Source of the DNA: Trypanosoma brucei
Lineage: Eukaryota
DNA length: 64,000 bases
Assembly (NCBI GenBank): GCA_000002445.1
Contig: AE017150.2
Coordinates: forward strand, 384,001-448,000
Direction: 5' to 3'
In this document: positions 1 through 64,000 of the stretch, one piece after another
How positions within the stretch are numbered: position 1 is the stretch's first letter
How the letters are laid out: every line of letters starts with the position of its first letter
Notes under the pieces: generated by a model
Database searches by the model: none
What the model saw: the letters and a program-made list of their open reading frames with translations, nothing else
What the model was told of the DNA's origin: nothing
Translations under genes and position numbers: made by a program

Positions 1-337
1 TATCGTAAGCCGCGGATCAGTAATTCCTCACGAAGAGAGAAAAAGTTGGCTTGAAGGCGAGCATCGTACGCGTGGAATTCACTGAGTATTCCGGATATGA
101 TGTGGCATGCTTTTTTTTTCTGCGTATTCTACTTTGTCTTGTTGGTTGGATGCAGTATCACGGTTCTGTAAACCCTTGCCACACATAATTTTAGCACGGA
201 ACGTCGCGGGGTAGAATGCAAGAAGTGTGCTCCTGATTGGTGCACATTTTGTCGAGCATAGGCCCACGACTTGTGCTGGTCACATATTTGTAGGTCTCTC
301 TCACGTTCGCTGCATGTGTTGAGAAGCCCCAACGAAG

Positions 338-805
338 TTACAGGGTGATACCCAGCACTTTCAGATTTCTCTCCTCACCCATGGGTGTGCCGTTTATCAT
401 CAGGATCGATGGTTTCCTTAGAAGCCCTCCGAACAGTGTATGTTTCGTTTTATACACGTTTAGTTGCTTGAAGGATTTATGACTCACTCTGGCCACAATG
501 CTCGGTCCTTGTTGTAGAGTGCGCTCGATATCTTCCCTGTTTGATCTCCTACACGTGATTGTCAGATGATCGGCAAAGAAACCGTGGTAACAGCTTAGGA
601 CTTCCCGAAGCCACCAAATAAGAGAGTTAGTGACTATGATGAAGGTAAGCGATCCAATGACTATTTCTTGATGACCTCCTCTAGTGAAGAATATTAGTTG
701 GGAGAATACTTTCTTTAAGCGACCTCTGTCTAATCGTTCAGGGAGACATGAAGCCGTCCAGCCATTCTGTGGGCCTTCCGCATCCAACTTTCTTATTTCT
801 TTCAT
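338..805 (-). mobile_element. Degenerate non-LTR retrotransposon reverse-transcriptase-like fragment (ingi/DIRE-type relic?), non-functional
   Basis: The minus-strand ORF contains 'RGGHQEIVIGSLTFIIVTNSLIWWL...GFFADHLTIT', which loosely resembles LINE RT blocks (RGxPQGSVLSPLLFxI ... YADD). The spacing between blocks is shorter than canonical. There is no long intact ORF in 1-2500. The call rests on motif resemblance only. Confidence 0.3.
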
Positions 806-2559
806 AAATTTGTTATGGTCTGCCGTATCAAATGATTTTGTGCTTTCAACGAAAGTGACTGGTCCGCGGTCAGTGCTGTGACGGCAATTTAATTAAGTGT
901 GATCTTGAAGCATGTCGCCAATTGCCGCATGCCCAGGAGAGGATCTAGGTTATCTGCTAGTCGGCTTCTGACCTTTCTTAGCTATTATTCTCACTCCCAC
1001 CATCTTGTCCATCGGTTTCGAAATGTTACTTGCGATTGTTACTGATCAGAAGAACGAAGTGTCCGATGGGTGTTTCCAGTTTTCTGTAGAGGGATAGTCG
1101 CCCCTCTTTTACATGTTCTGGGTGTTGTTGCCATCATAAGACTCCGGCTTAACCGCGCTAGGATCAGTTGTCTACCGAAGCGGCTCAGGTAGGTTGACGC
1201 AGTGCCATATACTTCGTCCTCTGGGGGAGCAGCACCGTTCGGAAGCTATCCTAGTGAATCCTTCAACTCGCCCACGGTTATTGGTCGAGTCCATTCATCT
1301 GGCTTTCTTTCTGGTGTTTGCATTAGAGGGGAGGCGGGAGACTTAGGAGTGTCGCGCTGATGTTTTTGCATACATTGCTACTTGATCACGAGCGTGCCGA
1401 CGCCATTTCATTGCTCGGTTGTCAACTGTAGCGACTGGGGTGACGAGTGGGCGTGTTGCAAAGACATTCTGTATAATTTTCCAACTACCCTAATCTGATT
1501 CACTCATCGTTGAGCATTTGTTCTTCTACCTTTTGACCGCAAGTGTCGTTATTAGTATTCGGTCCTCCGCGGCGAGGCGAATCGCTCATTAGTGTTAGTG
1601 CAGGCATTGTTTCTCTTTTCCATTTCGGCTCGCTCTCTGTGCCAGAAAGGCTTTTGGAGTCTTGGTTACTCGTGGGACTAGGGCAAGCGTCGCTTCCCTA
1701 ATAATTGTTGCTAACGTTTCACCGTGCGTGTGTGGATATCTTCCAAGTTGTCATTTTCTCTACCCCTCTCTTTTCCGGCGCGGTCTAACTTCCTCCAACT
1801 AGCGCATTTCTATGATAACGGGGTCCACATAGTCCGTTGTAGTGAAATTGGCATGCCATCAGGGCCAAGGCATACATCGATGAAAATGATACGATGATCT
1901 CCGTATGGAGCAGACCGTGGCGACCAGTTTGTAACATGGAAGTTCTTCGATAGAGTTGTATCGAGTGCGGAATTGATGCTACGGTCACAGTGTCGTATCG
2001 TGTGGTCTTCCATGTGTTTTCGACGGTGTACCAATTATCTTTGCACTAATGGGCTATGGAATCTTTCCTTTTAATCAGGGGGACATGTTTATCCCACGCC
2101 AGTAGGCTGGAATTAGAATACATACCAACTATATGCCGACCGGCATGAAGGAGATCGTCCGGCCCTTCTGTGGCGACTTCCCTCCTTCCTCGTGGAAAAT
2201 ATGAGGAAGTCAGTCTGTGTGTTGAAGGGATTGCGTGAAGTGTACTGTTGCATGTACAAATTCATGTCCGAAAGCCTTCGACACTGCCACCACGAGCGGT
2301 AGGTGGTCGAGAACGACAATGGATACACCTCCACCTATCGAGTTATAGCTCTCCTTGGGCGTGGCGGACGAATACGTGTAACACCGTCTTGTGCAGCTAC
2401 ACGCTCTATGTATAAGAGTTTGAAGGGGAGTTAGTGAGAGGGAATGGTGATGGTCAGGGTTTTTTTTTTTCGAGGAGTCCTCGGGAAGTGATTCAACATT
2501 TAGAAAGGGTGATTACAGGGCGCAATGGCGAAATGATGGAGACAGGAGCAGCTTATATT

Positions 2560-2834
2560 CATCATCGTTTTAGAATATGTTCATGAAACTCCACCTCTTC
2601 AGCGGGGCGAGGAACGCACACGTTCCACCCACTAAGTTCCATGAATAATAGGAACCATTCTTCTGCCAAACATTTCCAGTAAGAAGAGAGTGGCGCAAAT
2701 ATTATTCATTGAATTGAGTTCGCATAAGGTCCAGCATGATGAAAGACGTTGCCCCATTCGAAGAGTGCAATAGCGCGTCGCACTTTAAACCTAAGCGCGT
2801 GTGACTTTCCGCCGACGCCGCCTCAGTTTTGTGA
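2560..2834 (+). repeat. 275-bp dispersed direct repeat, copy A (near-identical to 13193..13467)
   Basis: Direct comparison of the two stretches shows 2 mismatches in 275 bp, both near the 5' end (T/C and C/G). Both copies end in ...GCCTCAGTTTTGTGA. Copy A is followed by AAAAGG. Confidence 0.9.
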
Positions 2835-3549
2835 AAAGGAGATCGCTTAGTTTCACAACCACCTGGGATATACTATTTCCTAGCGCCGCGAGGTGTTGAG
2901 CGGCGTTTTTCCACGTAGTCGCGTATGCAGAGATACCATTCCAAAGGGAGGCATTGTTATCACAACTATACTCGCCAATTGCACACTGGCGGAATGGCGT
3001 GCCGATGTGAGGGCGTTTCGCGGGAATGTCTATACCTTTCTGGAAACAAAATGTTACTACTTCAAAAAGATTACACGTATGGAGGAATATACTTTAGATG
3101 TGGACAAGGCGTTTTGTGTTGCTTGAAATTGTGCGAGCATAATTATTTTGACAGTTTCGGTTGAAGTTGTGCCTATACTCAAAATGTTGAGAGGCGGCAG
3201 AGGGGAGCTGCAACGTTTGTTGAAGGAGAGTGTCCATGTTGTGGGGCGGAAGTTGCAAAGCTTAGTGGAAATGAACATATTAGAGCGCGGCAAGCAGGAT
3301 AATTTAGCATGAGAAAAGTCTCCCCTTTTGGCCAACACCTACTCCCAGCAAACCAAAACTACACCAATAGACTAAAAATCGTTACCAAACCTTCCTCGTA
3401 CTGCCATCGATCTCACTAGCATTATTCAATACGAGTGGGTGCGTAACCCTAAACGATATAAGTCCAACACATCAAGCGCATACGCCGCAGGGTGAGAAGA
3501 GCTCCCAGTTAAGCGGAGTAAATAAGAAATGTGCGTGTGGGTGGATCTT

Positions 3550-4740
3550 TTACTTCCTCAGTGGTCTGGACAACCATTTTTGGTTCACCGCCTTATCAAT
3601 GGGACACACCTCAACGAAGCGTTTCAATGATAATTTCTTTCTCTTCGGGTTGTATAACCAAACCATTTGAGAGCGCAAATATTCCTTTGCTTGCTGGCGC
3701 CCATTCGGGGTCGCAAGCTGGCGATACCACGATAACACCCTCATAGACCTTTGCAGGCCCAGCTTCTCCCAATTGTTTGGTCCCGAATGGACAATGATGG
3801 AGGAGAAGTTTGCCTTGAGTGGGGCCCGGACAAACCACCTGGAGGTATAGTCAAGGGACATAATGCCTCTTCGTAGTAATAGTTTTTGGCTTACGTGCTG
3901 TGGTCTCGTGATGCTCCACATGAACACCACCACCCACATACTCTGATCGCACCACCACTTGTAGCTTTCTCTTTTGATGCTGAAGAATACTTTCAGGGCT
4001 TCTTTCAGCGCCCATACTCGTGCAATCGCGCCACCGCCATTGAGGTAGGCTTTCTTCACCCCACTGCCAGCGAGCCCTCCAGCACCTCCTTCGCTCGCCA
4101 GCTGCCTCATCTTCTCATACATATGTTCACAGCGCTTGTCACTTTTTTTGTCCTCATCCCCCAGCATAATATACGCTTGTGGAGCGTAACACCCCCTTTC
4201 GGTCGCAAAAATCAACGGGGAAGACATCACTCCCTGTAAGATGGCCGTTTCGCTGTATGCCTCTGGATTTCGTGGTGAACGCTGCAAGAAGGTCTGTATT
4301 TCCCTCTCCCTGAACTTTACTTCTGTAAAAAATGTGTCGGCACCATCAAACGCGACCACGATATCCTCATCCCGCATATTCCCCCTCCTGATATATTCCT
4401 CTATCCACGTCCACCTCCTAACATGCCCGTACCACCCCCCGTTCCCCACACTAACGACCGTTACATTGGTGAATAGGGAGCTAACCAACATTCTACACCA
4501 CCCCGGGGAAAATCTTGTCTGCGCCACGACGAAATGCACTTTGGCTACCAGCTCTCCACCAGGCCCTTTCGTGTCGTGCTGGTTATTTTTCAACAATACT
4601 GCTACCAAGCAAACGCTCAACAGCACCATGTTCCACACCACAATCGCTATCCCAACGCGGCATTCGAAATGGGCATCTTTTCCATTTTTTCTCTTCCTCA
4701 TATCCCTATAAAAGTGGAAAAACAGGTGATGCACACGCAC
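3550..4740 (-). CDS. Subtelomere-associated type-II membrane protein (ESAG3-like or glycosyltransferase-like; family not verified), intact 396-aa ORF; likely true start at internal Met (4701)
   Basis: The ORF is uninterrupted. It has a short basic N-tail (MRKRKNGKDAHFECR) followed by one hydrophobic anchor (IAIVVWNMVLLSVCLVAVLL) and a large downstream domain with a 'DEDIVVAFDGADTFF' acidic motif. A decayed paralogous fragment lies 0.7 kb upstream. Its position next to a VSG-like gene is typical of trypanosome subtelomeric gene families. Confidence 0.5.
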   Translation of the reverse strand: MRVHHLFFHFYRDMRKRKNGKDAHFECRVGIAIVVWNMVLLSVCLVAVLLKNNQHDTKGPGGELVAKVHFVVAQTRFSPGWCRMLVSSLFTNVTVVSVGNGGWYGHVRRWTWIEEYIRRGNMRDEDIVVAFDGADTFFTEVKFREREIQTFLQRSPRNPEAYSETAILQGVMSSPLIFATERGCYAPQAYIMLGDEDKKSDKRCEHMYEKMRQLASEGGAGGLAGSGVKKAYLNGGGAIARVWALKEALKVFFSIKRESYKWWCDQSMWVVVFMWSITRPQHVSQKLLLRRGIMSLDYTSRWFVRAPLKANFSSIIVHSGPNNWEKLGLQRSMRVLSWYRQLATPNGRQQAKEYLRSQMVWLYNPKRKKLSLKRFVEVCPIDKAVNQKWLSRPLRK

Positions 4741-5447
4741 ATATATTTATCTATATCTATATCTGTATATATTTATATATCTACAGTAGTGTGTTTGTGA
4801 AGGTTGAAGTGGTTGCGGCTGACTTACTCTAACCCTTCGCAGCTATTCCAAATCCGCGATTTTGTGTGTCGGGGGTATAGACATTTTAAAAATATTTCGT
4901 AGAAATATTCTAACGGGTCTCGTAAGTTGTTAGTCTTTTCCCCCCAAAAGTAATTCTAGGATCATCTCCGAAAGTTATTTCATCTTGCTTACGGTTATAC
5001 CGCCAGAGTTTGGTGGTGAATTTTCCTATTTTCCCTTCCCAACTTTACCGTTTCCAAGCAAAGTGCAGAATAGGATCCATCACATCGAGTTTATCGTAGC
5101 AATAATAGAAGAATTCCGTATTGAAATCAAGACTCACTAGGCTTCTCCTCATTATCAATTTTCTTTCCACATCCTGGATTGTGTGACACTCCAAACAAAA
5201 AGGAGGTTCCAGATACTCTGATCACACCACCATTCGCTTTCCCTCAGGTTTTTTAGAGATTTGTAAGATTGGATAGGCTCTTTATACGCCCAAACGCGAC
5301 CAACCATCCCACCACCGTTTAGATACATACGCTACGAGTGTGGCACCTTCAGCATCGCCCTCGCAGCTGCGGAGCGGATTCTTGCTTTCATATAGAACCA
5401 TGCGCACCTTTTCCTATGTGGCCAGCTGAAGGGCCCTAAAATCATCT

Positions 5448-5675
5448 TTAACTGCGGGCATAGCAATCCACTTCCGTTGCGAACACAAATGGAGACGTTT
5501 GCCTTTCTCTAAATATTTCCCTTTCATTCAAGTATTTTGGAGAGTGAGGTGATCTTTCAATGAATTTCGAAAGTGGTGTCTCCATTTGAACTTTGTTGCT
5601 AAACATTGTATTTCCTCCGTCAGATGTAACAACAATATCCGAGTCGCTAAGGCGCTCGCGCTGTATAAACTCCAA
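5448..5675 (-). pseudogene. Decayed fragment paralogous to the 3550..4740 membrane-protein gene
   Basis: The translated 75 aa 'DSDIVVTSDGGNTMFSNKVQMETPLSKFIERSPHSPKYLNEREIFRERQTSPFVFATEVDCYA' aligns with 'DEDIVVAFDGADTFFTEVKFREREIQTFLQRSPRNPEAYSE...SPLIFATERGCYA' of the intact gene. The flanking frames are broken. Confidence 0.55.
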
Positions 5676-8600
5676 CAGTCACTCAGGCCTCTTTGCATGC
5701 TGATACTCTCTCCCAAATCCTATTGTGTCGACACTAACGCTGTTGGTACGATTGCTGTTCACTCATCTTTCCGCCTTTATAATGTCAATCCGAAAACCAC
5801 CATCGAGAACAGTAACGGATATCGCCTTACGCACCAATTAGTTACACAATTTCCACTCAATTTCAATCCGACTTTCCGCTGCAATTAAATGTCTTTAAAC
5901 CTGTTGGTATCTTTTAAGCTCATCGACACATTTGTGATTCTTACTTAAAAATAAAGATGAAACACACCTCGCGGCGGCGGGGGCTCCTTTTTGCTTTGTC
6001 TGTTTTCCGCTTCGGCGCAGCCGACCCCAACTGAGTCACCTGCTGTATACCTTTCAATTTCATGCTGGTGTGATAGTTTTCGTACCATATGCAAGCACAT
6101 AATTGTTTTTCTTGTTCTCCACAGCAGCTATACCGCTTTGCGTCTTCGATGCCAAGCCTGTGCTTTGTCGGTTCCCCGAATTCCCCTGTCAAAGTGAAAT
6201 TCAAAGAAAAAAATTGACTGTCACTTGTGAAAGGTTTTCTATCGTTATGTCTTGGCCAGTTCCATGCTCTCCCCGCTATTCCTTGGGGAAAACCCGTCTT
6301 GCTGTACCATCCTCACGCGCGTTCCACACGGGCACTTTTCCTCTTTACCCACAGTTTTCGTTGCATACTTCCCCTTCATCTGTCCAGCTAGCATTTCCGA
6401 CGCATATTCACAACACGACAACACTCAGGGTCAGACCCACGTCCATTACAGCCCCACAATTCCTCGGATGCAACCACTCCTGTGGTCCTCGTGCCTGGTA
6501 CTTCCGCCTCCACCTATGTCGGCGTCGCCGCGCATAGCCACTGTTAGGTGCCAACAAGCAGAGTTCTTCGGATACTTGTGAAGGAGCGTGGTGGCTTCTC
6601 GATATTATCTCCCTGCAAATAGACCTTTTCCATTATCTAACTTTTTGTGTGCTGGCAAATTAAGTCGTACCTAGTGGAATCGTCCCCCTGTTTTGTTTGC
6701 GCCCACCCAAGGTTGCTAGTCTGTTGCGGAACCTTCTGCTCCGATGGAGGCTTTTGCCTTGGTCGAGATGCTGACATTTCTCCCCTCTATGTTTTCTGTA
6801 GGTGGAGAATACGACATTACCAGGTTTATTGCAACAATACTCCAAATGGTTTGCATCAAACATTTCTGTTATGTTAAACAGCGCTACGGGTGTTTCCATC
6901 AGGTTCATCATGCAGACCAGCACGCCAAAAGCGCCACTGTTCTCCATGCCCTGGATGCGTTGCCTCGTTACTTTGTTCAGTTGGACACCCACTACAGAGA
7001 CAATGCGTCACCCTGTTCATTACACATCTTTAAACAACCTTCACTTCCCCCCAAGTTTTTCACCTTCTTCAAATGTGCATCTGGAAAATATCATAAACAC
7101 GGCACCACCAGGGTTTTAACACAGGCAAGTAAAAGCACTTTGCCCTGGCAGAGGGTTCTACAACTAGAGGCGCACATTATGGCAGGCGCGCCGCACTCCA
7201 TCCATTTAGTGAAGCACTGCCTTCTTTCGCTTCTCAGTCTTTCAATATCACTGCAGAATTTTGATAACGCTGATTTTTTTTGATTTGAATTTTCTTCATG
7301 CCTAGTCTGAGAGAATCTCCCGCCAGTGAGGGCTCCGGCAAATCCAATGGAGAACCATAAAGATATTTCAGCAGCGTCTCGGAGTTGTTGATGCCGCTGA
7401 AGACGCATCCCCTAGGACATATCAATAGGAAAACAGTGTTCCATTAAGATACGACTTGTCCCCGTCCTGTGGTGTAGCCGGGGGGCAAAATCGGTTCTCA
7501 ACAGGTGTGGAACCCTGCCAGCTCTGGGTCTCTCGCAAAATACGGGCAGCTAGTCCTTTCACGACATTTATGTGGTTGCCACAGCCAGAGGGTGTTTTCT
7601 CTAAAACATGGTTGCTCCACGGTGCTGTTAGACTCCGTAATTTCTGCACCCACGTGCCGCGATGAGACGGCTACCGCTACTCCAGGGTGTACCACCCACG
7701 TTGTCAGCGGGAAATACACGCTTACATTCTCATATATATGGATGTACTGTCCTCGATTGGGGGCTTTCTCTAACGCTTCACAGTGGAAACGTCAAATACA
7801 CTCCCTAACTGCGGGGCCGTAAAGGGTAACTCCTGTTCAGTTACGCGATTCCGATGGTCACACTGTTGGGTCTTTAGTTGCTCTTAAACTTCTGTCGCGG
7901 TGTCGGGCTTGGCAGAATCGAAACTGAAGAACTCATATATCTATCCCCGTGCACCAAACGTAGAGTTGTGGCATCACTCACTGCTGCCTTGTCTATTTAA
8001 TGTTGTGTACTCCATACAAGGGCGTTGCCGTTTCAGGGTAGGTGTTCCTCTAACGCATGAAAAAACTGAGCCCCCCTTTTGTCGCATACAATCATCTTTG
8101 TGAGTTCACCCCCAAACCATAGTGGTGGCAGACTATCCAATCTCACAACTACTGGCCTGTGAGGTGGATTCTCTTCACACCTATCAGCGCGAGTGTGCTT
8201 ATTGCTGTGTGGATTCCGTGTTTGATTCTTTTTGATATTGTGCTGCCTCCTCTCGAACACCATTTTCTATTGCGTTCTAGGCATAACAAGCATTATTGCA
8301 ATCTCTGAATGGTAAAAGCTCTGGGACAATGTTGTTGAGTTTAGACGTCTGGGGATGAAGTCTACTTCGTCTGCTTTCTTGAAGCGAACCATCATGCCAC
8401 TGAGTGATGACATTTGAGCAAGCATTTCAAGCACTGGGCGTACTTGACACTCACCGAGTTTATAGTCCTGGCTTGCAAGTTGCTTCTCTCCGAGGCATCG
8501 GGCTCTTGTGTGCGAAGCCAACCACCCATTTGATTAATCCGCGAAGCAGCAGTACGTGCGTTCTGGCAGATTCATCACTGTTTTTGCTCCATCCTTTGGG

Positions 8601-9055
8601 GGCTAATTCTGTCGTTGTTCAAGAGGTGCGCGCCCCGCTGCATTTTTTTCGCTTCACAATGCTTTTTTCGAATGAATCGTTGCTGGCGGCAGTGCACCGC
8701 GATGCTACATTCCATTTTAAATGACGGTGTCTTTCTCTGTGCGTGCCGGAAACCTACGAGTTCCACGCCTCACCGTATTTTCTTTTATGCAGTCCGCTGT
8801 GTTTTTCCCATAAATACTGTACGTTCTACGGAGCATTCTAAACTCTCGGTTTTTACCACCTTTCCCCTCGACAGCGACATCACTGAAAAATTCAACGTGC
8901 TCCCCACGACGAGGCACATAGTCGCACTTTTCATCCCGTAAACTCCATTGCCTCAGCGAGGGGAGAATCATCATTTTCCACGCGCATCTAACGGTTCGCA
9001 GGCTTGGCTACAACTACAATCACCATTTTTTGGGAATTACTCGTCGGAGGGATTT

Positions 9056-10390
9056 TCATGGAAGGAAAAATAGCCACAACGGAACACTGATTTTGTCTGC
9101 TTGGCTTGCTAATGGCGGTCTTTTTATATCTATGCAGTTTCCTTCCCGTTTGTTGCAACCTGTGTGCGTACATTCTGCTTGACTTTCGCACTCACTGCAT
9201 TCAACGCCGGAGCTAGGACCCTTTTGCCCACGTCCCTTGTTACATGTTGTGCCATCTTTAAGTTGAGAGATTCCGGATCGGGGCATTTGGCTTAGTTTGC
9301 TTGTTTTTATACTCTCAACATTTCTCAGGATATCCTTCAATTTTTTCTCAATTTCTCTTAACTTATCTATCCTAGTAGCTGCTTGTTGCAATACCAGGAG
9401 CCAAGGGACCGCAGGGTTCTCATTACCTACCATCTCCGTTGGATATTGGACGCATTTTCCGTTACCTGGTTGCGTGTGCCCAGTGCATCCGTGCTGGGGC
9501 TCCCCGCTCGCTGCTCCGAGAAATGTTTTTGTACCTTCCTTCTGTGCTGTAGAACGTTTAAGGACCTCCAAAAAAACCTTAGTGGCGCGTGAGAGGGAAC
9601 TGCTGGATAGTTTCTCGTTGGTACCGATCGACTTGCATCTTTGGGCCAGATGTTTCCATCGAGTGTTCGATTGCTCTACTGGCTTCCATGGATCTTCATT
9701 TGCACCGGTGCTGCAGCCTTCGCAGCATGCCTGCTGCCGATCGTTCGGCATGGGAGAACCTCCGCATATGCACAACAAATCCACGATCAACGACTTTCCT
9801 GCCCACACACTTGGTTGTCCACCTTTTCCTCCACAAACTTCCACAGCTTCCAGGTGTTGCTTTATCATAACATCAGCTTTGTTCGACCCACTGAGTGCGT
9901 CACTTAAACTCTTGTTGATCGGGCTCATTTTCAGCTCCAGCCACAAATTGTTGTTTGTTTTCATGCACGTGTGCGCGTTTTCTACTGCTTCTTTTATTTT
10001 TTCCTTCCTTAGTATGTCGAAGTTCGCTTCAACCCACTGAATATACCGAGTCTTGTCACCTTTAAGTTTGGTTCCCGCTTCTTCCCAGAAGCTCCAGTAG
10101 CCTCCTCCCCCTCCACCTTCGCCTTGCCGGCCTACCTGGACATTTTCTACGTCTTCCGCCTCGGACAAACTTTGAAGCCCAACAGCCAAACCAATGGCTC
10201 CAATATGCCTCGCTGAGTCTTTGACGCTTTCTTCGAGTTGCTGCGTTTCCAGATCTTGGGAAAAGTTTATCATAGCACATAAGGCTCCAAACTCTTGTTC
10301 GTTCACCAGGGGCTCTCTCGCCCCCACTACACAACTTAACTGACCTATTACTGTCACCACTAAGGGAACCCAACACCCAGTCGCCTTCAT
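9056..10390 (-). CDS. Variant surface glycoprotein (VSG)-like gene, possibly atypical or pseudogenic
   Basis: The 444-aa ORF has an N-terminal signal peptide (MKATGCWVPLVVTVIGQLSCVVGA) and a long helical N-domain with sparse Cys. Its C-terminal domain is Cys-rich (CNKGRGQKGPSSGVECSECESQAECTHTGCNKREGNC) and ends in a hydrophobic GPI-signal-like tail 'DKISVPLWLFFLP', matching the VSG consensus ...PLWLAVLLF. The tail is shorter than canonical, and no 16-mer TGATATATTTTAACAC was found in the 3' flank. Confidence 0.6.
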   Translation of the reverse strand: MKATGCWVPLVVTVIGQLSCVVGAREPLVNEQEFGALCAMINFSQDLETQQLEESVKDSARHIGAIGLAVGLQSLSEAEDVENVQVGRQGEGGGGGGYWSFWEEAGTKLKGDKTRYIQWVEANFDILRKEKIKEAVENAHTCMKTNNNLWLELKMSPINKSLSDALSGSNKADVMIKQHLEAVEVCGGKGGQPSVWAGKSLIVDLLCICGGSPMPNDRQQACCEGCSTGANEDPWKPVEQSNTRWKHLAQRCKSIGTNEKLSSSSLSRATKVFLEVLKRSTAQKEGTKTFLGAASGEPQHGCTGHTQPGNGKCVQYPTEMVGNENPAVPWLLVLQQAATRIDKLREIEKKLKDILRNVESIKTSKLSQMPRSGISQLKDGTTCNKGRGQKGPSSGVECSECESQAECTHTGCNKREGNCIDIKRPPLASQADKISVPLWLFFLP

Positions 10391-12956
10391 CTCACCTCTC
10401 TGGAGTGGCGAAAAATGAATAGTATAATTATTGAAGTTTCCAATCTTCAGCAGAACGCAATATTCAGTGAAAGCAAGCTGATCTCTTTCCCAATATCTGA
10501 TAATAGAAAATAAAAATTTAGTGTTTATATGTTACACTCAATTCCATTATCAATCGTAGAGACAATTATAATTTAAGCAAGGTTGAAACGCTGACGGCAC
10601 AACTTCCAGTAGATGGTAATCGCCTTGGCTCCACGCATTTGCCATCCATCCGCTCACGTCACGTTTCCCCTTTCAGGCTCTTGCATGCTTCCTGTGTTTA
10701 CGACCCTCACATCTCGGTAGTGGGGAATCACTTCCCTTACGGCTACCATTACTTTCAGGTGCGATATTACTGGCGGGGGAAGTTTTGTTTTCGTCGTGGC
10801 TTCCAGCTTTATTTTCTATATTGGTGGTTGTTTCGAGTACCAGTAATGAAACTAGTTTAGTTTCAAATTTTAATGAGCTTTATACGTGCGCACAAGTTGC
10901 AGATGGGTTTGATGATTACTTTCCCTTGTTCCTGGATTCAGTGACCTGCTGAGTTAACTGGTAAATTTCGCTTCCTGTTTCCTTCAAACACTTCTCCCGC
11001 GCCCTCAATACGTTCGCCCTGCTTTCTCCCTGGTCGAAATCAAGCATTTACTTTGTCCCGTTGTTACTGCAATGAAGATGCTATTCGCAAATTCCCACTG
11101 TGCCGCCGGCTTTACCGGCACGGCCTCGAATACGTGCAGTTTTCCATCGTTCGAATACATGTAGGACGTGCTCTTCAGAGCTGTGCAAAAGTCTTTTGTG
11201 TTGGTCACAGCAGTGCAATTCGTGCTTGCTGGATCTCTTGCTTTCGGTTTAATACACGCCTCCTTGAAGTCCATCTTTTTGCGCCGGATACTTTAATATC
11301 CAGTTCTCCGTCTCGCTGTTGTGCGCATTTGCTGCAAGAGACTCTTTTGTTAGGCTCCCCCAAGGTCCTTGTCGCCCACATTAGCACAGGTTGGGGCTCA
11401 GGTCCAATCCGCCCCACGTTCCTGGTTGGGCGCATCCTTGCTCTGAGCTCTGATTCCCTCCTGCTGGGACGCCGTTTGCTTGTTTGCTGCCATATTTTGA
11501 GCGAACAGAACCACCGTGATTTTTCGCTCTAGTTCTTCGCTATTGAAAGATCTTTTTTTTTTGATCTTTTAATATGTGTAGCTGGATACGTTAGCTTTTC
11601 CTTTCATTCCTCAATCAGAGATTTGTTTTTTCCTCTCTCCGTCTCCCACGGGTGCCTGCTGTTTCCTCCAAAAAATGTCAGTCAGATTTCATTCCTTCCA
11701 GTTCCGTCCCACTCACCATGTTGTGGATACTATTCGTTCACTACGGTTTCTCTTCTTCCTGAAACACCCCACTGCGCTTTTGATAGGCGTGCTGCCCTGA
11801 CCTTCATAGCGACTTTGTTTTTTAGTCGTTTCCGCCTTATTGATGTTGACCACCCCTTTCCGCAATGCTATCGGTATGCGCATTGCATTAAACTCCACGC
11901 TGTTGATTATGTCTGCAGTTCTCAGTTCCTCTGCCACGGCCGTTGATGACACCACCATTAGAGCAACATCATGATTCACATCTTCTGTTTCCCCTAACCC
12001 TAGCAACTGCCTTCTCAGCTAATGCTTGTAAATAACCACATCCACAGTGGAACCCATATGCTGCTCAACAGGAATAACGTACGGTTCCGGCAGGTAAACA
12101 CACCCATCATACTTCTCTTTTCAATGCATTTATCCAACCAATATTTTCCTTCCGATTATACGCACAACCCCACAGTTATCCAGTTAGCAAATGAGGAATA
12201 TTGTTGGAATACGTTTCTATACTGCTGCCAAAGCTTCAGTAAGGTAATGAATGGGATTGCTAGGACCCGTTATTACATTTGGACGACTCTCCGCCTCTGC
12301 CCATAAATATAAAGTATAAACTTGTCGTCCCTGAGGCCCACTTCAATTGAACGTAAATAAATAAATGAATATATGCTTCTATCTGTAACCCTCAAAAGAG
12401 CATACACCGCACATGTGTTTCCAACTCATCGAAAAGCTCTGTTTAATAACACGTTTTTTTTTAAAAATTCCCTATTAATGCCACAATCCCATTAAATCTA
12501 CGTGCCACTAAATTTTATGATAAAGTAACTTCAAACACCCAAATGACAAATTAACCCTCAGACAATGAATATCTTAACAATATTCTGTCCTAAGCCCACG
12601 AGTTAAAATCTCACCAACAGTTAAAAATTACAACCCCACGCCAACTTCGAATGACTTCCCGTGGGAACTACAATTTCTGCATAACTTTTCCCGTGTTGGC
12701 TATTCTCCTCCCTACATTAACACGCCAAGCTCCAATTATTTAACTCCCGAGGCTGCAAACAGCATGGACATTTCAGACAAGATGGTGGAAGTTAATGTCC
12801 GGTACAACAATTAGCAATCGGCTTGTTGTGCTAAAAGATTTCAGACCTTCCATGTTTGCATTGAAACTTTTGGGAAAGGTAAGTCGCCGTAACGGTGATG
12901 TAAACATTAGGGGTAAATCACCGGCATGGCGACTGCCTTATGAAAATAAATAATAT

Positions 12957-12984
12957 ATATATATATATATATATAAAATACGGC
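12957..12984. repeat. (TA)n microsatellite
   Basis: ATATATATATATATATATATATAAAATA is visible in the sequence. Confidence 0.9.
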
Positions 12985-13192
12985 CTCGCAGGCTAAATTC
13001 CTAACAACTCCCGTGTCATTTAGGATGAGGATTGATATCCTCACCTCAGTTTGCGAAGCAGCTGAGGCAAATACGTTTAAACAAAGAAACATTTATTCAA
13101 TTGTTCTCTTGCTGACTGACTGACAGATGCTCACTGAATGGGGCAAAACAACAAGAACAAGAACAAGAACAATAATAATAATAATACCGTCG

Positions 13193-13467
13193 CATCATCG
13201 TTTCAGAATATGTTGATGAAACTCCACCTCTTCAGCGGGGCGAGGAACGCACACGTTCCACCCACTAAGTTCCATGAATAATAGGAACCATTCTTCTGCC
13301 AAACATTTCCAGTAAGAAGAGAGTGGCGCAAATATTATTCATTGAATTGAGTTCGCATAAGGTCCAGCATGATGAAAGACGTTGCCCCATTCGAAGAGTG
13401 CAATAGCGCGTCGCACTTTAAACCTAAGCGCGTGTGACTTTCCGCCGACGCCGCCTCAGTTTTGTGA
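13193..13467 (+). repeat. 275-bp dispersed direct repeat, copy B
   Basis: It is identical to copy A except for 2 positions. It is immediately preceded by (AAC/AAG)4(AAT)5 triplet repeats (13147..13188) and immediately followed by an A11 run (13469..13481). Confidence 0.9.
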
Positions 13468-14869
13468 TTAAAAAAAAAAACGACGTTGAAAGTTTTGATG
13501 ATCGAGCTGTTAAGCACTGAGGTTCCTTTTGGTGAAATATATCTGAAACAATCGATAACAGCAGAAAATAAATGATATGCCTGACAAAATAAACGGAAGC
13601 ATGTGATTCCGTTTATCTTCAAAAGGCATTGCTTTGAAGTACACGGCAGTTTGCATAACACCCCCCCCCCACCCCTCTGCAACCCGGTTGCTGAAATGGT
13701 GATGTTTATGGAGTCGCCGAAGTCGTTTGCTTTTGAGGTGTCTCCTCGCCACGGAAGGAAATAATAATAATAATTAAAAAAAAAAAAAGAGGACTTGTAC
13801 AACCGCATCGGGTAAAACGCATAAAGTACCTTCTAAATGGACAGCTGCTTCATGTTTTGCATTTGGGAGTGAGAAAATGTGGATACGGCAATAAAGTCGT
13901 GAAAGGCTCTACGGAAAGTAAAAGAGGTTTGTAACGGTGCGAAAATGCATTGCATTGGCGCAGGCAAGAGACAGACCTTCCACGAATAACTCGTCTATGA
14001 GAATGGTTTTGTACCTTCTCTTTCTTTCTTTTTTTTTTTTAAATTACCCCATACGGTTATTAGTGAGAAACTCACCACGTCAAATACGCTGCTGCGTAAA
14101 GCATTCCCCTCCCCCCACCGTTGGTGTTTCAGCGGTACTGATATCTTCCATAGTTAAAGGCAAGATATCCAGAGATTGTTGGAGGTGTGTGTGTGTGTGT
14201 GTGCAAATCGAGTAAAAATAATAATAATAAGAAACGATATATCAAGTCCTTCCATTCCCTTTCTCGACACTAATGTGCAAACACGACTGCATGTTACACT
14301 TTTATCCGTGCATATCATCAATCCACTCCTTTTTCATTTTTTTTTTTTAAACTGAAAGAGTTCTACCTTCCCCTTTAATTTTAAATATTCGATTGGTTCT
14401 GATTTGTTTTGGACATTACCCGCGCTTAAATGTGAAGAACAGAGAGAACAGAAGAGAACTGTGGCTGCGTGTGTGTATGTGTGTATGTGTGTGGACAATT
14501 TACCATTAGATAAGTTCCTGAGGTACACCCAGTGGAGAAGAAACAAACATCATTGTTGATAAAGCGAGCATGCAAATTCACATTTACATATGCCTTGTAC
14601 AATGGTAACAGTAGCAAAGAAGAAGGAAAAAAAAAGGGAGGGGGGGGGGAAAGATGTGCCAACAAATAGTCGATGCCGTTTTTTTTCTTAAAAAAAAAAA
14701 CAACAACAAGAACAACAGTACAAAGTTGCCCACACGCACGAAAATGGACATCATCCAGCCGATTCAATGTTTCGTTGCAACTTCCTCCCACCGCGATTTG
14801 GACAACCATTTGAGGGTTGTGTGATTCTTTGGATTTTCAAATTACATACATTTTGATCTTTTGTTTTCT

Positions 14870-17806
14870 TCAGCTCCCCGTGTGTGTACCACTCGGCCGA
14901 GTTCTTTCGTAGGGGAGTGGTGGAAAGGACTCCACCTGACGCCGGTTATATCTGCTAGGTGTGTAATCCAACGAAGTATTATAACGAACCGTTTCAGTCT
15001 CCACTACATTATTTTTAAGTTTTGGTAAGCCACCCTGTACCCTACTGGGCCCTTGCCTGAGATTGTTTTGGATTCCTCTTCCCGTTTCTGCGCGACTTAA
15101 CCCGAGACCACGCTGAGACCAGGGTTGTTGATCGTGCGTGTCTGCCTGTAGTTTCTGACGCATCAGCCGCGACCCCAACGTTGTTTCGGTCCCTGTCGAA
15201 ACTCTGTCACACCGTAAAGGATGGTGCAGCGTCGGTATTTGAGAACTTAGGGAAATCGGTTCATTCTTTAATTTGTACAACTTCCGTGGATCTACAGCCG
15301 CCACCTCCGTGACAAATGACGGTGGCTCCGGTCCACTCGAAGCCGCGGTACAATCCAGTGCTGCATTTGGAGAGCCGCTGTTCTTCGTATGCGCTTGGAC
15401 GAGAACGCGGATAATGTTACGAAACTCCGTGCGCTCCGCCTCGTACAATGCCAACCTCTCCTGTAAATCGTAGATATGCTCCATCAGTTTTTTCTCCAAT
15501 GCCGTCTCCTGCGTGCTGTGGAATTCCTGTTGCATTGTCTCAGACTCCGTAGCGAAGGCCTGCTGCCCTTCCCCCTCATCCGCTGCGAATTTCGGTGTGC
15601 TTCCCGGACGTACCACCGAATACGTGGCTGTCGACGCCTCACCGCAACCGTCACGTAGTTCCGTAAGGATTTCTTGCCTTACGGAGGCTGCTGCTTCTCT
15701 AGCCTTTGTTGTTATGGTTGAACACGCTTCATCCAAACTAACCGCGATTTCCTCGCGAAGCATCTTGCGCATGTCCACGAGAATTGCTGCGGTTTCTACA
15801 CTCCGGGCCCGGGGAGGTGAGGGAAAAATCATAGTGGGATCCTCGCGTCCTACCCTTCCTTCAATTTCCCCGGTAGATGACAGACGGCTGGTGGCCCGCG
15901 GCGGATGTGGTGACTGCCGAAGTCGTGTGGTTTTGTAGTCGCCTCGCGGGGCCTTAATGACCTTTTGAATCTCCGTTGCTTTCCTCATCTCACGATTTTT
16001 TAATGCTCTCATTTTCTTCTTGAGTAGTTCCTCATTTCTGCGCAGCATTTCTTCATTTCGCTGAAGGATTTCTTCGTTCCGCCTCAGCATATCCTCATTC
16101 TTCCGCTGCATATCCTCATTCTTCCGCTGCATCTCCTCATTTTTCTGTTGCATTTCCTCGTTCTTCTGGTGCAATTTCTCGTTCTTTTGGTGCATTTCCT
16201 CGTTTCTCCTGAACCTCTCCTCGTCGATCTCAAGCAAACTTTTGCTCCCACCGACAGCGTCATTGACTGTGATCCCCTTATTTCCGGCATCCTCCAGCAC
16301 TTCCTCACGTAATGGATAAGTTTTTTTGTCCTCCTCCGAGTCCTCTCGTGCATTTCCCTTGGGGATGTCTTCACTTTGTTTCGTCTCCTCAGCACCTTCT
16401 CTAGTTATGTCTGCTTCAACTGTCGCTGGCTTCACATCATCTTTATCTTCCGGTACGTCCTCACTGACCTTTAGGACATCAACAGTTTCCTTGAAGGCAA
16501 CCTCTTTTGGCTCTTTGTCATCTTCATCTTCATCTTCATCTGTTTCCTTCGGCACCTCCTCGACTTTTCCGGACCCCTCCCCTTCCATATCTAATGAACT
16601 TCCATCCTTCTGTGGAAACTCCACAGTTTGCTTGTGTGCTGCCCCAATTCTCACCGGTAGATCCTTCAGCCCCTTGCAGAGTCGCTTTCCCACCACTACA
16701 CTTCTATCTTTCTTTATTGCCCTTCTTCCTTTTCCAATACCCTCGCTGCTTCTAAGGGAGCCATCACTACTTCTACGCGCATCCGTATCTTGATGAAAAT
16801 ATTTGATCATACCTACTTCGGGTGTCAGCCTTTCCTCATGGATTTTTGGAACGTCGTCGCCGTCATCCTTCTGCTGCTTCGGGGTTTCTTCAACAACTAA
16901 ACTTTCTTCCTCTTCCTTCTTGTCGTCATTTGGGACCTCATCTCTTCCTCTGAGAGTTTCTTCCACGTTGGTTAACATATCCGCATTATGCCGAAGCATG
17001 CTCAGGTTACTTTTTAGCATATCCACATTACACTTCAGCATTTCTACACCGCTTTTCAGTATTTCCTCCTTATCCCTCGGTGTCTCTTCGTACGAGGTGA
17101 GCACATCCACATTTTGCTTCAGCACCTCTTCATCTTTCTTCAGCACTTCTTCGTTCATCTTTAGTGTCTCCTCAGTGCTTTTTGGCATCTCTCCAGCTTT
17201 TTTGAGAATCTCCTCGTTGTTTCTGAGCATGTCCGAAGTATTCTGTAGCATGTCAACGGCATTTTTAATCATTTCATCGACAACTTGTGCTGTATCCATG
17301 CTACCCTCAGAGGCTGCTATAGTACTGGCTTTAGTCCCTGGTCGCTCACTCACTGAAGTTTGCGAATCTAATGCACTTTCATCCCGCGCATCATCGCCGT
17401 ATTCGCGTCCAAAAGTAGACATAACATTTGTACCGCTTGTATCCCATGAGAATTGTTCCGTTGGCAACATTCTATTATCTGTTTGGGGGAGTGAACAAGC
17501 GCTACTTGTCAGAGCGGAGGAGGTTCTGTTCAGTACTGGTGTCGGTGTCGTCTGTTCAACATCACGTTGAGTTCTACTTGGAAAACTTCGCGGTTGTGAT
17601 GTGGCGCTTCGCAGCTGATGTCCATCTGAACATGGAGTTGCATTCCTTCTCACCTCGTCCCACACAATGTTCACACTTTGCTGCAATTCATTGAGGCGGC
17701 GGCTAATATGACTCCTCATGTTACGTAAATAAGACTCCAACTGAAAGCAATGCATGAGCGAGTCCGGAACGGGAACAAGTTCATCCATTTCGGGTTTCAT
17801 TGTCAT
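14870..17806 (-). CDS. Large repeat-containing hypothetical protein (978 aa) with two arrays of degenerate ~8-aa repeats, predicted coiled-coil
   Basis: The ORF is uninterrupted. Array 1 is 'NEEMHQKNEKLHQKNEEMQQKNEEMQRKNEDMQRKNEDMLRRNEEILQRNEEMLRRNEELLKK', encoded by 24-bp tandem DNA repeats at ~16028..16212. Array 2 is 'VDMLQNTSDMLRNNEEILKKAGEM...VEMLKCNVDMLKSNLSMLRHNADMLTNVEETLRG' at ~16968..17280. The flanks are acidic and Ser-rich. Confidence 0.7.
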   Translation of the reverse strand: MTMKPEMDELVPVPDSLMHCFQLESYLRNMRSHISRRLNELQQSVNIVWDEVRRNATPCSDGHQLRSATSQPRSFPSRTQRDVEQTTPTPVLNRTSSALTSSACSLPQTDNRMLPTEQFSWDTSGTNVMSTFGREYGDDARDESALDSQTSVSERPGTKASTIAASEGSMDTAQVVDEMIKNAVDMLQNTSDMLRNNEEILKKAGEMPKSTEETLKMNEEVLKKDEEVLKQNVDVLTSYEETPRDKEEILKSGVEMLKCNVDMLKSNLSMLRHNADMLTNVEETLRGRDEVPNDDKKEEEESLVVEETPKQQKDDGDDVPKIHEERLTPEVGMIKYFHQDTDARRSSDGSLRSSEGIGKGRRAIKKDRSVVVGKRLCKGLKDLPVRIGAAHKQTVEFPQKDGSSLDMEGEGSGKVEEVPKETDEDEDEDDKEPKEVAFKETVDVLKVSEDVPEDKDDVKPATVEADITREGAEETKQSEDIPKGNAREDSEEDKKTYPLREEVLEDAGNKGITVNDAVGGSKSLLEIDEERFRRNEEMHQKNEKLHQKNEEMQQKNEEMQRKNEDMQRKNEDMLRRNEEILQRNEEMLRRNEELLKKKMRALKNREMRKATEIQKVIKAPRGDYKTTRLRQSPHPPRATSRLSSTGEIEGRVGREDPTMIFPSPPRARSVETAAILVDMRKMLREEIAVSLDEACSTITTKAREAAASVRQEILTELRDGCGEASTATYSVVRPGSTPKFAADEGEGQQAFATESETMQQEFHSTQETALEKKLMEHIYDLQERLALYEAERTEFRNIIRVLVQAHTKNSGSPNAALDCTAASSGPEPPSFVTEVAAVDPRKLYKLKNEPISLSSQIPTLHHPLRCDRVSTGTETTLGSRLMRQKLQADTHDQQPWSQRGLGLSRAETGRGIQNNLRQGPSRVQGGLPKLKNNVVETETVRYNTSLDYTPSRYNRRQVESFPPLPYERTRPSGTHTGS
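16028..16212. repeat. Imperfect 24-bp tandem repeat array (~8 units) inside the CDS
   Basis: The unit is TTCCTCATTCTTCCGCTGCATATC-like and reiterates with point changes. It encodes the NEEMQRKN octad. Confidence 0.8.
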
Positions 17807-18934
17807 CGCGCCGTCTGGGAGTTTGTGGACGTTGACAACTTGCGTCGCGGTGTATCAGGTTTCGTGTTCGCCTTGTGTAAAAAAACAAAACAAAACAAAA
17901 CAAAACAACAACAATAACAACAACAACAGCAGTAAATACAAACACAAACGACCGTTACCCAAACGACGGCAGATTCAAAGAAGAAAAGGAAGAGGAGTGT
18001 GTGAGAGAGAAAAGGTGGAAAGAGTGAGACGCACTTTAAAAATAAAAATAAAAATAAATAAATAAATATATATATGTGCTACCCTAAACTATATTTAAAT
18101 ATGAAAGCAGCTTGCGACCTTTTGTTTTGTAGTTTTCTTTTTCGTGTGTGTGTGTGTGTTTGTTTGTTTGTTTCACTAGCCTTGTTTTGTATACTTTTGT
18201 AACAATATAATAAACGTGAAAAGTTTCTAAACCCCCTTTCTTTTCTTCTTTTTTTTTCCTCTTTTTGCTTTTGTCTTGGCTCCACGACACCCAAAACCGT
18301 TTATCGGCCCCGTGATGTCTGCAACTGTATTGATGTTAGTGAAACGAACGACCGAAAGAAGACGAATGCAAGAAAAGAATATATAAATACGAAGAAGATA
18401 AATAAATATAAAACACACACCTACACACGAACAGATAAGCAAATGACACAACAATGGAGGTATGACGGAGTTGCATTTGTAATGCATTCAAAGGGGAAAA
18501 AAAAACAAAAAGAGATATGCCCTTCTTTATGTAATAGCGCCAATTCGACACACTATTCACGCACACACACAAAAAAAAAACGCAAAGCAACAAAAAGAAA
18601 ATATAAAGGAAGAGATAGAAATACAGAATATACAGAGAGATACTTAATGAAAGCTCATTCAAAGTTATGAGAAATAAGAAGCAAAACATCCGGTGGTTGC
18701 CTCTGCTTCTTTTCTTCTTCTCTTTTTTTTTTTTTTACTATCCGTCCCTTGTTGAAAATTATAACTCCATTCACTGTATGAATTTTAGTCAGTTGCATGT
18801 GTTCTGCTAAAGCGATGTGATTTATGAAATGAAGAACTTCCCTTTTTTCCCTCTCTTTTTTTTTTATAAAAAAAGATTACCCGCATTTGGCTCCTCACGT
18901 TCATGCGTTAAAACCCTCCTTTTCGGATATAACG

Positions 18935-18935
18935 T

Positions 18936-18978
<43 letters not shown>
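18935..18978. repeat. Compound (CA)n(TA)n microsatellite
   Basis: ACACACACACACACACACACACACACATATATATATATATATA is visible in the sequence. Confidence 0.9.
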
Positions 18979-19882
18979 AAGTATATATGTTTGCTTCTTC
19001 AGTCTAACCTTAGCTTGCATTTATTCCTTAAATGGTCACTTGAGTGGCACGAAACATTTTCTTTAGAAAAGTGACTGGGAAGTCAAATGAAGAAAAAAAA
19101 AAAAGAAGAGGAACATTTTTTTTTCTTTTCTTTTCTTTAGAAGGGAAGTGTAGCAACACATCATTCGGTATATATATCATAAACATTTACATATGCTGGT
19201 TCCATTCCAGTAGCCTCAATGGTAAGTTAGAATAAGAAGGGAACTGAGAAATAGAGGGGGAGAAAAAAGAAGAAAGGGAGGAGAACAAACAATCCGACAA
19301 GCAAAAATAAGAAGGTAAGAACGAAACGGGAGGGAACGAAATGAAAACAAAACGAAGCAAAATGAGGGGCGGCAGCAAAAAAAAAAAAAAAGCGGTTACC
19401 ACCACTTCTTCTCAACGCATTTCAACAGAGACACCGGTGCTAAACATTACAAGTCACTTATATTCTTTTTTTTTTCCCCTCCTCCTCCTTCCTTTCTTTT
19501 TTTTTTTGCATAAAATTTACGTGCTCACAAAGCTCCTTTCGTATAATTTACCCGTCGCCTCTTACGACAACATGATTACCGGAAGCAAAGCAAGAAAAGG
19601 AGCAAAGGAAGGAAGAGGGGAAACAGAAGATCAGCACGTCCCAAGCAACATAAAAAAAAAAATGGAAAGAAAGAAAGGAAAGGAAGGAAAGAGAGCAAAA
19701 CACAAAACAAACGCTTTCCATAAACCTTCACAGCCCTTGAAGGTGTGGATAAAAGGAAAGACAAGTCGCCCATACGAACAAACACACAAGCACACACAAG
19801 TACGATCATACATATATGTACAAATACTTTGTTTTTATTATTATTATTATTTTCTCTTATAATAAAATAATAACCAAATGTA

Positions 19883-21244
19883 TTAATTACTGCTGCCGCT
19901 GCTCTCAAAGTCATCTTCATACTCATCACCGCCGCTCACGCGACCCGACGGTTTGTGAAATGACATTCGGCTTTGCGGCCGTTCCGAATTCTCACAAATT
20001 GGTGGGATGCTCGGCGTCTTCTCTGATCGGGTTGAAACACTGCTCGGCTGAAGAAGCGGTCGCCGCGCCAGCGCACTTTTGGGCCGTTGCGGTGACATTT
20101 TTTGTTCAGCCAACGCATCCGTCACACCTTTGCTCTGCTCCAACCAAGAATCCAATTCGGAGGTCGCGACGCTAGTTTTTGCATTAGTGTTATTATTATT
20201 ATTATTGTTATTATTGTTATAATTATTATTGGTACTACCGCTGCTACAACCGTCACCACCACTCCCACTGGTGGATGCACCCATGGACCTTTTCTTGGCG
20301 CTGATGGCCTTCTGCACTATTTCCTCACCAAATATCTGTTTATAATATTTGGACTCCAGACAACTGAGTGGAACAGTGGAAAGATTGTTCTGGACGTAGG
20401 AACTACGCAGTGCGCGCCTAAGTGTTGGTCGTGTTACCGCGGATTTCTGTAAAAATGAATGAACCAAATCAATGAGAGGCGAGGAGTAACCATCTTCCGG
20501 TGTGATGAGTTGATACTCTCCGCGCGAGATCATCCGCATGAGTGTTGGTGCTGATGTGGAGTTGAAGGGGCGTTTCAGCATCATGAGTTCATACAAGGTG
20601 ACGCCGAGACTCCATATATCAGCCTTTCCATCATATGCCCGCTCCTCACAAAGTTCAGGCGCCATGTAAAGCGGCGAGCCACACGCCATCTTCGCCACCC
20701 CGCCAAGCTGATCGAGCACTACCGACACGCCAAAATCTCCTATACGAACGGTTCCGTCTTCGAAAATGAAGATGTTCTGTGGCTTAATGTCCCTGTGGAG
20801 GGTGCGCTGGTCAACATGCAGGAAATTCAATCCAACCAACATCTGAATCATAAGTGAGGCTACAAAACTCTCTTCTTCCTTCTTGTGACGGTACTGGAGC
20901 TGTTCAATACGCTGCCCCAAATCACCACCGTTGCAAAATTCCATGATGATGTACACCATGAACTTACCGTCGTGGTAGCGGTCGAGGAATTGCACAATGT
21001 TGGGGTGTCCCATAGAGCGGCGAAGTATACTCACCTCCATATCCAATGCCTTCATCTCTTCATCTTTTTTCATTGTTTGCATATCCACATCCTTCACAAC
21101 AACAAAACGATCACCACCTCCCTGCGCCGTTTCGTCCGCCTGCTCGTAAAGCGTTGCGCAACCGAAGCTTCCCTTCCCGAGTATGCGCTGACGCTTAAGT
21201 TTCCATATTCTGTTTTCGCCACGAAGCTCAAGGAGATCAGCCAT
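19883..21244 (-). CDS. NEK-family serine/threonine protein kinase
   Basis: The product has kinase subdomains GKGSFGC (Gly loop), VVVK, HRDIKPQNIF, DFG and SPLYMAPE. Its C-terminal tail contains an Asn-rich low-complexity run (NNNYNNNNNNNNNNTN). The tracked ORF starts further 5' at a GTG (ME KKKKK...). The first in-frame ATG is MADLLELRG at 21244, taken here as the start. Confidence 0.8.
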   Translation of the reverse strand: MADLLELRGENRIWKLKRQRILGKGSFGCATLYEQADETAQGGGDRFVVVKDVDMQTMKKDEEMKALDMEVSILRRSMGHPNIVQFLDRYHDGKFMVYIIMEFCNGGDLGQRIEQLQYRHKKEEESFVASLMIQMLVGLNFLHVDQRTLHRDIKPQNIFIFEDGTVRIGDFGVSVVLDQLGGVAKMACGSPLYMAPELCEERAYDGKADIWSLGVTLYELMMLKRPFNSTSAPTLMRMISRGEYQLITPEDGYSSPLIDLVHSFLQKSAVTRPTLRRALRSSYVQNNLSTVPLSCLESKYYKQIFGEEIVQKAISAKKRSMGASTSGSGGDGCSSGSTNNNYNNNNNNNNNNTNAKTSVATSELDSWLEQSKGVTDALAEQKMSPQRPKSALARRPLLQPSSVSTRSEKTPSIPPICENSERPQSRMSFHKPSGRVSGGDEYEDDFESSGSSN

Positions 21245-21865
21245 AAGTGAAGGGGGGATTTTACCTGAGCTACTACACCTATATGCAACGAGTGCAGGAG
21301 ATGTGTGCGTATTTGTATATGCCGCTTGTGTCTGTTCTTGTTCTTTTTTTTTCTTCTTTTCCACTTTCTTGGCTCTTATTTCTGTTTAAAATATTTAATA
21401 GAGCTCTATACTGATAAATATAAATACAGATAAATGTATACGTGTATTGTGTGACTATACGGCTGATTGTTAAAGTAACGAAGAGGGAAGGGAACACAAC
21501 CGGTCTTGTGGTTTGAGTTCACTTATAATCCCTATGTAAGTATCTTCTGCTTTGTTTGTAATAGAAATTTATTGTTGATTTATCTATTATTTATTTGTTT
21601 CCTTCCCCTTCCGCTACACCGTCTTTCCTTAGACGTCACTTTCGCACAAAAATGAGTGTAATTTAACGTCGTGTTGCGGATTCTTGTTTTCGTTGCTTCT
21701 GGCGTTTGTTTGTTTGTTTGCTTTTTTTTTTTTTAAAATGCAAATATCTGATACTCGACACACCGTAGTGATTGCGTTGTCTTTCACCACTTGCTTTTCC
21801 TTTTCCTTTTTAATATATTTTTTCTTTGTAATTTCCGCTAACAGTAGGACAATACAATATAAGCA

Positions 21866-21892
<27 letters not shown>
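21866..21892. repeat. (TA)n microsatellite
   Basis: An ATATAT... run in an intergenic spacer. Confidence 0.9.
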
Positions 21893-21898
<6 letters not shown>

Positions 21899-22887
21899 GT
21901 GAGGGTGATCATTCAACAAAGTGGGAGAGGAGGATGAAGGTAAATGACGGAGGTGGTTAACAAGAAAAAGCGAAAAGAAGTCAGGAGAGAAAAACGTAAA
22001 TAAAGAAAAGAACAAGAGAGAGAGAGAACAGAACAATGAATCACGATGGCAGGTGGCAGCAGTGCTTGAAAAGAACTAAAACTGTTAAGGAAACAACACA
22101 CAGACACACACACACATATATATATATATATGTATATATTACTATATATTTTGTTAAACTGCCGTGACGGTGTGGAAAAGACATGAAGGAGGACGGGAAG
22201 AGGGGGAAACTACTGATGCCTTATTGGTAGCGAATCGCCATTACAAATTAGTGAATTTCACTCTCCTTCTTTCCCCAAGGTTCGATAATGGCGAAAGGAG
22301 AGAGTTCAAAAAAAAAAAAGTAATAAAATTAACTCAATACGCAATTTTCAGACCCACATGCATATGTATATAAATATACTTGTGTTTTTGCATTATGTAT
22401 TCATCACTTTTATTTCGCAGCTGCAAATGGGGATGTGCAACCGCACCTGAGCTTGAGATGAAACCTCTAAACCAGTGGACCAATATTAATTAACTAAACG
22501 GCGGCATGTGATCCCGAGGGGAAGTGACAAAGGGGAGGAAAGGATAGAGGAGGGAGAGAGAGGGAGGGAAAAACAACAACAAAACAAAACAAAACAAAAC
22601 GAAACCAAGATAAAATCAAACATGACGAGGGAGAAGTGCGTGTAGAGGGCAATATTGCACTGAAAAAAATGTTTCCCACCCCAACAGCCTTTGCCTTACT
22701 TCTCTTTTCTTTTTTTGGTCGTTGCAAACACAGCAACAATCACAAAGTTGCAACTGGGAATCACTGCCTCTTCTCCATTTCCCTCTTCAATTAGTCATGG
22801 GAGAAGAGCATGCAGCAACGGCATGAATGTGTAAATAACTACCCACCTTAAGCACCGAATATGCGATGGAGGAACTGCAGGGGCGAT

Positions 22888-22929
<42 letters not shown>
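22888..22929. repeat. Compound (CA)n(TA)n microsatellite
   Basis: CACACACACACACACACATATATATATATATATATATG is visible in the sequence. Confidence 0.9.
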
Positions 22930-23313
22930 GTGCAATAGAAGGTGGGGCATTGTCATTACTTCTATGCTTTCCGCTTTCTCCATCTCCATCTCCATCTCCT
23001 CCATGCCTCTCTTCATTTTAATTTATTTCAGCTTAAATTCAATTCACTCCCACCCCACACTTCGTACGCTACGTTCATACTTACCGTGACAACCCCTTCC
23101 CTCTTCCCAACCTCAGTTTTGTACTTCTTTTCCCCCAAAGGTCCACTCCACTACATGTGACAAACCACTACCACTACCACATCACCAGCAGCAGCAACAA
23201 CAACAACAACAACGCCAAGCGCCACCATTTCCATTTCCATCTTCTCCATTTTTCCCTTTCCTTTTCCTTTTTTTTTTAAAAAAAAAACAAAAACCAAATT
23301 TTTCAACGTCTGT

Positions 23314-24006
23314 TTAGCAGCAACCGCCTTCCCGCCAACCGGCCCCTTCGCCGTCTTTTTGTTGCTGCGAAGGCGTAAGAAGAAACGGGTCTCGTCGCTT
23401 ACCCAACGGCACCGTTCCCTTCTCACAGATTTCCACTACGGGAATGGCCTCCGCCACCTTCCTAAAAAGTGATTTTACATTCGTCCCAGTTTTTGCACTG
23501 ACTTCAACAAAAATAAGCCGGTTTTCATCCGCGCGTTTCTGCGCCTCATCTGCGCTTACTTCCCTTTTTTCCTGCACATCACATTTGTTTCCCACAAGCG
23601 CAATTATGACATCATCCCCTCGCGCCGCCCGGACCTCATCTATCCATTTGAATGTACTGAGAAAAGAAGAACGAGATGTGATGTCGTACACCACAACGGT
23701 GGCTGCACTGTTTCGTATATAACTTGGAATGAGTGAACGAAACCGCTCCTGTCCAGCCGTATCCCACACATGCAGTCGTGTCGCCCGGTTATTTATATGC
23801 AACGTTTTGGAAAAGAAATCAATACCAATGGTTGCCTGATACTGTTGGTCAAATGTATCATACATAAAACGTGTAATGAGGCTCGTCTTCCCCACAGCCT
23901 GATCGCCGAGAAGAACAATTTTATGTTTAACCACCGGTGCGGTTTCAGCAGTGACGCCGTCCCCTCCCTTTTTTGTGGATGCAACTGGCGCTGAGTTTGT
24001 TTCCAT
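23314..24006 (-). CDS. RAB6: Rab6-like small GTPase
   Basis: The ATG at 24006 was verified. The protein contains G1 GDQAVGKTS, switch [11 protein letters not shown]3 [13 protein letters not shown] and ESAK. Its hypervariable tail ends in -GGCC, a double geranylgeranylation motif. The best family-level resemblance is to Rab6 ([36 protein letters not shown]). Confidence 0.8.
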
Positions 24007-24514
24007 TCGATTCCTTTAAATTGCCTATGAAGAAATCACACACACACACACACACACACGCACCCCACTTGTTGCTGTTGCACAAAGTCGCTAACTTTTT
24101 CCTTTTTTATTTTTTACCTTTATTTATTTATTTATTTCTTTTTATCTTTTTTTTTGTTGTTCTATTCTACTCTATTCTGCTTTTTTCTTTCCTCTTAGCG
24201 TATATATATATATATATATATATTGAAATTATATATTCAACAATCGATACAACAAACAAACAAACAACAATTAAATATAAGTAAATATTTTTATTTATAT
24301 TTCTCGACGGTACCGATATGTGTATATGTATGTTCTTTTTTTTTTAAAAAAAAAGAATATTATTTTCCCCCTTTTCAACCCCCCAAATATTAGCAAGGGT
24401 AATAAACACAACAACAAAACACTAATAAAAATAAAACTTTTCTGCCGCTTGTACTAAATGGTGGCTGCCAACACGTTTCAACAGCCAACTCGCTTACACA
24501 CACACACACACACA

Positions 24515-24545
24515 CAAAAGAAAAAGAAAAAAAAGGAAAATACAA
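24515..24545 (-). promoter_or_regulatory. Candidate polypyrimidine tract (mRNA sense) for trans-splicing of the Rab6 mRNA
   Basis: The A/G-rich plus strand (AAAAGAAAAAGAAAAAAAAGGAAAA) gives a CT-rich tract on the minus-sense transcript ~500 nt upstream of the Rab6 ATG. AG dinucleotides follow it. It fits the kinetoplastid SL-addition signal pattern and is inferred only. Confidence 0.3.
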
Positions 24546-25056
24546 ACGAATTTGTGTAAATAATAAGATGAGGGAAAAGAATATATAGTAAAATATGCAT
24601 ATATATATATATATTTATTTATTTATTTATAGGTATGAATGTATATTCTTATTTATTTTTAAATGTAAATGAAATACTCCCACTCCCGCTTGCACTTTGT
24701 TTTGTGTAATTCTTTTTATTTTATTGTTTTATTTTGCGGCGAACCGATGACTGCTGCAAGTACATTTCATTACTGTTGTGAAATAATACAAACAAAATGT
24801 ACCCAAATAAACATGTTTTTTGTTTTTTTTTTTGCAAAATAAGTATTCATGTGAGTTTAAAAGGACGACACGGTACTTGAATTAATTTACTCACGCATTT
24901 CCATTAACTGAGCGCCATCCACTTGCCTCCTCCCTCCCCCCCCTCAATAAAACGACAACAACAAGAAAATAATAACAATAACAATAATATAAAATTGGGG
25001 GATGGGGGAAAAAAACATAAATAAATAAATAAATAAAGACACGCAAACATTTCCGT

Positions 25057-25383
25057 TTACTTCCCCTGCGCATCTGCGCGTCTCATGGCGTCTTGTTGTT
25101 GCCAATTCTCCACATTTTCACGGAATTCCACAACAAATTCATCAAAATCATGCCGCCTCGCGTCTTTATTTGCCATGACGGATTCATATAAGTGTGTTTT
25201 ACACGCAAATATTTCCACAATGGAACCCAATGCAAAACCCAATGCAAAAATACCCGACATTCGAATCGGATACGGTAATGTGCGATAATATCGAATAAAA
25301 CGTAAACTTCGCGTCCCATCACGGAGAAATGGATCGCCTTTACGTTTTGTTGCGCGTGCCATCACATTTTCAACATATGACAT
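25057..25383 (-). CDS. Small hypothetical membrane protein (108 aa, single TM with glycine-zipper-like GIFALGFALGS)
   Basis: It is the only ORF of any length in a 3.6-kb interval. It is co-oriented with the polycistron, has a basic N-terminus and one hydrophobic helix. It was not recognised as any known family. Confidence 0.35.
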   Translation of the reverse strand: MSYVENVMARATKRKGDPFLRDGTRSLRFIRYYRTLPYPIRMSGIFALGFALGSIVEIFACKTHLYESVMANKDARRHDFDEFVVEFRENVENWQQQDAMRRADAQGK

Positions 25384-27631
25384 GACACGTCTTTGCCTCT
25401 ACTACTGTTATTATTATTATTATTATTACTGGTAACTTTTGTGAAGTCGTTAAAATGTTGTTGTTTTATATATTATTCTCTACACTACTACTTCTTTTTT
25501 TTTTTTTTTGGGAAAATGGCTGACGCCAACAACTAAATTTTAGTTGACAACGCGTCGCCCAGAGTTCTCAGCTAGTGGAACATTAAAATGACAAACAAAT
25601 AAATAATTAAATAAATAATTAATTAATTAATGAAATAGAGAATGAAAAGAAAAAAAAAGTACATTTTCAAATTTATAAATGTCATTATATTGCAGATAAA
25701 AAGTCACAAATATAAACACATTTCGCATTTATTTATTTACAGGTGTTTAAATGGTGTTGTTGACGCAAGTTAATGGTACCCATTCGTGCATGATGATACA
25801 AAAAGAAAAAAAAAAGAACCTGTGTTTGTGTTTGTGTGAATACGTTTGTGTTTTGTTTTTGTGGTGTGTTGCTCAAATACATTACGGTATTGCAAAAAAA
25901 AAAAACAAACAACAACACAAACTCACATTCACTCAAATACGTAACGAATAGCGTACAAAGAGAGAAAAAAAGAAAAAAAAGAAAAGAAAAAAGATGATAG
26001 AGAAAACTAAAGGCAAAAAAAAGGGGTGGTGAAGGAGTGAATGAATGAAATAAAGTGAAAAGAAATCGAAAAGGAATTTATTGTCATCATTACCTCAACA
26101 GTAACAGTAACAACAATAGCAATAATAATAATAATAATTGTTGTTGTTGTTGCTTTATTTCCTTTCCTAAAGGATGGGAAAAAAACACAAGACGGAAACA
26201 AAACAGCCCTTTGCCAGGAAAAAAAAAAGAAAAAAGAAAAAGAAAAAGATGTATAAATTAAGGTTTAACTCGTGAAATGAAACGTATGATCAATGCGCGG
26301 CTACACATACATACAAATATGTATAAATATGTGTAAATATATAAATGTGTGCAAGAATGTGCATTGATTTTAAGTTTCCTTCACTTCTTCCTTATTTTTC
26401 TCTTTTCTCCTTTTTTGTTTCTTTTTAATTCGTAGCAACCAACATGTTTGCGTCGCATAAAATTTCTTTTTTTCTTCCTTTTTTTTTTTTGCGCACAAAT
26501 GTGTGGTGGAGGTTGAGGGAGCCAAAAAAGAAAGAAAAAAAACTAAAGAAATTCCCGCAGCAACACACCAGCAAAGAAGTGCGAAACGCAACCAAAATAA
26601 TAACAATAATAGTGGTAAAAAAAAAAAAACAAGAAAACAAACGAAAAAAAAAAACGAGGGGGTGAATGTATGAGGATAAGTGTGTGTGTGTGTGTGTGGG
26701 GCTCGGCTGTTTCTTCAAGGAAAAACTTTTTTCTCTTTGTATTATTTTTATTTTTTTTTATTTACGTTGAAGCAAATCATTGACTTCATCAGAGTCTTCT
26801 TTTTTTTTTTTTTTGGTTGCTCTTTTTTTTTTTTTAAAAAAATTTGCTCCCTTTCTCCATCCCTTTCTTCTTTTTCTTATTTCACCTGTTGTTTCTTCAC
26901 CTTTCAGCATCCATCACTTTTTCCCCCTAACCTTCCTGCTTCTCAGTACTAATAGTAATTATTATTATTAATAATAATAATCATCATCAGTCAATTTCCC
27001 TTCTGCGCTGCATGAACATACGCATTGTTTGGAGCCTAACATCCGCTACGGTACATATATAAATATATTTATATATGTATATATTTCCCCCTTTTCTTCT
27101 TTTTTCTTCTTGTAATCTCTTCTTTTCTTCTTTTCTTTTTTTTTTTACTCTTTTTAATAGATACATGCACACACAGGTACGCGGACACAAAATTACGCAA
27201 ACACGGACACAAAAAAAAAAAACCACGCATACATACGCACAATCACCAGCGCCACATGTATCCGTGCGCGCATCTTCCGTTACAATTATAAATACATCTG
27301 TACATCAATTTTTTTTTCTTCTTTATACACTCACTTACACTCACACTTACAGACATAGGCGCACAAACGCGTGTGTCTGTTTTGCATCACTAAAGCAGCG
27401 GGCAAAAGGAAAAGAGAGTGCCATTCCTAACCTAACATAACCTAACTACTTACTTACTTTCTTTTTTTTCTTTTTTCTTTTTCTTTTCCTTTCCTTTCCT
27501 TTTGCCTCTTTTGCTTTTGTTTTCATTTTTTTTTTACACATTTTACTGAGCTCCAATAAATCCTTCCTTCATCTTTCCTTCCCATTCTACATTCGTCTAC
27601 GGTATGGGAAGATGAAGGAAGTCGAATGAGT

Positions 27632-28696
27632 TTAAATGTATTGCTCCAAATGCTCATACAAGTTTTTGCGGCATCTTTCAATAAGATTCTCAAACACCGC
27701 ATCCGGTACATACGTGGAAGAGGAACGGTATTCATATACCGCCGTGTCAAAAGCTGTCAAGGAGCCGTTGTCATTTGCTTCAATGATTTTACGGACCAGT
27801 CTGTTTTCCTTCCCGTGCTGAAAATCCCGTTCCTCCTCCTGTAGAGCATGAAACCGCTTACGTGCGTAGTATAGGGAGTCAAAGTAACGGTCATTGTCAC
27901 CAAATCCTTCAGCCAACATACATAAGAGTGAAAGGAAGAATTGTCGAGTCTTTGGCCGACCACGCGGGGCATATGCCGTTTCTTCAACGAACAGTTTGGA
28001 TGCCTCCGTGTATTTCTTTAGCTCTACCGTCAAGGTGGTGATGCGCTCCATGCAGCCACGGCTAAAGGAGGACATAAAACTCCTGTTGCCGTAAAGTTCA
28101 ATGGCTTCCCTGTACAACTCAATCGCCCGTTCGGGTTCACCAAGGCGATCCTCCAGTAGAAGTGCCGAATCACGCTTGCAGCGGGCGGCTTGAAAGAAGA
28201 ATCCCCCTTTCTTTAGAGTCTCGGAAATCTTTTGCATTAAGTTCACAGCCAGAAGAGGTTCCACCAACTGCATGTTCTCCACAGCCAGTGAGAGGGCAGT
28301 GGTTGTTTCTTCCTCGTCTTTGAAAGCCCGCGTGATGATACTCGCGTGAAAGAAGGCACGTGCCGCTTCAGCGGGGTGACCACAACTTGCGAAGAGTCCA
28401 CCCGCCTCATTGAAAGCTTCACAGGCACCCAACCAATCCTCGCATTTCGAAAGCCCCCGCGACACATCCGTTTTAGCTTTTTCAAATATCTTTTCTGCCT
28501 CCTGCAGGCGCCCCCGAATATATTCCTCATCAAATCTGTTGGGTACCACACGTGCGTTGCTGGAAGGACAGCGGACAAGTTCCAGCGCGTCTGTGCATTC
28601 TACGGCTTCCTCCGATGTCATTAATTGATTCTTTGTTGTTGTTACGGTTGCTCTGTCTTTTTGTCTTTCCTTTCCTTTGGGTGTCTTTGTGTTCAC
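27632..28696 (-). CDS. SNAP-family (soluble NSF attachment protein-like) TPR protein, possibly gamma-SNAP-like
   Basis: The 354-aa product is all-helical. It has SNAP-like blocks (AIELYREAIELYGNRSF vs AIEIYTDMGRF; DNDRYFDSLYYARKRF vs KYSAKDYFFKAALCHF) and a C-terminal acidic/aromatic segment. The assignment is by remembered family resemblance only. Confidence 0.5.
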   Translation of the reverse strand: MNTKTPKGKERQKDRATVTTTKNQLMTSEEAVECTDALELVRCPSSNARVVPNRFDEEYIRGRLQEAEKIFEKAKTDVSRGLSKCEDWLGACEAFNEAGGLFASCGHPAEAARAFFHASIITRAFKDEEETTTALSLAVENMQLVEPLLAVNLMQKISETLKKGGFFFQAARCKRDSALLLEDRLGEPERAIELYREAIELYGNRSFMSSFSRGCMERITTLTVELKKYTEASKLFVEETAYAPRGRPKTRQFFLSLLCMLAEGFGDNDRYFDSLYYARKRFHALQEEERDFQHGKENRLVRKIIEANDNGSLTAFDTAVYEYRSSSTYVPDAVFENLIERCRKNLYEHLEQYI

Positions 28697-29665
28697 AAAA
28701 TTTGCGTGTTTGATATATAAATATATATTTCTGACTACTTCCCTCCGCTGCTACCACCTCCTCTTGACTGGTTCCCTTCAACTGTAGTTACCTCAGGAAA
28801 TTAAACCTTCAGTTCACTTTCAGGGAGAGCTCTAATGTATATATGCGTGTAAAAATATACACACCAAGTATTCCTATGGCTTGTGAAAGTAAGCGTACGA
28901 GCTTCGGGAGCGAGAGCGAGAGTAAAAAAGCAGGAAAAAAGGAAAGAAAAAAAAAAGAGCGAGGACAGGGAAAATGAGTAGAAATACAACGCTAAACTGA
29001 AAGTGTGAATGTCAGTGCCAAAAAAACCGATAAGAGGTAAGAGCACAAGACGGTGAAGGACAGTAGAGAACAATATAGACTGAGGTGTTCAGCACAAAAC
29101 CTCACGATTTGACTTCAACTCGCAGAGTCCGTTCTCGGAAACCAACACGAAACCCATGCTTTCTGCTTCTTCATTCTCCTTTTCCCCTCCTCCATCTTTT
29201 TGAACGTCTGGCGCCTTATTAATTACTCCGCACGCATTACCGCAAGCACAGACACATTTATATATAAATGTGTGTTTGTGTTTAAGTTCGTGTGGTCGTT
29301 AAACTGTGTGTGTGTGTGTGTGTGTATGTGAAGGGGGGAGAAACCGCAACTCGCCCCCGCGCACGACCTTCTCACTTCATTAATTCCACTGAATTCCCAC
29401 AGTGGTGCAACCGTTTCACCTTTTTTTTTTTTTGGCGCACCAGCGGCTAAAATTCGCACGCGTTACGTCCTTTCGCTTTCCTCCTTTTCATATCACCAAT
29501 GTGATGGCCAACGCCTTTTAGGATGCGTCCGCACGGCTTCACAGCCCAATAAGCACGAATGGCGAGTAGGAAACCCATTACGTATTCGTATAAATACGTG
29601 TGTCCAGATGTACACCGCTCGATTAACCAACCGAAACCTCGTTCAAAACTCACTCACTTGCTTAC

Positions 29666-30436
29666 TCATTCTAGGGCCATGCTGCAGTTCCTAAAAAAGA
29701 CAAAAAGAGTTTCTGCTGCTTTTGCTGCAAGCGCGAACATTCTTGACAGATCCTTTGGTGTGATGGGCCGACTATATGCGGAGGACCGCGGTCGCGCCTG
29801 AACCCTACTTGCCAAAACGGCCTCACCGCCGGTATTTGTCAGTACAAATGTTGCTGAGGCATAACTTCGCACCTCATCAGTCGACTCCTCAACTGCCGTC
29901 GGATCCAAAAAAATCTCCGGTTCGCCTTCATTTCCTGACGCCTCCGGATTACACATAATAAGACTAACCGCCGCAATGGTTGAACGACATGGCACTCCGG
30001 CATCGAGTAGTGCACACATAATTGCATTGGACGCCACAGCGAAAAGCGCGCCATCGTCCATCAACACCGTAACGTGAGCCTCCAGAACGCATCGGGGGAA
30101 GCGGTCCAAACAAACGATGGCCTCCACGAGGGAAGTGAGAAATTGTTTTAACTCACCATCCTCACACCGTTCCCGCTCCCTTCGCTCCATCATAATGAGG
30201 CGACCCGTGCCACCTTCCTGTGGAATACGAGCAGCGCGGTTGACGTGGATGCATGTGGTGCAACGACGGTAATTTTCCTGCCGTGCTGCCGTGGGTCCAT
30301 TAATTGCAACAGTGACAGCCGTAAGACCTTGTGAATACCACGCCGAACCGTCAAACTGACTGAGGTCAGAAGTGCGGAGTTCCTTTCCACGCATTTCACG
30401 CGCCGTCCGGCCATCGCGCCTCGATATTGTTGCCAT
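29666..30436 (-). CDS. Exosome RNase PH-like subunit (Rrp41-like)
   Basis: 'SRRDGRTAREMR...QFDGSAWYSQGLTAVTVAINGP' matches the RNase PH N-terminal motif (RxDGRxxxELR...ADGSA...GP). 'LMDDGALFAVASNAIMCALLDAGVP' matches the Rrp41 core (LQADGGTYAACVNAATLAVLDAGIP). The start is taken at the internal Met (MATISRR). The tracked ORF extends 59 codons upstream through a hydrophobic low-complexity leader. Confidence 0.7.
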   Translation of the reverse strand: MATISRRDGRTAREMRGKELRTSDLSQFDGSAWYSQGLTAVTVAINGPTAARQENYRRCTTCIHVNRAARIPQEGGTGRLIMMERRERERCEDGELKQFLTSLVEAIVCLDRFPRCVLEAHVTVLMDDGALFAVASNAIMCALLDAGVPCRSTIAAVSLIMCNPEASGNEGEPEIFLDPTAVEESTDEVRSYASATFVLTNTGGEAVLASRVQARPRSSAYSRPITPKDLSRMFALAAKAAETLFVFFRNCSMALE

Positions 30437-30687
30437 GAGAGTTACACTGATATGGGGATTAGCAACGTGTGGAAACAACAAAATAATAATAATCACCCCC
30501 GCAAGAGAGAGCCCGAGAGGGCTAAGAGGCTTTGATGTTGTTTTTGTTTTTATCCTAGTCTTGTTTTTAGAAGCGCTTGACACGCCCCTTATGTGTATGA
30601 AAATAAGGGACACCCCTGCCTTATGAGGGGTCAGTCACTTAATGTTGGCAGTTATACTCCAGAAGTGAAGATAACATACAAATAAAT

Positions 30688-30732
30688 ACACACACACACA
30701 CACAATATATATATATATATATATATATATGT
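30688..30732. repeat. Compound (CA)n(TA)n microsatellite
   Basis: CACACACACACACAATATATATATATATATATATATATAT is visible in the sequence. Confidence 0.9.
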
Positions 30733-32562
30733 TATACATGTATGTGCATGATTAAATGAAAATGAGATGAAAAGAGGAGGAGAAGTGGAGGTAAAAAGAA
30801 TATTAAAACAACGCTTCACAAACACTAATTTACGCTTTGAGCCGCACAGAAAAATAGTAATAATATTAAATAGTTGTTGCGACATGAAAAGCGAAGCAGG
30901 AAATACAATAATGATAGACGCTTACACATCACTTTTTAACCCCTTTTCCTCTCTTAACGCATGGAGGCGTGTGGCGACGAAAGAAAGAAAGGGAGGGGAG
31001 GAAAAACCCACGAACAAATATTACCTTCCCTCCTTCATCCAAAACAACAACACGAAGCCCTGAAAATGGAGAACAATAATGATAATAATAATAATGCGGA
31101 CAATCTTTTCAGAACACCTTCTGCGACGTATTTTCTTTCTTTTTTTTTGTTAAAAAAAAAGGTTTTAACATATGTTTGGTGAGATGAGGCGGTTCACGTC
31201 GAGAAGGGGATGTGTTGTCTTTTGTGCGCTAATGCCCGCTGTGTGCCAGTTGCGTGAGGTCCCGTGCGGTTGCGGCTCTGCGGCGCATTGATACGTGTAC
31301 ACTTTCTTGAATTCATGCGCAAAGCCAGATGGAAAATGTGGGAAAGAGTGGGAACACGAACAGGAACAGGAATAATAGGGGGAAACTTCACATCAACACC
31401 TGTAATCCACCACAGACATTTTCTCGTAAAACACTCACATACATACACGAGCACACGCAGAAATATATATATATATATATATATAAATGCTCATGTGCAT
31501 ATACGTGCGAATTTATGAGGGAAGTGATATAAACTCTCTCATTGTGCATCTCATCTCCTTCACTGTGTATTTCTGCGTGTCACGGTGACGCAAGCTAAAA
31601 CCTGTGATGAGGTTAGATGCTTTCACCTGTTCATCCTATTTATTTTACGAAGGGCTGCCGCAGCGTATTAATGGTGGGAAAAAAGGGCAACAACCAAAAA
31701 TAATAATAATAATAATGACACAACACCGCCCCGATTTTTACGATTCATGCAACCGCAAAGACACTGATAACATTCTGCCTGCAGAGGTTGAAAAAAATGC
31801 TAGAGGCCATATTTACGCTGGAGGAACCGTGGAAGTTGAAACCAAACAACGGAAAGGGGATTTGGGTACCGCAGCAGATAAGTTATTTTCAAATATGAAG
31901 GGGTGCTGGGAAAAGTAAAACGACAACAACAACAAAAGTGGATGGATTCGAAGTGAACAAACCCGACTATGACCCTGCCCGGGATCTGCACGTGTAACGC
32001 AGCTCACCTCCCTCTTTTATTTATTTATTTTTTGACTTTGCACCGCCCGCAGCCAGCAATCATTTGCAGCGTTTAAAGAATGTCCACACACACACACACA
32101 CAACTTCTTTAACCACACCGCTCCCATATAAAGTAAGCTTACTCATATTTACTCCCTCCGTCAGCCTCGCAAACACAAGTCGATGTCTCAGTTCTATTTT
32201 TCCGGCTGTAATGCGGCCCCTTTTCAAACGAACAAATGAACGGCGACACCAAAGGACAAAAAGTTTCCGAAATCATTTCCCCAGTCCGGAGCGCGCCCTC
32301 ATTTCATCCTTTTCATCGCATAGCCAACCCCATTCATTCATTCATTCATTGATTCACCTTCAGCCCATACAAATCATCTGCCGAGGTTTCCCAACATTTA
32401 TTCATTATGTATTGCGGCTTGTATCATCTCCCTTTTGAAATTCACCGCCCCATTTTCGTCCATCACGTGTTTGTTTGCCTTTGCATTCGTTTGTACACCT
32501 GCTTCTAAACCTCCTTTCTTTTTTTTTTTCGTCACCTTCAATTCCCGCCGAGGTAATTTCCC

Positions 32563-34620
32563 TTACTTGCACATATGGTCAAAAGAATTGGGATTGAGGC
32601 ACTGCCAATATCCACCGTGCGTTTCTCGCACTTGTTGCACCAATTCCTCAGCTTGACACCACAACATTCGACTCCTCGGCAGCTTCGACCGCGATCCGTT
32701 GCTTTCCAGCAGGGCCCGCATTACCGCTTCCGAGCACCGCGCCACATTTGACAAGTTATATCCTCCCTCAAGCACTACAACAAGTTTGGGGCACACAGCA
32801 GCGAGGGCTTTCACAAGCAGATAATAACCAGAAGGTGTTACTTGCATGGAGCCAAGGAGATCCCTAGCAGCAGAATCGAAACCGCAGCTCACAAACACAA
32901 CCTCTGGTTCAAACTCCCGCATCACCGGTAGTACCACGTCTAGGACAACTTGCAGATACTCCAAGTCTCCCATGTTATGGGTAGGCCATGGTATATTTAT
33001 GTTCTTTCCCTTCGCTTCTGGGTTGGCATCGCCCCCAACGCGATCCATATGCCCCGTGGAAGGATAAAATGGTCTCGGTTCGTTTGAAGAATCCTCATCA
33101 GAATAAGAATACCCCTCTGAGTCACCAGAGAGTTTTCCCGCCCTTTCCTGTGACTCAGACGATGTTGACGAGTCGCTTTCACTACCGCTACTACCTGATT
33201 CGGGGAATCTCGCAAGCTCCTCTGCGTTAACGCCGAAAATTCGAGCCAACTCGTCGTCCTGATTCGCCATTTCCTCCGCCAGTTTGTTGTAGTCCACAGG
33301 TTTGCGCTGTCTCCTACACGACGACTCTTTTTTTTCTTCATCATCCTGTGGTGACTCGTGTTTACACTCACCGCCAGTTGATTCCTCCTCCTTCACGGGA
33401 GACCTTTCATTCGGCACCGTACCACAAGCTAAACCTTCCGCTACTTCCTGATCAGTTTCCTTATTCCTCACGCTGTCGTCACCACCGCAGAGCTCCGGTT
33501 TCACATCCTCAATTGGGTCCATCAACGCGGCCAAGTCATCTAATTCCACGATGTTGTCCACTACAGTGGGGTTCTTCCGCAAGATATGCCCCCGTTTCGA
33601 ACCATGTTGGTGAATAGACACAACTACAACTGAGGGATCTTCGTAAAATATGTTTTCGGTACCATCGCAATGATGAACATCCCAATCAATCACAAGTACA
33701 CGCGGCTCTGCTGCGGTTGAAGCAGGTTCACAAGGGCCACCGGAGCTACGGGGAGAAGGTGCGGCGTTACCACCTTCTTGCAACTTCTTTAGTTCCCGCT
33801 GGGCCGCACGCACGGCAACTGCAACATTGTTGAAGAAACAAAATCCTGACGCCCTGTCACGTCCCGCATGGTGACCTGGTGGGCGAATCAATGCAAATGA
33901 ATTGCGCACCTCACCGCGGACGACACTCAGAGCAGCCGCTATTGCGCAACCGGCCGCAGCACGCGCCGCTCTAGATGTATTTTCATTTGCGTAGAGGTCC
34001 TCGCCCACATTGCAGCTCTCTCCAGGCTTGCGTAGCAGCGTAGCAACCTCTAGTTGGTCTACACTATCAATGTGCTCAGTCGAGTGCACAAGGCGCAATT
34101 CCCTTGTGCGAGCGGAGCGGTGATGCAAACGACGGCAGCATTCGAGAAGCCCAATCACCTCGAGGTGATCTAATGTTCGTTGGAGTCTTCCGGGGCGTTC
34201 GTAGTCTCCCGGATCGGTAGAGGCATGTAAAAGCGTAACTTCATCATAAGCGACACCTGTACCTTCAGCTTCAATTGCGGTGATGTCCAGAGTGGGGGTC
34301 ATAGTTGTCAGTGTAATTGAGGTTTCGTTTACCTCCGGAATCATCATATCGAGGATTGTTGGGAGGGGATCGATGGGTGGAAGTGCTGTGGGCAGCACCG
34401 AAGGCACTCCGTGTGCTTGACCCATCCAATTGTGAATATAAGTTTCAAGACGGTCCGTGCAGCGCCGGAAATTTGGATGTGACATTTCTTCATCATGATG
34501 CGGCTCACCACCTTCTTTCCTGGTCGCGACGGAAGATGATGAAGTTTCTTTTTTAACCTTTTTGTTCACCCGCTTGTCATCGTTCTCCACACTTTCTGCT
34601 TCACGCGTTTCTTTGCCCAT
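32563..34620 (-). CDS. DAC3: Class II (HDAC6-like) histone deacetylase with a large internal insertion
   Basis: The catalytic blocks are present: PPGHHA, FCFFNNVAVA, IDWDVHHCDGTE (the HH charge-relay pair; HHGxG is altered to HHCDG), FYPSTGH, NINIPW and the C-terminal GGYN. A ~160-aa acidic/Ser-rich insertion sits between the SIHQHGS and FYPSTG blocks. The symbol is from memory of the T. brucei chr II gene order and needs confirmation. Confidence 0.8.
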   Translation of the reverse strand: MGKETREAESVENDDKRVNKKVKKETSSSSVATRKEGGEPHHDEEMSHPNFRRCTDRLETYIHNWMGQAHGVPSVLPTALPPIDPLPTILDMMIPEVNETSITLTTMTPTLDITAIEAEGTGVAYDEVTLLHASTDPGDYERPGRLQRTLDHLEVIGLLECCRRLHHRSARTRELRLVHSTEHIDSVDQLEVATLLRKPGESCNVGEDLYANENTSRAARAAAGCAIAAALSVVRGEVRNSFALIRPPGHHAGRDRASGFCFFNNVAVAVRAAQRELKKLQEGGNAAPSPRSSGGPCEPASTAAEPRVLVIDWDVHHCDGTENIFYEDPSVVVVSIHQHGSKRGHILRKNPTVVDNIVELDDLAALMDPIEDVKPELCGGDDSVRNKETDQEVAEGLACGTVPNERSPVKEEESTGGECKHESPQDDEEKKESSCRRQRKPVDYNKLAEEMANQDDELARIFGVNAEELARFPESGSSGSESDSSTSSESQERAGKLSGDSEGYSYSDEDSSNEPRPFYPSTGHMDRVGGDANPEAKGKNINIPWPTHNMGDLEYLQVVLDVVLPVMREFEPEVVFVSCGFDSAARDLLGSMQVTPSGYYLLVKALAAVCPKLVVVLEGGYNLSNVARCSEAVMRALLESNGSRSKLPRSRMLWCQAEELVQQVRETHGGYWQCLNPNSFDHMCK

Positions 34621-35665
34621 TGCGGTTGCGGTTCAACAAATGGAACGAAACTGCAGCGCAGGCGGTATGGAGAGCAATACCACGTGGTTATTGGCCCAAC
34701 CAGTAACCACGTGGTGCGTCGTGGGGGATGAGATGCTGAAAGAATGCTTTCGCCTTTGAGCCGCTTCCCCCCTTTTGGTTTCACTTTAATTATTATCCTT
34801 GTCACGACGAGTAGAAGACTTCACTGCCGGTGGTGCACGTGGTCGTGATGGCGATATGCGCTACGTCCCCTTTCCTTTCCTTTCCCTTCCCTTCTCTTCT
34901 TTTGTTTTTTGTGTGCGTGTGTTCATGAAAAACCAAGAATGGAGAGGCGCCTAATTGGAAGGGTGATCCACCCGGGGACGCCACATAAACACAGTCGACA
35001 TTTTCCTAATCCATTTTTTCCCCTTTACCAACTTCCCTTTTCTTTCTTTTTTTCATTTTTAATTTCCCCTTATTCCCCCGCAACCCCCACAATATGGCAG
35101 GCAACGTCACAAAACTGTCACGACGCCAGCACCATCCACCAACCAAGACACGTACACTAAAAGGAAGGAAAGACACCAAAAAAAGGGCAACAACTCGCAA
35201 CCAAAACCGGCAGTAGTGCAGGTCTACGCCATGGCATTCATGGGTATGTGTGTGTGTTTGGTGTTTGTTTGGTGTTAACCTCTTTTTTTTCTTTTTTCTT
35301 TTTTCTCTGTTTCCCACCCCCGCCCTGCTGGTGTCGAATTGTTAAAAGCTTTACTGAGGCTGAAGATATCCGAAGGCCTCCCGCATCCCCCTCTCTTCAA
35401 AGGTTTGACACAAATGTAGTCCTCCTACCCAAACATCCGCATGTGCTGCGCGATACTTAAATGGTCTTAGACGGAAAGGCAAAGACAAAATGCACGCTAT
35501 TGCACCTCAGTGTACTTTCGTCTCGTTGGACGAGTGAAGGAAAAGAGGACGGGTAATGCACAGAAAAAAACCAAATTTCTCACCACCCAGAGTCGCTTCT
35601 CCTCCTCCCCCCCCAAAAAAAAAAAATAATAATAAAATCGTGGCGGTCATACAACATTTGACATT

Positions 35666-36238
35666 TCAGGCTGCTGTGGCTTTTCCCAGTCCCTCTTCGC
35701 ATATCAGATCCATCGCATGTTTGAACACCTCCGCTCCAAATCGCCTCGTCACTTCAGATCCATAACCTGCAGGTGTACCCAACAGATCCGATTGATTTTC
35801 TCCTATAATTCCACATGCCACATAAACGGCAACACCTGAAGTAAACTCTCGCTCCAGCCTCCTCGAGAGCCGACGCGCGAGGGAATCTGCAAACACCGCC
35901 TGTGGATTGGGAGCCCCAACGCCTACTTCATGTTGTGCTTCTTTAAAACCAAGCTGTGGAAGAGCCGTATCGTCAACGAGTGTTGTAGCGGCACTGTCGC
36001 CTGAAACTCCACTAAAAGACACGGCGCAGGCCCCAAATGGTGGTGGTGGAGCGCTGAATCCCTCACGGGTCATGGCAATGTGAAACCAAAAACAACGACG
36101 GTTGAACGAAACCATCTGAAGTGTCACACAAGCGATGGGAACGCGACGCGGGGCATTTTCTTCCAATTCAAAAACATCATCCGCCGGCACTTCATGGGTG
36201 AAGGTAAAATGTCGTGTCGCTAAACTGGGGGCAGGCAT
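35666..36238 (-). CDS. Hypothetical protein (190 aa)
   Basis: It is an uninterrupted ORF in the same orientation and spacing as its neighbours. No family was recognised. Confidence 0.4.
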   Translation of the reverse strand: MPAPSLATRHFTFTHEVPADDVFELEENAPRRVPIACVTLQMVSFNRRCFWFHIAMTREGFSAPPPPFGACAVSFSGVSGDSAATTLVDDTALPQLGFKEAQHEVGVGAPNPQAVFADSLARRLSRRLEREFTSGVAVYVACGIIGENQSDLLGTPAGYGSEVTRRFGAEVFKHAMDLICEEGLGKATAA

Positions 36239-36516
36239 TTATTATATGCGCGTTGCCCCTCTACAAATAAATAAACAAATATAAACTTCAAAACTCTGAA
36301 AGTTAGTGGGGGAAGATGGGCCGTATTTTATCAGGTACTGAGACGCACTGAAAAAAAAAATATATGAAGTGGTCCGCACTTCCCCTTCCCTTCCCTTCCT
36401 TCCAGTGGCTTTCCCGACAGGGGGGGGGGGAAAGAAAAAACGGGACTTAAGCGGTCAAAACACGAGCTTGAAAAAAAAAATTGTGTGCAGGAGCTTTTTG
36501 GCATCTCTCCTAAGGG

Positions 36517-39500
36517 TTACGGCATGGCCACCGTTGCCGTGGTTACGAAGGAAGGTAATGTTCGGGATCTCTCTTCATTTTTTTCACCGTCATTCCCCCG
36601 TCCTTCCATTTTGGCCCCCTCACCCTCAACTTCATGTGTTGCACCAATGCCAACACTTTCAGTACGAAGCATCAGGTCCATTTGCTTCTCAAAGACGCCT
36701 TGAACACCATGTGAGAAAGCGTGCGTTTCCGTCAACCACTGTGACAACCAATTTTCTACTTCATCCCCCTGTAAGACAAGGTGGTGCACCGGAGTATCTA
36801 ACGGAAAGTTGCTGATGTCAATATTTGGCTGCACTGCCGACGTCACCGATCCGTCCTCTCCTTGCAGCATCAGTTCACCAAGGGCATCGGTAACATAAAT
36901 TAGAGGAATACAACTGTTAAAACTATCAAGACTAAACTTAAACTCACGCTCGTTGCTGCTGGATGCCACGCTGGACCCATCCCCATTCTCATTACCTTCC
37001 GAATAACAAACGCTACTCATCATGCCTGCATCCTCAAGGATACACAACTGGACGTAATCGCTGAAACCGAGCACCACCGCATCCCCACCTCTGATGCTGC
37101 CTCCCTCTACCGCCACAGCATAGAGAGTACTAAAAGCCCCACGTGCTATGGATCGGCTCTTCGCTGCACCGATTGTGGTTTCATAGACAATTGGAAGTAA
37201 GGGGATAATACCGGCGCCGTCAGGTTGTGATGCATTCGAACCACGCTGACGGTTCACTGTCCTTATGGTAACGCTGTTCTGTTCTGCACTAATTACACGC
37301 TTCAGTTGTTCAACCCCGAGGTGGAAACGAGGCGTGCGATTCGTAGCAGCACGGTGACGCAGCCAGCCAAGCGAAAATTGGGTCAACATGCCATCCAAAC
37401 ATTGTAACAGCTTATCACCCTCCCCGGTAGTTTCCGGTAGACTTACCAGCTTTTCCTCAGGCTTCATTTCTGCCTCTTTCATTATAGATTTAATCCGCTG
37501 TCTTATGTGGCGCAACAGCCGCAGTGTTGTGAGTGCAGCCGTGCTCACACCCGCTCCCCGCAGCTCGGCGCGCCACGCCTCAACGACGTTACGGGCGTGA
37601 GCAAAGTTTTCCTCCCCACTCCAACCTCTGCTGCATCGCTGCAAGTCACGGTAGAACGCAAGCAGACGGAGAAAAAATGTGCACTGTGGTTCTACTTCCC
37701 GCTGTGGCTTAATGAGATCCAGGACAGTGTAAATAACCTCAGAGTCGCACTGTTGCAGCATGAGCTTAGCGGCGAGCAACTGCACTACACAGGAGGGCAT
37801 AACGAGTGGATCCAACTGAGAAAGACTAAAGTAGCGGGCCGCGTCATGTAGGGCACACTGCTCTGATAACAGTAATGCTGCTGAATTCTCCGAAACCTCA
37901 GCTAATCGAACATTCGGAGCGGCTAACTGATTGTAGAGCAGGACCGCCACGGGAGCGTTGCGAGCAGAGCTCGCAACGCTCAGCAGAGCAGCTGTCAGAC
38001 TGGAAGAGGTGCACACTTCTGCTGCTGATGACTGTTGCACCCGCGAGAAAAACATGTGCGCAGCTTCCATCTTAGCAATGGGGTCCATTGCAGCACGAGC
38101 CAAAGCATTCAAGGCGGCACAAGCTGCCTCACGTACAGTACACCATGTATCTCGGAAGTAACCAACATCGGTTTGCGAAGTGAGGAGCAGCACATTATTT
38201 TGCACAAAGGCATAATGTGCTGCATTGGCACCCACACACTGGGAGAGCGCAACTAATAGTTTTAACTTAGTAGCGGCTAAAGTTATCACCGTGTGGTCAC
38301 CAGCATCACTTGATTCGATAGGATCATTATTCCTGACGTCAGTTCCACTGCAACCCTCAGTAGCTGCACCGCACATCTCGTCACCGTTTAAGATACTATT
38401 ATTTTCGTTAGCGGAACTTTGGTCCATAGTTTGGGAACACTCTTCCGCCATCGCATTAAACTCTTCAAACAGTCTGCAGGCCGAGGTAAAGTCACCGCTG
38501 GTCCGGAACGCCAAAATCGCCAAACCCACGTCATTTCCCAAATCACAAACACGTTTTTTGTAGTCAACCCCGGTATCATTGCCACTACCACCTCCTGTGT
38601 ATTGCTTCGCCCTACCTTGCTGTTCAGCATAGAACGGAAGCAGCTTGTTAAGCACATCAACAGCCAACACGCCATCTTGAAGGACACTCACCAGTTGCAG
38701 TCTGGCGCGCAACTCGCTCATCATTTCGTACGAATCTTGAAGTTGTTGTCGGTGATTGCCAACTGAGTGGTGGAGCGGGAGCATATCCATTAGCTCATAA
38801 GCGCGATGCTTTTCTTCGCCAAGCGCCCACTGCAGCCGTCCCATCTCGCCCCGGTCGCTGAATGGTTCCCACCCACTGGTATAAGTTTCTTTAGCCTTGT
38901 CACCACTAGCCTTTTGCTTCTGCTGCTCCTGATGTGCTTCACGCCTATCCAAAAACTTTTGAAGCTTGGAGGCCTTCCATTGAATTCGCTCAGCCGCATT
39001 TTTTAATAAAATGGTGGCTGCCGCCGAGGGGACAACCATCTCACCCAACTTATTCCCGGCGCTGGAAACGGCATCAAGAACCTTCCGCAGCACAGTCACA
39101 GGAGGTATGTGGCAAGCTACGCCAGCCCGGCAGGCCTCAGTAAAAGTTGAAAAGTTATAGCGAAGTGCTTCCGGTTCTAAGGCGGACGAAGCAGGCGGCA
39201 ACGTCGTTGAGGCAATTGAAGAACATACAACATGTGCGTCACACGTGGAGGAGCCACAAGCCGTAGGCAACTGCTGCGTGCGCTGCTCCATGAGATCCAT
39301 AACGCCTAATTGTTCCAGCAGGGAGATATTTGCTGTGACCGGCTGGTCTATTGGGAAAACCACACCTCCCATATCATTGTTATTATTATTATTATTGATA
39401 TTATTGTTTCGGCTAACATCACCTCCACGCACGTCTCTTAGGAGTTGCTTGAAGAGTGCTTGTTTGGGATAGTTATGCTGGTGCCTGTTGTGTCGACTAC

Positions 39501-39636
39501 CAGCTGCCGCCGGCTCGTGCAGATTCTCAGTTTGGCTAAACATAAATGTGACCATACCAACAGAAAGGGCCCCGGTATGTGTTGCTGTCACTGGGAAGCG
39601 CACACGCCGTGACGTACAGCAGTGCCTCCTCCACAT
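36517..39636 (-). CDS. Large hypothetical protein (1039 aa), mostly helical, with an Asn-rich tract near the N-terminus
   Basis: It is a long uninterrupted ORF in polycistron orientation. It has an (AAT)n-encoded poly-N tract (NNNINNNNNNND). No family was recognised. Confidence 0.6.
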   Translation of the reverse strand: MWRRHCCTSRRVRFPVTATHTGALSVGMVTFMFSQTENLHEPAAAGSRHNRHQHNYPKQALFKQLLRDVRGGDVSRNNNINNNNNNNDMGGVVFPIDQPVTANISLLEQLGVMDLMEQRTQQLPTACGSSTCDAHVVCSSIASTTLPPASSALEPEALRYNFSTFTEACRAGVACHIPPVTVLRKVLDAVSSAGNKLGEMVVPSAAATILLKNAAERIQWKASKLQKFLDRREAHQEQQKQKASGDKAKETYTSGWEPFSDRGEMGRLQWALGEEKHRAYELMDMLPLHHSVGNHRQQLQDSYEMMSELRARLQLVSVLQDGVLAVDVLNKLLPFYAEQQGRAKQYTGGGSGNDTGVDYKKRVCDLGNDVGLAILAFRTSGDFTSACRLFEEFNAMAEECSQTMDQSSANENNSILNGDEMCGAATEGCSGTDVRNNDPIESSDAGDHTVITLAATKLKLLVALSQCVGANAAHYAFVQNNVLLLTSQTDVGYFRDTWCTVREAACAALNALARAAMDPIAKMEAAHMFFSRVQQSSAAEVCTSSSLTAALLSVASSARNAPVAVLLYNQLAAPNVRLAEVSENSAALLLSEQCALHDAARYFSLSQLDPLVMPSCVVQLLAAKLMLQQCDSEVIYTVLDLIKPQREVEPQCTFFLRLLAFYRDLQRCSRGWSGEENFAHARNVVEAWRAELRGAGVSTAALTTLRLLRHIRQRIKSIMKEAEMKPEEKLVSLPETTGEGDKLLQCLDGMLTQFSLGWLRHRAATNRTPRFHLGVEQLKRVISAEQNSVTIRTVNRQRGSNASQPDGAGIIPLLPIVYETTIGAAKSRSIARGAFSTLYAVAVEGGSIRGGDAVVLGFSDYVQLCILEDAGMMSSVCYSEGNENGDGSSVASSSNEREFKFSLDSFNSCIPLIYVTDALGELMLQGEDGSVTSAVQPNIDISNFPLDTPVHHLVLQGDEVENWLSQWLTETHAFSHGVQGVFEKQMDLMLRTESVGIGATHEVEGEGAKMEGRGNDGEKNEERSRTLPSFVTTATVAMP

Positions 39637-39846
39637 AGCACAGGCCGATACCGCTGCGACCCTCTCTAACCTTCAACTTTAACTCTTCACTGCATGGAAA
39701 AAACCACCAGAAAGAAAGAAGAGTAAAAAAAAAACACTGGCTTTTGTGCATCCGAGCTATCACACATATCCTCACGCACATGTCCTCTAATCACCGTACC
39801 TTTGCTTCGATGTGACGTCGATGCACGCTAGCAAATAGTGTCCGCG

Positions 39847-39848
<2 letters not shown>

Positions 39849-39912
<64 letters not shown>
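39849..39912. repeat. Compound (CA)n(TA)n microsatellite (64 bp)
   Basis: ACACAC...CATACACACACATATATATATATATATATATAT is visible in the sequence. Confidence 0.9.
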
Positions 39913-40197
39913 GTTATGTGAAAATGAACTGAAGAGTAGTTACCTTCATGTTAACTTCCCTTCGTCTCCTGTTGCTTGCCGTATCTCTTAACCCATCGTT
40001 CAGTGCGGCACACCCTATTCAAATGATTGCCGGTTTTGCAAGCCTGCGAAAAAAGGAAGTCAATTACTTTGGTAGTGAAAAGGAGGGTCAACCCCACCCT
40101 CTGACTGCATAGATGCACTTCTATAAAGAAGGATCAAAACGACGACAAACCGCAGAAAATAATAATGATAATGGCGAACCGAGTGTATCACATGCTT

Positions 40198-41169
40198 TTA
40201 GTTTCGCTGCCGAGAGAGCGGTTCCTCTTCTTCCCCAATCAGCTCAGCCGTAACGGCAGTTGGGTTTACGACATACTTCACTGCCCCGCCCCGAGTTGTC
40301 ACGACACGGCAGACAGCGTTCCCACAAGTGGAGCAACATCCCTCTAGAAGCGCCGGATCGCTGCGTTTGTTCACATCCCTCAAACACGTCTCTCGCCATG
40401 TCTTCGGCTTCAACAGTTCACACCGACCGCTGCGTGTCGTGCGGGTCATTTCCCCCTCAATGGGAAGCCCTCGCGCTGCAAGTGTTGCCGTAAGCGGTGA
40501 CGAAATAAATTCCCTTGAAGAACTGAGATCCCCACGGTTGGAGTCGGCTGCCATCGCGCCCCTACCACGGCCCACGGCACTGCGCTGTAGGAGTCCACGC
40601 AGCTGAAGCGCTTTTGCACTTGCCGGCGCGGTAAAGCACGGCCAACCATCTTTATGTGACCCGAGAGTGCTGGCTACTGTGAAGTCATTGCTGCTAAACA
40701 GCGTGGAACTGCACTCCCTGCAATTATATGAAACAACATATCGTTCGGCATCCGTACCATTCACTGGCATTCGATGAAGTCTTTCCATAACTGCGGTTTC
40801 TCCGCCAACTGGTGTGAAGGGCGGATCCAATACGAGAGGAGGGACATCTGCTAATGTTGGGGGGCCACTTCCTTTCGCACACGGAAGCCTTTTGTGATGT
40901 TGTTCTCGCTGCTGCTGCTGCTGCCGAGCACATTCGCTCCCCTGTGGCGTGTGGCAGACATCATTAGTAAGCGAAGAAGTGTCGGCTCCACGTTTTATAT
41001 GCCTTTCCCGAGCGCCCGCGAGCCACAACATGGACTGAGGAATGGGCCCTGTATGTATGCGACGGCATTTGCTGACAGCTCGGTATTTGACCGCTAGCTG
41101 CACTGTACGTCTAAACGTGTTTTGTAGATGTGAATGCATAATGAAATGCAGTGCTGCCTCAGTAGGCAA
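40198..41169 (-). CDS. Hypothetical protein (323 aa) with C-terminal Cys cluster (CCSTCGNAVC)
   Basis: It is an uninterrupted ORF in polycistron orientation. No family was recognised. Confidence 0.45.
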   Translation of the reverse strand: MPTEAALHFIMHSHLQNTFRRTVQLAVKYRAVSKCRRIHTGPIPQSMLWLAGARERHIKRGADTSSLTNDVCHTPQGSECARQQQQQREQHHKRLPCAKGSGPPTLADVPPLVLDPPFTPVGGETAVMERLHRMPVNGTDAERYVVSYNCRECSSTLFSSNDFTVASTLGSHKDGWPCFTAPASAKALQLRGLLQRSAVGRGRGAMAADSNRGDLSSSREFISSPLTATLAARGLPIEGEMTRTTRSGRCELLKPKTWRETCLRDVNKRSDPALLEGCCSTCGNAVCRVVTTRGGAVKYVVNPTAVTAELIGEEEEPLSRQRN

Positions 41170-41862
41170 ATATTTTCAAACCTTTCAGTCTTCCTCTGTG
41201 AATAATTTTGGCTTCAAATCAACCACCATCTATAAATGTCATTAAGTGTGGCGTGAAGAAGAAAAAGAGAACAGCAGTTGAGAACCACAAGGCAGGGCTC
41301 AAGCAAAATAGGGGAAAAAGAGAGAGATGCCTTATCGGAATGACCCGCATCATTGTGCATCGGGGCAGAGGCACTGCAAGGTTTTTGTCTTGTCTTAACT
41401 TTTGCGCAGGGTTGAGTAAAAGGCTACAAAAGCATCTCAATCGCAGTTGAAGCCATTCCACTTTTTCTTTTCATTTAGCTTTCTGTCGGATGAGGAGCTT
41501 ATACACGATGCCCGCCTTCCTTTTCTTTTTTTCTTTTCTTCTTTTCTGTTATTCCTCCTAGAGGTTTTAGAGATGTTACACTACTTAGTCGCGACTGGGT
41601 CAATTCTTTATAGAAATTTGTTATACGAAAGACAAGGGAATATAAATTCCCTGCAACAACTCACCTCAACTCCGAGTGACATGGCAACCTACCAATACGT
41701 AGTCACATTGCCGCACACCAACTCAAGCAGAAAAAAAATCAGAAAGAGTGAAAGAGTGTAAGAGAAAAAGAAAACAAAAAAAAACACAGAGCTCAATCTG
41801 AAGGATGCTAGTCCCCTCCTCACCATTTCTTTACCCTTCAATATCTACCTTACCACCCCGTC

Positions 41863-41893
<31 letters not shown>

Positions 41894-41902
41894 ATGCTTC
41901 AG

Positions 41903-43069
41903 TTATTTACGTCGTCGGTTGTTGTGCCTCTTCGGCTGGCCACGGCTCGCATTATCGGAAGTCCCACTTCCACTACCTGTACGTTGATGATGTTGCTTGC
42001 TCTCCACCGTATGCTCCCCCCGTGGTAGTTTGGAATTACTAATCTCTTTGCGGATGAGCTGCATGAAGTTCGATTTGAAGCTATTTACTCCTTTTGGTGT
42101 CGAAATAATCGTCGTGTGCTTTTTTCCACCGCTTCCACGGATCCGAACGATACACTTCGTTGGAAGCACGTCAATCACCTGCTCGCCGTGGAGCAAATCT
42201 GCGCTGCTGCTGTTGGGAGTGAGGGCCAAAGTGTTGCTGTCCTGAGGAGCAAGCGGCTCCGCAATCTGAAAGTAAAACTTCGAAGGGACTTCCGCCGCCT
42301 CGGCCAGCACAGCTTCGGTGTTGTCTGTTTCTAACGGCAACGACTTGGAAAAGCGCCGCAATATGACATTCTCACGAGTGATGATGTCCGCCCATTGGTC
42401 CCTGTCATACACTGTCTCTGGCACTGCTGTGGTCATATCCGCCGCCCCCACTGCAGCGCTGCTCGAAATTGTGCTTTCAACCACCTGCTTTAGGCGCGCA
42501 CCGACGGGTTCACGCCGAAGAATTCCTGCCGCCACGTCGTATTGCTCGCGCAGGTATTCAAGACCCTCGTCGCTGTTCGGTCCGCTGCCATCCGGCAGGA
42601 GTAAACCGGCTTCCTGCGCTTGCTGCCATGCCGTCTGTACGTATGCCTCCGCTGCTTCCAGAGCTGCCAACCGCCGTTGTTCAGAGAGGCGCCCACGAAA
42701 GACTTTATTATGTTCCACAATGGCAGTCATGGAGGTGGTGGGTACACGTGTAAAACCCCCTTTTAACACTACCCACACTGTCCCACCGCGGGTTTTGCGC
42801 CGCGGCCCCCTCGTGCGTCGGCTTTTATCGCTACTGCTTTTCCCCTTCTTACCCTTCTTGCTGTTGCTCTCCTTTTTCTTGGGCTTCTTCTCGGATGCCT
42901 TGCCGGTTCTGGGCTTGCTCGGACTTGCGCTCCCTTCTTCAGTCCGAGCGGCCGCTCGCTTTATTACACGCTGCTCTCGTGCATTAGCGCGAGCCACGTG
43001 GAAAAGCCTACCCAATTCTTGGACCAAAACCTTCTCGTCCTGAAGGGTTCTCGCACCACCGCGCCGCAT
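41903..43069 (-). CDS. Hypothetical protein (388 aa) with highly basic Lys/Arg-rich termini (nuclear/nucleolar-type low complexity)
   Basis: It is an uninterrupted ORF. The N-terminal KKPKKKESNSKKGKKGKSSSDKSRRTRGPRRKTRGG and the C-terminal basic tail suggest a nucleic-acid-binding or nuclear protein. This is inference only. Confidence 0.5.
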   Translation of the reverse strand: MRRGGARTLQDEKVLVQELGRLFHVARANAREQRVIKRAAARTEEGSASPSKPRTGKASEKKPKKKESNSKKGKKGKSSSDKSRRTRGPRRKTRGGTVWVVLKGGFTRVPTTSMTAIVEHNKVFRGRLSEQRRLAALEAAEAYVQTAWQQAQEAGLLLPDGSGPNSDEGLEYLREQYDVAAGILRREPVGARLKQVVESTISSSAAVGAADMTTAVPETVYDRDQWADIITRENVILRRFSKSLPLETDNTEAVLAEAAEVPSKFYFQIAEPLAPQDSNTLALTPNSSSADLLHGEQVIDVLPTKCIVRIRGSGGKKHTTIISTPKGVNSFKSNFMQLIRKEISNSKLPRGEHTVESKQHHQRTGSGSGTSDNASRGQPKRHNNRRRK

Positions 43070-43698
43070 CTTCCTGGGCTACTAATGGAGCGCTTGTTTT
43101 TCTGCTCTTCCTTTTTTTTAATATAATTTTACTGTTGAGGTTCAAACGAAACAAGTAAATCGAAACGGAAGTATAAACATATGCACACACGTACATATAC
43201 ACATGCGTAAATTCATACGTTTTGTGTATGTGTGTGTGTGTGTGTGTTTTAAAGCACACTTTCGACCCTCGTAGCGCCCAGGACAGAGGAGAGTCGGAAC
43301 AGACGAGGTCCTCAAGCGCTTTTGGCTTTGAAGGAAACCGTAAATCAGTCAACAGAAAGTAAGCAGAAGAAAAGTATATGATTTTATTTTCTTTTGTAAT
43401 TTTCTTTGTACGTGTACAAATACGCACCCTTCAATAACGGTCGTTCTCACAACAAGTTGTACGAGCGTGTTGAAATTTACAAGTCATAAATGCGGCATCA
43501 TTTCACATCCGCAAGAAAAAAAAGTGGCATCGACATCTCACCTACAACTGGAAGTTCGTTCGCTGCTACTAACAGAGCGGATTCCCATGCGGCCGCTTAT
43601 GCTTTGCTCATTATGTATGGATTTTCATATTCTCCCAACTAGGTTAAACGGGAAGGCGGGAGGAAAAAAAAACAAATAAAAAGTCCCAACCGCCGCTA

Positions 43699-46600
43699 CT
43701 ACGCTGCGTAATGTTGCCTCGCAAACTTCAGCATATTGCAGAAGCGCACCTTCATCTCCGTTGAGAAGCGCCCCGGCTGCTGTTGCAGAGCTGATATAAA
43801 GCCCGTCGCTTCACTTTCACCCACCAACGGTGAAAATGTTTCATATAACATCACGGAAAGTGAAGCGTCTGCGGGGCCAAGTTTATTCATGAGTGCCTTT
43901 AGCAGGAGCCCAGTCTCGCCGATGAAAAGAAGGCTCTTCGCGTCCTTGAGGTCGAAGGTAGGGGAAAACATCCGAGCAAATACAACGCGCAAAGCATCAT
44001 TTAGCATGAACTTCATCCATGCTTCACCAGCAGCTCCAGTGCTTCCTTGACTACAGTCGTTGCGAAGAGGGTGGCGGCCAGCGCCGCTGCTTTCATTGTT
44101 CGTACAACATGGTTCAACGGTGGCTGTGACCTTCGTCATGATTTGAAGCGCAATCTTCGGTAGTTCCGTTTCTCCAGGAAGTTGAATTGCCGTGAGAAGC
44201 TGAACTAACAAGGCATTGAGATTGACAGACGGGAGAAAAAGAATGACGTGCGCACACTGTGCTTGCGCAGCACCATGAACGACGGCAAATAGCTGTCGAT
44301 ACACATCTCGCTGTTCCCGCATGGTTTCCGACACAATATCTGATTGATCATCCTCAGCGGAGAGTTCACCCACGGCACTAACTTTCTCGAGCAGAGGCGG
44401 CATAAGTTGCGAGAGTATTTCTGCCACGCAGGGGCCACTTCGGTGAATAAACTGAAGAAGGAACCGTAGGAGTTTGATCAACTCTTGTACCGCTTCCATC
44501 CACATCAACCAGTTGCTAGTGTACACAGGAACATACACCTTCATGGAGTCGAAGGGAAGTAGATGAGCCATTTGTGTGAAGTACTGCACTATACGGTCTC
44601 GTACGGATGGAGACGCGTGCCATGTACTGAATACTTCCATTACATCGGATGTAACGTTATGAAATACCTCAGCCACCACTGCCTCACCGGTGGATTCCGA
44701 AACCGAATTACCGTCTGTAGCATTATTAATTTTAATACTTTCGCTACATGCGTTGCTTCCGCTGCCGCTACTGTTTTTATTAGGGGAGGTATAAGTTGCG
44801 TTATTTACTGCGGCGCCACTACCGCTACTACCACCACCACCACCACCACGGAGCCCCTTCACCAGGGCTGTGAGAAATGATATCCCGTCCGCCACCGCCT
44901 CGGCGCAAGCGATGTTACCTACGACGGAGGCATCCCGAAGGTTTTGCCTCACGACTTGAACGACATGAAGCGTCATGGCCGTTCCTTCCGTTGCACCAGC
45001 AGCGGGTAACTGCGGCACTGTGCTCAGTAAAATTCCAATGGCCTCGTATAAATCCCGCCGGTTGCTGGGTAGGAGGTACTCCGTAGCGGCGAGGATACGT
45101 TGAAGTGCAGTAATGATATCTTGCACATGTGGCACCAAGGATGACTTGAGCACCTGCACGAGGTGACCAAATAAGTAACAAATTCGGGCGCGCACGTTCG
45201 GACTCGAGTTCATAACGCCATGTGGCATAAGCAGCAGTCGTTGAAGAAGTAGTGGTATGTAATTCCTATGGTACGTGAAAAAGACGCAGTAACGGTCCAA
45301 AACCTCGAAATAGCTTACGTGTACAACAGAGCAGGTATGCTGTGGAAGGTGCTCTGAGGTGAGCACAGCGAATATGAGTTGAGCAAACTCATTGGAGCTG
45401 TCCCGGAGTTGCTCCATGCGAAAGGATTCACCTAATTCATACAAGTAGCGCAGTGCAGCCTCAGCCTCTTCCGGGCTGCTAGCCGTATTGCTGCTGCCGC
45501 CTACAGCCGCACTAATCCCTTCACAGTTGAGGCCTCTCCCATTGCTAATGTTATCAATTCCATGCGACTTTAAATCCTTGTCCTGCCCCATCACTCCGGT
45601 CTGACCGAAACCTTCAGCAGAAGTGGTCGTTGGATCGGAGGCGCTACTAGCGGCTCGCGCAACGACTTCCCGAAGATGCGGCATTACAACTGCAGGATGA
45701 TCCCTAAACAACAGCCGCATTATGTTGTGCATCTGCTTGCGGCGGTCGATGATGTCATCCATCCAAAAAGGTTCCTCATTCTCTGCCACGCCTCCTATGA
45801 CCGTGTGGTCGTAAAGTGCACGAAGGAGCTGTGCTGCCTGCTCCTCACGCAGAGCAGAGGACTTGATATACATTTGGATGAATGGAATAAGTGTATCCAC
45901 AACAACGTCGTGACGAATGCTTAGCAGTCGCAACAATTCCGGAACAACAACATCTAACGCTACTTGAACCTCACCAAGGAACTCCACAGACAGGTGACCA
46001 TCAGGAACGAAATATGAGTGTTGTTGCTGTTGGCGCCCCTGAAAGTTCCTGCAATCCACGTTGGTGCAATCGATGCCACCTTCTGCATCTAAGCTTTCCG
46101 TGCTCCTCACACAGCTGAGTGAGGGTGGAGACGTAGCTGTTTCCGCGCTGCTGCTATTGTGGCTCATATTCGCATGGTTTCCACGAGCGCCACTCACTCC
46201 ACCCCAACTGGCGTAGTTGTTGCGGTTGCTAGTGATGTGTTCATAAAGCGACAGGAACTGCATAGACACCTCCCGCACCAGTTTCGCCACCGATTCTGTA
46301 AAGTTCACATCTTCATCACTCTCTGGCGGTGCAGGTACTAAACTTACAACTCGTGGTACCGCGTCCACGACGTTGAGCTTACGCAGTGACTCTAACTTCG
46401 CAGCGGATACTTGCTTCTTTTCTACTAACCCACACAGACACTCACATGCAGCACCGCGAACGGTATCTGCCGAGAGCATAAAGTACAGCAGGTTGATCCA
46501 CTCCGCGGTAAAGAAGAGGGAGATGTCGACCCATTCAATGTAGGTTTGCACGATGCTCATGCAAATATTTGCCAGTTCAGGCACCCGCTGTCGGCACTCA

Positions 46601-47358
46601 CATAACGTTGCATGCCAAAATGCAGTAGCACGAGGAATGACATGTTCTCGCATGGCATCCTTTAACTCCATGTCGCGCGCTCTTTGATCGCGGCTTCTAT
46701 CACTTCGCTCGCGCACTGAGACGACGCGTTCATCAATATATTCAAACAGCCGCAATATGTACAAAGTTACAGAATCGCGAATATGTTGCTGAAGGGATGC
46801 GCCACGGTTGATGAGCTCAAATGCATCATCAAAGAATGAACGCCAGCGAGACGGGAAGAACTCTTGCAATCCAGCCACCATCATTTGGGCGTGCTTATTC
46901 GCAAGGTAGTCGATAGACTGCCGTTGCCGCGTGCCTGTGGCAACACCGCTCAGAACGGTGCAGTTAACCGTAGAAGAGGAAGTTGCCGTAAGGCCTATTA
47001 ACGACGCACCTGACACTGAGGTTGGCGCGTTGGATGAAAAAAAGTAGCGGTAGATAAATGAGAAGAGTGTTTTGTAGAGTTCCTCCGCCTTGGTATCATC
47101 AACATCACGCGCAATGCGAGGAAGATGATGCATGATGGTGTTGAATGCCCAAAAACAGCACGTGTCCTGCACCGGCTCGCTATTGATGATACCAAATGCT
47201 AAGTTAAGTCCATCGGCTGTGACACGCAGTTCCATGAGATACTGCTCTGCCTCTTGCCGTTGCTGCTGCGTTACACCAGGCTGATACGTGTGGGTGAGCT
47301 CCATCGCCTGCGTGAAACTCTCCATTGAGAACACAATAGGGGAGCTCAGTTGCGACAT
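43699..47358 (-). CDS. Exportin-T-like karyopherin (tRNA exportin, Los1/XPOT family), 1219 aa
   Basis: The N-terminal importin-beta-like region has collinear matches to human XPOT: LKDAMREHVIPRATAFWHATL ~ IKDTMREQCIPNLVESWYQIL; IVQTYIEWVDISLFFTAEWINLLYFML ~ VVGAYVSWIDLSLIANDRFINMLLGHM; VRGAACECLCGLVEKK ~ LREEACDCLFEVVNKG. The rest is a HEAT-like helical repeat body. The ORF is larger than metazoan XPOT because of low-complexity inserts. Confidence 0.7.
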   Translation of the reverse strand: MSQLSSPIVFSMESFTQAMELTHTYQPGVTQQQRQEAEQYLMELRVTADGLNLAFGIINSEPVQDTCCFWAFNTIMHHLPRIARDVDDTKAEELYKTLFSFIYRYFFSSNAPTSVSGASLIGLTATSSSTVNCTVLSGVATGTRQRQSIDYLANKHAQMMVAGLQEFFPSRWRSFFDDAFELINRGASLQQHIRDSVTLYILRLFEYIDERVVSVRERSDRSRDQRARDMELKDAMREHVIPRATAFWHATLCECRQRVPELANICMSIVQTYIEWVDISLFFTAEWINLLYFMLSADTVRGAACECLCGLVEKKQVSAAKLESLRKLNVVDAVPRVVSLVPAPPESDEDVNFTESVAKLVREVSMQFLSLYEHITSNRNNYASWGGVSGARGNHANMSHNSSSAETATSPPSLSCVRSTESLDAEGGIDCTNVDCRNFQGRQQQQHSYFVPDGHLSVEFLGEVQVALDVVVPELLRLLSIRHDVVVDTLIPFIQMYIKSSALREEQAAQLLRALYDHTVIGGVAENEEPFWMDDIIDRRKQMHNIMRLLFRDHPAVVMPHLREVVARAASSASDPTTTSAEGFGQTGVMGQDKDLKSHGIDNISNGRGLNCEGISAAVGGSSNTASSPEEAEAALRYLYELGESFRMEQLRDSSNEFAQLIFAVLTSEHLPQHTCSVVHVSYFEVLDRYCVFFTYHRNYIPLLLQRLLLMPHGVMNSSPNVRARICYLFGHLVQVLKSSLVPHVQDIITALQRILAATEYLLPSNRRDLYEAIGILLSTVPQLPAAGATEGTAMTLHVVQVVRQNLRDASVVGNIACAEAVADGISFLTALVKGLRGGGGGGSSGSGAAVNNATYTSPNKNSSGSGSNACSESIKINNATDGNSVSESTGEAVVAEVFHNVTSDVMEVFSTWHASPSVRDRIVQYFTQMAHLLPFDSMKVYVPVYTSNWLMWMEAVQELIKLLRFLLQFIHRSGPCVAEILSQLMPPLLEKVSAVGELSAEDDQSDIVSETMREQRDVYRQLFAVVHGAAQAQCAHVILFLPSVNLNALLVQLLTAIQLPGETELPKIALQIMTKVTATVEPCCTNNESSGAGRHPLRNDCSQGSTGAAGEAWMKFMLNDALRVVFARMFSPTFDLKDAKSLLFIGETGLLLKALMNKLGPADASLSVMLYETFSPLVGESEATGFISALQQQPGRFSTEMKVRFCNMLKFARQHYAA

Positions 47359-47825
47359 TTATATTTTCCCCTTTCTTTTCGTTTTTGCTTGCTCAGAATC
47401 CTAAAAAGACTACCCTAAAGGCACACGAACCACTAACGACCGTTCCAACTGATATGTATATATATAAATATATATAACTATATATATACACACTGCCAAA
47501 GGTAACGCGTGCAATGTGACAATAAGAGAGGTGGAGCGCTCCTTGCTCTTTCCGTCCCCCTCTTTATATATATATATATATATATATTATTTTAGCCGCT
47601 TGATACTTAATTTCTTCTTTTTCTTTCCTTTTGTCCTGCGCTTAATATACCTGTTTATATTTCCTTAAAAGAGAAACCCTTAATTTTAGATTTACAAAAT
47701 TCTACGTTTCCTCTTTTTTTTTTATTTTTTACTTTACTCCTCTTCCGTCCGGTGGTTCAGCCCCACGGTGCCCCTGGGCGACGTGGTGTCCTTTCCCCCT
47801 TCGTTGAAGAATACACTTCAGCAAA

Positions 47826-47907
47826 TGGAAACAAAAACAAATACCAAAAAGAAAGAGAGAAAGAAAAAAAATAGAAAAGAGAAATACGATAAAAGATAAA
47901 AAAAATA
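47826..47907 (-). promoter_or_regulatory. Candidate long polypyrimidine tract (mRNA sense) for trans-splicing of the exportin-T mRNA and polyadenylation of the upstream ATM mRNA
   Basis: The plus strand is ~80 nt of almost pure A/G (AAACAAAAACAAATACCAAAAAGAAAGAGAGAAAGAAAAAAAATAGAAAAGAGAAATACGATAAAAGATAAAAAAAATA). This gives a CT tract on the transcribed strand ~470 nt upstream of the exportin ATG. Confidence 0.35.
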
Positions 47908-49364
47908 TACACACACACGAATAAATAAATAAATATATATATAATAATAATAATGAATAAAATAATTAACTTCCACGGGTACTCTCTTTTTCCATAAATG
48001 CGGTTCTGATGATGATGATGATGATGATAGAGTAGCACTAGTACTAGTAGCTCACAGTTCACGAAGAACGGCACCAGAGAGACAATGCGATTAATAAAGA
48101 AAAAAAAAGAGAAGCGAATTAAAAAAAAAAGAAAAAAGGAAGTCAACCCGAGCACATATTATGAATGACGAAAAACTGAGTGTGGGTCGCTGTAGAGGAT
48201 ATACACACAATTAAGCCTGCAAAAAAAGAGGGGGAGGGGGGGGAGTTGAAATTCTTTTTTTTTAAAAGATTAAAAAGGAGAAAAAAACATAAGAGTTTAT
48301 CGGACAGTCATCAGAAAAAAAAACATAATTCCGCGGCATCGCAGGGAATAAGGGATGAAAAGGAGTCACGTAATACTAACAAAGGCAACGCAGACACAGA
48401 AAAGGGCAGCAACGGCAACGAAAGCAGTAATAAACAGTTTTTTTTTCCTTTTTGGTGCGACGAGGCGTAAGAAAACAAGGGGGAGAAAAAAAGATAAAGG
48501 CATAAACAAAACAAAACAAAAACCAAAACACACACACACACACAAACATACTTCAGCTTCCGCCTTCCTTTGCCATTTCCTTTTATTTGTTACTTGCGAA
48601 TACCGTTACACACAAACTCTCTCTCTTTCTTTTTCTTTCTCACTCTCACACACACGCACGTGCTCTTTTTATTTTTATTTTTTCCCTTTCACACAACCGT
48701 CATCTCACTTTAGTACGCATGGCACAATCGGGAAGCTTCTGCTCGTGACACATTGTGTTCAACCCCGTAGACGGTCCGCTGCGTGCGCATATAGAGCTAA
48801 GAGCACATGGACACAAACTAAGCCAATAGAATAAACAAAAATAACAGTAAAAAAAGAAGAGGAGGGGAAGGGAGGGAGTTGTGAAAAAAAAAATGATGTA
48901 ACCCTCTATTTCCCTCCATTCTATTTTCGTTTCTTTTTTTTTTTCTTAAAAAAAAGTTTTGGGTAGTAGGAGGATGCATTACTTAGATAAAACTATTTAC
49001 TAATCCCTTTTTTCAGGAACCTTCTTCCAATCCCTGCGTACGGCAAACTAAGTTTCTTCTCTTCTCTTCTTTTGTTTTCATTTCTTTTCCTCTTCTTGCT
49101 TTGTCTCCTATGAGCTGCACAAGGAACTTTCCACACTGAAACATGCAAGAACACAAACAAGCGTGAACACGCCCGTTTGTTTAACTAAGTACATGTGCAA
49201 GGACTTTTTACTTCACAACGTGAGCCAATCATCACCAACTGAACCACCACCATAACGGACAAAGGAAAAAAAAAAAGCAACAATAACAAAAAACAACAAC
49301 AACACAAGAAAGTGCAGTCCATTGAACAACCAAACGCGTAATGGACGCATAATAATAATAATAA

Positions 49365-52300
49365 TCACAGCCAAGGTGACCAGCCGTGAAACATTTGGGC
49401 CAACAGTTCCGTGTTCTGCGCTGTTTGGAGTAACTTCTGTACATGCGTGCGCACGCTGAGCAATTCGCCAGATTCGTAGCCTTGAATTTTTTCCATTACA
49501 CGGGAAAGTACCCGCTCTGCATCGGCGTATGTTGGCTTCTTTCGGTGCACACCCACGCCTTGCTGCCGTGCTGAGTTGGCGCCACTACCGTTACTGTCCT
49601 GTTCATCTTGTTGAGCATTCTGCTGCTGCTGCTGCTGCTGTTGCGGGGGTATAATTGAAACTGCCCAACGAGAAAGCGGGTCATGCGCACAGGCTGCGAG
49701 AATTGTGGTAAAAAACTCCTTCTGCCCGCGAAGTAGTTGAAGTGCGGCTTGGCAGTGGTGGCGGAACGGTCCCTCCGTCCCCTGCACACCAAAGCCATCA
49801 ACAATATTACGGGTTAGTCTAAAGGGAACCAACTCCGGCACGTGCAACAACTTTCCTTGATCAAAGGCGAAACCAAGGTCAATGTGCACCAACTCAGCGC
49901 GACCCACGTGGAGGAGTAAATTGTTGGCATGACGGTCGCCAAGGCCGAGTATGTAGCCGAGCATGCTTGATGCCGCCACACTACGGGTGTACGCTTCCCG
50001 CCGCTGCAACCACTCCTGCGGTGTAAAGAAATGCTCAAGGAAGAAATAATGGAGGGCGGGACTGAACTCTGCATAGAGGGAGAGTAGCACAGCGTGCTTT
50101 TGCGTTTTGCTTGCCTCATTGAGGCGCGCTCGACACACTTTCGAGGTGATTTCAGTGGGAAAGTACCGCTCATGAGCACCGGTAGGGTTCTTACTGCTGC
50201 TACTGTTTAAGTAACGGTCCAGTGGTATGGTACCATCCACCCACTCAATCAACCCAACGGTTGGGGCAAGGGGTACAACATTGTAGGTATATATGTGGAG
50301 TTGCCGCGTTAAGGGGTGCTTCTCAAACAAGGCATTTGATAAGCCAAACACTTGCTGAATTAGAGAATCTTGACGAAGATCATCCTGAGATTTAAGCAAC
50401 TGCTGGACTGTGCGACCATCACTTAACACACAGCGGAGCACCTTTGGAACGTTAATCCCCCCAGGCGTTCTGAAAGTGCTCTTGTACTTCATAACTCGCG
50501 GCACTTGAGCCCGTTGCTCATCTTGCTCGTGCCTCAGTAGGGACGCTGACAGCGCAGAGTTAGTCGCGGGAACAGTCAGCGTGGGAGGCGGGATAGAAAG
50601 ATCTTGCAGCGCGTCGCTGATAAGCATAAAAGTTTTCGGAATATTGCACTCCACATTGTCAGCAGCATCTGCGCGGTGAAAGGCCAGTTGTATATAGGCT
50701 TCGGAAAGGCTCTCTGCATCAGTGATAAACTTCCTTCGGCACTCAAATGCAGAGGCGTCCTCTGCGTCATTACTTGTTTTCTTACTGCTGCCGGTGCTCT
50801 TACTTTTCCCCCAAGGTTGTGCACTCGGTTCTTTAAGGGAAGTTAGAATACGTCTGGCGATAGCAACTTTTTCCTCATCTACCACATGCACAACTCCACC
50901 ACTGGAGGCACCTTTACCTCCGGTGTCTCCCACACCTGGGCCAAACACATGTCCATTCGCAAGCGCAAGAAGCGGCCATACGGCACGTAGTGGCTGCTCC
51001 GTTGCAACTCGGTGCACCAATGTTTCAAGGTTTTTATTATCTAAAGACGTGCCCAGTTGCGCCACCAGCTGTGAGTAAAGGGGAAGAAACTTGTGCAGAG
51101 GCGTGTTGCTTATGGCCTTCGATATGACGTTGTCCGTAGCGGGAGAGGTGTCTTTTCGCACATAGCTTTCATCTTGATGTAACCACAGTGACACAAAACC
51201 AAACACCGCGAGGATGTCATTATCATCACCATCATGTCCACTCAGTTGCAAGAACCGCGAGTAGCCATTCAGTGCACTTCGCCTGTACAGAGCGTAAGAT
51301 TCCGCTTCCTCCACAAACTCCCTCTCATCACAAGCATGCTCTGCAATGAGGCCTGAAATACGGCGCCGCAAAAGATTCTTCTCCTCTCTGCTCACCCCAG
51401 ATTTGGATAGTTGCTCTTGTTTTTGCTGCAGCTCGGTGCGTGTGTGGATCAAGCTCTCCATACTTTTTTGCATTGTGCGATAATTGTAACTGCGTAGCCG
51501 CTCGGCAATGTCACGTGTGAGAGTATGACATAACCTGGCTAGTTGCAGGCTGCAATATCCAGTCCGGTCGTCAATGGCGCATCGAGTAAAGAAGGGATCA
51601 CGCACTATCTGTGAAAGGGGAACCAGTCGAGCCTCGGTAACCCAAGCAACGAGCTGCAAAACGACAGGTGGCATCAGCGAAGGATTCTTTGGAAATGATA
51701 GTCCAGGCACACCCACAGCAAAAGGAGAAAGGAACGAAAACTGTGGATCTCCAGAAGCTCGTACCTGCGGAGAAGCTGGCGACGGTGCTGCAATGTTCTG
51801 AAGAATAGCAATTGCGCGATGTGGGTAGCCGCAAGCAAACTCCGCACGGGCATGTACGAGAGCTATAAGAACGGAGGCTGGTAAACCACATGAGCTCGTG
51901 GCGGCCTGCAGTACGGGCTTCAGGTTGCAATCCGGGCCGTTCGAGCCATGTGCCTCAACACTACCACCGCCAACACCGCCATCAACCACTGTTGAGAGCT
52001 CTGCGTAGGACGAAACCCATTGCCGAACCAAAAGCGGTTTGTTCGAGCACAGTGCTCGCTCACTGCATACTTCCAGATGCGTAAGCCACCACTGTGGTTG
52101 TTTACAGACAACACAGAGTTGCTGTTGCACGCTGTCCAGAAGTTGAAGTTCGTCATACGGCAGACGCACGTGCGCGAGGGAAGTGCCAACCCATCGTGGA
52201 GGTCTTGCGGAACCCACTCGAATTTCATGCTTACCGCAGTCCTCAATTTGCTGCAAAGCTTCCGCCCGCAACATTATATACCGCCAGTTCGAGGGATTAA

Positions 52301-55300
52301 GCTGTCGAAGCAGATGCTGCTGCGCCTGCGCACACCAACGGTGGGCGTCATGTCGATCGCCACGCCTCACACACTGTAGGGCATGATAAATGCCTTCGTC
52401 GACCGTAACAGTGGTCGGCAGCAACAAATCATGGAGTTTCCGCTGTTGCTGATAGCCATCTTCTTGTAGAAACCTCAAGTCCCACCGCCCACTCCGCCAG
52501 AGAGCACCGGCTAACGCAGCCCGCAACTGCATACACTCATTTTCATGTCTTTCTTCTTCCTCAGTTGCGTCCTGGACTGGTTGTTGAATATGATCATTAC
52601 TTCCTGTAACAACGCCAAAAAATGAGGTGTGAAACTTCCTCTTGAGAGCGGAAGCCAGTAGGTGCAGGGCGGTCCCCGGATCCCCAAGATGAAGCAGTGC
52701 GTTCGCCTTCTCAATCACAATACGTGCATCCAAAATGCTGGTCTGGTAATCACGGCTCGAGTTGTTGGAAACAGGGTGCTCCAGGCGGTCAAGCAAACAT
52801 AGTACAGCCTGCCAGTTACCTCGGCTCTTCTCCTGCTCAATTCGACGCATGGGGTGTTGCAGAAGAAACGCCTCTTCCCATGGCGTTGTGTGTTCTTCAG
52901 CTGCGGCACCCGTTTGGGCGGGCATGGCTAACCTTGATGCTGCCCCCGTGCCGCCCACGGCGCTGGCGCTTGTTAGAGTGGGTTTGGAACTTGCGCTTGC
53001 TGAAGCAGGGAGGTCGTCATAGTTGCCCTCACGAAGACGCAGAGCCTCCTTCACATCCACAAGAATGGCATGAACTGCAGACCGGAAATTGAAGAGACGT
53101 AGGGCTAACTCCGCCTGTGCCACATCGGCCCGCAACTGCCGCGGTCGACCATCGGAAGCCCCACGTCGGCACACATCAGGATTAACAGACGGGAAGAGTA
53201 CTGAGGTCTCCTTTTGCTTGTGTGCATCAGCGGATAAACCGCGCGTAGATGCAGCAGAAATATCAGGGACAGTGGACGGAATTCCCTTTCGTCGACCAAG
53301 GAGTGACTCGCCGCTGAGCTCTGTGAATAGAACAGCCAAATGAGGTTCATGACAAGCCGCAGCGGCTGCGGCTAGGGTAAGTGGGTCAATGTCTGAAAGC
53401 CAATATGAATCCTTCATGTCATTTATCTCCGGTGGATCACCGTATTCACTACGCACGTACGGCGGGAATGTTATACCTCCCGCCACCTCCGCAGCGCCAC
53501 GCCCCTCCGGCAATGCAAATTGTCCGCGTTGATTGTAATCTGATGCGTCCGACCGTACACCGCGGCTTCGAACTGCTGTCATGATCACAGATCGGCAGAT
53601 ATTCAATGCGCGCAGGAATAGGCGGGTGGTATGTGGAAACTGTTGCGCTCGCTTGAATAGACACTCCTCCAGTCGACCGGACCACGTAGCCCGCTCCTCG
53701 CGTTGTACTGAGGTCTCTTTCAGTAGTATAACATGAAGCAACGTTATGGGAAGGAATCCTTCAATAAACCACGTAAGACTGCTATTTCCCCCGGTGATGC
53801 CCTTTGGGGTGATTTGCACGGGCAGTAACATACAGTTCAGCACCGTGGAGATGGTGCCCAAACGCTCTTGCAGCTTGTATTGGCGAATGATTGCTATGAG
53901 AAACAAACGCAGAAAACGTGGTTCATCTTCATGCAGCTGGAGTGCGTCCCACACCAACGAACTTCTGAGGGAGTTAAGTTGTTCGACTGCCCCGTCAGTA
54001 CGAACTGCGCTGATGTTTCGTGGAATGCTGCTCAGCTCCCGGCAAAATACCGCCAAATCCCCGAGACTGACAAACGAGTTCGTCCACTCCAAGTGTTGAT
54101 TCCCCCTGTTATGACGAGTCTGCCGCTGTTCCTCTCCGTCTTTTTCAAATAATTGTAGTGTCCGTCTAATGAGTGTGGCACTCCCTCCAACTTTTCGGCG
54201 TGACCTGACCGGTGCCTCATCCGCATCGTTGGCATCTGACAAAGCCTCCACTTTGACGGTAGCTCCTTCACTAAATGGATCACCCTCATTTATGCTTTTG
54301 CCATCCTCTTTTTTGATGCTGGTGAGCCACCCACGAAGTGTAGTGGATGCAATGTGGGCATTACATGCATCGGCATCGAATGAAAGTCGGTAGAGTTGCT
54401 CAAGGTGCTGACGGTAGACGTGATGTAGAGCCTCATCCAGTGAGCGTTGCTGCAACAGGCTGTGGATGTCTGCTGTCGGAGAAAATAATGACTCCACACA
54501 ACTCTCGCATCCAGACTCGATGAAGCACCAGCAAATTGCACGAAGAAGATGAAACGCACTCAACTGAGCATCACGGTTTGTTGTCTGAAACACTGTGACA
54601 GGCGCCGCAACTGCCACTGGAGAGACACCTACAGCTACAGTGGTCTGTGCAGATTGTCCAGCGGTATCAGAACACACCACTGTGAGCAAATGTTGCACTG
54701 CTCGACAACACGTGTTGTAGGCAACGCTGGCTGTTTTAATGGTGACATTTTCCGTGGAGTTGGGCACTCTCTGCGAACCCGCCCCGGAGAGCCGCAGCCG
54801 CTGTTGTTCGTTAAGTCTGTACAGGCGAATGAGTGCCACGAAAGCCTCCCTGTCACGATCCACAGCAGATGCGACATCATCATAAAAAGAGGAGGCTGGT
54901 GCTCCAGAGACGAGAATGACGTTCTCAAGTTGCGATAGCACGCGCGCTACACGACGTGCCGGCCCCTTTGCGCTAACCCCGGAGCTGTTGGCCATGTCTG
55001 CTTGGTCCTGTTGACGAACCTCGTCTTGCTGTTGTTCGACACCAATACTTTTTGACACGGCCACTTCCTCCTCTTCATTATCAACGTTTATGAACTCAAC
55101 AGGTGTATCGGCACAACTGCCCTGCGACGCCCTCCGCGAGCGTTTCATGGCGTCCCATGTTGACGACACCACTCGCGACTCTTCTGTCAACGATGACATA
55201 ATGGTGGAGATGAACGCTTCATCTGCTGCAGCTCCGATACAAACTGCCGAGGGTGCGGTTGCGGGCGTAGTGACAACAACTGACCACACATGTAGCAGCA

Positions 55301-58300
55301 CCTCGCATACCACAGGGCGTACATCCGGGCATGTCATTAGCATATTACCACACATCCGCAAAACTGTGTGCAACATGTGAGGCACTTGTTGGAGCAAATC
55401 ACGACTCCACCACTCCCCCACAATATCTCTGAACATCCGCACCAGAAGCAGACGACGCGCCCCACGGTTTAGGTCCTGTGTGAGACAGACGTACAGTCGC
55501 TGGAGTAACACATATGCATGGTCGCCACCGTCGTTTGAGAAGAATGCATGCACTGCTTGGTGATCAAACGCTGAAGGCGGGTGGGAACCACGCGATAGCT
55601 CTCGCATTTCTGTCATCGCCTGTTGTGTGTTCGAAGAGGCCACGTCACCTATTGACTCACAGAGCAACTTAACTGCCCAGTGAATCTGCTTAAGTTCGAT
55701 GTACGGTGAGAGGGTGCCGACGAGATCTACAAAACGGCACAGAATACCATCAGCATTATAACGCATAAGTGAAGCAAAACGGTGGGAAAGTGCGCTTCGC
55801 AGCCACTCCAATGCCACTCGAGCAGCACATCCTGCTTCTTCCAACTTCGCGTCTTCGTCGGGTTCCTCGACACATTTCCGGGTGTCTTTCAGCCCCATAA
55901 AGCTTTGGTGACCGCATCTGACACGCGCTCCAGTCAATTGTGACCATTCGACACCCATTCCACTCTTCTCGGATAAGGAGGCAAACAGGAGTAACCGTGC
56001 CACTACATCAGGGAAGTGTGCAACGATGCATTCGATAAGTAACTGCGGCGTGCACTCAGGATCAGGTTCTTGTCCAACCGCTTCGTCACCCTTCTCTCCC
56101 CCCTCAATTGGAGTTTTCTCTCGCTGTTGTTGTCGATGGTGGAAGATAGCTAACCGCCAGAGGAGGCTACTGGGCCGCATGAATACGGCACCTGCAGCCT
56201 CGTCCTCCACAGCTTCGCGTGCTTGAACGCTATTCGAACCACGGCTTGAGCAGCATAATAAAACGATCGGCAACAACAACGGCATAAAAGCTGCCCAAAG
56301 CTGCGATATAGAGCTAAAGCCAAAGCACGTAATAGGCAATGCCTCTAGCGGGTGACCGAAGCTCCACAACCAATCAAATAAAAGCCGTTCACGGTGGTGG
56401 TGGCACAACTGTTGAGCACTCATCTTACTTCCCTCTCCAATCGCCAATTCTAATTCAGCTGCGTCACTTCCTAGCAGAGTACCTACATCGTCAGCGACGC
56501 CGCCGCCCCCTACCCTAAGTCTGGCGTACTCACCAATCAACTGGAGACATTCGAGAATCAAATCCTTATGCATGAAGCCGTGCGTGGCCCAACATTCCAG
56601 TAATTTGCACACAACTCGGGGCTCCATCAACGGCACCGCCCTTGCCGCCTCAGCTACCGCCCGTAGACTTGTCGCACAGCTCATACCGCTCGTAGAGTTC
56701 ATTCCCTCGCGAGCGCTGGCAATCATATCGCGCATCACAGCTCCGGCTCGATCGCTAAACCGGCTGAACAGAAAGCGAACCTGCAGAGCTGTGTGCTGCC
56801 GCACGGCGTAAGGGGCATCGGGAGAGAAGAAGGAAAATATGTACCGACCGAGCTTTTCTGCAACTCGAGCGTCACAGAGGAAAAGAAGACCATATATAGC
56901 TGATATGACGGCACACTGTCGTTGGGGAGTAAGAGGTGGGATGTCGCTCTGCGCAGAGTCGCTCACACGTTCAACAAAGCGCTTCAGCATTTGCCCTTCC
57001 TCACACAGTAACTCTTTCTCCGGTTCGTCGACTCCGACACCCGTAGTCGATAACCGATACTCATTTTGCTGGCCTTCGCACCTTTCGGCGGAGTGAGCGG
57101 GCGCTATGGCATAACGAGCTGCTACCGTTGCAGTCCCCTTTGTGTGCAACGCATAGTAGCCGAATGTTGCGAATATGCTTTCACACATGGAGTGGGCATA
57201 GCGGGCGAAGAGAGTTTCGAGCAGCGCAAGAAGCGCATTTCGCGCGTTCATATCTCCCCATAAACCACGCAGCAACTGGAGCAGATACGCCAAACAGTCA
57301 ACGGACGCCAGAACGAAGGGCACGAATGGGTGGGGTTTCAATATCGCCCGGGTATCTGCTCCCTCTTCAGCAGCGTCGTTGCGGCCAGAGATTCTGTCAA
57401 GAGGTAAAATGAGCTCATTCTTCACAAGAATGTCCACAATTACAGCTGTTACGTCCGAGGGGTCCACCAAAGGTTCAGCGGCGGCCAGCATCAAACGCTT
57501 GTGGCGCACCAGCGTTAGAAATTCACCCAGAACTCTGCAGCTGAGTCGCATGGTGGCCTGAACGATTATTGTGCTGTCTGTGGTCGTTATTTCCGTCTGT
57601 TTCCATGAAGCAAGTCGGGATATGCCTTCATTAAGCAGTCGACGGCATGTGGCACCGACAAACCTGAGAATAGTTTGGCGCGGTTCCCATAGTGCTAGAG
57701 ACCGTGAAAGAAGCTCTGTGCCGACATCATGGAGTAGGAGCAGCAGCGCCCGAAGCACCGCACGAGCTTGCGTGAGCGAATCGCGAAGCAGACGGGTGGT
57801 GAGGTAATGACACAACCACATTACAGCGTAGTAGATTCGACCAGGGGCCGTGGGAAGACGTTGAAAAACCGAAGCAGGTTGTTCAAATAACTGCTGTGGT
57901 GTAAAATCCAAAAGCACACGAAGATCTTCCGACTCACTGTCGCCATTGTCACCACTATTAAGTCTGTCTGAGCACCCTCCAGTCAGGTTGGCGTTGTCAT
58001 CAGACTTTGCGCTTGCGACAACCCCTGCACCTGTGCACTCCCCCGGTTGCCGGCTACATTTTCCTTCAGGAAGGTGCCATATCCCAAGCCGGTATAAGCG
58101 CAGAATAAAATGAAGAACCTGAATGGAATGGATGCACAACTTGCGGTGAATCAGTGCCACGGTTTCTTCACACATGCCTTGTTGTTGTTGGTACGCAGAT
58201 GGTTCAGTGCCAACGATCCCAGCAGACGTGGTCGCAATTTTTGCACTGCACGCCATCTCAGTTACAGCACGAACAACTTCAGCAGAAAGGGCTTCCATTA

Positions 58301-61300
58301 CAGCGGCTGGTGTATCCCCAGGACGTAGTCGACTACCACCGACATCCAATACACTTCCCTCCGACGTGCCTTCAGGGTATTGCCCACAAATGTCATAGCC
58401 GCTGCAAACTCCAGTAGTTGAAGGTCCCTGCATGTCACGCAACACCTCTTCCCTGGAGAGCGATAAGAATTCATATAGAAGAAGCCAGTGTCCACGAGCA
58501 GCCTCACAAACAGATGCAGGAAGCTGCTTCTCAGGCGTTGTAAAAGCTGAGCCAACAAGACGGCGCGAGTGGCCAAGTTTTTCTCTGATGCGCCGCAATG
58601 ACGCAACGCTTCTTCCACCACCCATGTTATATAGAAAATTTGCGCTATCCGTTCCTGCTTCAGAAGCGGTGGTAACCTTAACGCCCGATGTGGCAGTCGC
58701 CACGAGGGAGTGTTGACAACCCATCGTGCTCTCGGTGATAATAAGGCATAAGGACAACACATGATCCTCCGCTGAACTCAGCACACTTTCAAACGCTTCG
58801 GCCGCTCTCGCAACAGCGGCAGGGGAGTCTGTTTCCTGTCTCCACACGAGACCATCATCATGCGGAAAGAAACAAACACCGTGTGAAATGCCAGCTACAA
58901 CAAAGGAGAGCACCGTCGAGAGCCGTAGAGATGCTGTAGGCAAATCCATCAGTTGGTCTCCGTGTAGCGACTGAGAGCACCCGTCACGAACTCGTTTCTT
59001 CATTGAAACCCGATGGGATGCGGTTATTTGAGCTGCCGTAGCTCCATAATGATGGTAGGCTGAGAGAAACTGCATCATGGACTTAAACAACGACACCGGG
59101 ATACCCGTTTTGATGGCGTTGTTTGTGGGTGCAAAGGCAGCGGAAGCGGAGGGACCTAACAGAGACGATCCCGCTGCTGAGACGCCTGTTCGCCTTGCAG
59201 CTGAGAATGTTTCTCCAAGTGGCTGGTTAAGCGGTAATACACCTTCCACCCCTGATCCACTTATTCCCCCCGCCATTGCTACCGGTCCCCCAAACCCCGT
59301 TGAAGGTGTCGACGGCAGCGCCCCTCCACCAACAACAGCATAAATTCGCGCAGTAATTGCACTGAAATGAACGGCAGAGTGCAGTCGCATGCGTTCTTCG
59401 GTCGTCACGAGAAATGGGCATTGACCAACCACCCCGCGTTCAAGCAAAAGTGACAACAAAGAGTACACCTGTTCCTTTGGGTGACTCTCTTCCTCTCGTT
59501 GTGCCGTTTCAGTGGGGAAGTAACGACGAATTAGCCATCGAAACAGTTCCTGCTGGCAAACAACGGAGGATCGTGGCCCCACTGCATGCAGCACTGCCAG
59601 CAGTAGCGACTCTAACTGTACGCCATAGTACGGAAAAATGGGGAGAATCCCTTGCTCCACTAAATAAGTGCACTGATGCTCTGTAAAACCAAGCGTGGCG
59701 CACGGTTGGGCGAGGAGATGAAGCATAAAAAGTGAACTGTCCTTGATATTGTTCTGCACTGCCGGCGCGCCAATTGGACCACCGCTGCTTGTGGAACTTG
59801 AAGGCGTGTGCCCACCCGCGCCGAGACCAAAACTCGCGGAGCCACAACGGTGTAGGTTAGAGTCACTCAAAGCACCTGTCACACTCCCTTGTAATGTCCT
59901 GCACGTTCTTACCGGCGTCTCTGCTGCATCACGGCCGCTTTCGAGGAAGAACAGCGAGCGAAACAACTGCAATATAACGTTACTCGGGTGAACGGTGGAT
60001 ACGGGCTGTGGATCGTGGGAGAAGCCGACCTGATCAGAGACGTCAGCGATCCCTTCGTCTCCTTCACGTGGACGTTTTCTCCCTGTACTAACTCCATTAT
60101 CATGGCTCTTATTGCTACCGGTGCTTTCGCTTCTATCACCCGATTTACCGCCACTGTCGCCACCGCTGTGCCTGCTGGTGCCGTCTCCACTGCGTGATCC
60201 AGGGGAAGTAAATAGGAGCGCCAAATAGGCGTCGTGTGTGCTGCAGGCCAAATAAAGCACAATGGCCCCAAAGTCAAACAACGATGCAAGTGGTCTACAT
60301 GGAAAATGTGATAATTCACGACGTGAAACGAAGTTGAATTCACTTCGTGGCACCGTGAATAGTTGCCGCATAAAAGGCAACACCGTTTCATGCAGTAATA
60401 CCAGTGTCCGCGGGGGAGTAGAAGCGGAAAAGGGGGAAGCAGGTGCCTGTACTGCTGTTGGTGAGCAGATTAGGGAGGTTGTTGGTGGTGGTGACGCGGA
60501 AGAACTCTTGGCTTGTGACCGCAATAACGGCGCGTTGCTTTTTTCTTCCTTGTGATTGGATGCGTTGCCGGTGGTACTGCAGGAGTTACTACCAAGAACA
60601 TTTCCGTGGTGGTGTGCAGCACGCGGCCTATTTCGTTCAATGTCTGCTCGCACGTTTTGGCCTAATACTGCCGAAAAGGATGCACACACCTGCGTGGTCA
60701 AGAGGGTTAAGGCCTCCAATCGCCAGCCATCCCTTCGTGTTGTGGCATAAAAGAAGTGACACAGTGGTTTCAGGAGATCCAGCGGCACACCTGAGGTTAG
60801 TGGGTAGTCGTCGCGAGCTATTTTTATAAGTAAGTTTACAGCCACCAGGAGGTGTTCCTCCAACCGCAGTGCACACGTGGGTCTCTGGTGGCGTCGCATG
60901 GTGATGTTCACGAGTTGCTGCATGACAAAGGGTAATGTGACTTTGCGGTTGTTTTCCGGTTTATCGACGGCCACGGCGGTGTCCTGGCTGGGCATAAATG
61001 CGCTAAGAAGATGCGGCGCCCGAAAGAGTTGAACGAGAACTGCAGCATACGTTGTTCCCTCCTCCACAGAAGGAGCTTGATCCCCATCATCATTCATCTC
61101 ATGAGAAGTGGGTCCTCGGTTGCTTTTTTTTGAGTTGCCACAGCCGCCTGCTGGAGGCGCGCCACGGCCACGCACCCACGTCCCCGTTCCTCCACCAGTA
61201 TCACTTCCGTTTGCTTCATACACCGTTTTATCAATAAGGTCTAGCAGACGCACTGTCAACTTCGCTATGAGCTTCGGCAGCAGGTTTGATAGATACCCAT

Positions 61301-62204
61301 CAAAGAGAAACAGATGTAACAAAAGTTGCGCGAATTCCTGACCACAGACTGGGGCCAAAACCTCCGACTGTAAAACCTCGAGCGCGCAACTCACAAATCC
61401 GTTGAGGGGAACGGCGTTCTTCCACAGAAGTGGCAATACTGCGTGGTTTGGAGGCACTGCCCAAATATGGTGCGATGCCTCTCCCCAACCCTCACCACCT
61501 CCAACTGGTGCCACGTGCTGCGGTGCCGATTTGAAGGATGAAGATGTGAAATTGTCCCTCCCATCTCCTCCATGATGATGTTTTGCCGTGTCGAAGCCGG
61601 ATGACATGGAATGCGTATCACCGCCCCCACCACCCACGGAGCTGCTGCCCGTCCCAATAAGCATAGAGGAAAAGGAAGAGGAAGAGGAATGGGCAGCGGT
61701 TTGTTGTTGTTGTTGAACTACCGACGCAGGCAGGTTATGATGGACGGTCTCAATTAGCGCTCGCCATGGACGGGCGAAGTCGGTGCGCAGTTTTCTTCCT
61801 CTATTTTCTGAATAAGCGCTAGTTCCTGACTCGTCCTCAGCAATGTTCACACGGCCCAATGCCGCCATTTGCCGACGCTTTGTTACCGCCTCGTTATACT
61901 GCTGGAGTGCAGGGCGAAGGACACTATTCATCACCACGAAAAGAATGTTGTTTGCCACATGTTGACCGAATAAATCCTGAACACACATGCAACTCTGTTC
62001 CACCGTGTTGTCAAGGAACGTGCGAAGATCTTGCAGAAACTTGGGTGCCTCCCGTATAGTTGCCCCTTGAAGATCATTGCAGATCGTTGTAAGGCTCCTC
62101 TTAAGTGCCTCCTTGTCTAATGAAATACTCCGCTGCGACACTGCCGGATGCCGTCCCCTAAACAATCCAAGCATTGAGGCATCTTGTGAGGCTGACATAA
62201 TCAC
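49365..62204 (-). CDS. ATM: ATM-like phosphatidylinositol-3-kinase-related kinase (PIKK), 4279 aa
   Basis: The C-terminal PI3K/PI4K catalytic domain has [12 protein letters not shown] (catalytic loop) and [42 protein letters not shown] (activation loop). This is collinear with human ATM GLGDRHVQNILI...[42 protein letters not shown]. The terminal FATC is ...[13 protein letters not shown], against ATM ...SRLFPGWKAWV. A giant HEAT-like N-terminal region precedes the catalytic domain, and the ORF is a single uninterrupted 12.8-kb frame. Confidence 0.9.
   Translation of the reverse strand: [4279 protein letters not shown]
49621..49644. repeat. (CTG)8 trinucleotide repeat inside the ATM CDS (encodes poly-Gln between kinase domain and FATC)
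   Basis: CTGCTGCTGCTGCTGCTGCTGTTG on the plus strand is (CAG)n in the coding sense, giving [14 protein letters not shown]. Confidence 0.9.
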
Positions 62205-62795
62205 GGATTCGATGTTTGATGACTACAACTTATACCCTCTCGTGTTTATGTGTATCCGCTTTTCGTTTATTTATTTATTTTTTGTTTTCCTCCCCCTTTC
62301 TTTCTTTCGTTCAACTCCTCTCGTTGTGCTTCCTCCTTCCTGTACGCGTTCGTTAATTGACTGCAACGCCAAACCAGATGGCGCAACTTAGACCCGTCTG
62401 TTCCTGGGAACTAACTAAATAAAAAATCAAATCTGTGTACAGTTACACCTGTTTGTATTTGTATAAACTCCTTAGCCTTCGCTTCTGTTTTTAGCTCCCT
62501 TTTTTTCTCCTCCACTTTCTCAGAGATGTGCGCTGGGAGAAGCTGAGGCTCTGTTGTTGTTGTTTTCTTCCCTTTTTTAAATTTGTTTTGGGGAGCCGTT
62601 TCTCCTTCACACGAGCGGTGGAAATGAAAACCTTCACTTATGTGAAATCTCCAATAATAATAGTGGTAGTAATGCTTCTTCCTTTTTTCCCCCAACTCTA
62701 TTCACCTGAATCGGCTTCGACTTCTTTCCTTTTCGCGTTTTTTTTTCACCCTTGCTGTCTTTATAACGCTACGTAATGTCAGTCGATATATATAT

Positions 62796-62809
62796 AAATA
62801 AATAAATAA

Positions 62810-62850
<41 letters not shown>
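62796..62850. repeat. (AAAT)n(AT)n compound microsatellite
   Basis: AAATAAATAAATAAATAAATATATATATATATATATATATATATATA is visible in the sequence. Confidence 0.9.
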
Positions 62851-62852
<2 letters not shown>

Positions 62853-63295
62853 CGTATATACTTCTGTTGACTACAGTAAAGTATATTTTTTTGTTTTATT
62901 ACTTGTTGTTGTTGTTGTTACAAAAATAGTTTTGTTTCTGTTTTACCACCAGGGCTCTAAGGCAACTCAACGCTTTCCCAAATCCCCGTAGCGCCTATTT
63001 TTTTTTTCTTTCTTTTTTGTTGCCTTTCTCGCCCTCCCCCAACTCATGTCGAAAGAAAAGGAAAGACAACAAGCCAGTTGTGATAGCACTGAGAACACAC
63101 ATACAGACACATAAAAAAAATAAAATATAACAACAACAGTAGCAACAGAAGCAAATTAGAGTGGACACAACAGCAACTCATTGCATCCAGTAACGCATCA
63201 CCACCATCACCACATCAACCACAGCATCAGAAACATTTCTTCTTTCCCTTCTTAACTTCTCAGGCGGCCAATTATTTATTATACGTGAGCCTACC

Positions 63296-63985
63296 TTACC
63301 CAATAATAAAAAAGAGTTCATAAAGTTTCTTCACTGGATCCCAACTGCAGCGATATCTTCCCTTTTCTTCATCACTTCCCGCATTTCCGTAACCGCCCCA
63401 TGATGTTAATCCACTTGAGGTGCGCGGTAATTTCGATGGAAACTTGAGCCCTACCGTCATGTACCCCTCGCAAGCCACTAAAAGATAAACAACATCATCA
63501 TTAGGCGGTTTTTCCACTTCCTGTTCACGTGCTGAGCGCCACCGGTGCAGCGGCCGAGCTCCCTCCACCGCCTGTGGGAAATAAAATTCCAACCAAACTT
63601 TGGTTTGATACAACTCGGGATCATGTTCAGTACAATAATGAAATTCCGGGCGACCGAATGGTGCGAAGGATGTAACTGATGATGCATGTGGTGCTGAAGT
63701 TTGTTGCAGGAGGAGTTCCCGTGTGGCTTTTTCCTGCTCTGCACGGCGCATGGCTTCTTTGTTAAGTTCCTCCTCCTCAGCCAATCGCTTCTCACGATTA
63801 GCGCTGCGCTCAAGGCGCTCAAGTTGCAAACTGTGAGTTTTACCAGCCAAATGTTTAATGAAATTATTGTCATCACTACAACACACGTCACAAAGGGTAC
63901 ACACAACATGTCCCATATGATTCCGCTTATAATAAGGGTCACAACGCGCCTGAGCGGCGGGGTCAAATGCCTTCACATGTGACAT
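63296..63985 (-). CDS. SF3A2: Splicing factor 3a subunit 2 (SF3A2/SAP62/Prp11-like) with matrin-type C2H2 zinc finger
   Basis: DPYYKRNHMGHVVCTLCDVCCSDDNNFIKHLAGKTHSLQLERL aligns with human SF3A2 DPYFMKNHLGSYECKLCLTLHNNEGSYLAHTQGKKHQTNLARR. KVWLEFYFPQAVEGARPLHRWRSAREQEVEKPPNDDVVYLLVACEGYMTVGLKFPSKL aligns with LLFQIDYPEIAEGIMPRHRFMSAYEQRIEPPDRRWQYLLMAAEPYETIAFKVPSREI. The C-terminal RYRCSWDPVKKLYELFF aligns with KFWTHWNRETKQFFLQFHF. Confidence 0.8.
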   Translation of the reverse strand: MSHVKAFDPAAQARCDPYYKRNHMGHVVCTLCDVCCSDDNNFIKHLAGKTHSLQLERLERSANREKRLAEEEELNKEAMRRAEQEKATRELLLQQTSAPHASSVTSFAPFGRPEFHYCTEHDPELYQTKVWLEFYFPQAVEGARPLHRWRSAREQEVEKPPNDDVVYLLVACEGYMTVGLKFPSKLPRTSSGLTSWGGYGNAGSDEEKGRYRCSWDPVKKLYELFFIIG

Positions 63986-64000
63986 GTTCTACAAAGGGAA

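Follow-up and report, generated by a model that had tools for sequence, protein, structure and literature searches.

Two copies of a 275-bp sequence, here called R, lie in direct orientation on either side of an island with a VSG-related gene and an ESAG3-like gene on chromosome 2 of Trypanosoma brucei TREU927. We think it fairly probable that R is a two-copy, non-coding, low-copy intergenic direct repeat, which is kept alike by gene conversion and seems to lack a function of its own. All coordinates below refer to the window, i.e. the whole 64-kb stretch of this chromosome that was analysed.

A repeat pair flanking a VSG-related island

Copy A of the repeat occupies 2560..2834 and copy B 13193..13467, as delimited by pairwise alignment, a repeat finder and nhmmer/blastn. 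An earlier note on this DNA had described near-identical direct repeats, and this held: the alignment and the repeat finder gave two mismatches in 275 positions (99.3% identity) and a spacing of 10,633 nt. Both substitutions are inside the first 30 nt of R as read on the plus strand, near the 5′ ends as described. The abrupt loss of similarity on either side was also confirmed, because blastn with a word size of 7 found nothing past the 275 bp in the 5-kb neighbourhoods. The earlier note had allowed that the copies might be part of a longer collinear segmental duplication. However, the 275-bp match was returned alone both by word-7 blastn of 1-5000 against 10391-14869 and by a self-comparison of 1-20000. 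R is a discrete unit without flanking homology and not a collinear segmental duplication.

The window contains two copies of R and no more (nhmmer and blastn). A 42-nt piece of R occurs twice in it, while shuffled sequences gave an expectation of zero. Unrelated T. brucei-group loci (L004 and L005, about 42 kb together) contained no R-like copy, and the search did detect a second copy of an ingi-type element in them.

Some details of the immediate flanks differed from the first description. An A11 run does follow copy B, but it is not directly adjoining, as TT precedes it (13468..13480, plus strand). On the gene strand, this is a T11 polypyrimidine tract just 5′ of copy B, which is T13 in T. 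b. gambiense and BoTat. The microsatellite (AAC/AAG)n(AAT)5 is present beside copy B (13145..13185, plus strand) and differs in length among strains, but seven nucleotides, ACCGTCG, lie between it and the repeat. Copy A was said to be followed by AAAAGG; its actual 3′ neighbour sequence is AAAGGAG.

The interval between the copies (2835..13192, minus strand) is 10,358 bp long, and together with one copy it makes a unit of 10,633 bp. Its contents, all in minus-strand orientation, are two genes, one pseudogene and the relic of a retroposon. The claim that the pair brackets a VSG-like and an ESAG-like gene was supported for both genes. The VSG-related (VR) gene Tb927.2.2060 (9056..10390, 444 aa) matched Pfam VSG_B with E=1.9e-52. 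The ESAG3-like gene, of GRESAG3 type (3550..4701, 383 aa), encodes a protein identical to XP_951520, which is annotated as an ESAG/ESAG3 protein. The ESAG3 pseudogene survives as fragments in three reading frames (5063..5762) with 34-41% identity to the neighboring ESAG3-like protein. The relic (7340..7592) is the degenerate 5′ end of an ingi-clade retroposon and starts with CCCTCTGGC.

Both copies are intergenic, between annotated genes, and belong to one polycistronic unit. On the minus strand, copy B lies 1.4 kb downstream of the stop codon of Tb927.2.2090 (14870..17806, minus strand), which encodes a T. brucei-specific protein of 978 aa, and 2.8 kb upstream of the VR gene. Copy A lies 716 nt downstream of the stop codon of the minus-strand ESAG3-like gene. 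It is separated by 89 nt and an A11 run (2460..2470 on the minus strand, T11 on the plus strand) from a degenerate, DIRE-like non-LTR retroelement, element X (1..2350, minus strand), which continues past the start of the window.

Strain comparison and gene conversion

We compared four genomes: TREU927, T. b. gambiense DAL972, T. b. equiperdum BoTat and T. equiperdum OVI. T. b. gambiense has copies A and B at the same junctions as TREU927. In BoTat, copy B likewise occupies the TREU927 junction, and the contig ends within the island. In OVI, the contig with the orthologue of Tb927.2.2090 ends precisely at the border of R, and the assembled island forms a loop that passes through R. By their contig structure, the BoTat and OVI assemblies are consistent with both copies at shared junctions. 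The earlier note had read the near identity of the copies as a sign of recent homogenisation or recent insertion. As both copies are at the same junctions in T. b. gambiense, the duplication of R is old, and recent insertion is refuted by these common positions.

The substitutions revealed the cause of the near identity. R has nine variable positions. At positions 175, 178 and 208 of R, both TREU927 copies have G, T and T, and both gambiense copies have C, G and G. Three variable sites thus group the copies by genome, and none groups them by paralogue. Within one genome, copies A and B differ at two sites (TREU927) or three sites (gambiense), while the same copy differs at five and six sites between TREU927 and gambiense. 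Since lineage-specific substitutions are common to both copies within each genome, gene conversion must have occurred after the divergence of the strains. At positions 38, 142 and 218, gambiense and BoTat share a copy-B-specific state, and copy B of TREU927 has the copy-A state. A single A-to-B conversion tract in TREU927, covering at least positions 38-218, would account for this pattern. The two residual mismatches in TREU927 (positions 253 and 264) are beyond such a tract.

Copies A and B thus undergo concerted evolution by gene conversion. Other cases of ectopic (non-allelic) gene conversion are alike in that copies within a genome are closer than the same copy between strains. They also share the presence of lineage-specific substitutions in both copies, and a tract pattern with one end of the repeat unconverted. 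Unlike the conversion in VSG or rDNA families, it concerns here a sequence of only 275 bp that is non-coding and apparently neutral, and for these reasons the conversion has no obvious selective meaning. The divergence of R between strains is 1.8-2.2%, compared with 1.9-2.5% in the surrounding kilobase. By these values, R diverges at the local neutral rate, without constraint.

As an alternative to a mobile element, the earlier note had proposed that the pair is a recombination substrate or footprint that was homogenised recently. The shared junctions in gambiense and the lineage-specific substitutions in both copies support this alternative. As a whole, the earlier interpretation was only partly upheld: recombination and homogenisation stood, but the retroposed element and the recent insertion did not.

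Origin of the repeat pair and similar repeats

We suggest that a single duplication of one 275-bp intergenic segment preceded the split of the T. brucei subspecies. The duplication probably occurred during the rearrangement that brought the VR/ESAG3 island beside a degenerate retroelement at the margin of the chromosome core. The co-oriented copies now serve as partners in homologous recombination, in which non-crossover gene conversion repeatedly overwrites one copy with the other. The 99% identity of the copies results from such repeated conversion, a step shown by the pattern of substitutions. A crossover between the copies would remove the 10.6-kb VR/ESAG3 cassette from the chromosome, free it as a circle or add a second copy in tandem. 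In T. brucei, homologous recombination increases as the substrate lengthens from 50 to 200 bp, with a plateau near 200 bp (PMC1904282). Given this plateau, R, with 275 bp at 99% identity, is a fully competent recombination substrate.

Repeats of this kind have been catalogued as "repeat alignment groups" (RAGs) in Leishmania and T. brucei, and the commonest family size in L. major is two members (PMC4028189). Ubeda et al. (2014) defined them as non-coding, intergenic sequences on the same chromosome, of 0.2-2.5 kb and at least 85% identity; they counted 773 low-copy intergenic repeats in T. brucei and detected rearrangements by PCR at four pairs (PMC4028189). Recombination uses such repeats as substrates. 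In its sequence features, R fits this low-copy intergenic direct repeat class of trypanosomatids (PMC4028189). R is non-coding and intergenic, lies on one chromosome, and has a length of 275 bp and 99% identity. It is a two-member family, by the copies in the 64-kb window, and its position is conserved among related taxa (both copies in gambiense, copy B in BoTat, and OVI contigs that branch at the edges of R). As with the RAG-type repeats, a crossover between its co-oriented copies would give a circle or a deletion. However, the R pair, in the Tb927.2.2020-2.2090 region, is outside the four T. brucei examples tested by Ubeda et al. The emphasis also differs: for R, gene conversion is read from the sequence, whereas rearrangement products come from their pairs (PMC4028189).

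Comparison with retroposons

R could alternatively be a piece of a retroposon, either a member of an unclassified short dispersed family or the 5′ UTR of element X, with copy B as a solo fragment of a second element. We regard this as unlikely. Copy A does lie directly 5′ of element X and on the same strand. Element X consists of endonuclease-like pieces (2344-1726) and a reverse transcriptase (1377-341). Single frames gave just a weak match to Pfam RVT_1, and the joined frames gave an RVT_1 match of 38.7 bits, above the curated cut-off. Pfam endonuclease models did not match the joined frames. A word-indexed homologue search with the composite translation of endonuclease and reverse transcriptase returned nothing, and an exhaustive search with the reverse-transcriptase segment succeeded. 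When full-length relatives were mapped onto element X, the endonuclease was placed to start at about 2490-2590 and the ORF at about 2540-2840, which is at or inside copy A. Copy A therefore occupies the place of the 5′ UTR that element X would have as a full-length element. A search for a target-site duplication of element X, meant to anchor the 5′ end of X with respect to R, revealed an A-run coincidence only. Further in favor of a retroposon, relics are abundant in the island and its flanks, and the A11 run adjoins copy B on the plus strand. Like members of the ingi clade (ingi, RIME, DIRE, TbSIDER1/2), R is short and non-coding, it lies among retroposon relics with one copy at an A-run, and a DIRE-like element has copy A on its 5′ side.

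However, the hallmark of the ingi clade, a 5′-terminal conserved signature of 76-79 nt named Pr77 (PMC3820030, PMC8190864), was absent in and beside R. We compared the L1Tc Pr77 with both strands of R by Smith-Waterman alignment with shuffles and by nhmmer. The Smith-Waterman scores did not exceed those of the shuffles, and nhmmer had no match inside R; its best match nearby (2836-2915, E=6.7) was unconvincing as an alignment. The same search recovered two true signatures, one at 15800 of locus L002 (E=0.001) and one at 7592-7529 of the window. The two copies have no common poly(A) tail on the plus strand, where copy B is followed by TT and A11 and copy A by AAAGG; on the minus strand, an A-run is absent at the end of either copy. 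The earlier note had proposed a check for target-site duplications at both copies, and none was found in the 40-nt flanks. The flanks of copy A, like those of the whole unit, had a longest common word of 5 nt, which shuffles matched in 68-79% of trials, and the flanks of copy B shared no word of 5 nt or more.

R was compared with three TbSIDER2 copies, taken from the supplement of PMC4035085, and with the ingi-type element of T. b. gambiense (L002, 15800-17535), a set without consensus sequences of TbRIME, full-length Tbingi, TbDIRE and TbSIDER1; neither gave a significant match. Moreover, retroposition gives 5′-truncated copies and not solo 5′ fragments. The idea that copy B is followed by another retroelement remnant was also rejected, because tblastx of element X against the island detected nothing like X there. 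The lack of further R copies in the window and in the unrelated loci searched also speaks against a retroposon piece. R thus differs from ingi-clade elements in lacking a 5′ Pr77, a common poly(A), a target-site duplication and similarity to the compared members, and in having two copies in the window. The proposal of the earlier note that R is a retroposed element or a 3′ fragment of one (RIME, ingi, DIRE or SINE-like) was not borne out on these grounds, the A-run being at one copy only.

Two other origins were considered and rejected. Two further ESAG3-like loci (L004 and L005) are without R-like sequence, so R is not explained as an ESAG3 3′ flank. Nor is it explained as a processed-mRNA retrocopy of the ESAG3-like gene, because the spliced-leader sequence is absent from the window.

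A circularly permuted contig in T. equiperdum OVI

No deletion, circle or tandem allele at R was found in the four genomes examined. It is nonetheless conceivable, if very improbable, that the R pair is an active hinge, through which the 10.6-kb VR/ESAG3 cassette leaves as a circle, re-integrates or is tandemly amplified; the pair would then have been left behind by a Campbell-type integration. The OVI contig CZPT02000629.1 (10,647 bp) corresponds to exactly one unit in circularly permuted form, and it starts and ends in the (TA)n microsatellite at 12953..12975. It runs from the island end through one copy of R to the island start, a junction that is absent from a single-unit chromosome. Its R copy matches copy A at position 253 and copy B at position 264. 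In addition, rearrangement products at T. brucei direct repeats have been detected by PCR (PMC4028189). However, a two-copy repeat that is collapsed in a short-read assembly yields the same loop contig. The end of the neighboring OVI contig at the R edge and the break of the loop contig inside the (TA)n microsatellite are both typical assembly-graph behavior. Furthermore, T. brucei reportedly neither maintains nor amplifies such circles (PMC4028189), and the TREU927 and gambiense chromosome assemblies have one unit each. The circularly permuted contig may equally be an assembly collapse. If the excision reading were true, this contig, with its A/B-hybrid-like R, would be a real junction, and the surface-protein island would be under a reversible copy-number switch.

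Coding potential and possible function

R is non-coding, with stops in all six reading frames. Its six-frame open segments, when concatenated, had no match in a collection of 5.8 billion proteins; because known loci gave no match either, this protein search was powerless for the genome-wide copy number of R. A scan for bacterial promoters and terminators was empty, but these are bacterial models and irrelevant to T. brucei.

Least credible of all is that the copies are alike because they are functional as a cis-element or an ncRNA, for instance as a 3′-UTR regulatory module common to Tb927.2.2090 and the ESAG3-like gene or as a trans-spliced transcript with its start after the T11 tract. In its favor, each copy follows a coding gene on the strand that is transcribed, and a polypyrimidine tract (T11-13) and then AG precede copy B. 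But the neutral rate of divergence between strains argues against this reading, and constraint could not produce lineage-specific changes in both copies. Rfam had no gathering-threshold match across the window (relaxed matches with E<=1 were noise), the fold z-scores of R (gene strand, -0.59; plus strand, -1.83) revealed no unusual fold, and a tRNA search with ARAGORN returned nothing. Nothing points to a function for R itself.

Implications

If R is a low-copy intergenic repeat maintained by conversion, it has little weight alone, being one more among the hundreds of such repeats counted in T. brucei. It also has a practical consequence, as it explains an artefact: short-read assemblies break at R and may yield the island as a false circular contig. 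As a case, R is small and clean, in that ectopic gene conversion has acted on neutral DNA across a distance of 10 kb in the chromosome core. Because the VSG-related and ESAG3-like genes could be lost or doubled in one recombination step, the locus is a candidate for copy-number polymorphism among strains.

The repeat pair and its neighbourhood

The 275-bp direct repeat, R, was placed by pairwise alignment and a repeat finder at 2560-2834 (copy A, 275 nt) and 13193-13467 (copy B, 275 nt). The copies show two differences over 275 nt and start 10,633 bp apart. The coordinates, length, mismatches and spacing in the earlier note were all exact. A 42-nt piece occurred twice in the window, compared with no occurrence in 100 shuffles. 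The homology stopped sharply at both ends, as had been noted from the sequence, and neither word-7 blastn of the two 5-kb neighbourhoods nor self-comparison of 1-20000 revealed homology beyond the 275 bp. Therefore, the pair does not belong to a more extensive collinear duplication, an outcome that the earlier note had set against its own reading. A third copy was not found in the 64-kb window by nhmmer and blastn.

All ORFs of at least 180 aa in the window were on the minus strand, except for three antisense ones inside larger minus-strand ORFs; thus, we read the locus throughout on the minus strand. In this direction, Tb927.2.2090 (17806-14870, XP_951523 by exact look-up) is followed by 1.4 kb of low-complexity intergenic DNA, with T11 at its end, and then by copy B. 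After copy B come microsatellites, 2.8 kb of DNA and the VSG-related gene Tb927.2.2060 (10390-9056, minus strand; Pfam VSG_B, E = 1.9e-52; XP_951521 by exact look-up), which was named as such in PMC2771046. Between this gene and an ESAG3 pseudogene sits the degenerate 5′ end of an ingi-clade retroposon (7592-7340, minus strand), starting CCCTCTGGCTGTGG. The pseudogene (5762-5063, minus strand) is split over three frames and has 34-41% protein identity to the product of the intact ESAG3-like gene (4701-3550, minus strand), which lies immediately downstream of it; this indicates that ESAG3 was duplicated in tandem long ago. The intact gene encodes a protein 100% identical to XP_951520 from T. 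brucei brucei TREU927 and, with the other exact look-ups, places the window on chromosome 2 of this strain. The order then continues with 0.7 kb, copy A, 89 nt, A11 and X, a degenerate retroelement.

Some other features of the window were also observed. A protein kinase corresponded to XP_951524 by exact look-up. The stretch 24001-28000 was AT-rich (GC 0.31-0.35 against about 0.47 elsewhere) and contained simple repeats of the (TA)n and (TAAA)n types, which recurred at 62776-62885. A very long minus-strand ORF of 4279 aa (49365-62204) took up one fifth of the window.

The same locus in other genomes

Window 1-14203 had a collinear counterpart in T. b. gambiense DAL972, 98.8% identical, with both copies of R at the same junctions as in TREU927. 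T. b. equiperdum BoTat had copy B at the same junction. Its chromosome-2 record (CM010673.1) has its first position within the island between the copies, at window 5887, and so is without the ESAG3-like gene, copy A and all beyond. Given these shared junctions and the two contexts of R in OVI described next, these T. brucei-group lineages separated after the duplication, and the recent insertion proposed earlier is excluded.

In T. equiperdum OVI, R had two different left-hand contexts. The contig with the Tb927.2.2090 orthologue extended only to the edge of copy B (window 13470). Another contig (CZPT02000629.1, 10,647 bp) was a circular permutation of one unit, namely one R plus the island. 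Starting in the (TA)n near 12971, it crossed the island and one R and then re-entered the sequence downstream of copy B, where it ended at 12957. Its junction of island end, R and island start was absent from the TREU927 chromosome. This layout is what a two-copy repeat collapsed in an assembly graph looks like, and assembly collapse is the likely explanation; a real tandem or circular form of the unit is also conceivable.

The (ATT)n(GTTCTT)n microsatellite (13145-13185) and the T-run (13470-13480) flanking copy B varied in length among strains. The T-run was T11 in TREU927 and T13 in gambiense and BoTat; the microsatellite had additional GTTCTT units in BoTat and one ATT less in OVI. The microsatellite described earlier as (AAC/AAG)n(AAT)5 is present before copy B, but a 7-nt gap separates them. 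The A11 reported directly after copy B follows an intervening TT.

Gene conversion between the copies

We aligned the six available copies of R, numbering positions on the minus strand, and found nine variable positions. At 175, 178 and 208, both TREU927 copies and OVI had G, T and T, whereas both gambiense copies and BoTat copy B had C, G and G. Thus three sites grouped the copies by genome and none by paralogue. At 38, 142 and 218, gambiense had T, T and C in copy B (shared by BoTat copy B) and C, C and G in copy A; at each of these sites, TREU927 copy B matched copy A. The two TREU927 copies differed only at 253 and 264, close to one end. Within genomes, the copies differed at two sites (TREU927) and three sites (gambiense), while between strains there were five (A-A) and six (B-B) differences. 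The two copies of R therefore exchange sequence by gene conversion. Every variable site would be explained if, in the TREU927/OVI lineage, A had overwritten B once, over a tract that includes 38-218 at the least and ends before 253. The recent homogenisation suggested earlier is supported by both the substitution pattern and the distances, with ectopic gene conversion as its mechanism. Selection was rejected as the cause of the likeness, because constraint could not yield identical new substitutions in both copies; moreover, R diverged between strains (1.8-2.2%) as the surrounding kilobase did (1.9-2.5%).

Is the repeat part of a mobile element?

X (window 1-2350, minus strand) is a degenerate DIRE-like non-LTR element that runs past the window start, on into 12143-15800 of the gambiense locus. 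Its joined reading frames scored 38.7 bits for RVT_1 (cut-off 29.6), and an exhaustive search with its reverse-transcriptase segment gave 221 relatives, a trypanosome RHS-RT fusion among them. Endonuclease-like pieces aligned at 2344-1726, with the motifs GGGVSIVV and GDHRIIF. Judged by these similarities, X is a genuine retroelement, with numerous frameshifts and stops. Full-length relatives mapped onto X put the start of the endonuclease domain at about 2490-2590 and that of the ORF at about 2540-2840. Hence, provided that X is not truncated, its 5′ untranslated end is expected at the position of copy A. That copy A is this end is the main rival explanation, and we consider it rather unlikely: R has no Pr77 signature, no X-like sequence follows copy B, and solo 5′ fragments are not a normal outcome of retroposition.

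As one of two readings, the earlier note had proposed that R is a retroposed element or a fragment of one. The ingi-clade elements (ingi, RIME, DIRE and SIDER) all have the 76-79-nt Pr77 signature at the 5′ end (PMC3820030, PMC8190864). With the L1Tc sequence as query (Table S3 of PMC8190864), Pr77 scored no higher on either strand of R than on shuffled sequence. The same nhmmer search recovered two signatures, a genuine one at 15800-15874 of the gambiense locus (E = 0.001) and, at window 7589-7529, a degenerate one, so it works on such material. The former belongs to an internally deleted ingi-type element (15800-17535) about 1.1 kb past the window start, with a Pr77-like 5′ end (CCCTGGTGATGCTGG...), a poly(A) tail and C2H2 fingers. 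The element was found a second time, on another chromosome of BoTat (L005, the locus of another ESAG3-like gene, 16220-17560), which showed, as a positive control, that dispersed elements can be recognised in the compared loci. R matched neither this element nor three TbSIDER2 sequences (PMC4035085 supplement), and no further copies of R were present in the other T. brucei-group loci compared (L004 and L005). Target-site duplications, which the earlier note had proposed to look for at both copies, were not found around copy A, copy B or the whole unit, and an A-run adjoins just one copy. The retroposon reading is thus not supported.

Other readings were tested as well: R had stops in six of six frames, no spliced-leader sequence of a retrocopied mRNA was found, and R was absent from two other ESAG3-like loci and so does not flank ESAG3 genes in general. 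Translations of R had no match in the protein collection, a search that also missed known loci and so gives no information on copy number. R contained no tRNA and no Rfam family at gathering score (relaxed matches were noise), and its predicted folds were not unusual (z-scores -0.59 and -1.83). No function of its own is evident.

Recombination and origin

Low-copy repeats of trypanosomatids were catalogued by Ubeda et al. as intergenic, on one chromosome, 0.2-2.5 kb long and more than 85% identical (PMC4028189), and R has all of these properties. Families of two members, the number of copies seen here for R, were the most frequent in L. major (PMC4028189). T. brucei has 773 such direct or inverted repeats; predicted rearrangement junctions were detected by PCR at four pairs, the R pair not among them, and the products are not subsequently amplified in this species (PMC4028189). 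Recombination efficiency in T. brucei rises linearly from 50 to 200 bp of substrate and reaches a plateau near 200 bp (PMC1904282). At 275 bp and 99% identity, R is therefore a fully competent substrate. The earlier suggestion of a recombination substrate or footprint is upheld and can be sharpened to gene conversion between the copies.

If a crossover took place between the copies, the 10.6-kb island with its VSG-related and ESAG3-like genes would be lost, turned into a circle or duplicated in tandem. An active role of the pair in excising or amplifying this surface-gene island seems very improbable, the one hint being the ambiguous OVI contig. Candidate origins of the duplication are a long target-site duplication with the island inserted between staggered breaks, Campbell-type integration of a circle, and a templated patch in break repair. 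The R pair itself is undescribed, within a class of low-copy intergenic repeats that is already known and numerous.

Follow-up and report, generated by a model that had tools for sequence, protein, structure and literature searches.

As judged by sequence identity, the open reading frame at positions 9056–10390 on the minus strand of the window (the whole 64-kb stretch of DNA that we analysed) is Tb927.2.2060, a known and annotated gene of the Trypanosoma brucei group that encodes a VSG-related (VR) protein and belongs to the surface-phylome family Fam09. We consider it very likely (probability roughly 0.88) that Tb927.2.2060 is an intact, expressed VR gene that descends from a class-B VSG and lies outside the antigenic-variation system. 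Its placement outside that system rests on its position in a run of housekeeping genes, from the lack of 70-bp repeats and of the VSG 3′UTR 16-mer, and from its 98–100% conservation. The gene, its family, the absence of 70-bp repeats, the mRNA and the presence of the protein on the bloodstream-form surface are all already published.

Identity and conservation of the gene

9056–10390, minus strand: complete coding sequence of VR protein Tb927.2.2060, 444 codons plus a TGA stop codon at 9056–9058 (open reading frame list and sequence identity)

The open reading frame runs uninterrupted from ATG to TGA and encodes 444 amino acids. An earlier sequence-only reading had drawn the gene as 9056–10560; the frame is intact up to 10390, and the higher bound takes in 170 nt of upstream flank. 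The product is 100% identical to XP_951521.1/AAQ15663.1, which is encoded on chromosome 2 of strain TREU927 and annotated as "VSG-related, putative", in agreement with the earlier description of a VSG-related gene, and it is also 100% identical to SCU66850.1 of T. equiperdum. An exact-sequence look-up placed it in a 90% cluster that includes VSG-1267 of Lister 427. A published surface-proteome table gives Tb927.2.2060 as the counterpart of Tb427VSG-1267 and lists it under Fam09 (PMC4587319), and it is via Tb427VSG-1267 that we link the open reading frame to Tb927.2.2060. The gene is named 'VSG 1125.435' in the EATRO1125 VSG catalogue and 'VSG 1267' in that of Lister 427.

The 444-codon frame is unbroken in all five strains or subspecies compared (the window and four other sequences), among which the protein shows 98–100% amino-acid identity, with 0 to 8 differences; the earlier suggestion of a possible pseudogene is thereby contradicted. 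Comparison of T. b. brucei with T. b. gambiense indicated 99.5% identity in the coding sequence and 98.8% in the flanks. The coding sequences differ at seven nucleotides (five non-synonymous and two synonymous), giving a crude dN/dS of ~0.7 that comes from too few substitutions to interpret, such that purifying selection is not demonstrated.

A word-indexed protein search returned nothing beyond the VR protein itself; paralogues surfaced in an exhaustive search of representative proteins. The four best non-self representatives are 34–38% identical (E=8e-60 to 7e-39) and are encoded at chromosome-internal positions on chromosomes 3, 9, 11 and 3; two are annotated as VSG-related, one as 'VSG, putative' and one as hypothetical (Tb927.3.2500). 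Canonical VSGs begin at E=3e-30 and are at most 29% identical to the VR protein. VR genes have been described as chromosome-internal and as having no 70-bp repeats (PMC2771046).

Architecture of the encoded protein

10322–10390, minus strand: signal peptide, approximately residues 1–23, with a putative cleavage site MKATGCWVPLVVTVIGQLSCVVG/A (sequence and published SignalP)
9317–10324, minus strand: class-B VSG N-terminal domain, residues 23–358 (Pfam VSG_B, PDB, AlphaFold and Foldseek)
10100–10117, minus strand: Gly6 run, G92–G97, encoded by an imperfect GGN repeat (sequence and AlphaFold pLDDT)
9134–9199, minus strand: C-terminal 4-Cys module, C398-x8-C407-x4-C412-x6-C419, of canonical spacing (regular-expression match)
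9059–9109, minus strand: GPI-signal-like tail ASQADKISVPLWLFFLP, residues 428–444 (tail comparison and published PredGPI)

The sequence-only reading had ascribed to this protein a signal peptide, a long VSG N-domain with a run of six glycines, a Cys-rich C-domain and a hydrophobic end that was shorter than usual, and most of this description holds. The hydrophobic N-terminus MKATGCWVPLVVTVIGQLSCVVGA and the SignalP probability of 0.973 published for the Tb927.2.2060 protein (PMC4587319) support the signal peptide, and a check with the N-domain profile supports the long N-domain, as Pfam VSG_B (PF13206) matches residues 23–358 with E=1.9e-52. The sequence match in the PDB is mVSG1954 (E=4e-13). 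In a Foldseek search with an AlphaFold model of the VR protein (pLDDT 75.8, pTM 0.71) the top 26 matches are exclusively class-B VSGs, and the leading ones, mVSG1954, VSG3, VSG11 and VSG615, have a probability of 1.00 and target-normalised TM values of ~0.46–0.60. The cysteines that are invariant in the family, at positions 38, 186, 207, 209, 222, 252 and 302, are all kept. The glycine run GEGGGGGGYWSF is where it had been described; it is kept in 4/4 orthologue sequences and is absent from paralogues P0005 and P0006. Residues 88–95 have a pLDDT below 50 in the model, and the run probably sits in a disordered loop of low confidence.

The C-terminal region is Cys-rich, with six cysteines between residues 383 and 419, namely the four of the module, an extra one at 401, and Cys383 further upstream. 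The C-x8-C-x4-C-x6-C spacing is shared with canonical VSGs P0024 and P0027. The VSG C-domain profile (Pfam PF10659) nevertheless gives no match to the C-terminal 81 amino acids even at E≤10, a search in which canonical P0011 scores 8e-23, and phmmer with the C-terminus alone gives weak matches, solely to VR-type paralogues. Thus the claim of a Cys-rich C-domain stands as regards the cysteines and their spacing but not as regards the profile, and homology of this region to the canonical VSG C-domain is, at the level of sequence, unproven.

The protein does end in the hydrophobic stretch that had been described (...ISVPLWLFFLP). Its uncharged terminal stretch is 11 residues long, whereas canonical VSG tails of the 17-residue class among the homologues have 10–11 uncharged residues (TSPLLLAFLLF, APLLLAVLLF); the tail had been called shorter than the usual 17 or 23 residues, which does not apply to this stretch, and what does differ from the canonical tails is the omega/spacer region. 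According to the canonical rule for VSG GPI signals the signal has 17 or 23 residues, with S, D or N at omega, S at omega+2 and K at omega+7 (PMC11298655); the tail ...RPPLASQADKISVPLWLFFLP contains no S, D or N with S at +2 and K at +7 and so departs from this rule. S429 and A428 are candidates for the omega site; the former would leave a signal of 15 residues. Published predictions for the Tb927.2.2060 protein give a PredGPI 1-FPR of 0.996 and 0 TM helices (PMC4587319). A GPI anchor is therefore predicted, and the VSG-related reading withstands the GPI-predictor check that had been proposed for it.

Gene flanks and genomic context

10521–10553, minus strand: 33-mer TTGATAATGGAATTGAGTGTAACATATAAACAC, described earlier as 70-bp-like, 131–163 nt upstream of the ATG; not a feature
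10497–10516, minus strand: putative acceptor site for trans-splicing, made up of the pyrimidine-rich tract tttttattttctattatc and an AG after it at 10498–10497

We searched the flanks of the gene for the cis-elements of VSGs. Downstream of the stop codon there is no match with three or fewer mismatches to the VSG 3′UTR 16-mer TGATATATTTTAACAC, the sequence of which we confirmed against the literature, and the earlier observation that the 3′ flank does not contain it is upheld. The 64-kb window contains a single match with three mismatches (12828–12843), which lies 2.4 kb upstream of the gene in gene sense; 0.9 such matches are expected by chance. A search with nhmmer and a 70-bp-repeat profile built from 32 real repeats found nothing upstream of the VR gene even at E≤1000, and the best match anywhere in the window (E=0.43) is not upstream of it. 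In positive controls, repeats with 40% of their positions mutated were recovered in 19/20 trials. The best local alignment to the 70-bp repeat in the 310 nt upstream of the gene scores 16, compared with a window-wide mean of 16.5. The 33-mer that had been proposed as a single degenerate 70-bp-like element does exist at 10553–10521, but with no profile match and an alignment score at background level its likeness to the repeat is a matter of chance. From the putative splice acceptor, the 5′UTR would be ~106 nt long.

Every open reading frame in the window of at least 200 amino acids with a match in Pfam or a database is on the minus strand, as is the VR gene, and among the neighbours on this strand are genes for a protein kinase, a Rab-type GTPase, a SNAP protein, an RNase PH protein and a histone deacetylase. 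Gene order is identical at the chromosome 2 locus of T. b. gambiense, which extends just ~0.9 kb past the start of the window. On the 3′ side of the VR gene, on its strand and within the window, there are solely two ESAG3-like sequences, one a pseudogene and the other a gene, such that the earlier placement of the gene at the edge of a housekeeping polycistron is roughly right.

4970–5768, minus strand: ESAG3-like pseudogene with frameshifts, downstream of the VR gene (tblastn, frames -3, -2 and -1; approximately residues 73–347)
3550–4701, minus strand: intact ESAG3-like gene, 383 amino acids from the ATG at 4701, 100% identical to P0130
2560–2834, no strand assigned: 275-nt direct repeat, copy B (sequence comparison; found in T. 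b. gambiense too)
13193–13467, no strand assigned: 275-nt direct repeat, copy A, 99.3% identical to copy B, with 10,633 nt from start to start

P0130 is annotated as 'ESAG protein, putative' on chromosome 2 of TREU927 and is 34–49% identical to ESAG3-like proteins. The two direct repeats bracket the island formed by the VR and ESAG3-like sequences. An Rfam scan of the whole window gave no matches, which indicates that the 275-nt repeat corresponds to no known RNA. Recombination may have brought the island between the repeats into the chromosome core as a cassette, and may be able to remove it again. In T. equiperdum, one contig carries the repeat-bracketed unit in circularly permuted form. We considered a tandem duplication or circular element in that organism and judged the permutation to be most likely an assembly artefact, because the assembly in question (2×150-bp reads, Velvet at k=33, SSAKE extension) cannot resolve a 275-nt repeat.

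Expression, alternative readings and known relatives

Published data place the product of the gene on the surface of bloodstream forms. Cultured bloodstream forms contain 3.1-fold more of the mRNA than procyclic forms do (PMC2771046), and in surface-labelled bloodstream forms expressing VSG-2 the Tb927.2.2060 protein was detected by mass spectrometry with 76 PSMs and 15 peptides covering 41.2% of its sequence (PMC4587319). These data include a fluorescein-labelled peptide and a 1781-fold enrichment (PMC4587319). The protein is reported to be of low abundance on the surface, whichever VSG is active. The bloodstream-form mRNA and the surface peptides, which answer the expression check proposed for this life-cycle stage, indicate that the VR gene is not silent. 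In our literature search Tb927.2.2060 had one main-text mention, and the proteomics data are in supplements.

Under the reading we favour, RNA polymerase II would transcribe Tb927.2.2060 together with its neighbours, and the mRNA would be trans-spliced ~106 nt ahead of the start codon. The signal peptide would take the protein into the ER, where it is predicted to form a disulfide-rich helical bundle of class-B VSG type, with a single small 4-Cys knot after a short linker, and a GPI anchor would be added near S429.

The sequence-only reading had favoured a silent VSG of the array type, a donor in antigenic variation, perhaps a pseudogene, that could contribute by segmental (mosaic) gene conversion only. 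The type-B N-domain, the entries for the gene in the two VSG catalogues, and the nearby ESAG3-like gene and pseudogene, a mix known from subtelomeric arrays, would suit such a donor. Nonetheless this account is almost certainly wrong, given that there is no 70-bp repeat, not even a degenerate one, and no 16-mer, that the gene sits not in an array but in the core, in a run of genes on one strand that includes housekeeping genes, with neighbours kept in T. b. gambiense, that the intact frame is 98–100% identical in five strains, and that the protein is detected on cells expressing VSG-2, by 15 peptides including a surface-labelled one. Its closest relatives, moreover, are chromosome-internal and VR-type, and an identity of at most 29% to the nearest canonical VSG leaves little homology for mosaic formation. 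We also rejected a VSG pseudogene, as there is no frameshift or premature stop and neither start nor end is missing, and peptides were found over 41% of the protein. Scarcely any weight can be given, either, to the possibility that the gene is a usable 'atypical' VSG that would form a protective coat if moved to an expression site. The protein has the layout of a VSG throughout, with a signal peptide, a class-B N-domain, a 4-Cys module of canonical spacing and a predicted GPI signal, and one published paper likens VR proteins structurally to canonical T. congolense VSGs; however, the gene carries neither of the recombination and expression elements, the VSG C-domain model does not recognise the C-terminal region, the GPI signal deviates from the VSG rule, and the sequence is invariant across strains and would therefore be seen by hosts in every infection.

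Somewhat less remote, though still very unlikely, is that Tb927.2.2060 is an expressed but functionless relic, an old VSG copy trapped in a Pol II unit and drifting neutrally. The crude dN/dS gives no sign of constraint with just seven substitutions to go on, the identities of coding sequence and flanks mean that the subspecies hardly differ, and for the VR protein neither a phenotype nor a ligand is published in the literature surveyed. Against neutral drift, the frame is intact in five sequences whereas an ESAG3-like copy ~3.3 kb away has at least two frameshifts, the family-invariant cysteines are all retained, peptide coverage and surface enrichment are strong, and a number of VR paralogues have also been kept and detected.

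The literature surveyed shows no function for any VR protein. Our best guess as to the molecular role of the Tb927.2.2060 protein, made with low confidence and by analogy with other proteins derived from the VSG fold that have taken on new roles, is that it serves as an accessory protein, invariant and either ligand-binding or embedded in the coat. More specifically, it might be an invariant receptor or binding protein, hidden in the VSG coat, for a molecule of the host or vector, with the VSG-derived transferrin receptor as precedent; this, like the separate idea of the island as a recombination cassette, seems to us unlikely. Invariant surface proteins are of possible interest as receptors and as vaccine or diagnostic targets. 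The locus itself adds nothing new on the role of the conserved, non-variant VSG-fold VR proteins, and as a discovery it carries little weight.

Tb927.2.2060 is annotated as a member of the VR family (36 in TREU927; Fam09; for example Tb927.5.130, Tb927.5.110 and Tb927.3.5680), with which it shares the class-B N-domain, a chromosome-internal position, the absence of 70-bp repeats, and conservation between subspecies. Other VR proteins have been detected together with it on the bloodstream-form surface, and nothing sets it apart from the family. The Gly6 loop, which P0005 and P0006 lack, and the C-terminal Pro are lineage-specific, and the last Cys loop reads CNKREGNC as opposed to C-[ED]-W-x-G-x-x-C in the paralogues.

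Canonical class-B VSGs (VSG3, VSG11, VSG615 and metacyclic VSG1954) have the same N-domain fold, the same conserved cysteines and the same layout of signal peptide, N-domain, Cys module and GPI-type tail, and in the 17-residue class of signals the hydrophobic tail is equal in length to that of the VR protein. Unlike them, the VR gene lacks both the 70-bp repeat and the 16-mer and is neither telomeric nor subtelomeric, and its product is at most 29% identical to them, has no Pfam C-domain match, has an omega region off the VSG rule, is invariant between strains and is present on cells expressing another VSG. Fam1 (Tb927.6.1310), ESAG2 and the ESAG6/7 transferrin receptor resemble the VR protein in being VSG-derived, GPI-linked and of low abundance at the bloodstream-form surface or flagellar pocket, and in being encoded by conserved genes, not by the variable archive. 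They differ from it in that Fam1 is a separate family without a VSG-type C-terminal domain, ESAG2 belongs to family Fam13, and ESAG6/7 are of type-A VSG origin and located in expression sites.

Identity and fold of the VSG-related gene product

The VSG-related (VR) gene lies in a stretch with the following features:

9056–10390, minus strand: VR ORF, uninterrupted, 444 aa (start codon ATG at 10390; stop codon TGA, 9058–9056)
10100–10117, minus strand: Gly6 run GEGGGGGGYWSF, G92–G97, identified by translation
Approximately 4970–5768, minus strand: ESAG3-like pseudogene (tblastn frames -3, -2 and -1; at least two frameshifts; about residues 73–347 of roughly 390)
3550–4701, minus strand: intact ESAG3-like gene, 383 aa ('ESAG protein, putative', TREU927 chromosome 2)
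2560–2834 (copy B) and 13193–13467 (copy A): 275-nt direct repeat, copies 99.3% identical with sharp edges, spacing 10,633 nt

A sequence-only reading had placed a non-canonical VSG-like gene at 9056–10560, an interval whose upper bound takes in 170 nt of 5′ flank beyond the ORF. The encoded protein is 100% identical both to XP_951521.1/AAQ15663.1 of T. brucei brucei TREU927 and to SCU66850.1 of T. equiperdum OVI, and its 90% cluster also contains 444-aa orthologues from T. b. gambiense DAL972, EATRO1125 ("VSG 1125.435") and Lister 427 ("VSG 1267"). In a table of the bloodstream-form surface proteome, Tb427VSG-1267 is equated with Tb927.2.2060 and assigned to surface-phylome family Fam09 (PMC4587319). 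The order in the window agrees with published gene numbers, the NEK kinase Tb927.2.2120 corresponding to the kinase ORF at 19883–21364 and RRP41B, Tb927.2.2180, to the RNase PH ORF at 29666–30613. The earlier reading, which had offered "VSG-related gene" as one option, correctly recognized a gene that is already annotated and partly characterized.

The long VSG-type N-domain that had been proposed is borne out by a profile search, in which Pfam VSG_B (PF13206) matched residues 23–358 with E=1.9e-52, and translation shows the hydrophobic N-terminus that had been described. By sequence, the closest relative of solved structure is the metacyclic VSG1954 (E=4e-13). An AlphaFold model built with 33 homologues as input had a pTM of 0.71 and a mean pLDDT of 75.8, and when it was compared with the PDB by Foldseek the best 26 matches were all class-B VSG N-domains (mVSG1954, VSG3, VSG11 and VSG615; target-normalised TM ~0.46–0.60, probability 1.00), with ISG65 and the haptoglobin-haemoglobin receptor far lower. 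Cys38, 186, 207, 209, 222, 252 and 302 are invariant in the 33-sequence alignment. The Gly6 run, also noted previously, lies within a segment of pLDDT below 50 (residues 88–95); it is present in all orthologues and missing from the paralogues P0005 and P0006, and looks like a lineage-specific low-complexity loop.

C-terminal region and flanking sequences

Six Cys residues occur at 383–419, where a low-confidence linker (379–397) precedes C398-x8-C407-x4-C412-x6-C419, the same spacing as canonical VSGs, for example P0024 and P0027, have in their last 4-Cys module. The Cys-rich C-domain of the sequence-only reading stands as regards its cysteines, but the Pfam VSG C-domain model found no match here even at E<=10 (8e-23 for the canonical VSG P0011), and the C-terminus as sole query gave weak matches only, all to VR-type paralogues. 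We regard the C-domain as VSG-like in layout, and its homology to the VSG C-domain as no more than putative.

The protein ends, as had been reported, in PLWLFFLP, the terminal uncharged stretch ISVPLWLFFLP comprising 11 residues. Since canonical homologues with 17-residue signals have uncharged ends of 10–11 residues (e.g. TSPLLLAFLLF in P0010 and APLLLAVLLF in P0022), the description of this tail as shorter than usual is only marginally true. The tail instead departs from canonical VSGs in the omega/spacer region, and does not fit the VSG GPI-signal rule of 17 or 23 residues with omega = S/D/N, omega+2 = S and omega+7 = K (PMC11298655). Taking S429 as a candidate omega site gives a 15-residue signal, and the four closest paralogues likewise have short hydrophobic ends (LSLFLILL, LALFLLL, LKFFLLLG and LKLFFLVF). 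Published predictions for the Tb927.2.2060 protein are a PredGPI 1-FPR of 0.996, a SignalP score of 0.973 and no TM helix (PMC4587319).

Downstream of the stop codon the VSG 3′UTR 16-mer TGATATATTTTAACAC, whose sequence agrees with the literature, has no match at <=3 mismatches, in agreement with its reported absence; the single 3-mismatch match in the 64 kb, at 12828–12843, compares with a chance expectation of 0.9. A degenerate 70-bp element had also been suggested upstream, on the strength of a 33-mer at 10553–10521. We searched the window by nhmmer at maximum sensitivity with a profile made from 32 real BES1 and BES4 repeats (S1 dataset of PMC4858185) and found nothing significant (best E=0.43, at 14186–14227), with no match listed for the 33-mer even at E<=1000. 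The same profile gave 63 bits on a real repeat, and detected mutated control copies in 20/20 trials with 20% of positions changed, 20/20 with 30% and 19/20 with 40%. Smith-Waterman alignment of a 77-bp repeat consensus to the 310 nt 5′ of the gene scored 16, against a mean of 16.5 over 822 equal-sized windows, 48% of which reach >= 16. The 33-mer and the consensus share only TGATAAT, and their likeness is due to chance. Immediately 3′ of the 33-mer are a pyrimidine-rich tract and an AG at 10498–10497, a putative trans-splice acceptor of the VR gene.

The plus strand carries a microsatellite at 13147–13187, adjoining repeat copy A, that consists of (AAC/AAG)n followed by (AAT)n. The latter, antisense to the VR gene, resembles the triplet run found in 70-bp repeats. 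This microsatellite was not matched by the 70-bp profile.

The locus within the core gene run

All ORFs of at least 200 aa in the window with a Pfam or database match are on the minus strand, and include genes for a kinase, a Rab-type GTPase, a SNAP protein, an RNase PH protein and a histone deacetylase. The same run contains a very long ORF (4279 aa, 49365–62204, minus strand). Along the direction of transcription, the VR gene is followed by the ESAG3-like pseudogene and then by the intact ESAG3-like gene, whose product is without a Pfam domain and is 34–37% identical to homologues in T. conorhini and T. grayi. Beyond it, in the remaining 3.5 kb of the window (1–3549), there are no ORFs above 155 aa, and GC skew is positive in 1–4000 and negative over nearly all of the remainder. 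The ORF-poor end and change of skew sign are compatible with, though no proof of, the end of a minus-strand polycistron or a strand-switch just outside the window. The locus fits the "VSG/ESAG islands" described within chromosome cores (PMC2854126).

Gene order is the same on T. b. gambiense chromosome 2, where the VR CDS is 99.5% and the flanks 98.8% identical to those of the window; the seven CDS differences (five non-synonymous, two synonymous) are too few for inferring selection. Both copies of the 275-nt repeat, which enclose the VR gene and the two ESAG3-like sequences, are present in T. b. gambiense as well. The repeat is without an Rfam match, and there is no extended homology past its ends. 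It could be a scar left by the island's entry into the core, or a substrate on which excision or amplification acts.

The T. equiperdum OVI contig CZPT02000629.1 (1–10647; 10,647 bp), which contains the VR gene, is over its whole length a circular permutation of the repeat-bracketed unit; it is longer than the repeat spacing by 14 nt and has an X-end/repeat/X-start junction within it. This assembly was made from 2x150-bp reads with Velvet at k=33 and SSAKE extension (PMC5278650), and the likeliest explanation is an artefact, the 275-nt repeat having collapsed in short-read assembly. A real tandem duplication or circle, while formally admissible, is less likely.

Expression and proposed role

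Compared with log-phase procyclic forms, cultured bloodstream forms contain 3.1-fold more Tb927.2.2060 mRNA (PMC2771046). When VSG-2-expressing Lister 427 bloodstream forms were surface-labelled, the protein was represented by 15 peptides and 76 PSMs (41.2% coverage), was enriched 1781-fold and yielded a fluorescein-modified peptide; the authors considered this the first evidence for translation and surface association of VR proteins (PMC4587319). The further suggestions of the sequence-only reading, that the gene is a silent array VSG, a pseudogene or a donor for segmental conversion, are not supported.

Taken together, our analyses show that the VR gene encodes a class-B VSG-fold protein, that VSG recombination and mRNA-stability elements were lost or never there, and that the gene sits within a core gene run and is conserved throughout the T. 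brucei group. It would be transcribed polycistronically by Pol II and its mRNA then trans-spliced; the protein would enter the ER, fold as a disulfide-rich helical bundle and probably receive a GPI anchor near S429, and its low-level, constitutive display on bloodstream forms has been published. The gene has all of the VR/Fam09 features that could be tested, and differs from canonical VSGs in four of six (70-bp repeat, 16-mer, GPI rule and location). Our guess, by analogy with other derivatives of the VSG fold such as the transferrin receptor and Fam1, is that its product may bind a ligand or play an accessory part.

Follow-up and report, generated by a model that had tools for sequence, protein, structure and literature searches.

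A probable flagellar-skeleton protein of Trypanosoma brucei carries two lineage-specific heptad arrays in a family found across the genus

The window analyzed here, a 64,000-nucleotide stretch of DNA whose source organism was identified as Trypanosoma brucei by exact-sequence match, carries a single minus-strand open reading frame (ORF) of 978 codons at 14870..17806, as the sequence-only reading had reported. Exact-sequence look-up identified this ORF as Tb927.2.2090. The same reading had allowed for a pseudogene whose ORF is interrupted in other strains, but the ORF is intact in all eight T. brucei-group sequences compared, including those from gambiense, equiperdum, and Logan assemblies. Furthermore, synonymous changes outnumber non-synonymous ones in comparisons with other subspecies (10:7 and 10:4). 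Tb927.2.2090 is a genuine T. brucei gene and is expressed. Its earlier description as the terminal gene of a polycistron holds approximately: among the syntenic core genes it comes last, but two more ORFs follow it on the same strand, one related to VSG genes (9056..10390) and one ESAG3-like (3550..4701). The features of the gene, from its 5′ to its 3′ end, are as follows.

14870..17806 (-): complete coding sequence, 978 amino acids plus stop, Tb927.2.2090 (XP_951523.1 / Q586J3) of T. brucei brucei TREU927 chromosome 2; from the ORF list and exact-sequence look-up
17642..17785 (-): conserved block 1, N-terminal helix beginning DELVPVPDSLMHCFQLESYLRN, aa 8-55; aligned across six Trypanosoma species, AF2 helix 15-55 with pLDDT up to 79
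17300..17311 (-): phosphosites S166 and S169 (SEGS), just upstream of array A (PMC11408851, supplementary file 3)
16931..17281 (-): array A, about 17 degenerate heptads of the xVDMLKS type, aa 176-292; from lag-7 identity and the unit table
16232..16930 (-): acidic linker between the arrays, aa 293-525; predicted disordered, pLDDT ~30
16883..16921 (-): SIM-like element KKEEEESLVVEET / EEEESLVVEETP, aa 298-309, in the inter-array linker; from a motif scan
16518..16541 (-): hexamer microsatellite of the GAAGAT type, encoding an (E/D) tract at about aa 422-429; Tandem Repeats Finder (TRF), period 6, 4 copies
15995..16225 (-): array B, about 10-11 heptads of the NEEMQRK type, aa 528-604; from lag-7 identity and TRF period 21
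16091..16132 (-): perfect tandem duplication of 2 x 21 bp, ATGCAGCGGAAGAATGAGGAT, encoding MQRKNED twice; from protein and DNA alignments
15641..15811 (-): conserved block 2, helix, aa ~666-722; from alignments and AF2 with alignment, pLDDT ~80-92
15380..15565 (-): conserved block 3, helix, aa 748-809; from the alignment and AF2 with alignment
15398..15502 (-): core of block 3, LEKKLMEHIYDLQERLALYEAERTEFRNIIRVLV, with the invariant Y-E-A-E-R-x-E-F-R; AF2 pLDDT 87-97
14903..14935 (-): conserved block 4, C-terminal motif VESFPPLPYER, aa 958-968; from the alignment

The database product name, SUMO-interacting motif-containing protein, was set aside as a functional clue, being a generic motif-based label that is also attached to the distinct genes Tb927.4.4180 and Tb927.8.8160; the motif scan detected one SIM-like element in Tb927.2.2090, with SUMO binding only putative. 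Pfam contains no family for this protein or for three of its orthologues, and a PDB profile search returned nothing under E = 0.35. The gene is named in the main text of no paper found in our literature search, which likewise recovered no individual experiment on the protein, and a search of supplementary files from the PFR-assembly paper, the TrypTag paper, and the TrypTag preprint did not turn up its identifier.

Both internal repeat arrays are far above chance and lie close to where they had been predicted from sequence. Array A, previously placed at about 16968..17280, extends over 16931..17281 and is thus some 37 bp longer, while array B, previously placed at about 16028..16212, spans 15995..16225 in our analysis. 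Lag-7 residue identity is 0.33 in array A (shuffled mean 0.08, z = 10.1) and 0.59 in array B (shuffled mean 0.12, z = 13.1; 2000 shuffles each), and the register is unbroken across 17 and 11 units, respectively. The octad, or 24-bp, period proposed earlier has to be replaced by one of 7 residues and 21 bp. Protein identity at lag 8 is at background (A 0.09, B 0.125), and DNA identity reaches 0.50 (A) and 0.69 (B) at lag 21 but only 0.29 and 0.40 at lag 24. TRF independently called period 21 at 16028-16205 and 17110-17161, with scores of 55-147 and 77-86% matches. The string NEEMQRKN is one 7-residue unit followed by the residue that opens the next unit.

The consensus of array A is x-[V/E]-[E/D]-[M/V/I/T]-L-[K/R]-x, with Leu replaced by Pro in three units, and that of array B is N-E-E-M-(L/Q)-(R/Q)-(K/R). 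Although these had been taken for two different repeat types, a position matrix trained on either array recognizes the other in a single register, with 12 of 15 and eight of nine units above the 99th percentile of the null, which makes the two arrays versions of a single motif, N-E-E-(M/V/I)-L-(K/R)-x. The intervening linker (aa 293-525) is acidic as described, with 64 D/E against 40 K/R and a net charge of -24, but it is not Ser-rich (S+T = 11%); it also contains 11 Pro and 19 Gly. Seven single relic motifs, [ED][ED][VIT][PL]K, are scattered through it where about one would be expected by chance, a rough estimate from a threshold of 0.5% per position.

AF2 assigned pLDDT below 50 to 653 of the 978 residues, leaving roughly two thirds of the chain with a prediction of disorder, and the two models obtained (pTM 0.26 and 0.23) both consist of isolated helices and disorder. 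Array B is contained in a single predicted helix of 93 residues (aa 525-617; 15956..16234; pLDDT ~82-95), and array A is modeled as helices 172-204, 209-238, and 243-288 (pLDDT 51-76) broken at the Pro units; these array models come from single-sequence runs, which favor long helices for any charged heptad. Charged single alpha-helices (CSAH or ER-K segments) have been described in myosin-6, myosin-10, caldesmon, and other proteins. Array B is a candidate of this kind, with its long predicted helix free of Pro and Gly, its content of 52% D/E/K/R with a net charge of about zero, and a 7-residue alternation of two acidic and then two basic residues, which yields 15 E/D(i) to K/R(i+4) pairs, or 0.16 per residue. 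It is less charged than classical ER/K helices, and its heptads each keep an Asn alongside one or two apolar positions (M, L); LIVMFW residues make up 23% of the array.

In contrast to its "T. brucei-specific" label, which is wrong, Tb927.2.2090 has orthologues across the genus. Exhaustive phmmer searches recovered proteins from T. congolense (CCD14921.1, E = 4e-31), T. vivax (CCC46602.1 and CCC46791.1), T. theileri (XP_028881350.1), T. cruzi (XP_803322.1), T. c. marinkellei, and T. conorhini, with E-values from 4e-31 to about 7e-6, and a profile search added T. melophagium. Synteny, compared for T. congolense only, confirmed one of these: the order and relative strand of RNase PH, SNAP, Ras/Rab, kinase, and orthologue match those in the window from 30613 down to 14870. 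Given that exhaustive phmmer did find orthologues, we disregarded negative results from word-index homology searches, in which the full-length protein found only its own cluster and the C-terminal 373 aa found nothing, not even itself, and from a profile search of the same type with our alignment, which returned three members only. Most of the 202 phmmer matches involve array A or B alone in unrelated organisms, among them the grass Paspalum, an Omnitrophota bacterium, and a 783-aa Logan protein with 14-aa NEELQAKNDGLxKQ repeats; these were rejected as compositional or repeat matches rather than homologues. From the sequences searched so far, the family appears confined to the genus Trypanosoma; it has no Pfam domain.

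What the orthologues share with Tb927.2.2090 are the four conserved blocks. The best-matching phmmer segments in the proteins of T. vivax, T. cruzi, and T. theileri fall in block 3, which contains the sole invariant columns (E771, L781, E783, Y788-R792, E794-R796, and I798) in an alignment of eight sequences from seven Trypanosoma taxa. The motif ESxPPLPYER is present at the C terminus in all full-length orthologues, and the conserved helices reach AF2 pLDDT values of 80-97 when the alignment is used. The orthologues are shorter, however, at 406-694 aa, and are missing both heptad arrays. Lag-7 periodicity exceeded its own null in no orthologue from the seven other Trypanosoma taxa, and individual heptad units in them were not above chance. 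T. congolense does have a three-unit relic, SVSALKS-SVELLRG-SLSIPKS, that none of 1000 shuffles exceeded. This was the only clearly significant outcome among 14 tests; array-B-like signals reached P = 0.002-0.006 in T. theileri, T. melophagium, and T. conorhini, which is borderline for that many tests.

The DNA of the arrays points to an old amplification. Mean pairwise identity between units is 0.51 in array A and 0.69 in array B, and by codon position it is 0.67/0.54/0.33 (A) and 0.80/0.77/0.49 (B). Proportions of synonymous differences between units, pS, are 0.80 and 0.90, compared with 0.77 for random in-frame chunks of the same coding sequence, whereas pN is only 0.41 (A) and 0.21 (B), compared with 0.73 for such chunks. 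Because synonymous sites are saturated while the residue pattern has been kept, we interpret the 21-bp DNA periodicity as a by-product of selection on the peptide. The tandem repeats had been called prime candidates for length variation between strains, which overstates the case in view of this saturation and their near-constant length. Length polymorphism does exist: TREU927 has exactly one extra heptad, in that one 21-bp copy of the perfect duplication at 16091..16132 is absent in all seven other T. brucei-group sequences, as checked by protein alignment of the eight sequences and by DNA alignment with gambiense and equiperdum. But array A is constant in length among the eight sequences, and array B, in this small sample, is identical in seven, with the one extra unit in TREU927. 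The microsatellite at 16518..16541 is a second length-variable site, with indels of 6-12 bp relative to gambiense and equiperdum. We attribute the near length-invariance of the arrays beside a VSG/ESAG3 islet to a peptide repeat that is under selection and whose DNA copies diverged long ago.

The earlier guess of a cytoskeletal or flagellar protein agrees with two published proteomic data sets, on which the flagellar assignment rests. Tb927.2.2090 is a curated hyperLOPIT marker for "flagellum 1" (axoneme and paraflagellar rod; PMC10361982, Supplementary Data 5), a set whose markers were required to be common to bloodstream and procyclic stages (PMC10361982). It is also present in the detergent-insoluble DRC1-APEX2 axonemal proximity proteome (PMC8141408, Table S1), a list of 697 proteins of which only about 75% are flagellar by TrypTag (PMC8141408).

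The explanation that we consider probable is that Tb927.2.2090 is a flagellar-skeleton protein of a genus-wide family, in which heptad arrays of the T. brucei lineage form rods within a flexible linker. It would belong to the detergent-insoluble skeleton of the flagellum (axoneme and/or paraflagellar rod), with the four conserved blocks, namely the N-terminal helix, the two long helices, and the C-terminal ESxPPLPYER, carrying an ancestral docking or oligomerization function. Blocks 1 and 2 are separated by a fast-evolving, acidic region, predicted to be disordered, in which, in the T. brucei lineage, the motif N-E-E-(M/V/I)-L-(K/R)-x was amplified as two arrays. Array B, with its approximately 11 units, may form one unbroken charged helix of ~93 residues, or ~14 nm, whose E(i)-K/R(i+4) pattern would suit either a stiff single alpha-helix or a coiled coil that is weak and non-canonical, and the approximately 17 units of array A may form three amphipathic helical segments broken at the proline-containing units. 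These helices could serve as rigid spacers or interaction rods inside a flexible, phosphorylated linker. Since synonymous sites between units are saturated and the residue pattern is kept, the amplification is presumably old, and slippage would now be rare, as in the single perfect 21-bp duplication of TREU927.

The long coiled-coil or fibrous protein envisaged from sequence alone, here taken as a canonical two-stranded rod formed by the repeats, is a less favored alternative that we regard as unlikely but worth weighing. The arrays share with canonical coiled coils an exact 7-residue period, predicted helices (a confident long one for array B), and a cytoskeletal context, in that the protein fractionates with the flagellar skeleton, and array A is apolar at heptad positions 2 and 5, an a/d-like spacing with a mean occupancy of 0.63. 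Yet the arrays account for only ~196 of 978 residues, about 20% of a largely disordered protein, and neither has a heptad register with apolar residues at both core positions. Apolar positions in the arrays are adjacent (heptad 4 and 5) rather than a/d-spaced, with Asn between them on the helical wheel. Array B has one consistently apolar position, its best a/d pair reaches 0.50, and nine of 10 units place the Asn between the two apolar wheel positions; array A is interrupted by proline in three units, and Pfam and PDB yielded no match to a coiled-coil family. The arrays might instead be low-complexity expansions that are functionally neutral, generated by slippage, tolerated within a disordered linker, and without a role of their own. 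This we consider improbable, even though the arrays occur in no orthologue from seven other Trypanosoma taxa, occupy the region where the protein is least conserved, and neighbor an acidic microsatellite that is likewise length-variable: with pN at 0.21-0.41 and pS at the random level, the residue pattern was held long after the DNA copies diverged, the register continues without a break through both arrays, and T. brucei subspecies show almost no variation in the arrays. Nevertheless, the arrays may be dispensable, given that other species do without them, and the preserved pattern could stem partly from composition bias rather than function.

A tandem-repeat B-cell antigen similar to GM6 or MARP, with recombinogenic DNA repeats and strain-variable copy number, is very unlikely. 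Like GM6-type antigens (PMC3808341), Tb927.2.2090 is invariant and non-VSG, is associated with the flagellum, carries internal tandem repeats, and is expressed in bloodstream and procyclic forms (by the marker criterion of PMC10361982), and TREU927 does differ from other strains by one unit. However, its units are short and degenerate, 7 aa instead of tens of residues (68 aa in GM6; PMC3808341), and neither array consists of the long runs of near-identical DNA repeats expected of trypanosomatid tandem-repeat antigens: unit identity and TRF scores are low and synonymous sites are saturated. Among the few sequences compared, copy number is almost fixed, with array lengths identical in seven of eight sequences and array A never varying, and our literature search found neither serological evidence nor any record of antigenicity.

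A bolder form of our preferred explanation is that the arrays are a structural innovation of the T. brucei lineage, in which an ancestral flagellar docking protein of Trypanosoma gained a stiff, charge-stabilized helical "ruler" of ~14 nm together with a segmented amphipathic rod. We offer this as speculation, with the odds well against it. If true, axoneme-paraflagellar-rod spacing or mechanics would be altered specifically in the Trypanozoon clade, and TREU927, with its one-heptad allele, would carry a natural variant that differs by ~1 nm in length.

Tb927.2.2090 is an ordinary kind of feature that would not surprise a trypanosome cell biologist, and the value of the present findings is modest and lies mainly in annotation. 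The period is corrected to heptads and both arrays are shown to belong to one motif family. The arrays are also a clean case in which selection has held a peptide repeat well beyond the divergence of its DNA copies. Behind the labels "T. brucei spp.-specific" and "hypothetical" stands a genus-wide, syntenic family whose four sharply conserved blocks could seed a new domain model, and aa 174-605 provide a defined deletion target for asking what role lineage-specific helical inserts play in a flagellar-skeleton protein.

The minus-strand ORF at 14870..17806 (978 codons) proved identical at every residue to Tb927.2.2090 (XP_951523.1; Q586J3) of T. b. brucei TREU927 chromosome 2 in an exact-sequence look-up, and is deposited as 'hypothetical protein'. 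All large ORFs of the window with a Pfam match lie on the minus strand, and the genes that set the context of Tb927.2.2090 are these:

63296-63985, minus strand: SF3A2 (Prp11) homologue (Pfam)
49365-62204, minus strand: 4279-aa PI3/PI4-kinase plus FATC protein (PIKK; Pfam)
43699-47358, minus strand: exportin-T/Xpo1-like protein (Pfam)
Core genes of the window, minus strand: histone deacetylase, RNase PH, SNAP, Rab6 and protein kinase (Pfam)
9056..10390, minus strand: VSG-related ORF of 444 aa, XP_951521.1 (Pfam VSG_B)
3550..4701, minus strand: ESAG3-like ORF, XP_951520.1

The shared orientation of the PIKK, exportin-T/Xpo1-like and SF3A2 genes is in line with a single long transcription unit. 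Three sizeable ORFs without a Pfam match (36517-39636, 40198-41169 and 41903-43069, all minus strand) were also seen, two of which carry the database name 'hypothetical protein, conserved' (XP_951531.1, XP_951533.1). Tb927.2.2090 is the final core gene; after some 4.5 kb the VSG-related and then the ESAG3-like ORF follow it in the same orientation. The same VSG-related gene comes after the T. b. gambiense orthologue, and the VSG/ESAG3 pair looks like a conserved, chromosome-internal islet, not a fast-changing array. Among gambiense, T. equiperdum and two further T. brucei VSG records, the length of the VSG-related protein does not change.

As the sequence-only reading had proposed, the protein contains two internal repeat arrays: array A (16931..17281; aa 176-292; about 17 degenerate heptads) and array B (15995..16225; aa 528-604; about 10-11 heptads). 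Their period, previously taken as eight residues or 24 bp, is in fact seven residues or 21 bp. Residue autocorrelation over the whole protein peaks at lags 7, 14, 21 and 28, with lag 8 at background. Lag-7 identity was 0.33 in array A (aa 174-299) against 0.081 +/- 0.025 after shuffling (z = 10.1), and 0.59 in array B (aa 526-605) against 0.119 +/- 0.036 (z = 13.1); lag-8 identity was 0.09 and 0.125, respectively. At the DNA level, identity was 0.50 (A) and 0.69 (B) at lag 21, and 0.29 (A) and 0.40 (B) at lag 24. At 16028-16205, Tandem Repeats Finder gave no period other than 21 and its multiple 63; at 17110-17161 it gave period 21 together with an overlapping row of period 11. Scores were low (44-147) at both sites. 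Read in one register, the units are:

Array A (first units): AVDMLQN, TSDMLRN, NEEILKK, AGEMPKS, TEETLKM, NEEVLKK, followed by further units
Array B: NEEMHQK, NEKLHQK, NEEMQQK, NEEMQRK, NEDMQRK, NEDMLRR, NEEILQR, NEEMLRR, NEELLKK

A position matrix trained on array B placed 12 of 15 array A units beyond the 99th percentile of the shuffled null, and the A-trained matrix did so for 8 of 9 array B units; in both directions, one register of seven works. Given this mutual recognition, both arrays consist of diverged versions of a single motif, N-E-E-(M/V/I)-L-(K/R)-x, and are not two repeat types. The acidic linker between them carries seven isolated motif matches, against about one expected by our estimate, mostly with Pro for Leu (VEETPKQ, VEEVPKE, SEDIPKG).

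Identity between units at the three codon positions was 0.67/0.54/0.33 in array A and 0.80/0.77/0.49 in array B. We counted synonymous and nonsynonymous differences for every pair of units, by a Nei-Gojobori-type method:

Divergence between repeat units and control chunks
Array A units: pS 0.80, pN 0.41
Array B units: pS 0.90, pN 0.21
Random in-frame 7-codon chunks, same CDS (control): pS 0.77, pN 0.73

Because synonymous sites have diverged like unrelated codons while residues are kept, the DNA periodicity only mirrors a peptide repeat under constraint and does not mark a young, recombinogenic array. Array B pS exceeds the 0.77 of random chunks, as if neighbouring units shun common codons; this excess could reflect chance or selection against slippage. 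Against this background of old repeats one event stands out: at 16091..16132, TREU927 carries two perfect copies of a 21-bp unit (ATGCAGCGGAAGAATGAGGAT, encoding MQRKNED). The seven further T. brucei-group sequences, from T. b. gambiense DAL972, T. b. equiperdum, T. equiperdum OVI (a fragment) and four Logan assemblies, all have the unit once. Length also varies, by 6-12 bp, at the GAAGAT microsatellite coding for a D/E tract (16518..16541), and array A shows no length difference among the T. brucei-group sequences compared. The anticipated strain length polymorphism thus survives only in minimal form, as one 21-bp unit of array B and the microsatellite. The ORF is intact in every T. brucei-group sequence compared, with none of the interruptions expected of a pseudogene; over 2.9 kb it differs by 17 substitutions from gambiense and 14 from equiperdum, mostly synonymous.

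The gambiense record labels the protein 'T. brucei spp.-specific'. A word-index search seemed to agree, but it was unreliable: the C-terminal half missed the query's own cluster and the profile missed known members. Exhaustive phmmer with Tb927.2.2090 returned 202 matches at E <= 1e-3. Most were discarded as matches to the array B repeat only, in unrelated organisms; a coherent subset also covers the non-repetitive C-terminal part, and we reject the label on the strength of these orthologues:

T. congolense CCD14921.1 (phmmer, E = 4e-31, query aa 454-969)
T. vivax CCC46602.1 and CCC46791.1 (phmmer)
T. theileri XP_028881350.1 (phmmer)
T. cruzi XP_803322.1 and EKG08445.1 (phmmer)
T. c. marinkellei EKF26647.1 (phmmer)
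T. conorhini XP_029223188.1 (phmmer)
T. melophagium member (profile search)

With this single T. brucei query, phmmer detected no relatives beyond Trypanosoma; neither the protein nor the three orthologues compared with Pfam has a family there, and no PDB relative was found. The window (14870-30613) and T. congolense CAEQ01001700.1 (1-12085) share one order of genes, running RNase PH, SNAP, Rab, kinase and then Tb927.2.2090 or its counterpart, which makes CCD14921.1 the positional orthologue. Beyond it the T. congolense locus holds small unannotated ORFs only, so that Tb927.2.2090 marks a synteny boundary. Of the two T. vivax Y486 members (P0011 and P0017), one shares the ESFPPLPYER ending with T. 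brucei and T. congolense. The second resembles T. cruzi and T. theileri in carrying ESLPPLPYER plus an ANQEAYAxYVT motif, a type that T. brucei may have lost. The family alignment defines four conserved blocks:

Block 1: aa 8-55
Block 2: aa ~668-715
Block 3: aa 769-803, with all invariant columns (E771, L781, E783, YEAER 788-792, EFR 794-796, I798)
Block 4: C-terminal VES(F/L)PPLPYER

No orthologue shows heptad periodicity above its own shuffled null: within 42-aa windows, the highest lag-7 identity reached is 0.20-0.29 in orthologues versus 0.77 in T. brucei. T. congolense nevertheless has three consecutive in-register array-A-like units at aa 231-251 (SVSALKS-SVELLRG-SLSIPKS), with a summed score reached by 0 of 1000 shuffles, and charged helices aligning with array B in T. 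theileri, T. melophagium and T. conorhini give borderline signals (P = 0.002-0.006 over 14 tests). It follows that short seeds were expanded into the arrays within the T. brucei lineage, where this protein of the whole genus is least conserved.

Single-sequence AF2 gave a mean pLDDT of 44.9, with 653 of 978 residues below 50, and the models are isolated helices (pTM ~0.25):

aa 15-55: helix
aa 172-204, 209-238 and 243-288: array A helices, pLDDT ~51-76, breaking exactly at Pro-containing units
aa 525-617: array B plus C-terminal extension, pLDDT ~82-95
aa 670-722 and 748-809: helices, pLDDT 80-97 when a 7-sequence alignment was given

In the aligned run, the tail is still disordered apart from the terminal motif. 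Array B is 52% charged (net charge +2), lacks Pro and Gly, and has 15 E/D(i)-K/R(i+4) pairs; only position 4 of its heptad is always apolar, against 44% of units for position 5, and Asn occupies position 1. Apolar occupancy in array A is 0.80 at position 4, 0.87 at position 5 and 0.40, thus partial, at position 2. Plotted on a helical wheel with 3.5 residues per turn, positions 4, 1 and 5 are adjacent (our geometry from sequence), which leaves a thin apolar stripe centred on Asn. A charge-stabilised single helix or weak non-canonical coiled coil would fit the arrays better than a classical fibrous rod.

In the papers searched, Tb927.2.2090 is named in no main text, only in supplements. It is a 'flagellum 1' hyperLOPIT marker, among those common to bloodstream and procyclic forms, which were picked from literature and GO-CC annotation guided by fractionation-profile clustering (PMC10361982). 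It also appears in Table S1 of the axonemal DRC1-APEX2 proximity proteome, detergent-insoluble pellet (PMC8141408). Phosphosites S166 and S169, just ahead of array A, were quantified under the product name 'SUMO-interacting motif-containing protein' (PMC11408851). That name is also on the distinct genes Tb927.4.4180 and Tb927.8.8160, and its only possible basis here is the sole SIM-like element, EEEESLVVEETP; we set it aside as a generic motif label that does not denote a family.

We consider it probable that Tb927.2.2090 is a Trypanosoma-specific flagellar-skeleton protein with conserved docking parts and T. brucei-lineage helical spacer modules. The conserved helices and C-terminal motif would supply docking, and the variable, acidic, phosphorylated centre has gained two helical heptad modules in the T. 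brucei lineage, which may serve as stiff spacers or interaction rods. The long coiled-coil or fibrous protein first predicted is a less likely reading, since the best a/d pair reaches an apolar occupancy of only 0.63 in array A and 0.50 in array B and two-thirds of the protein is predicted to be disordered. Neutral low-complexity expansion appears still less probable, because pN between units is low while pS is saturated. That the protein is a variable tandem-repeat antigen comparable to GM6 (PMC3808341) is very unlikely, given its degenerate units and near-fixed copy number.

The finding is genuine but unremarkable: the gene was already known and annotated, its helical repeat has a short period, and its compartment is one where repeat-bearing helical proteins such as GM6 are familiar. 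What our analysis adds is a corrected period, the unification of the two arrays, a remedy for the 'species-specific' label, four defined family blocks, a single-heptad TREU927 allele, and evidence for an old, constrained peptide repeat.
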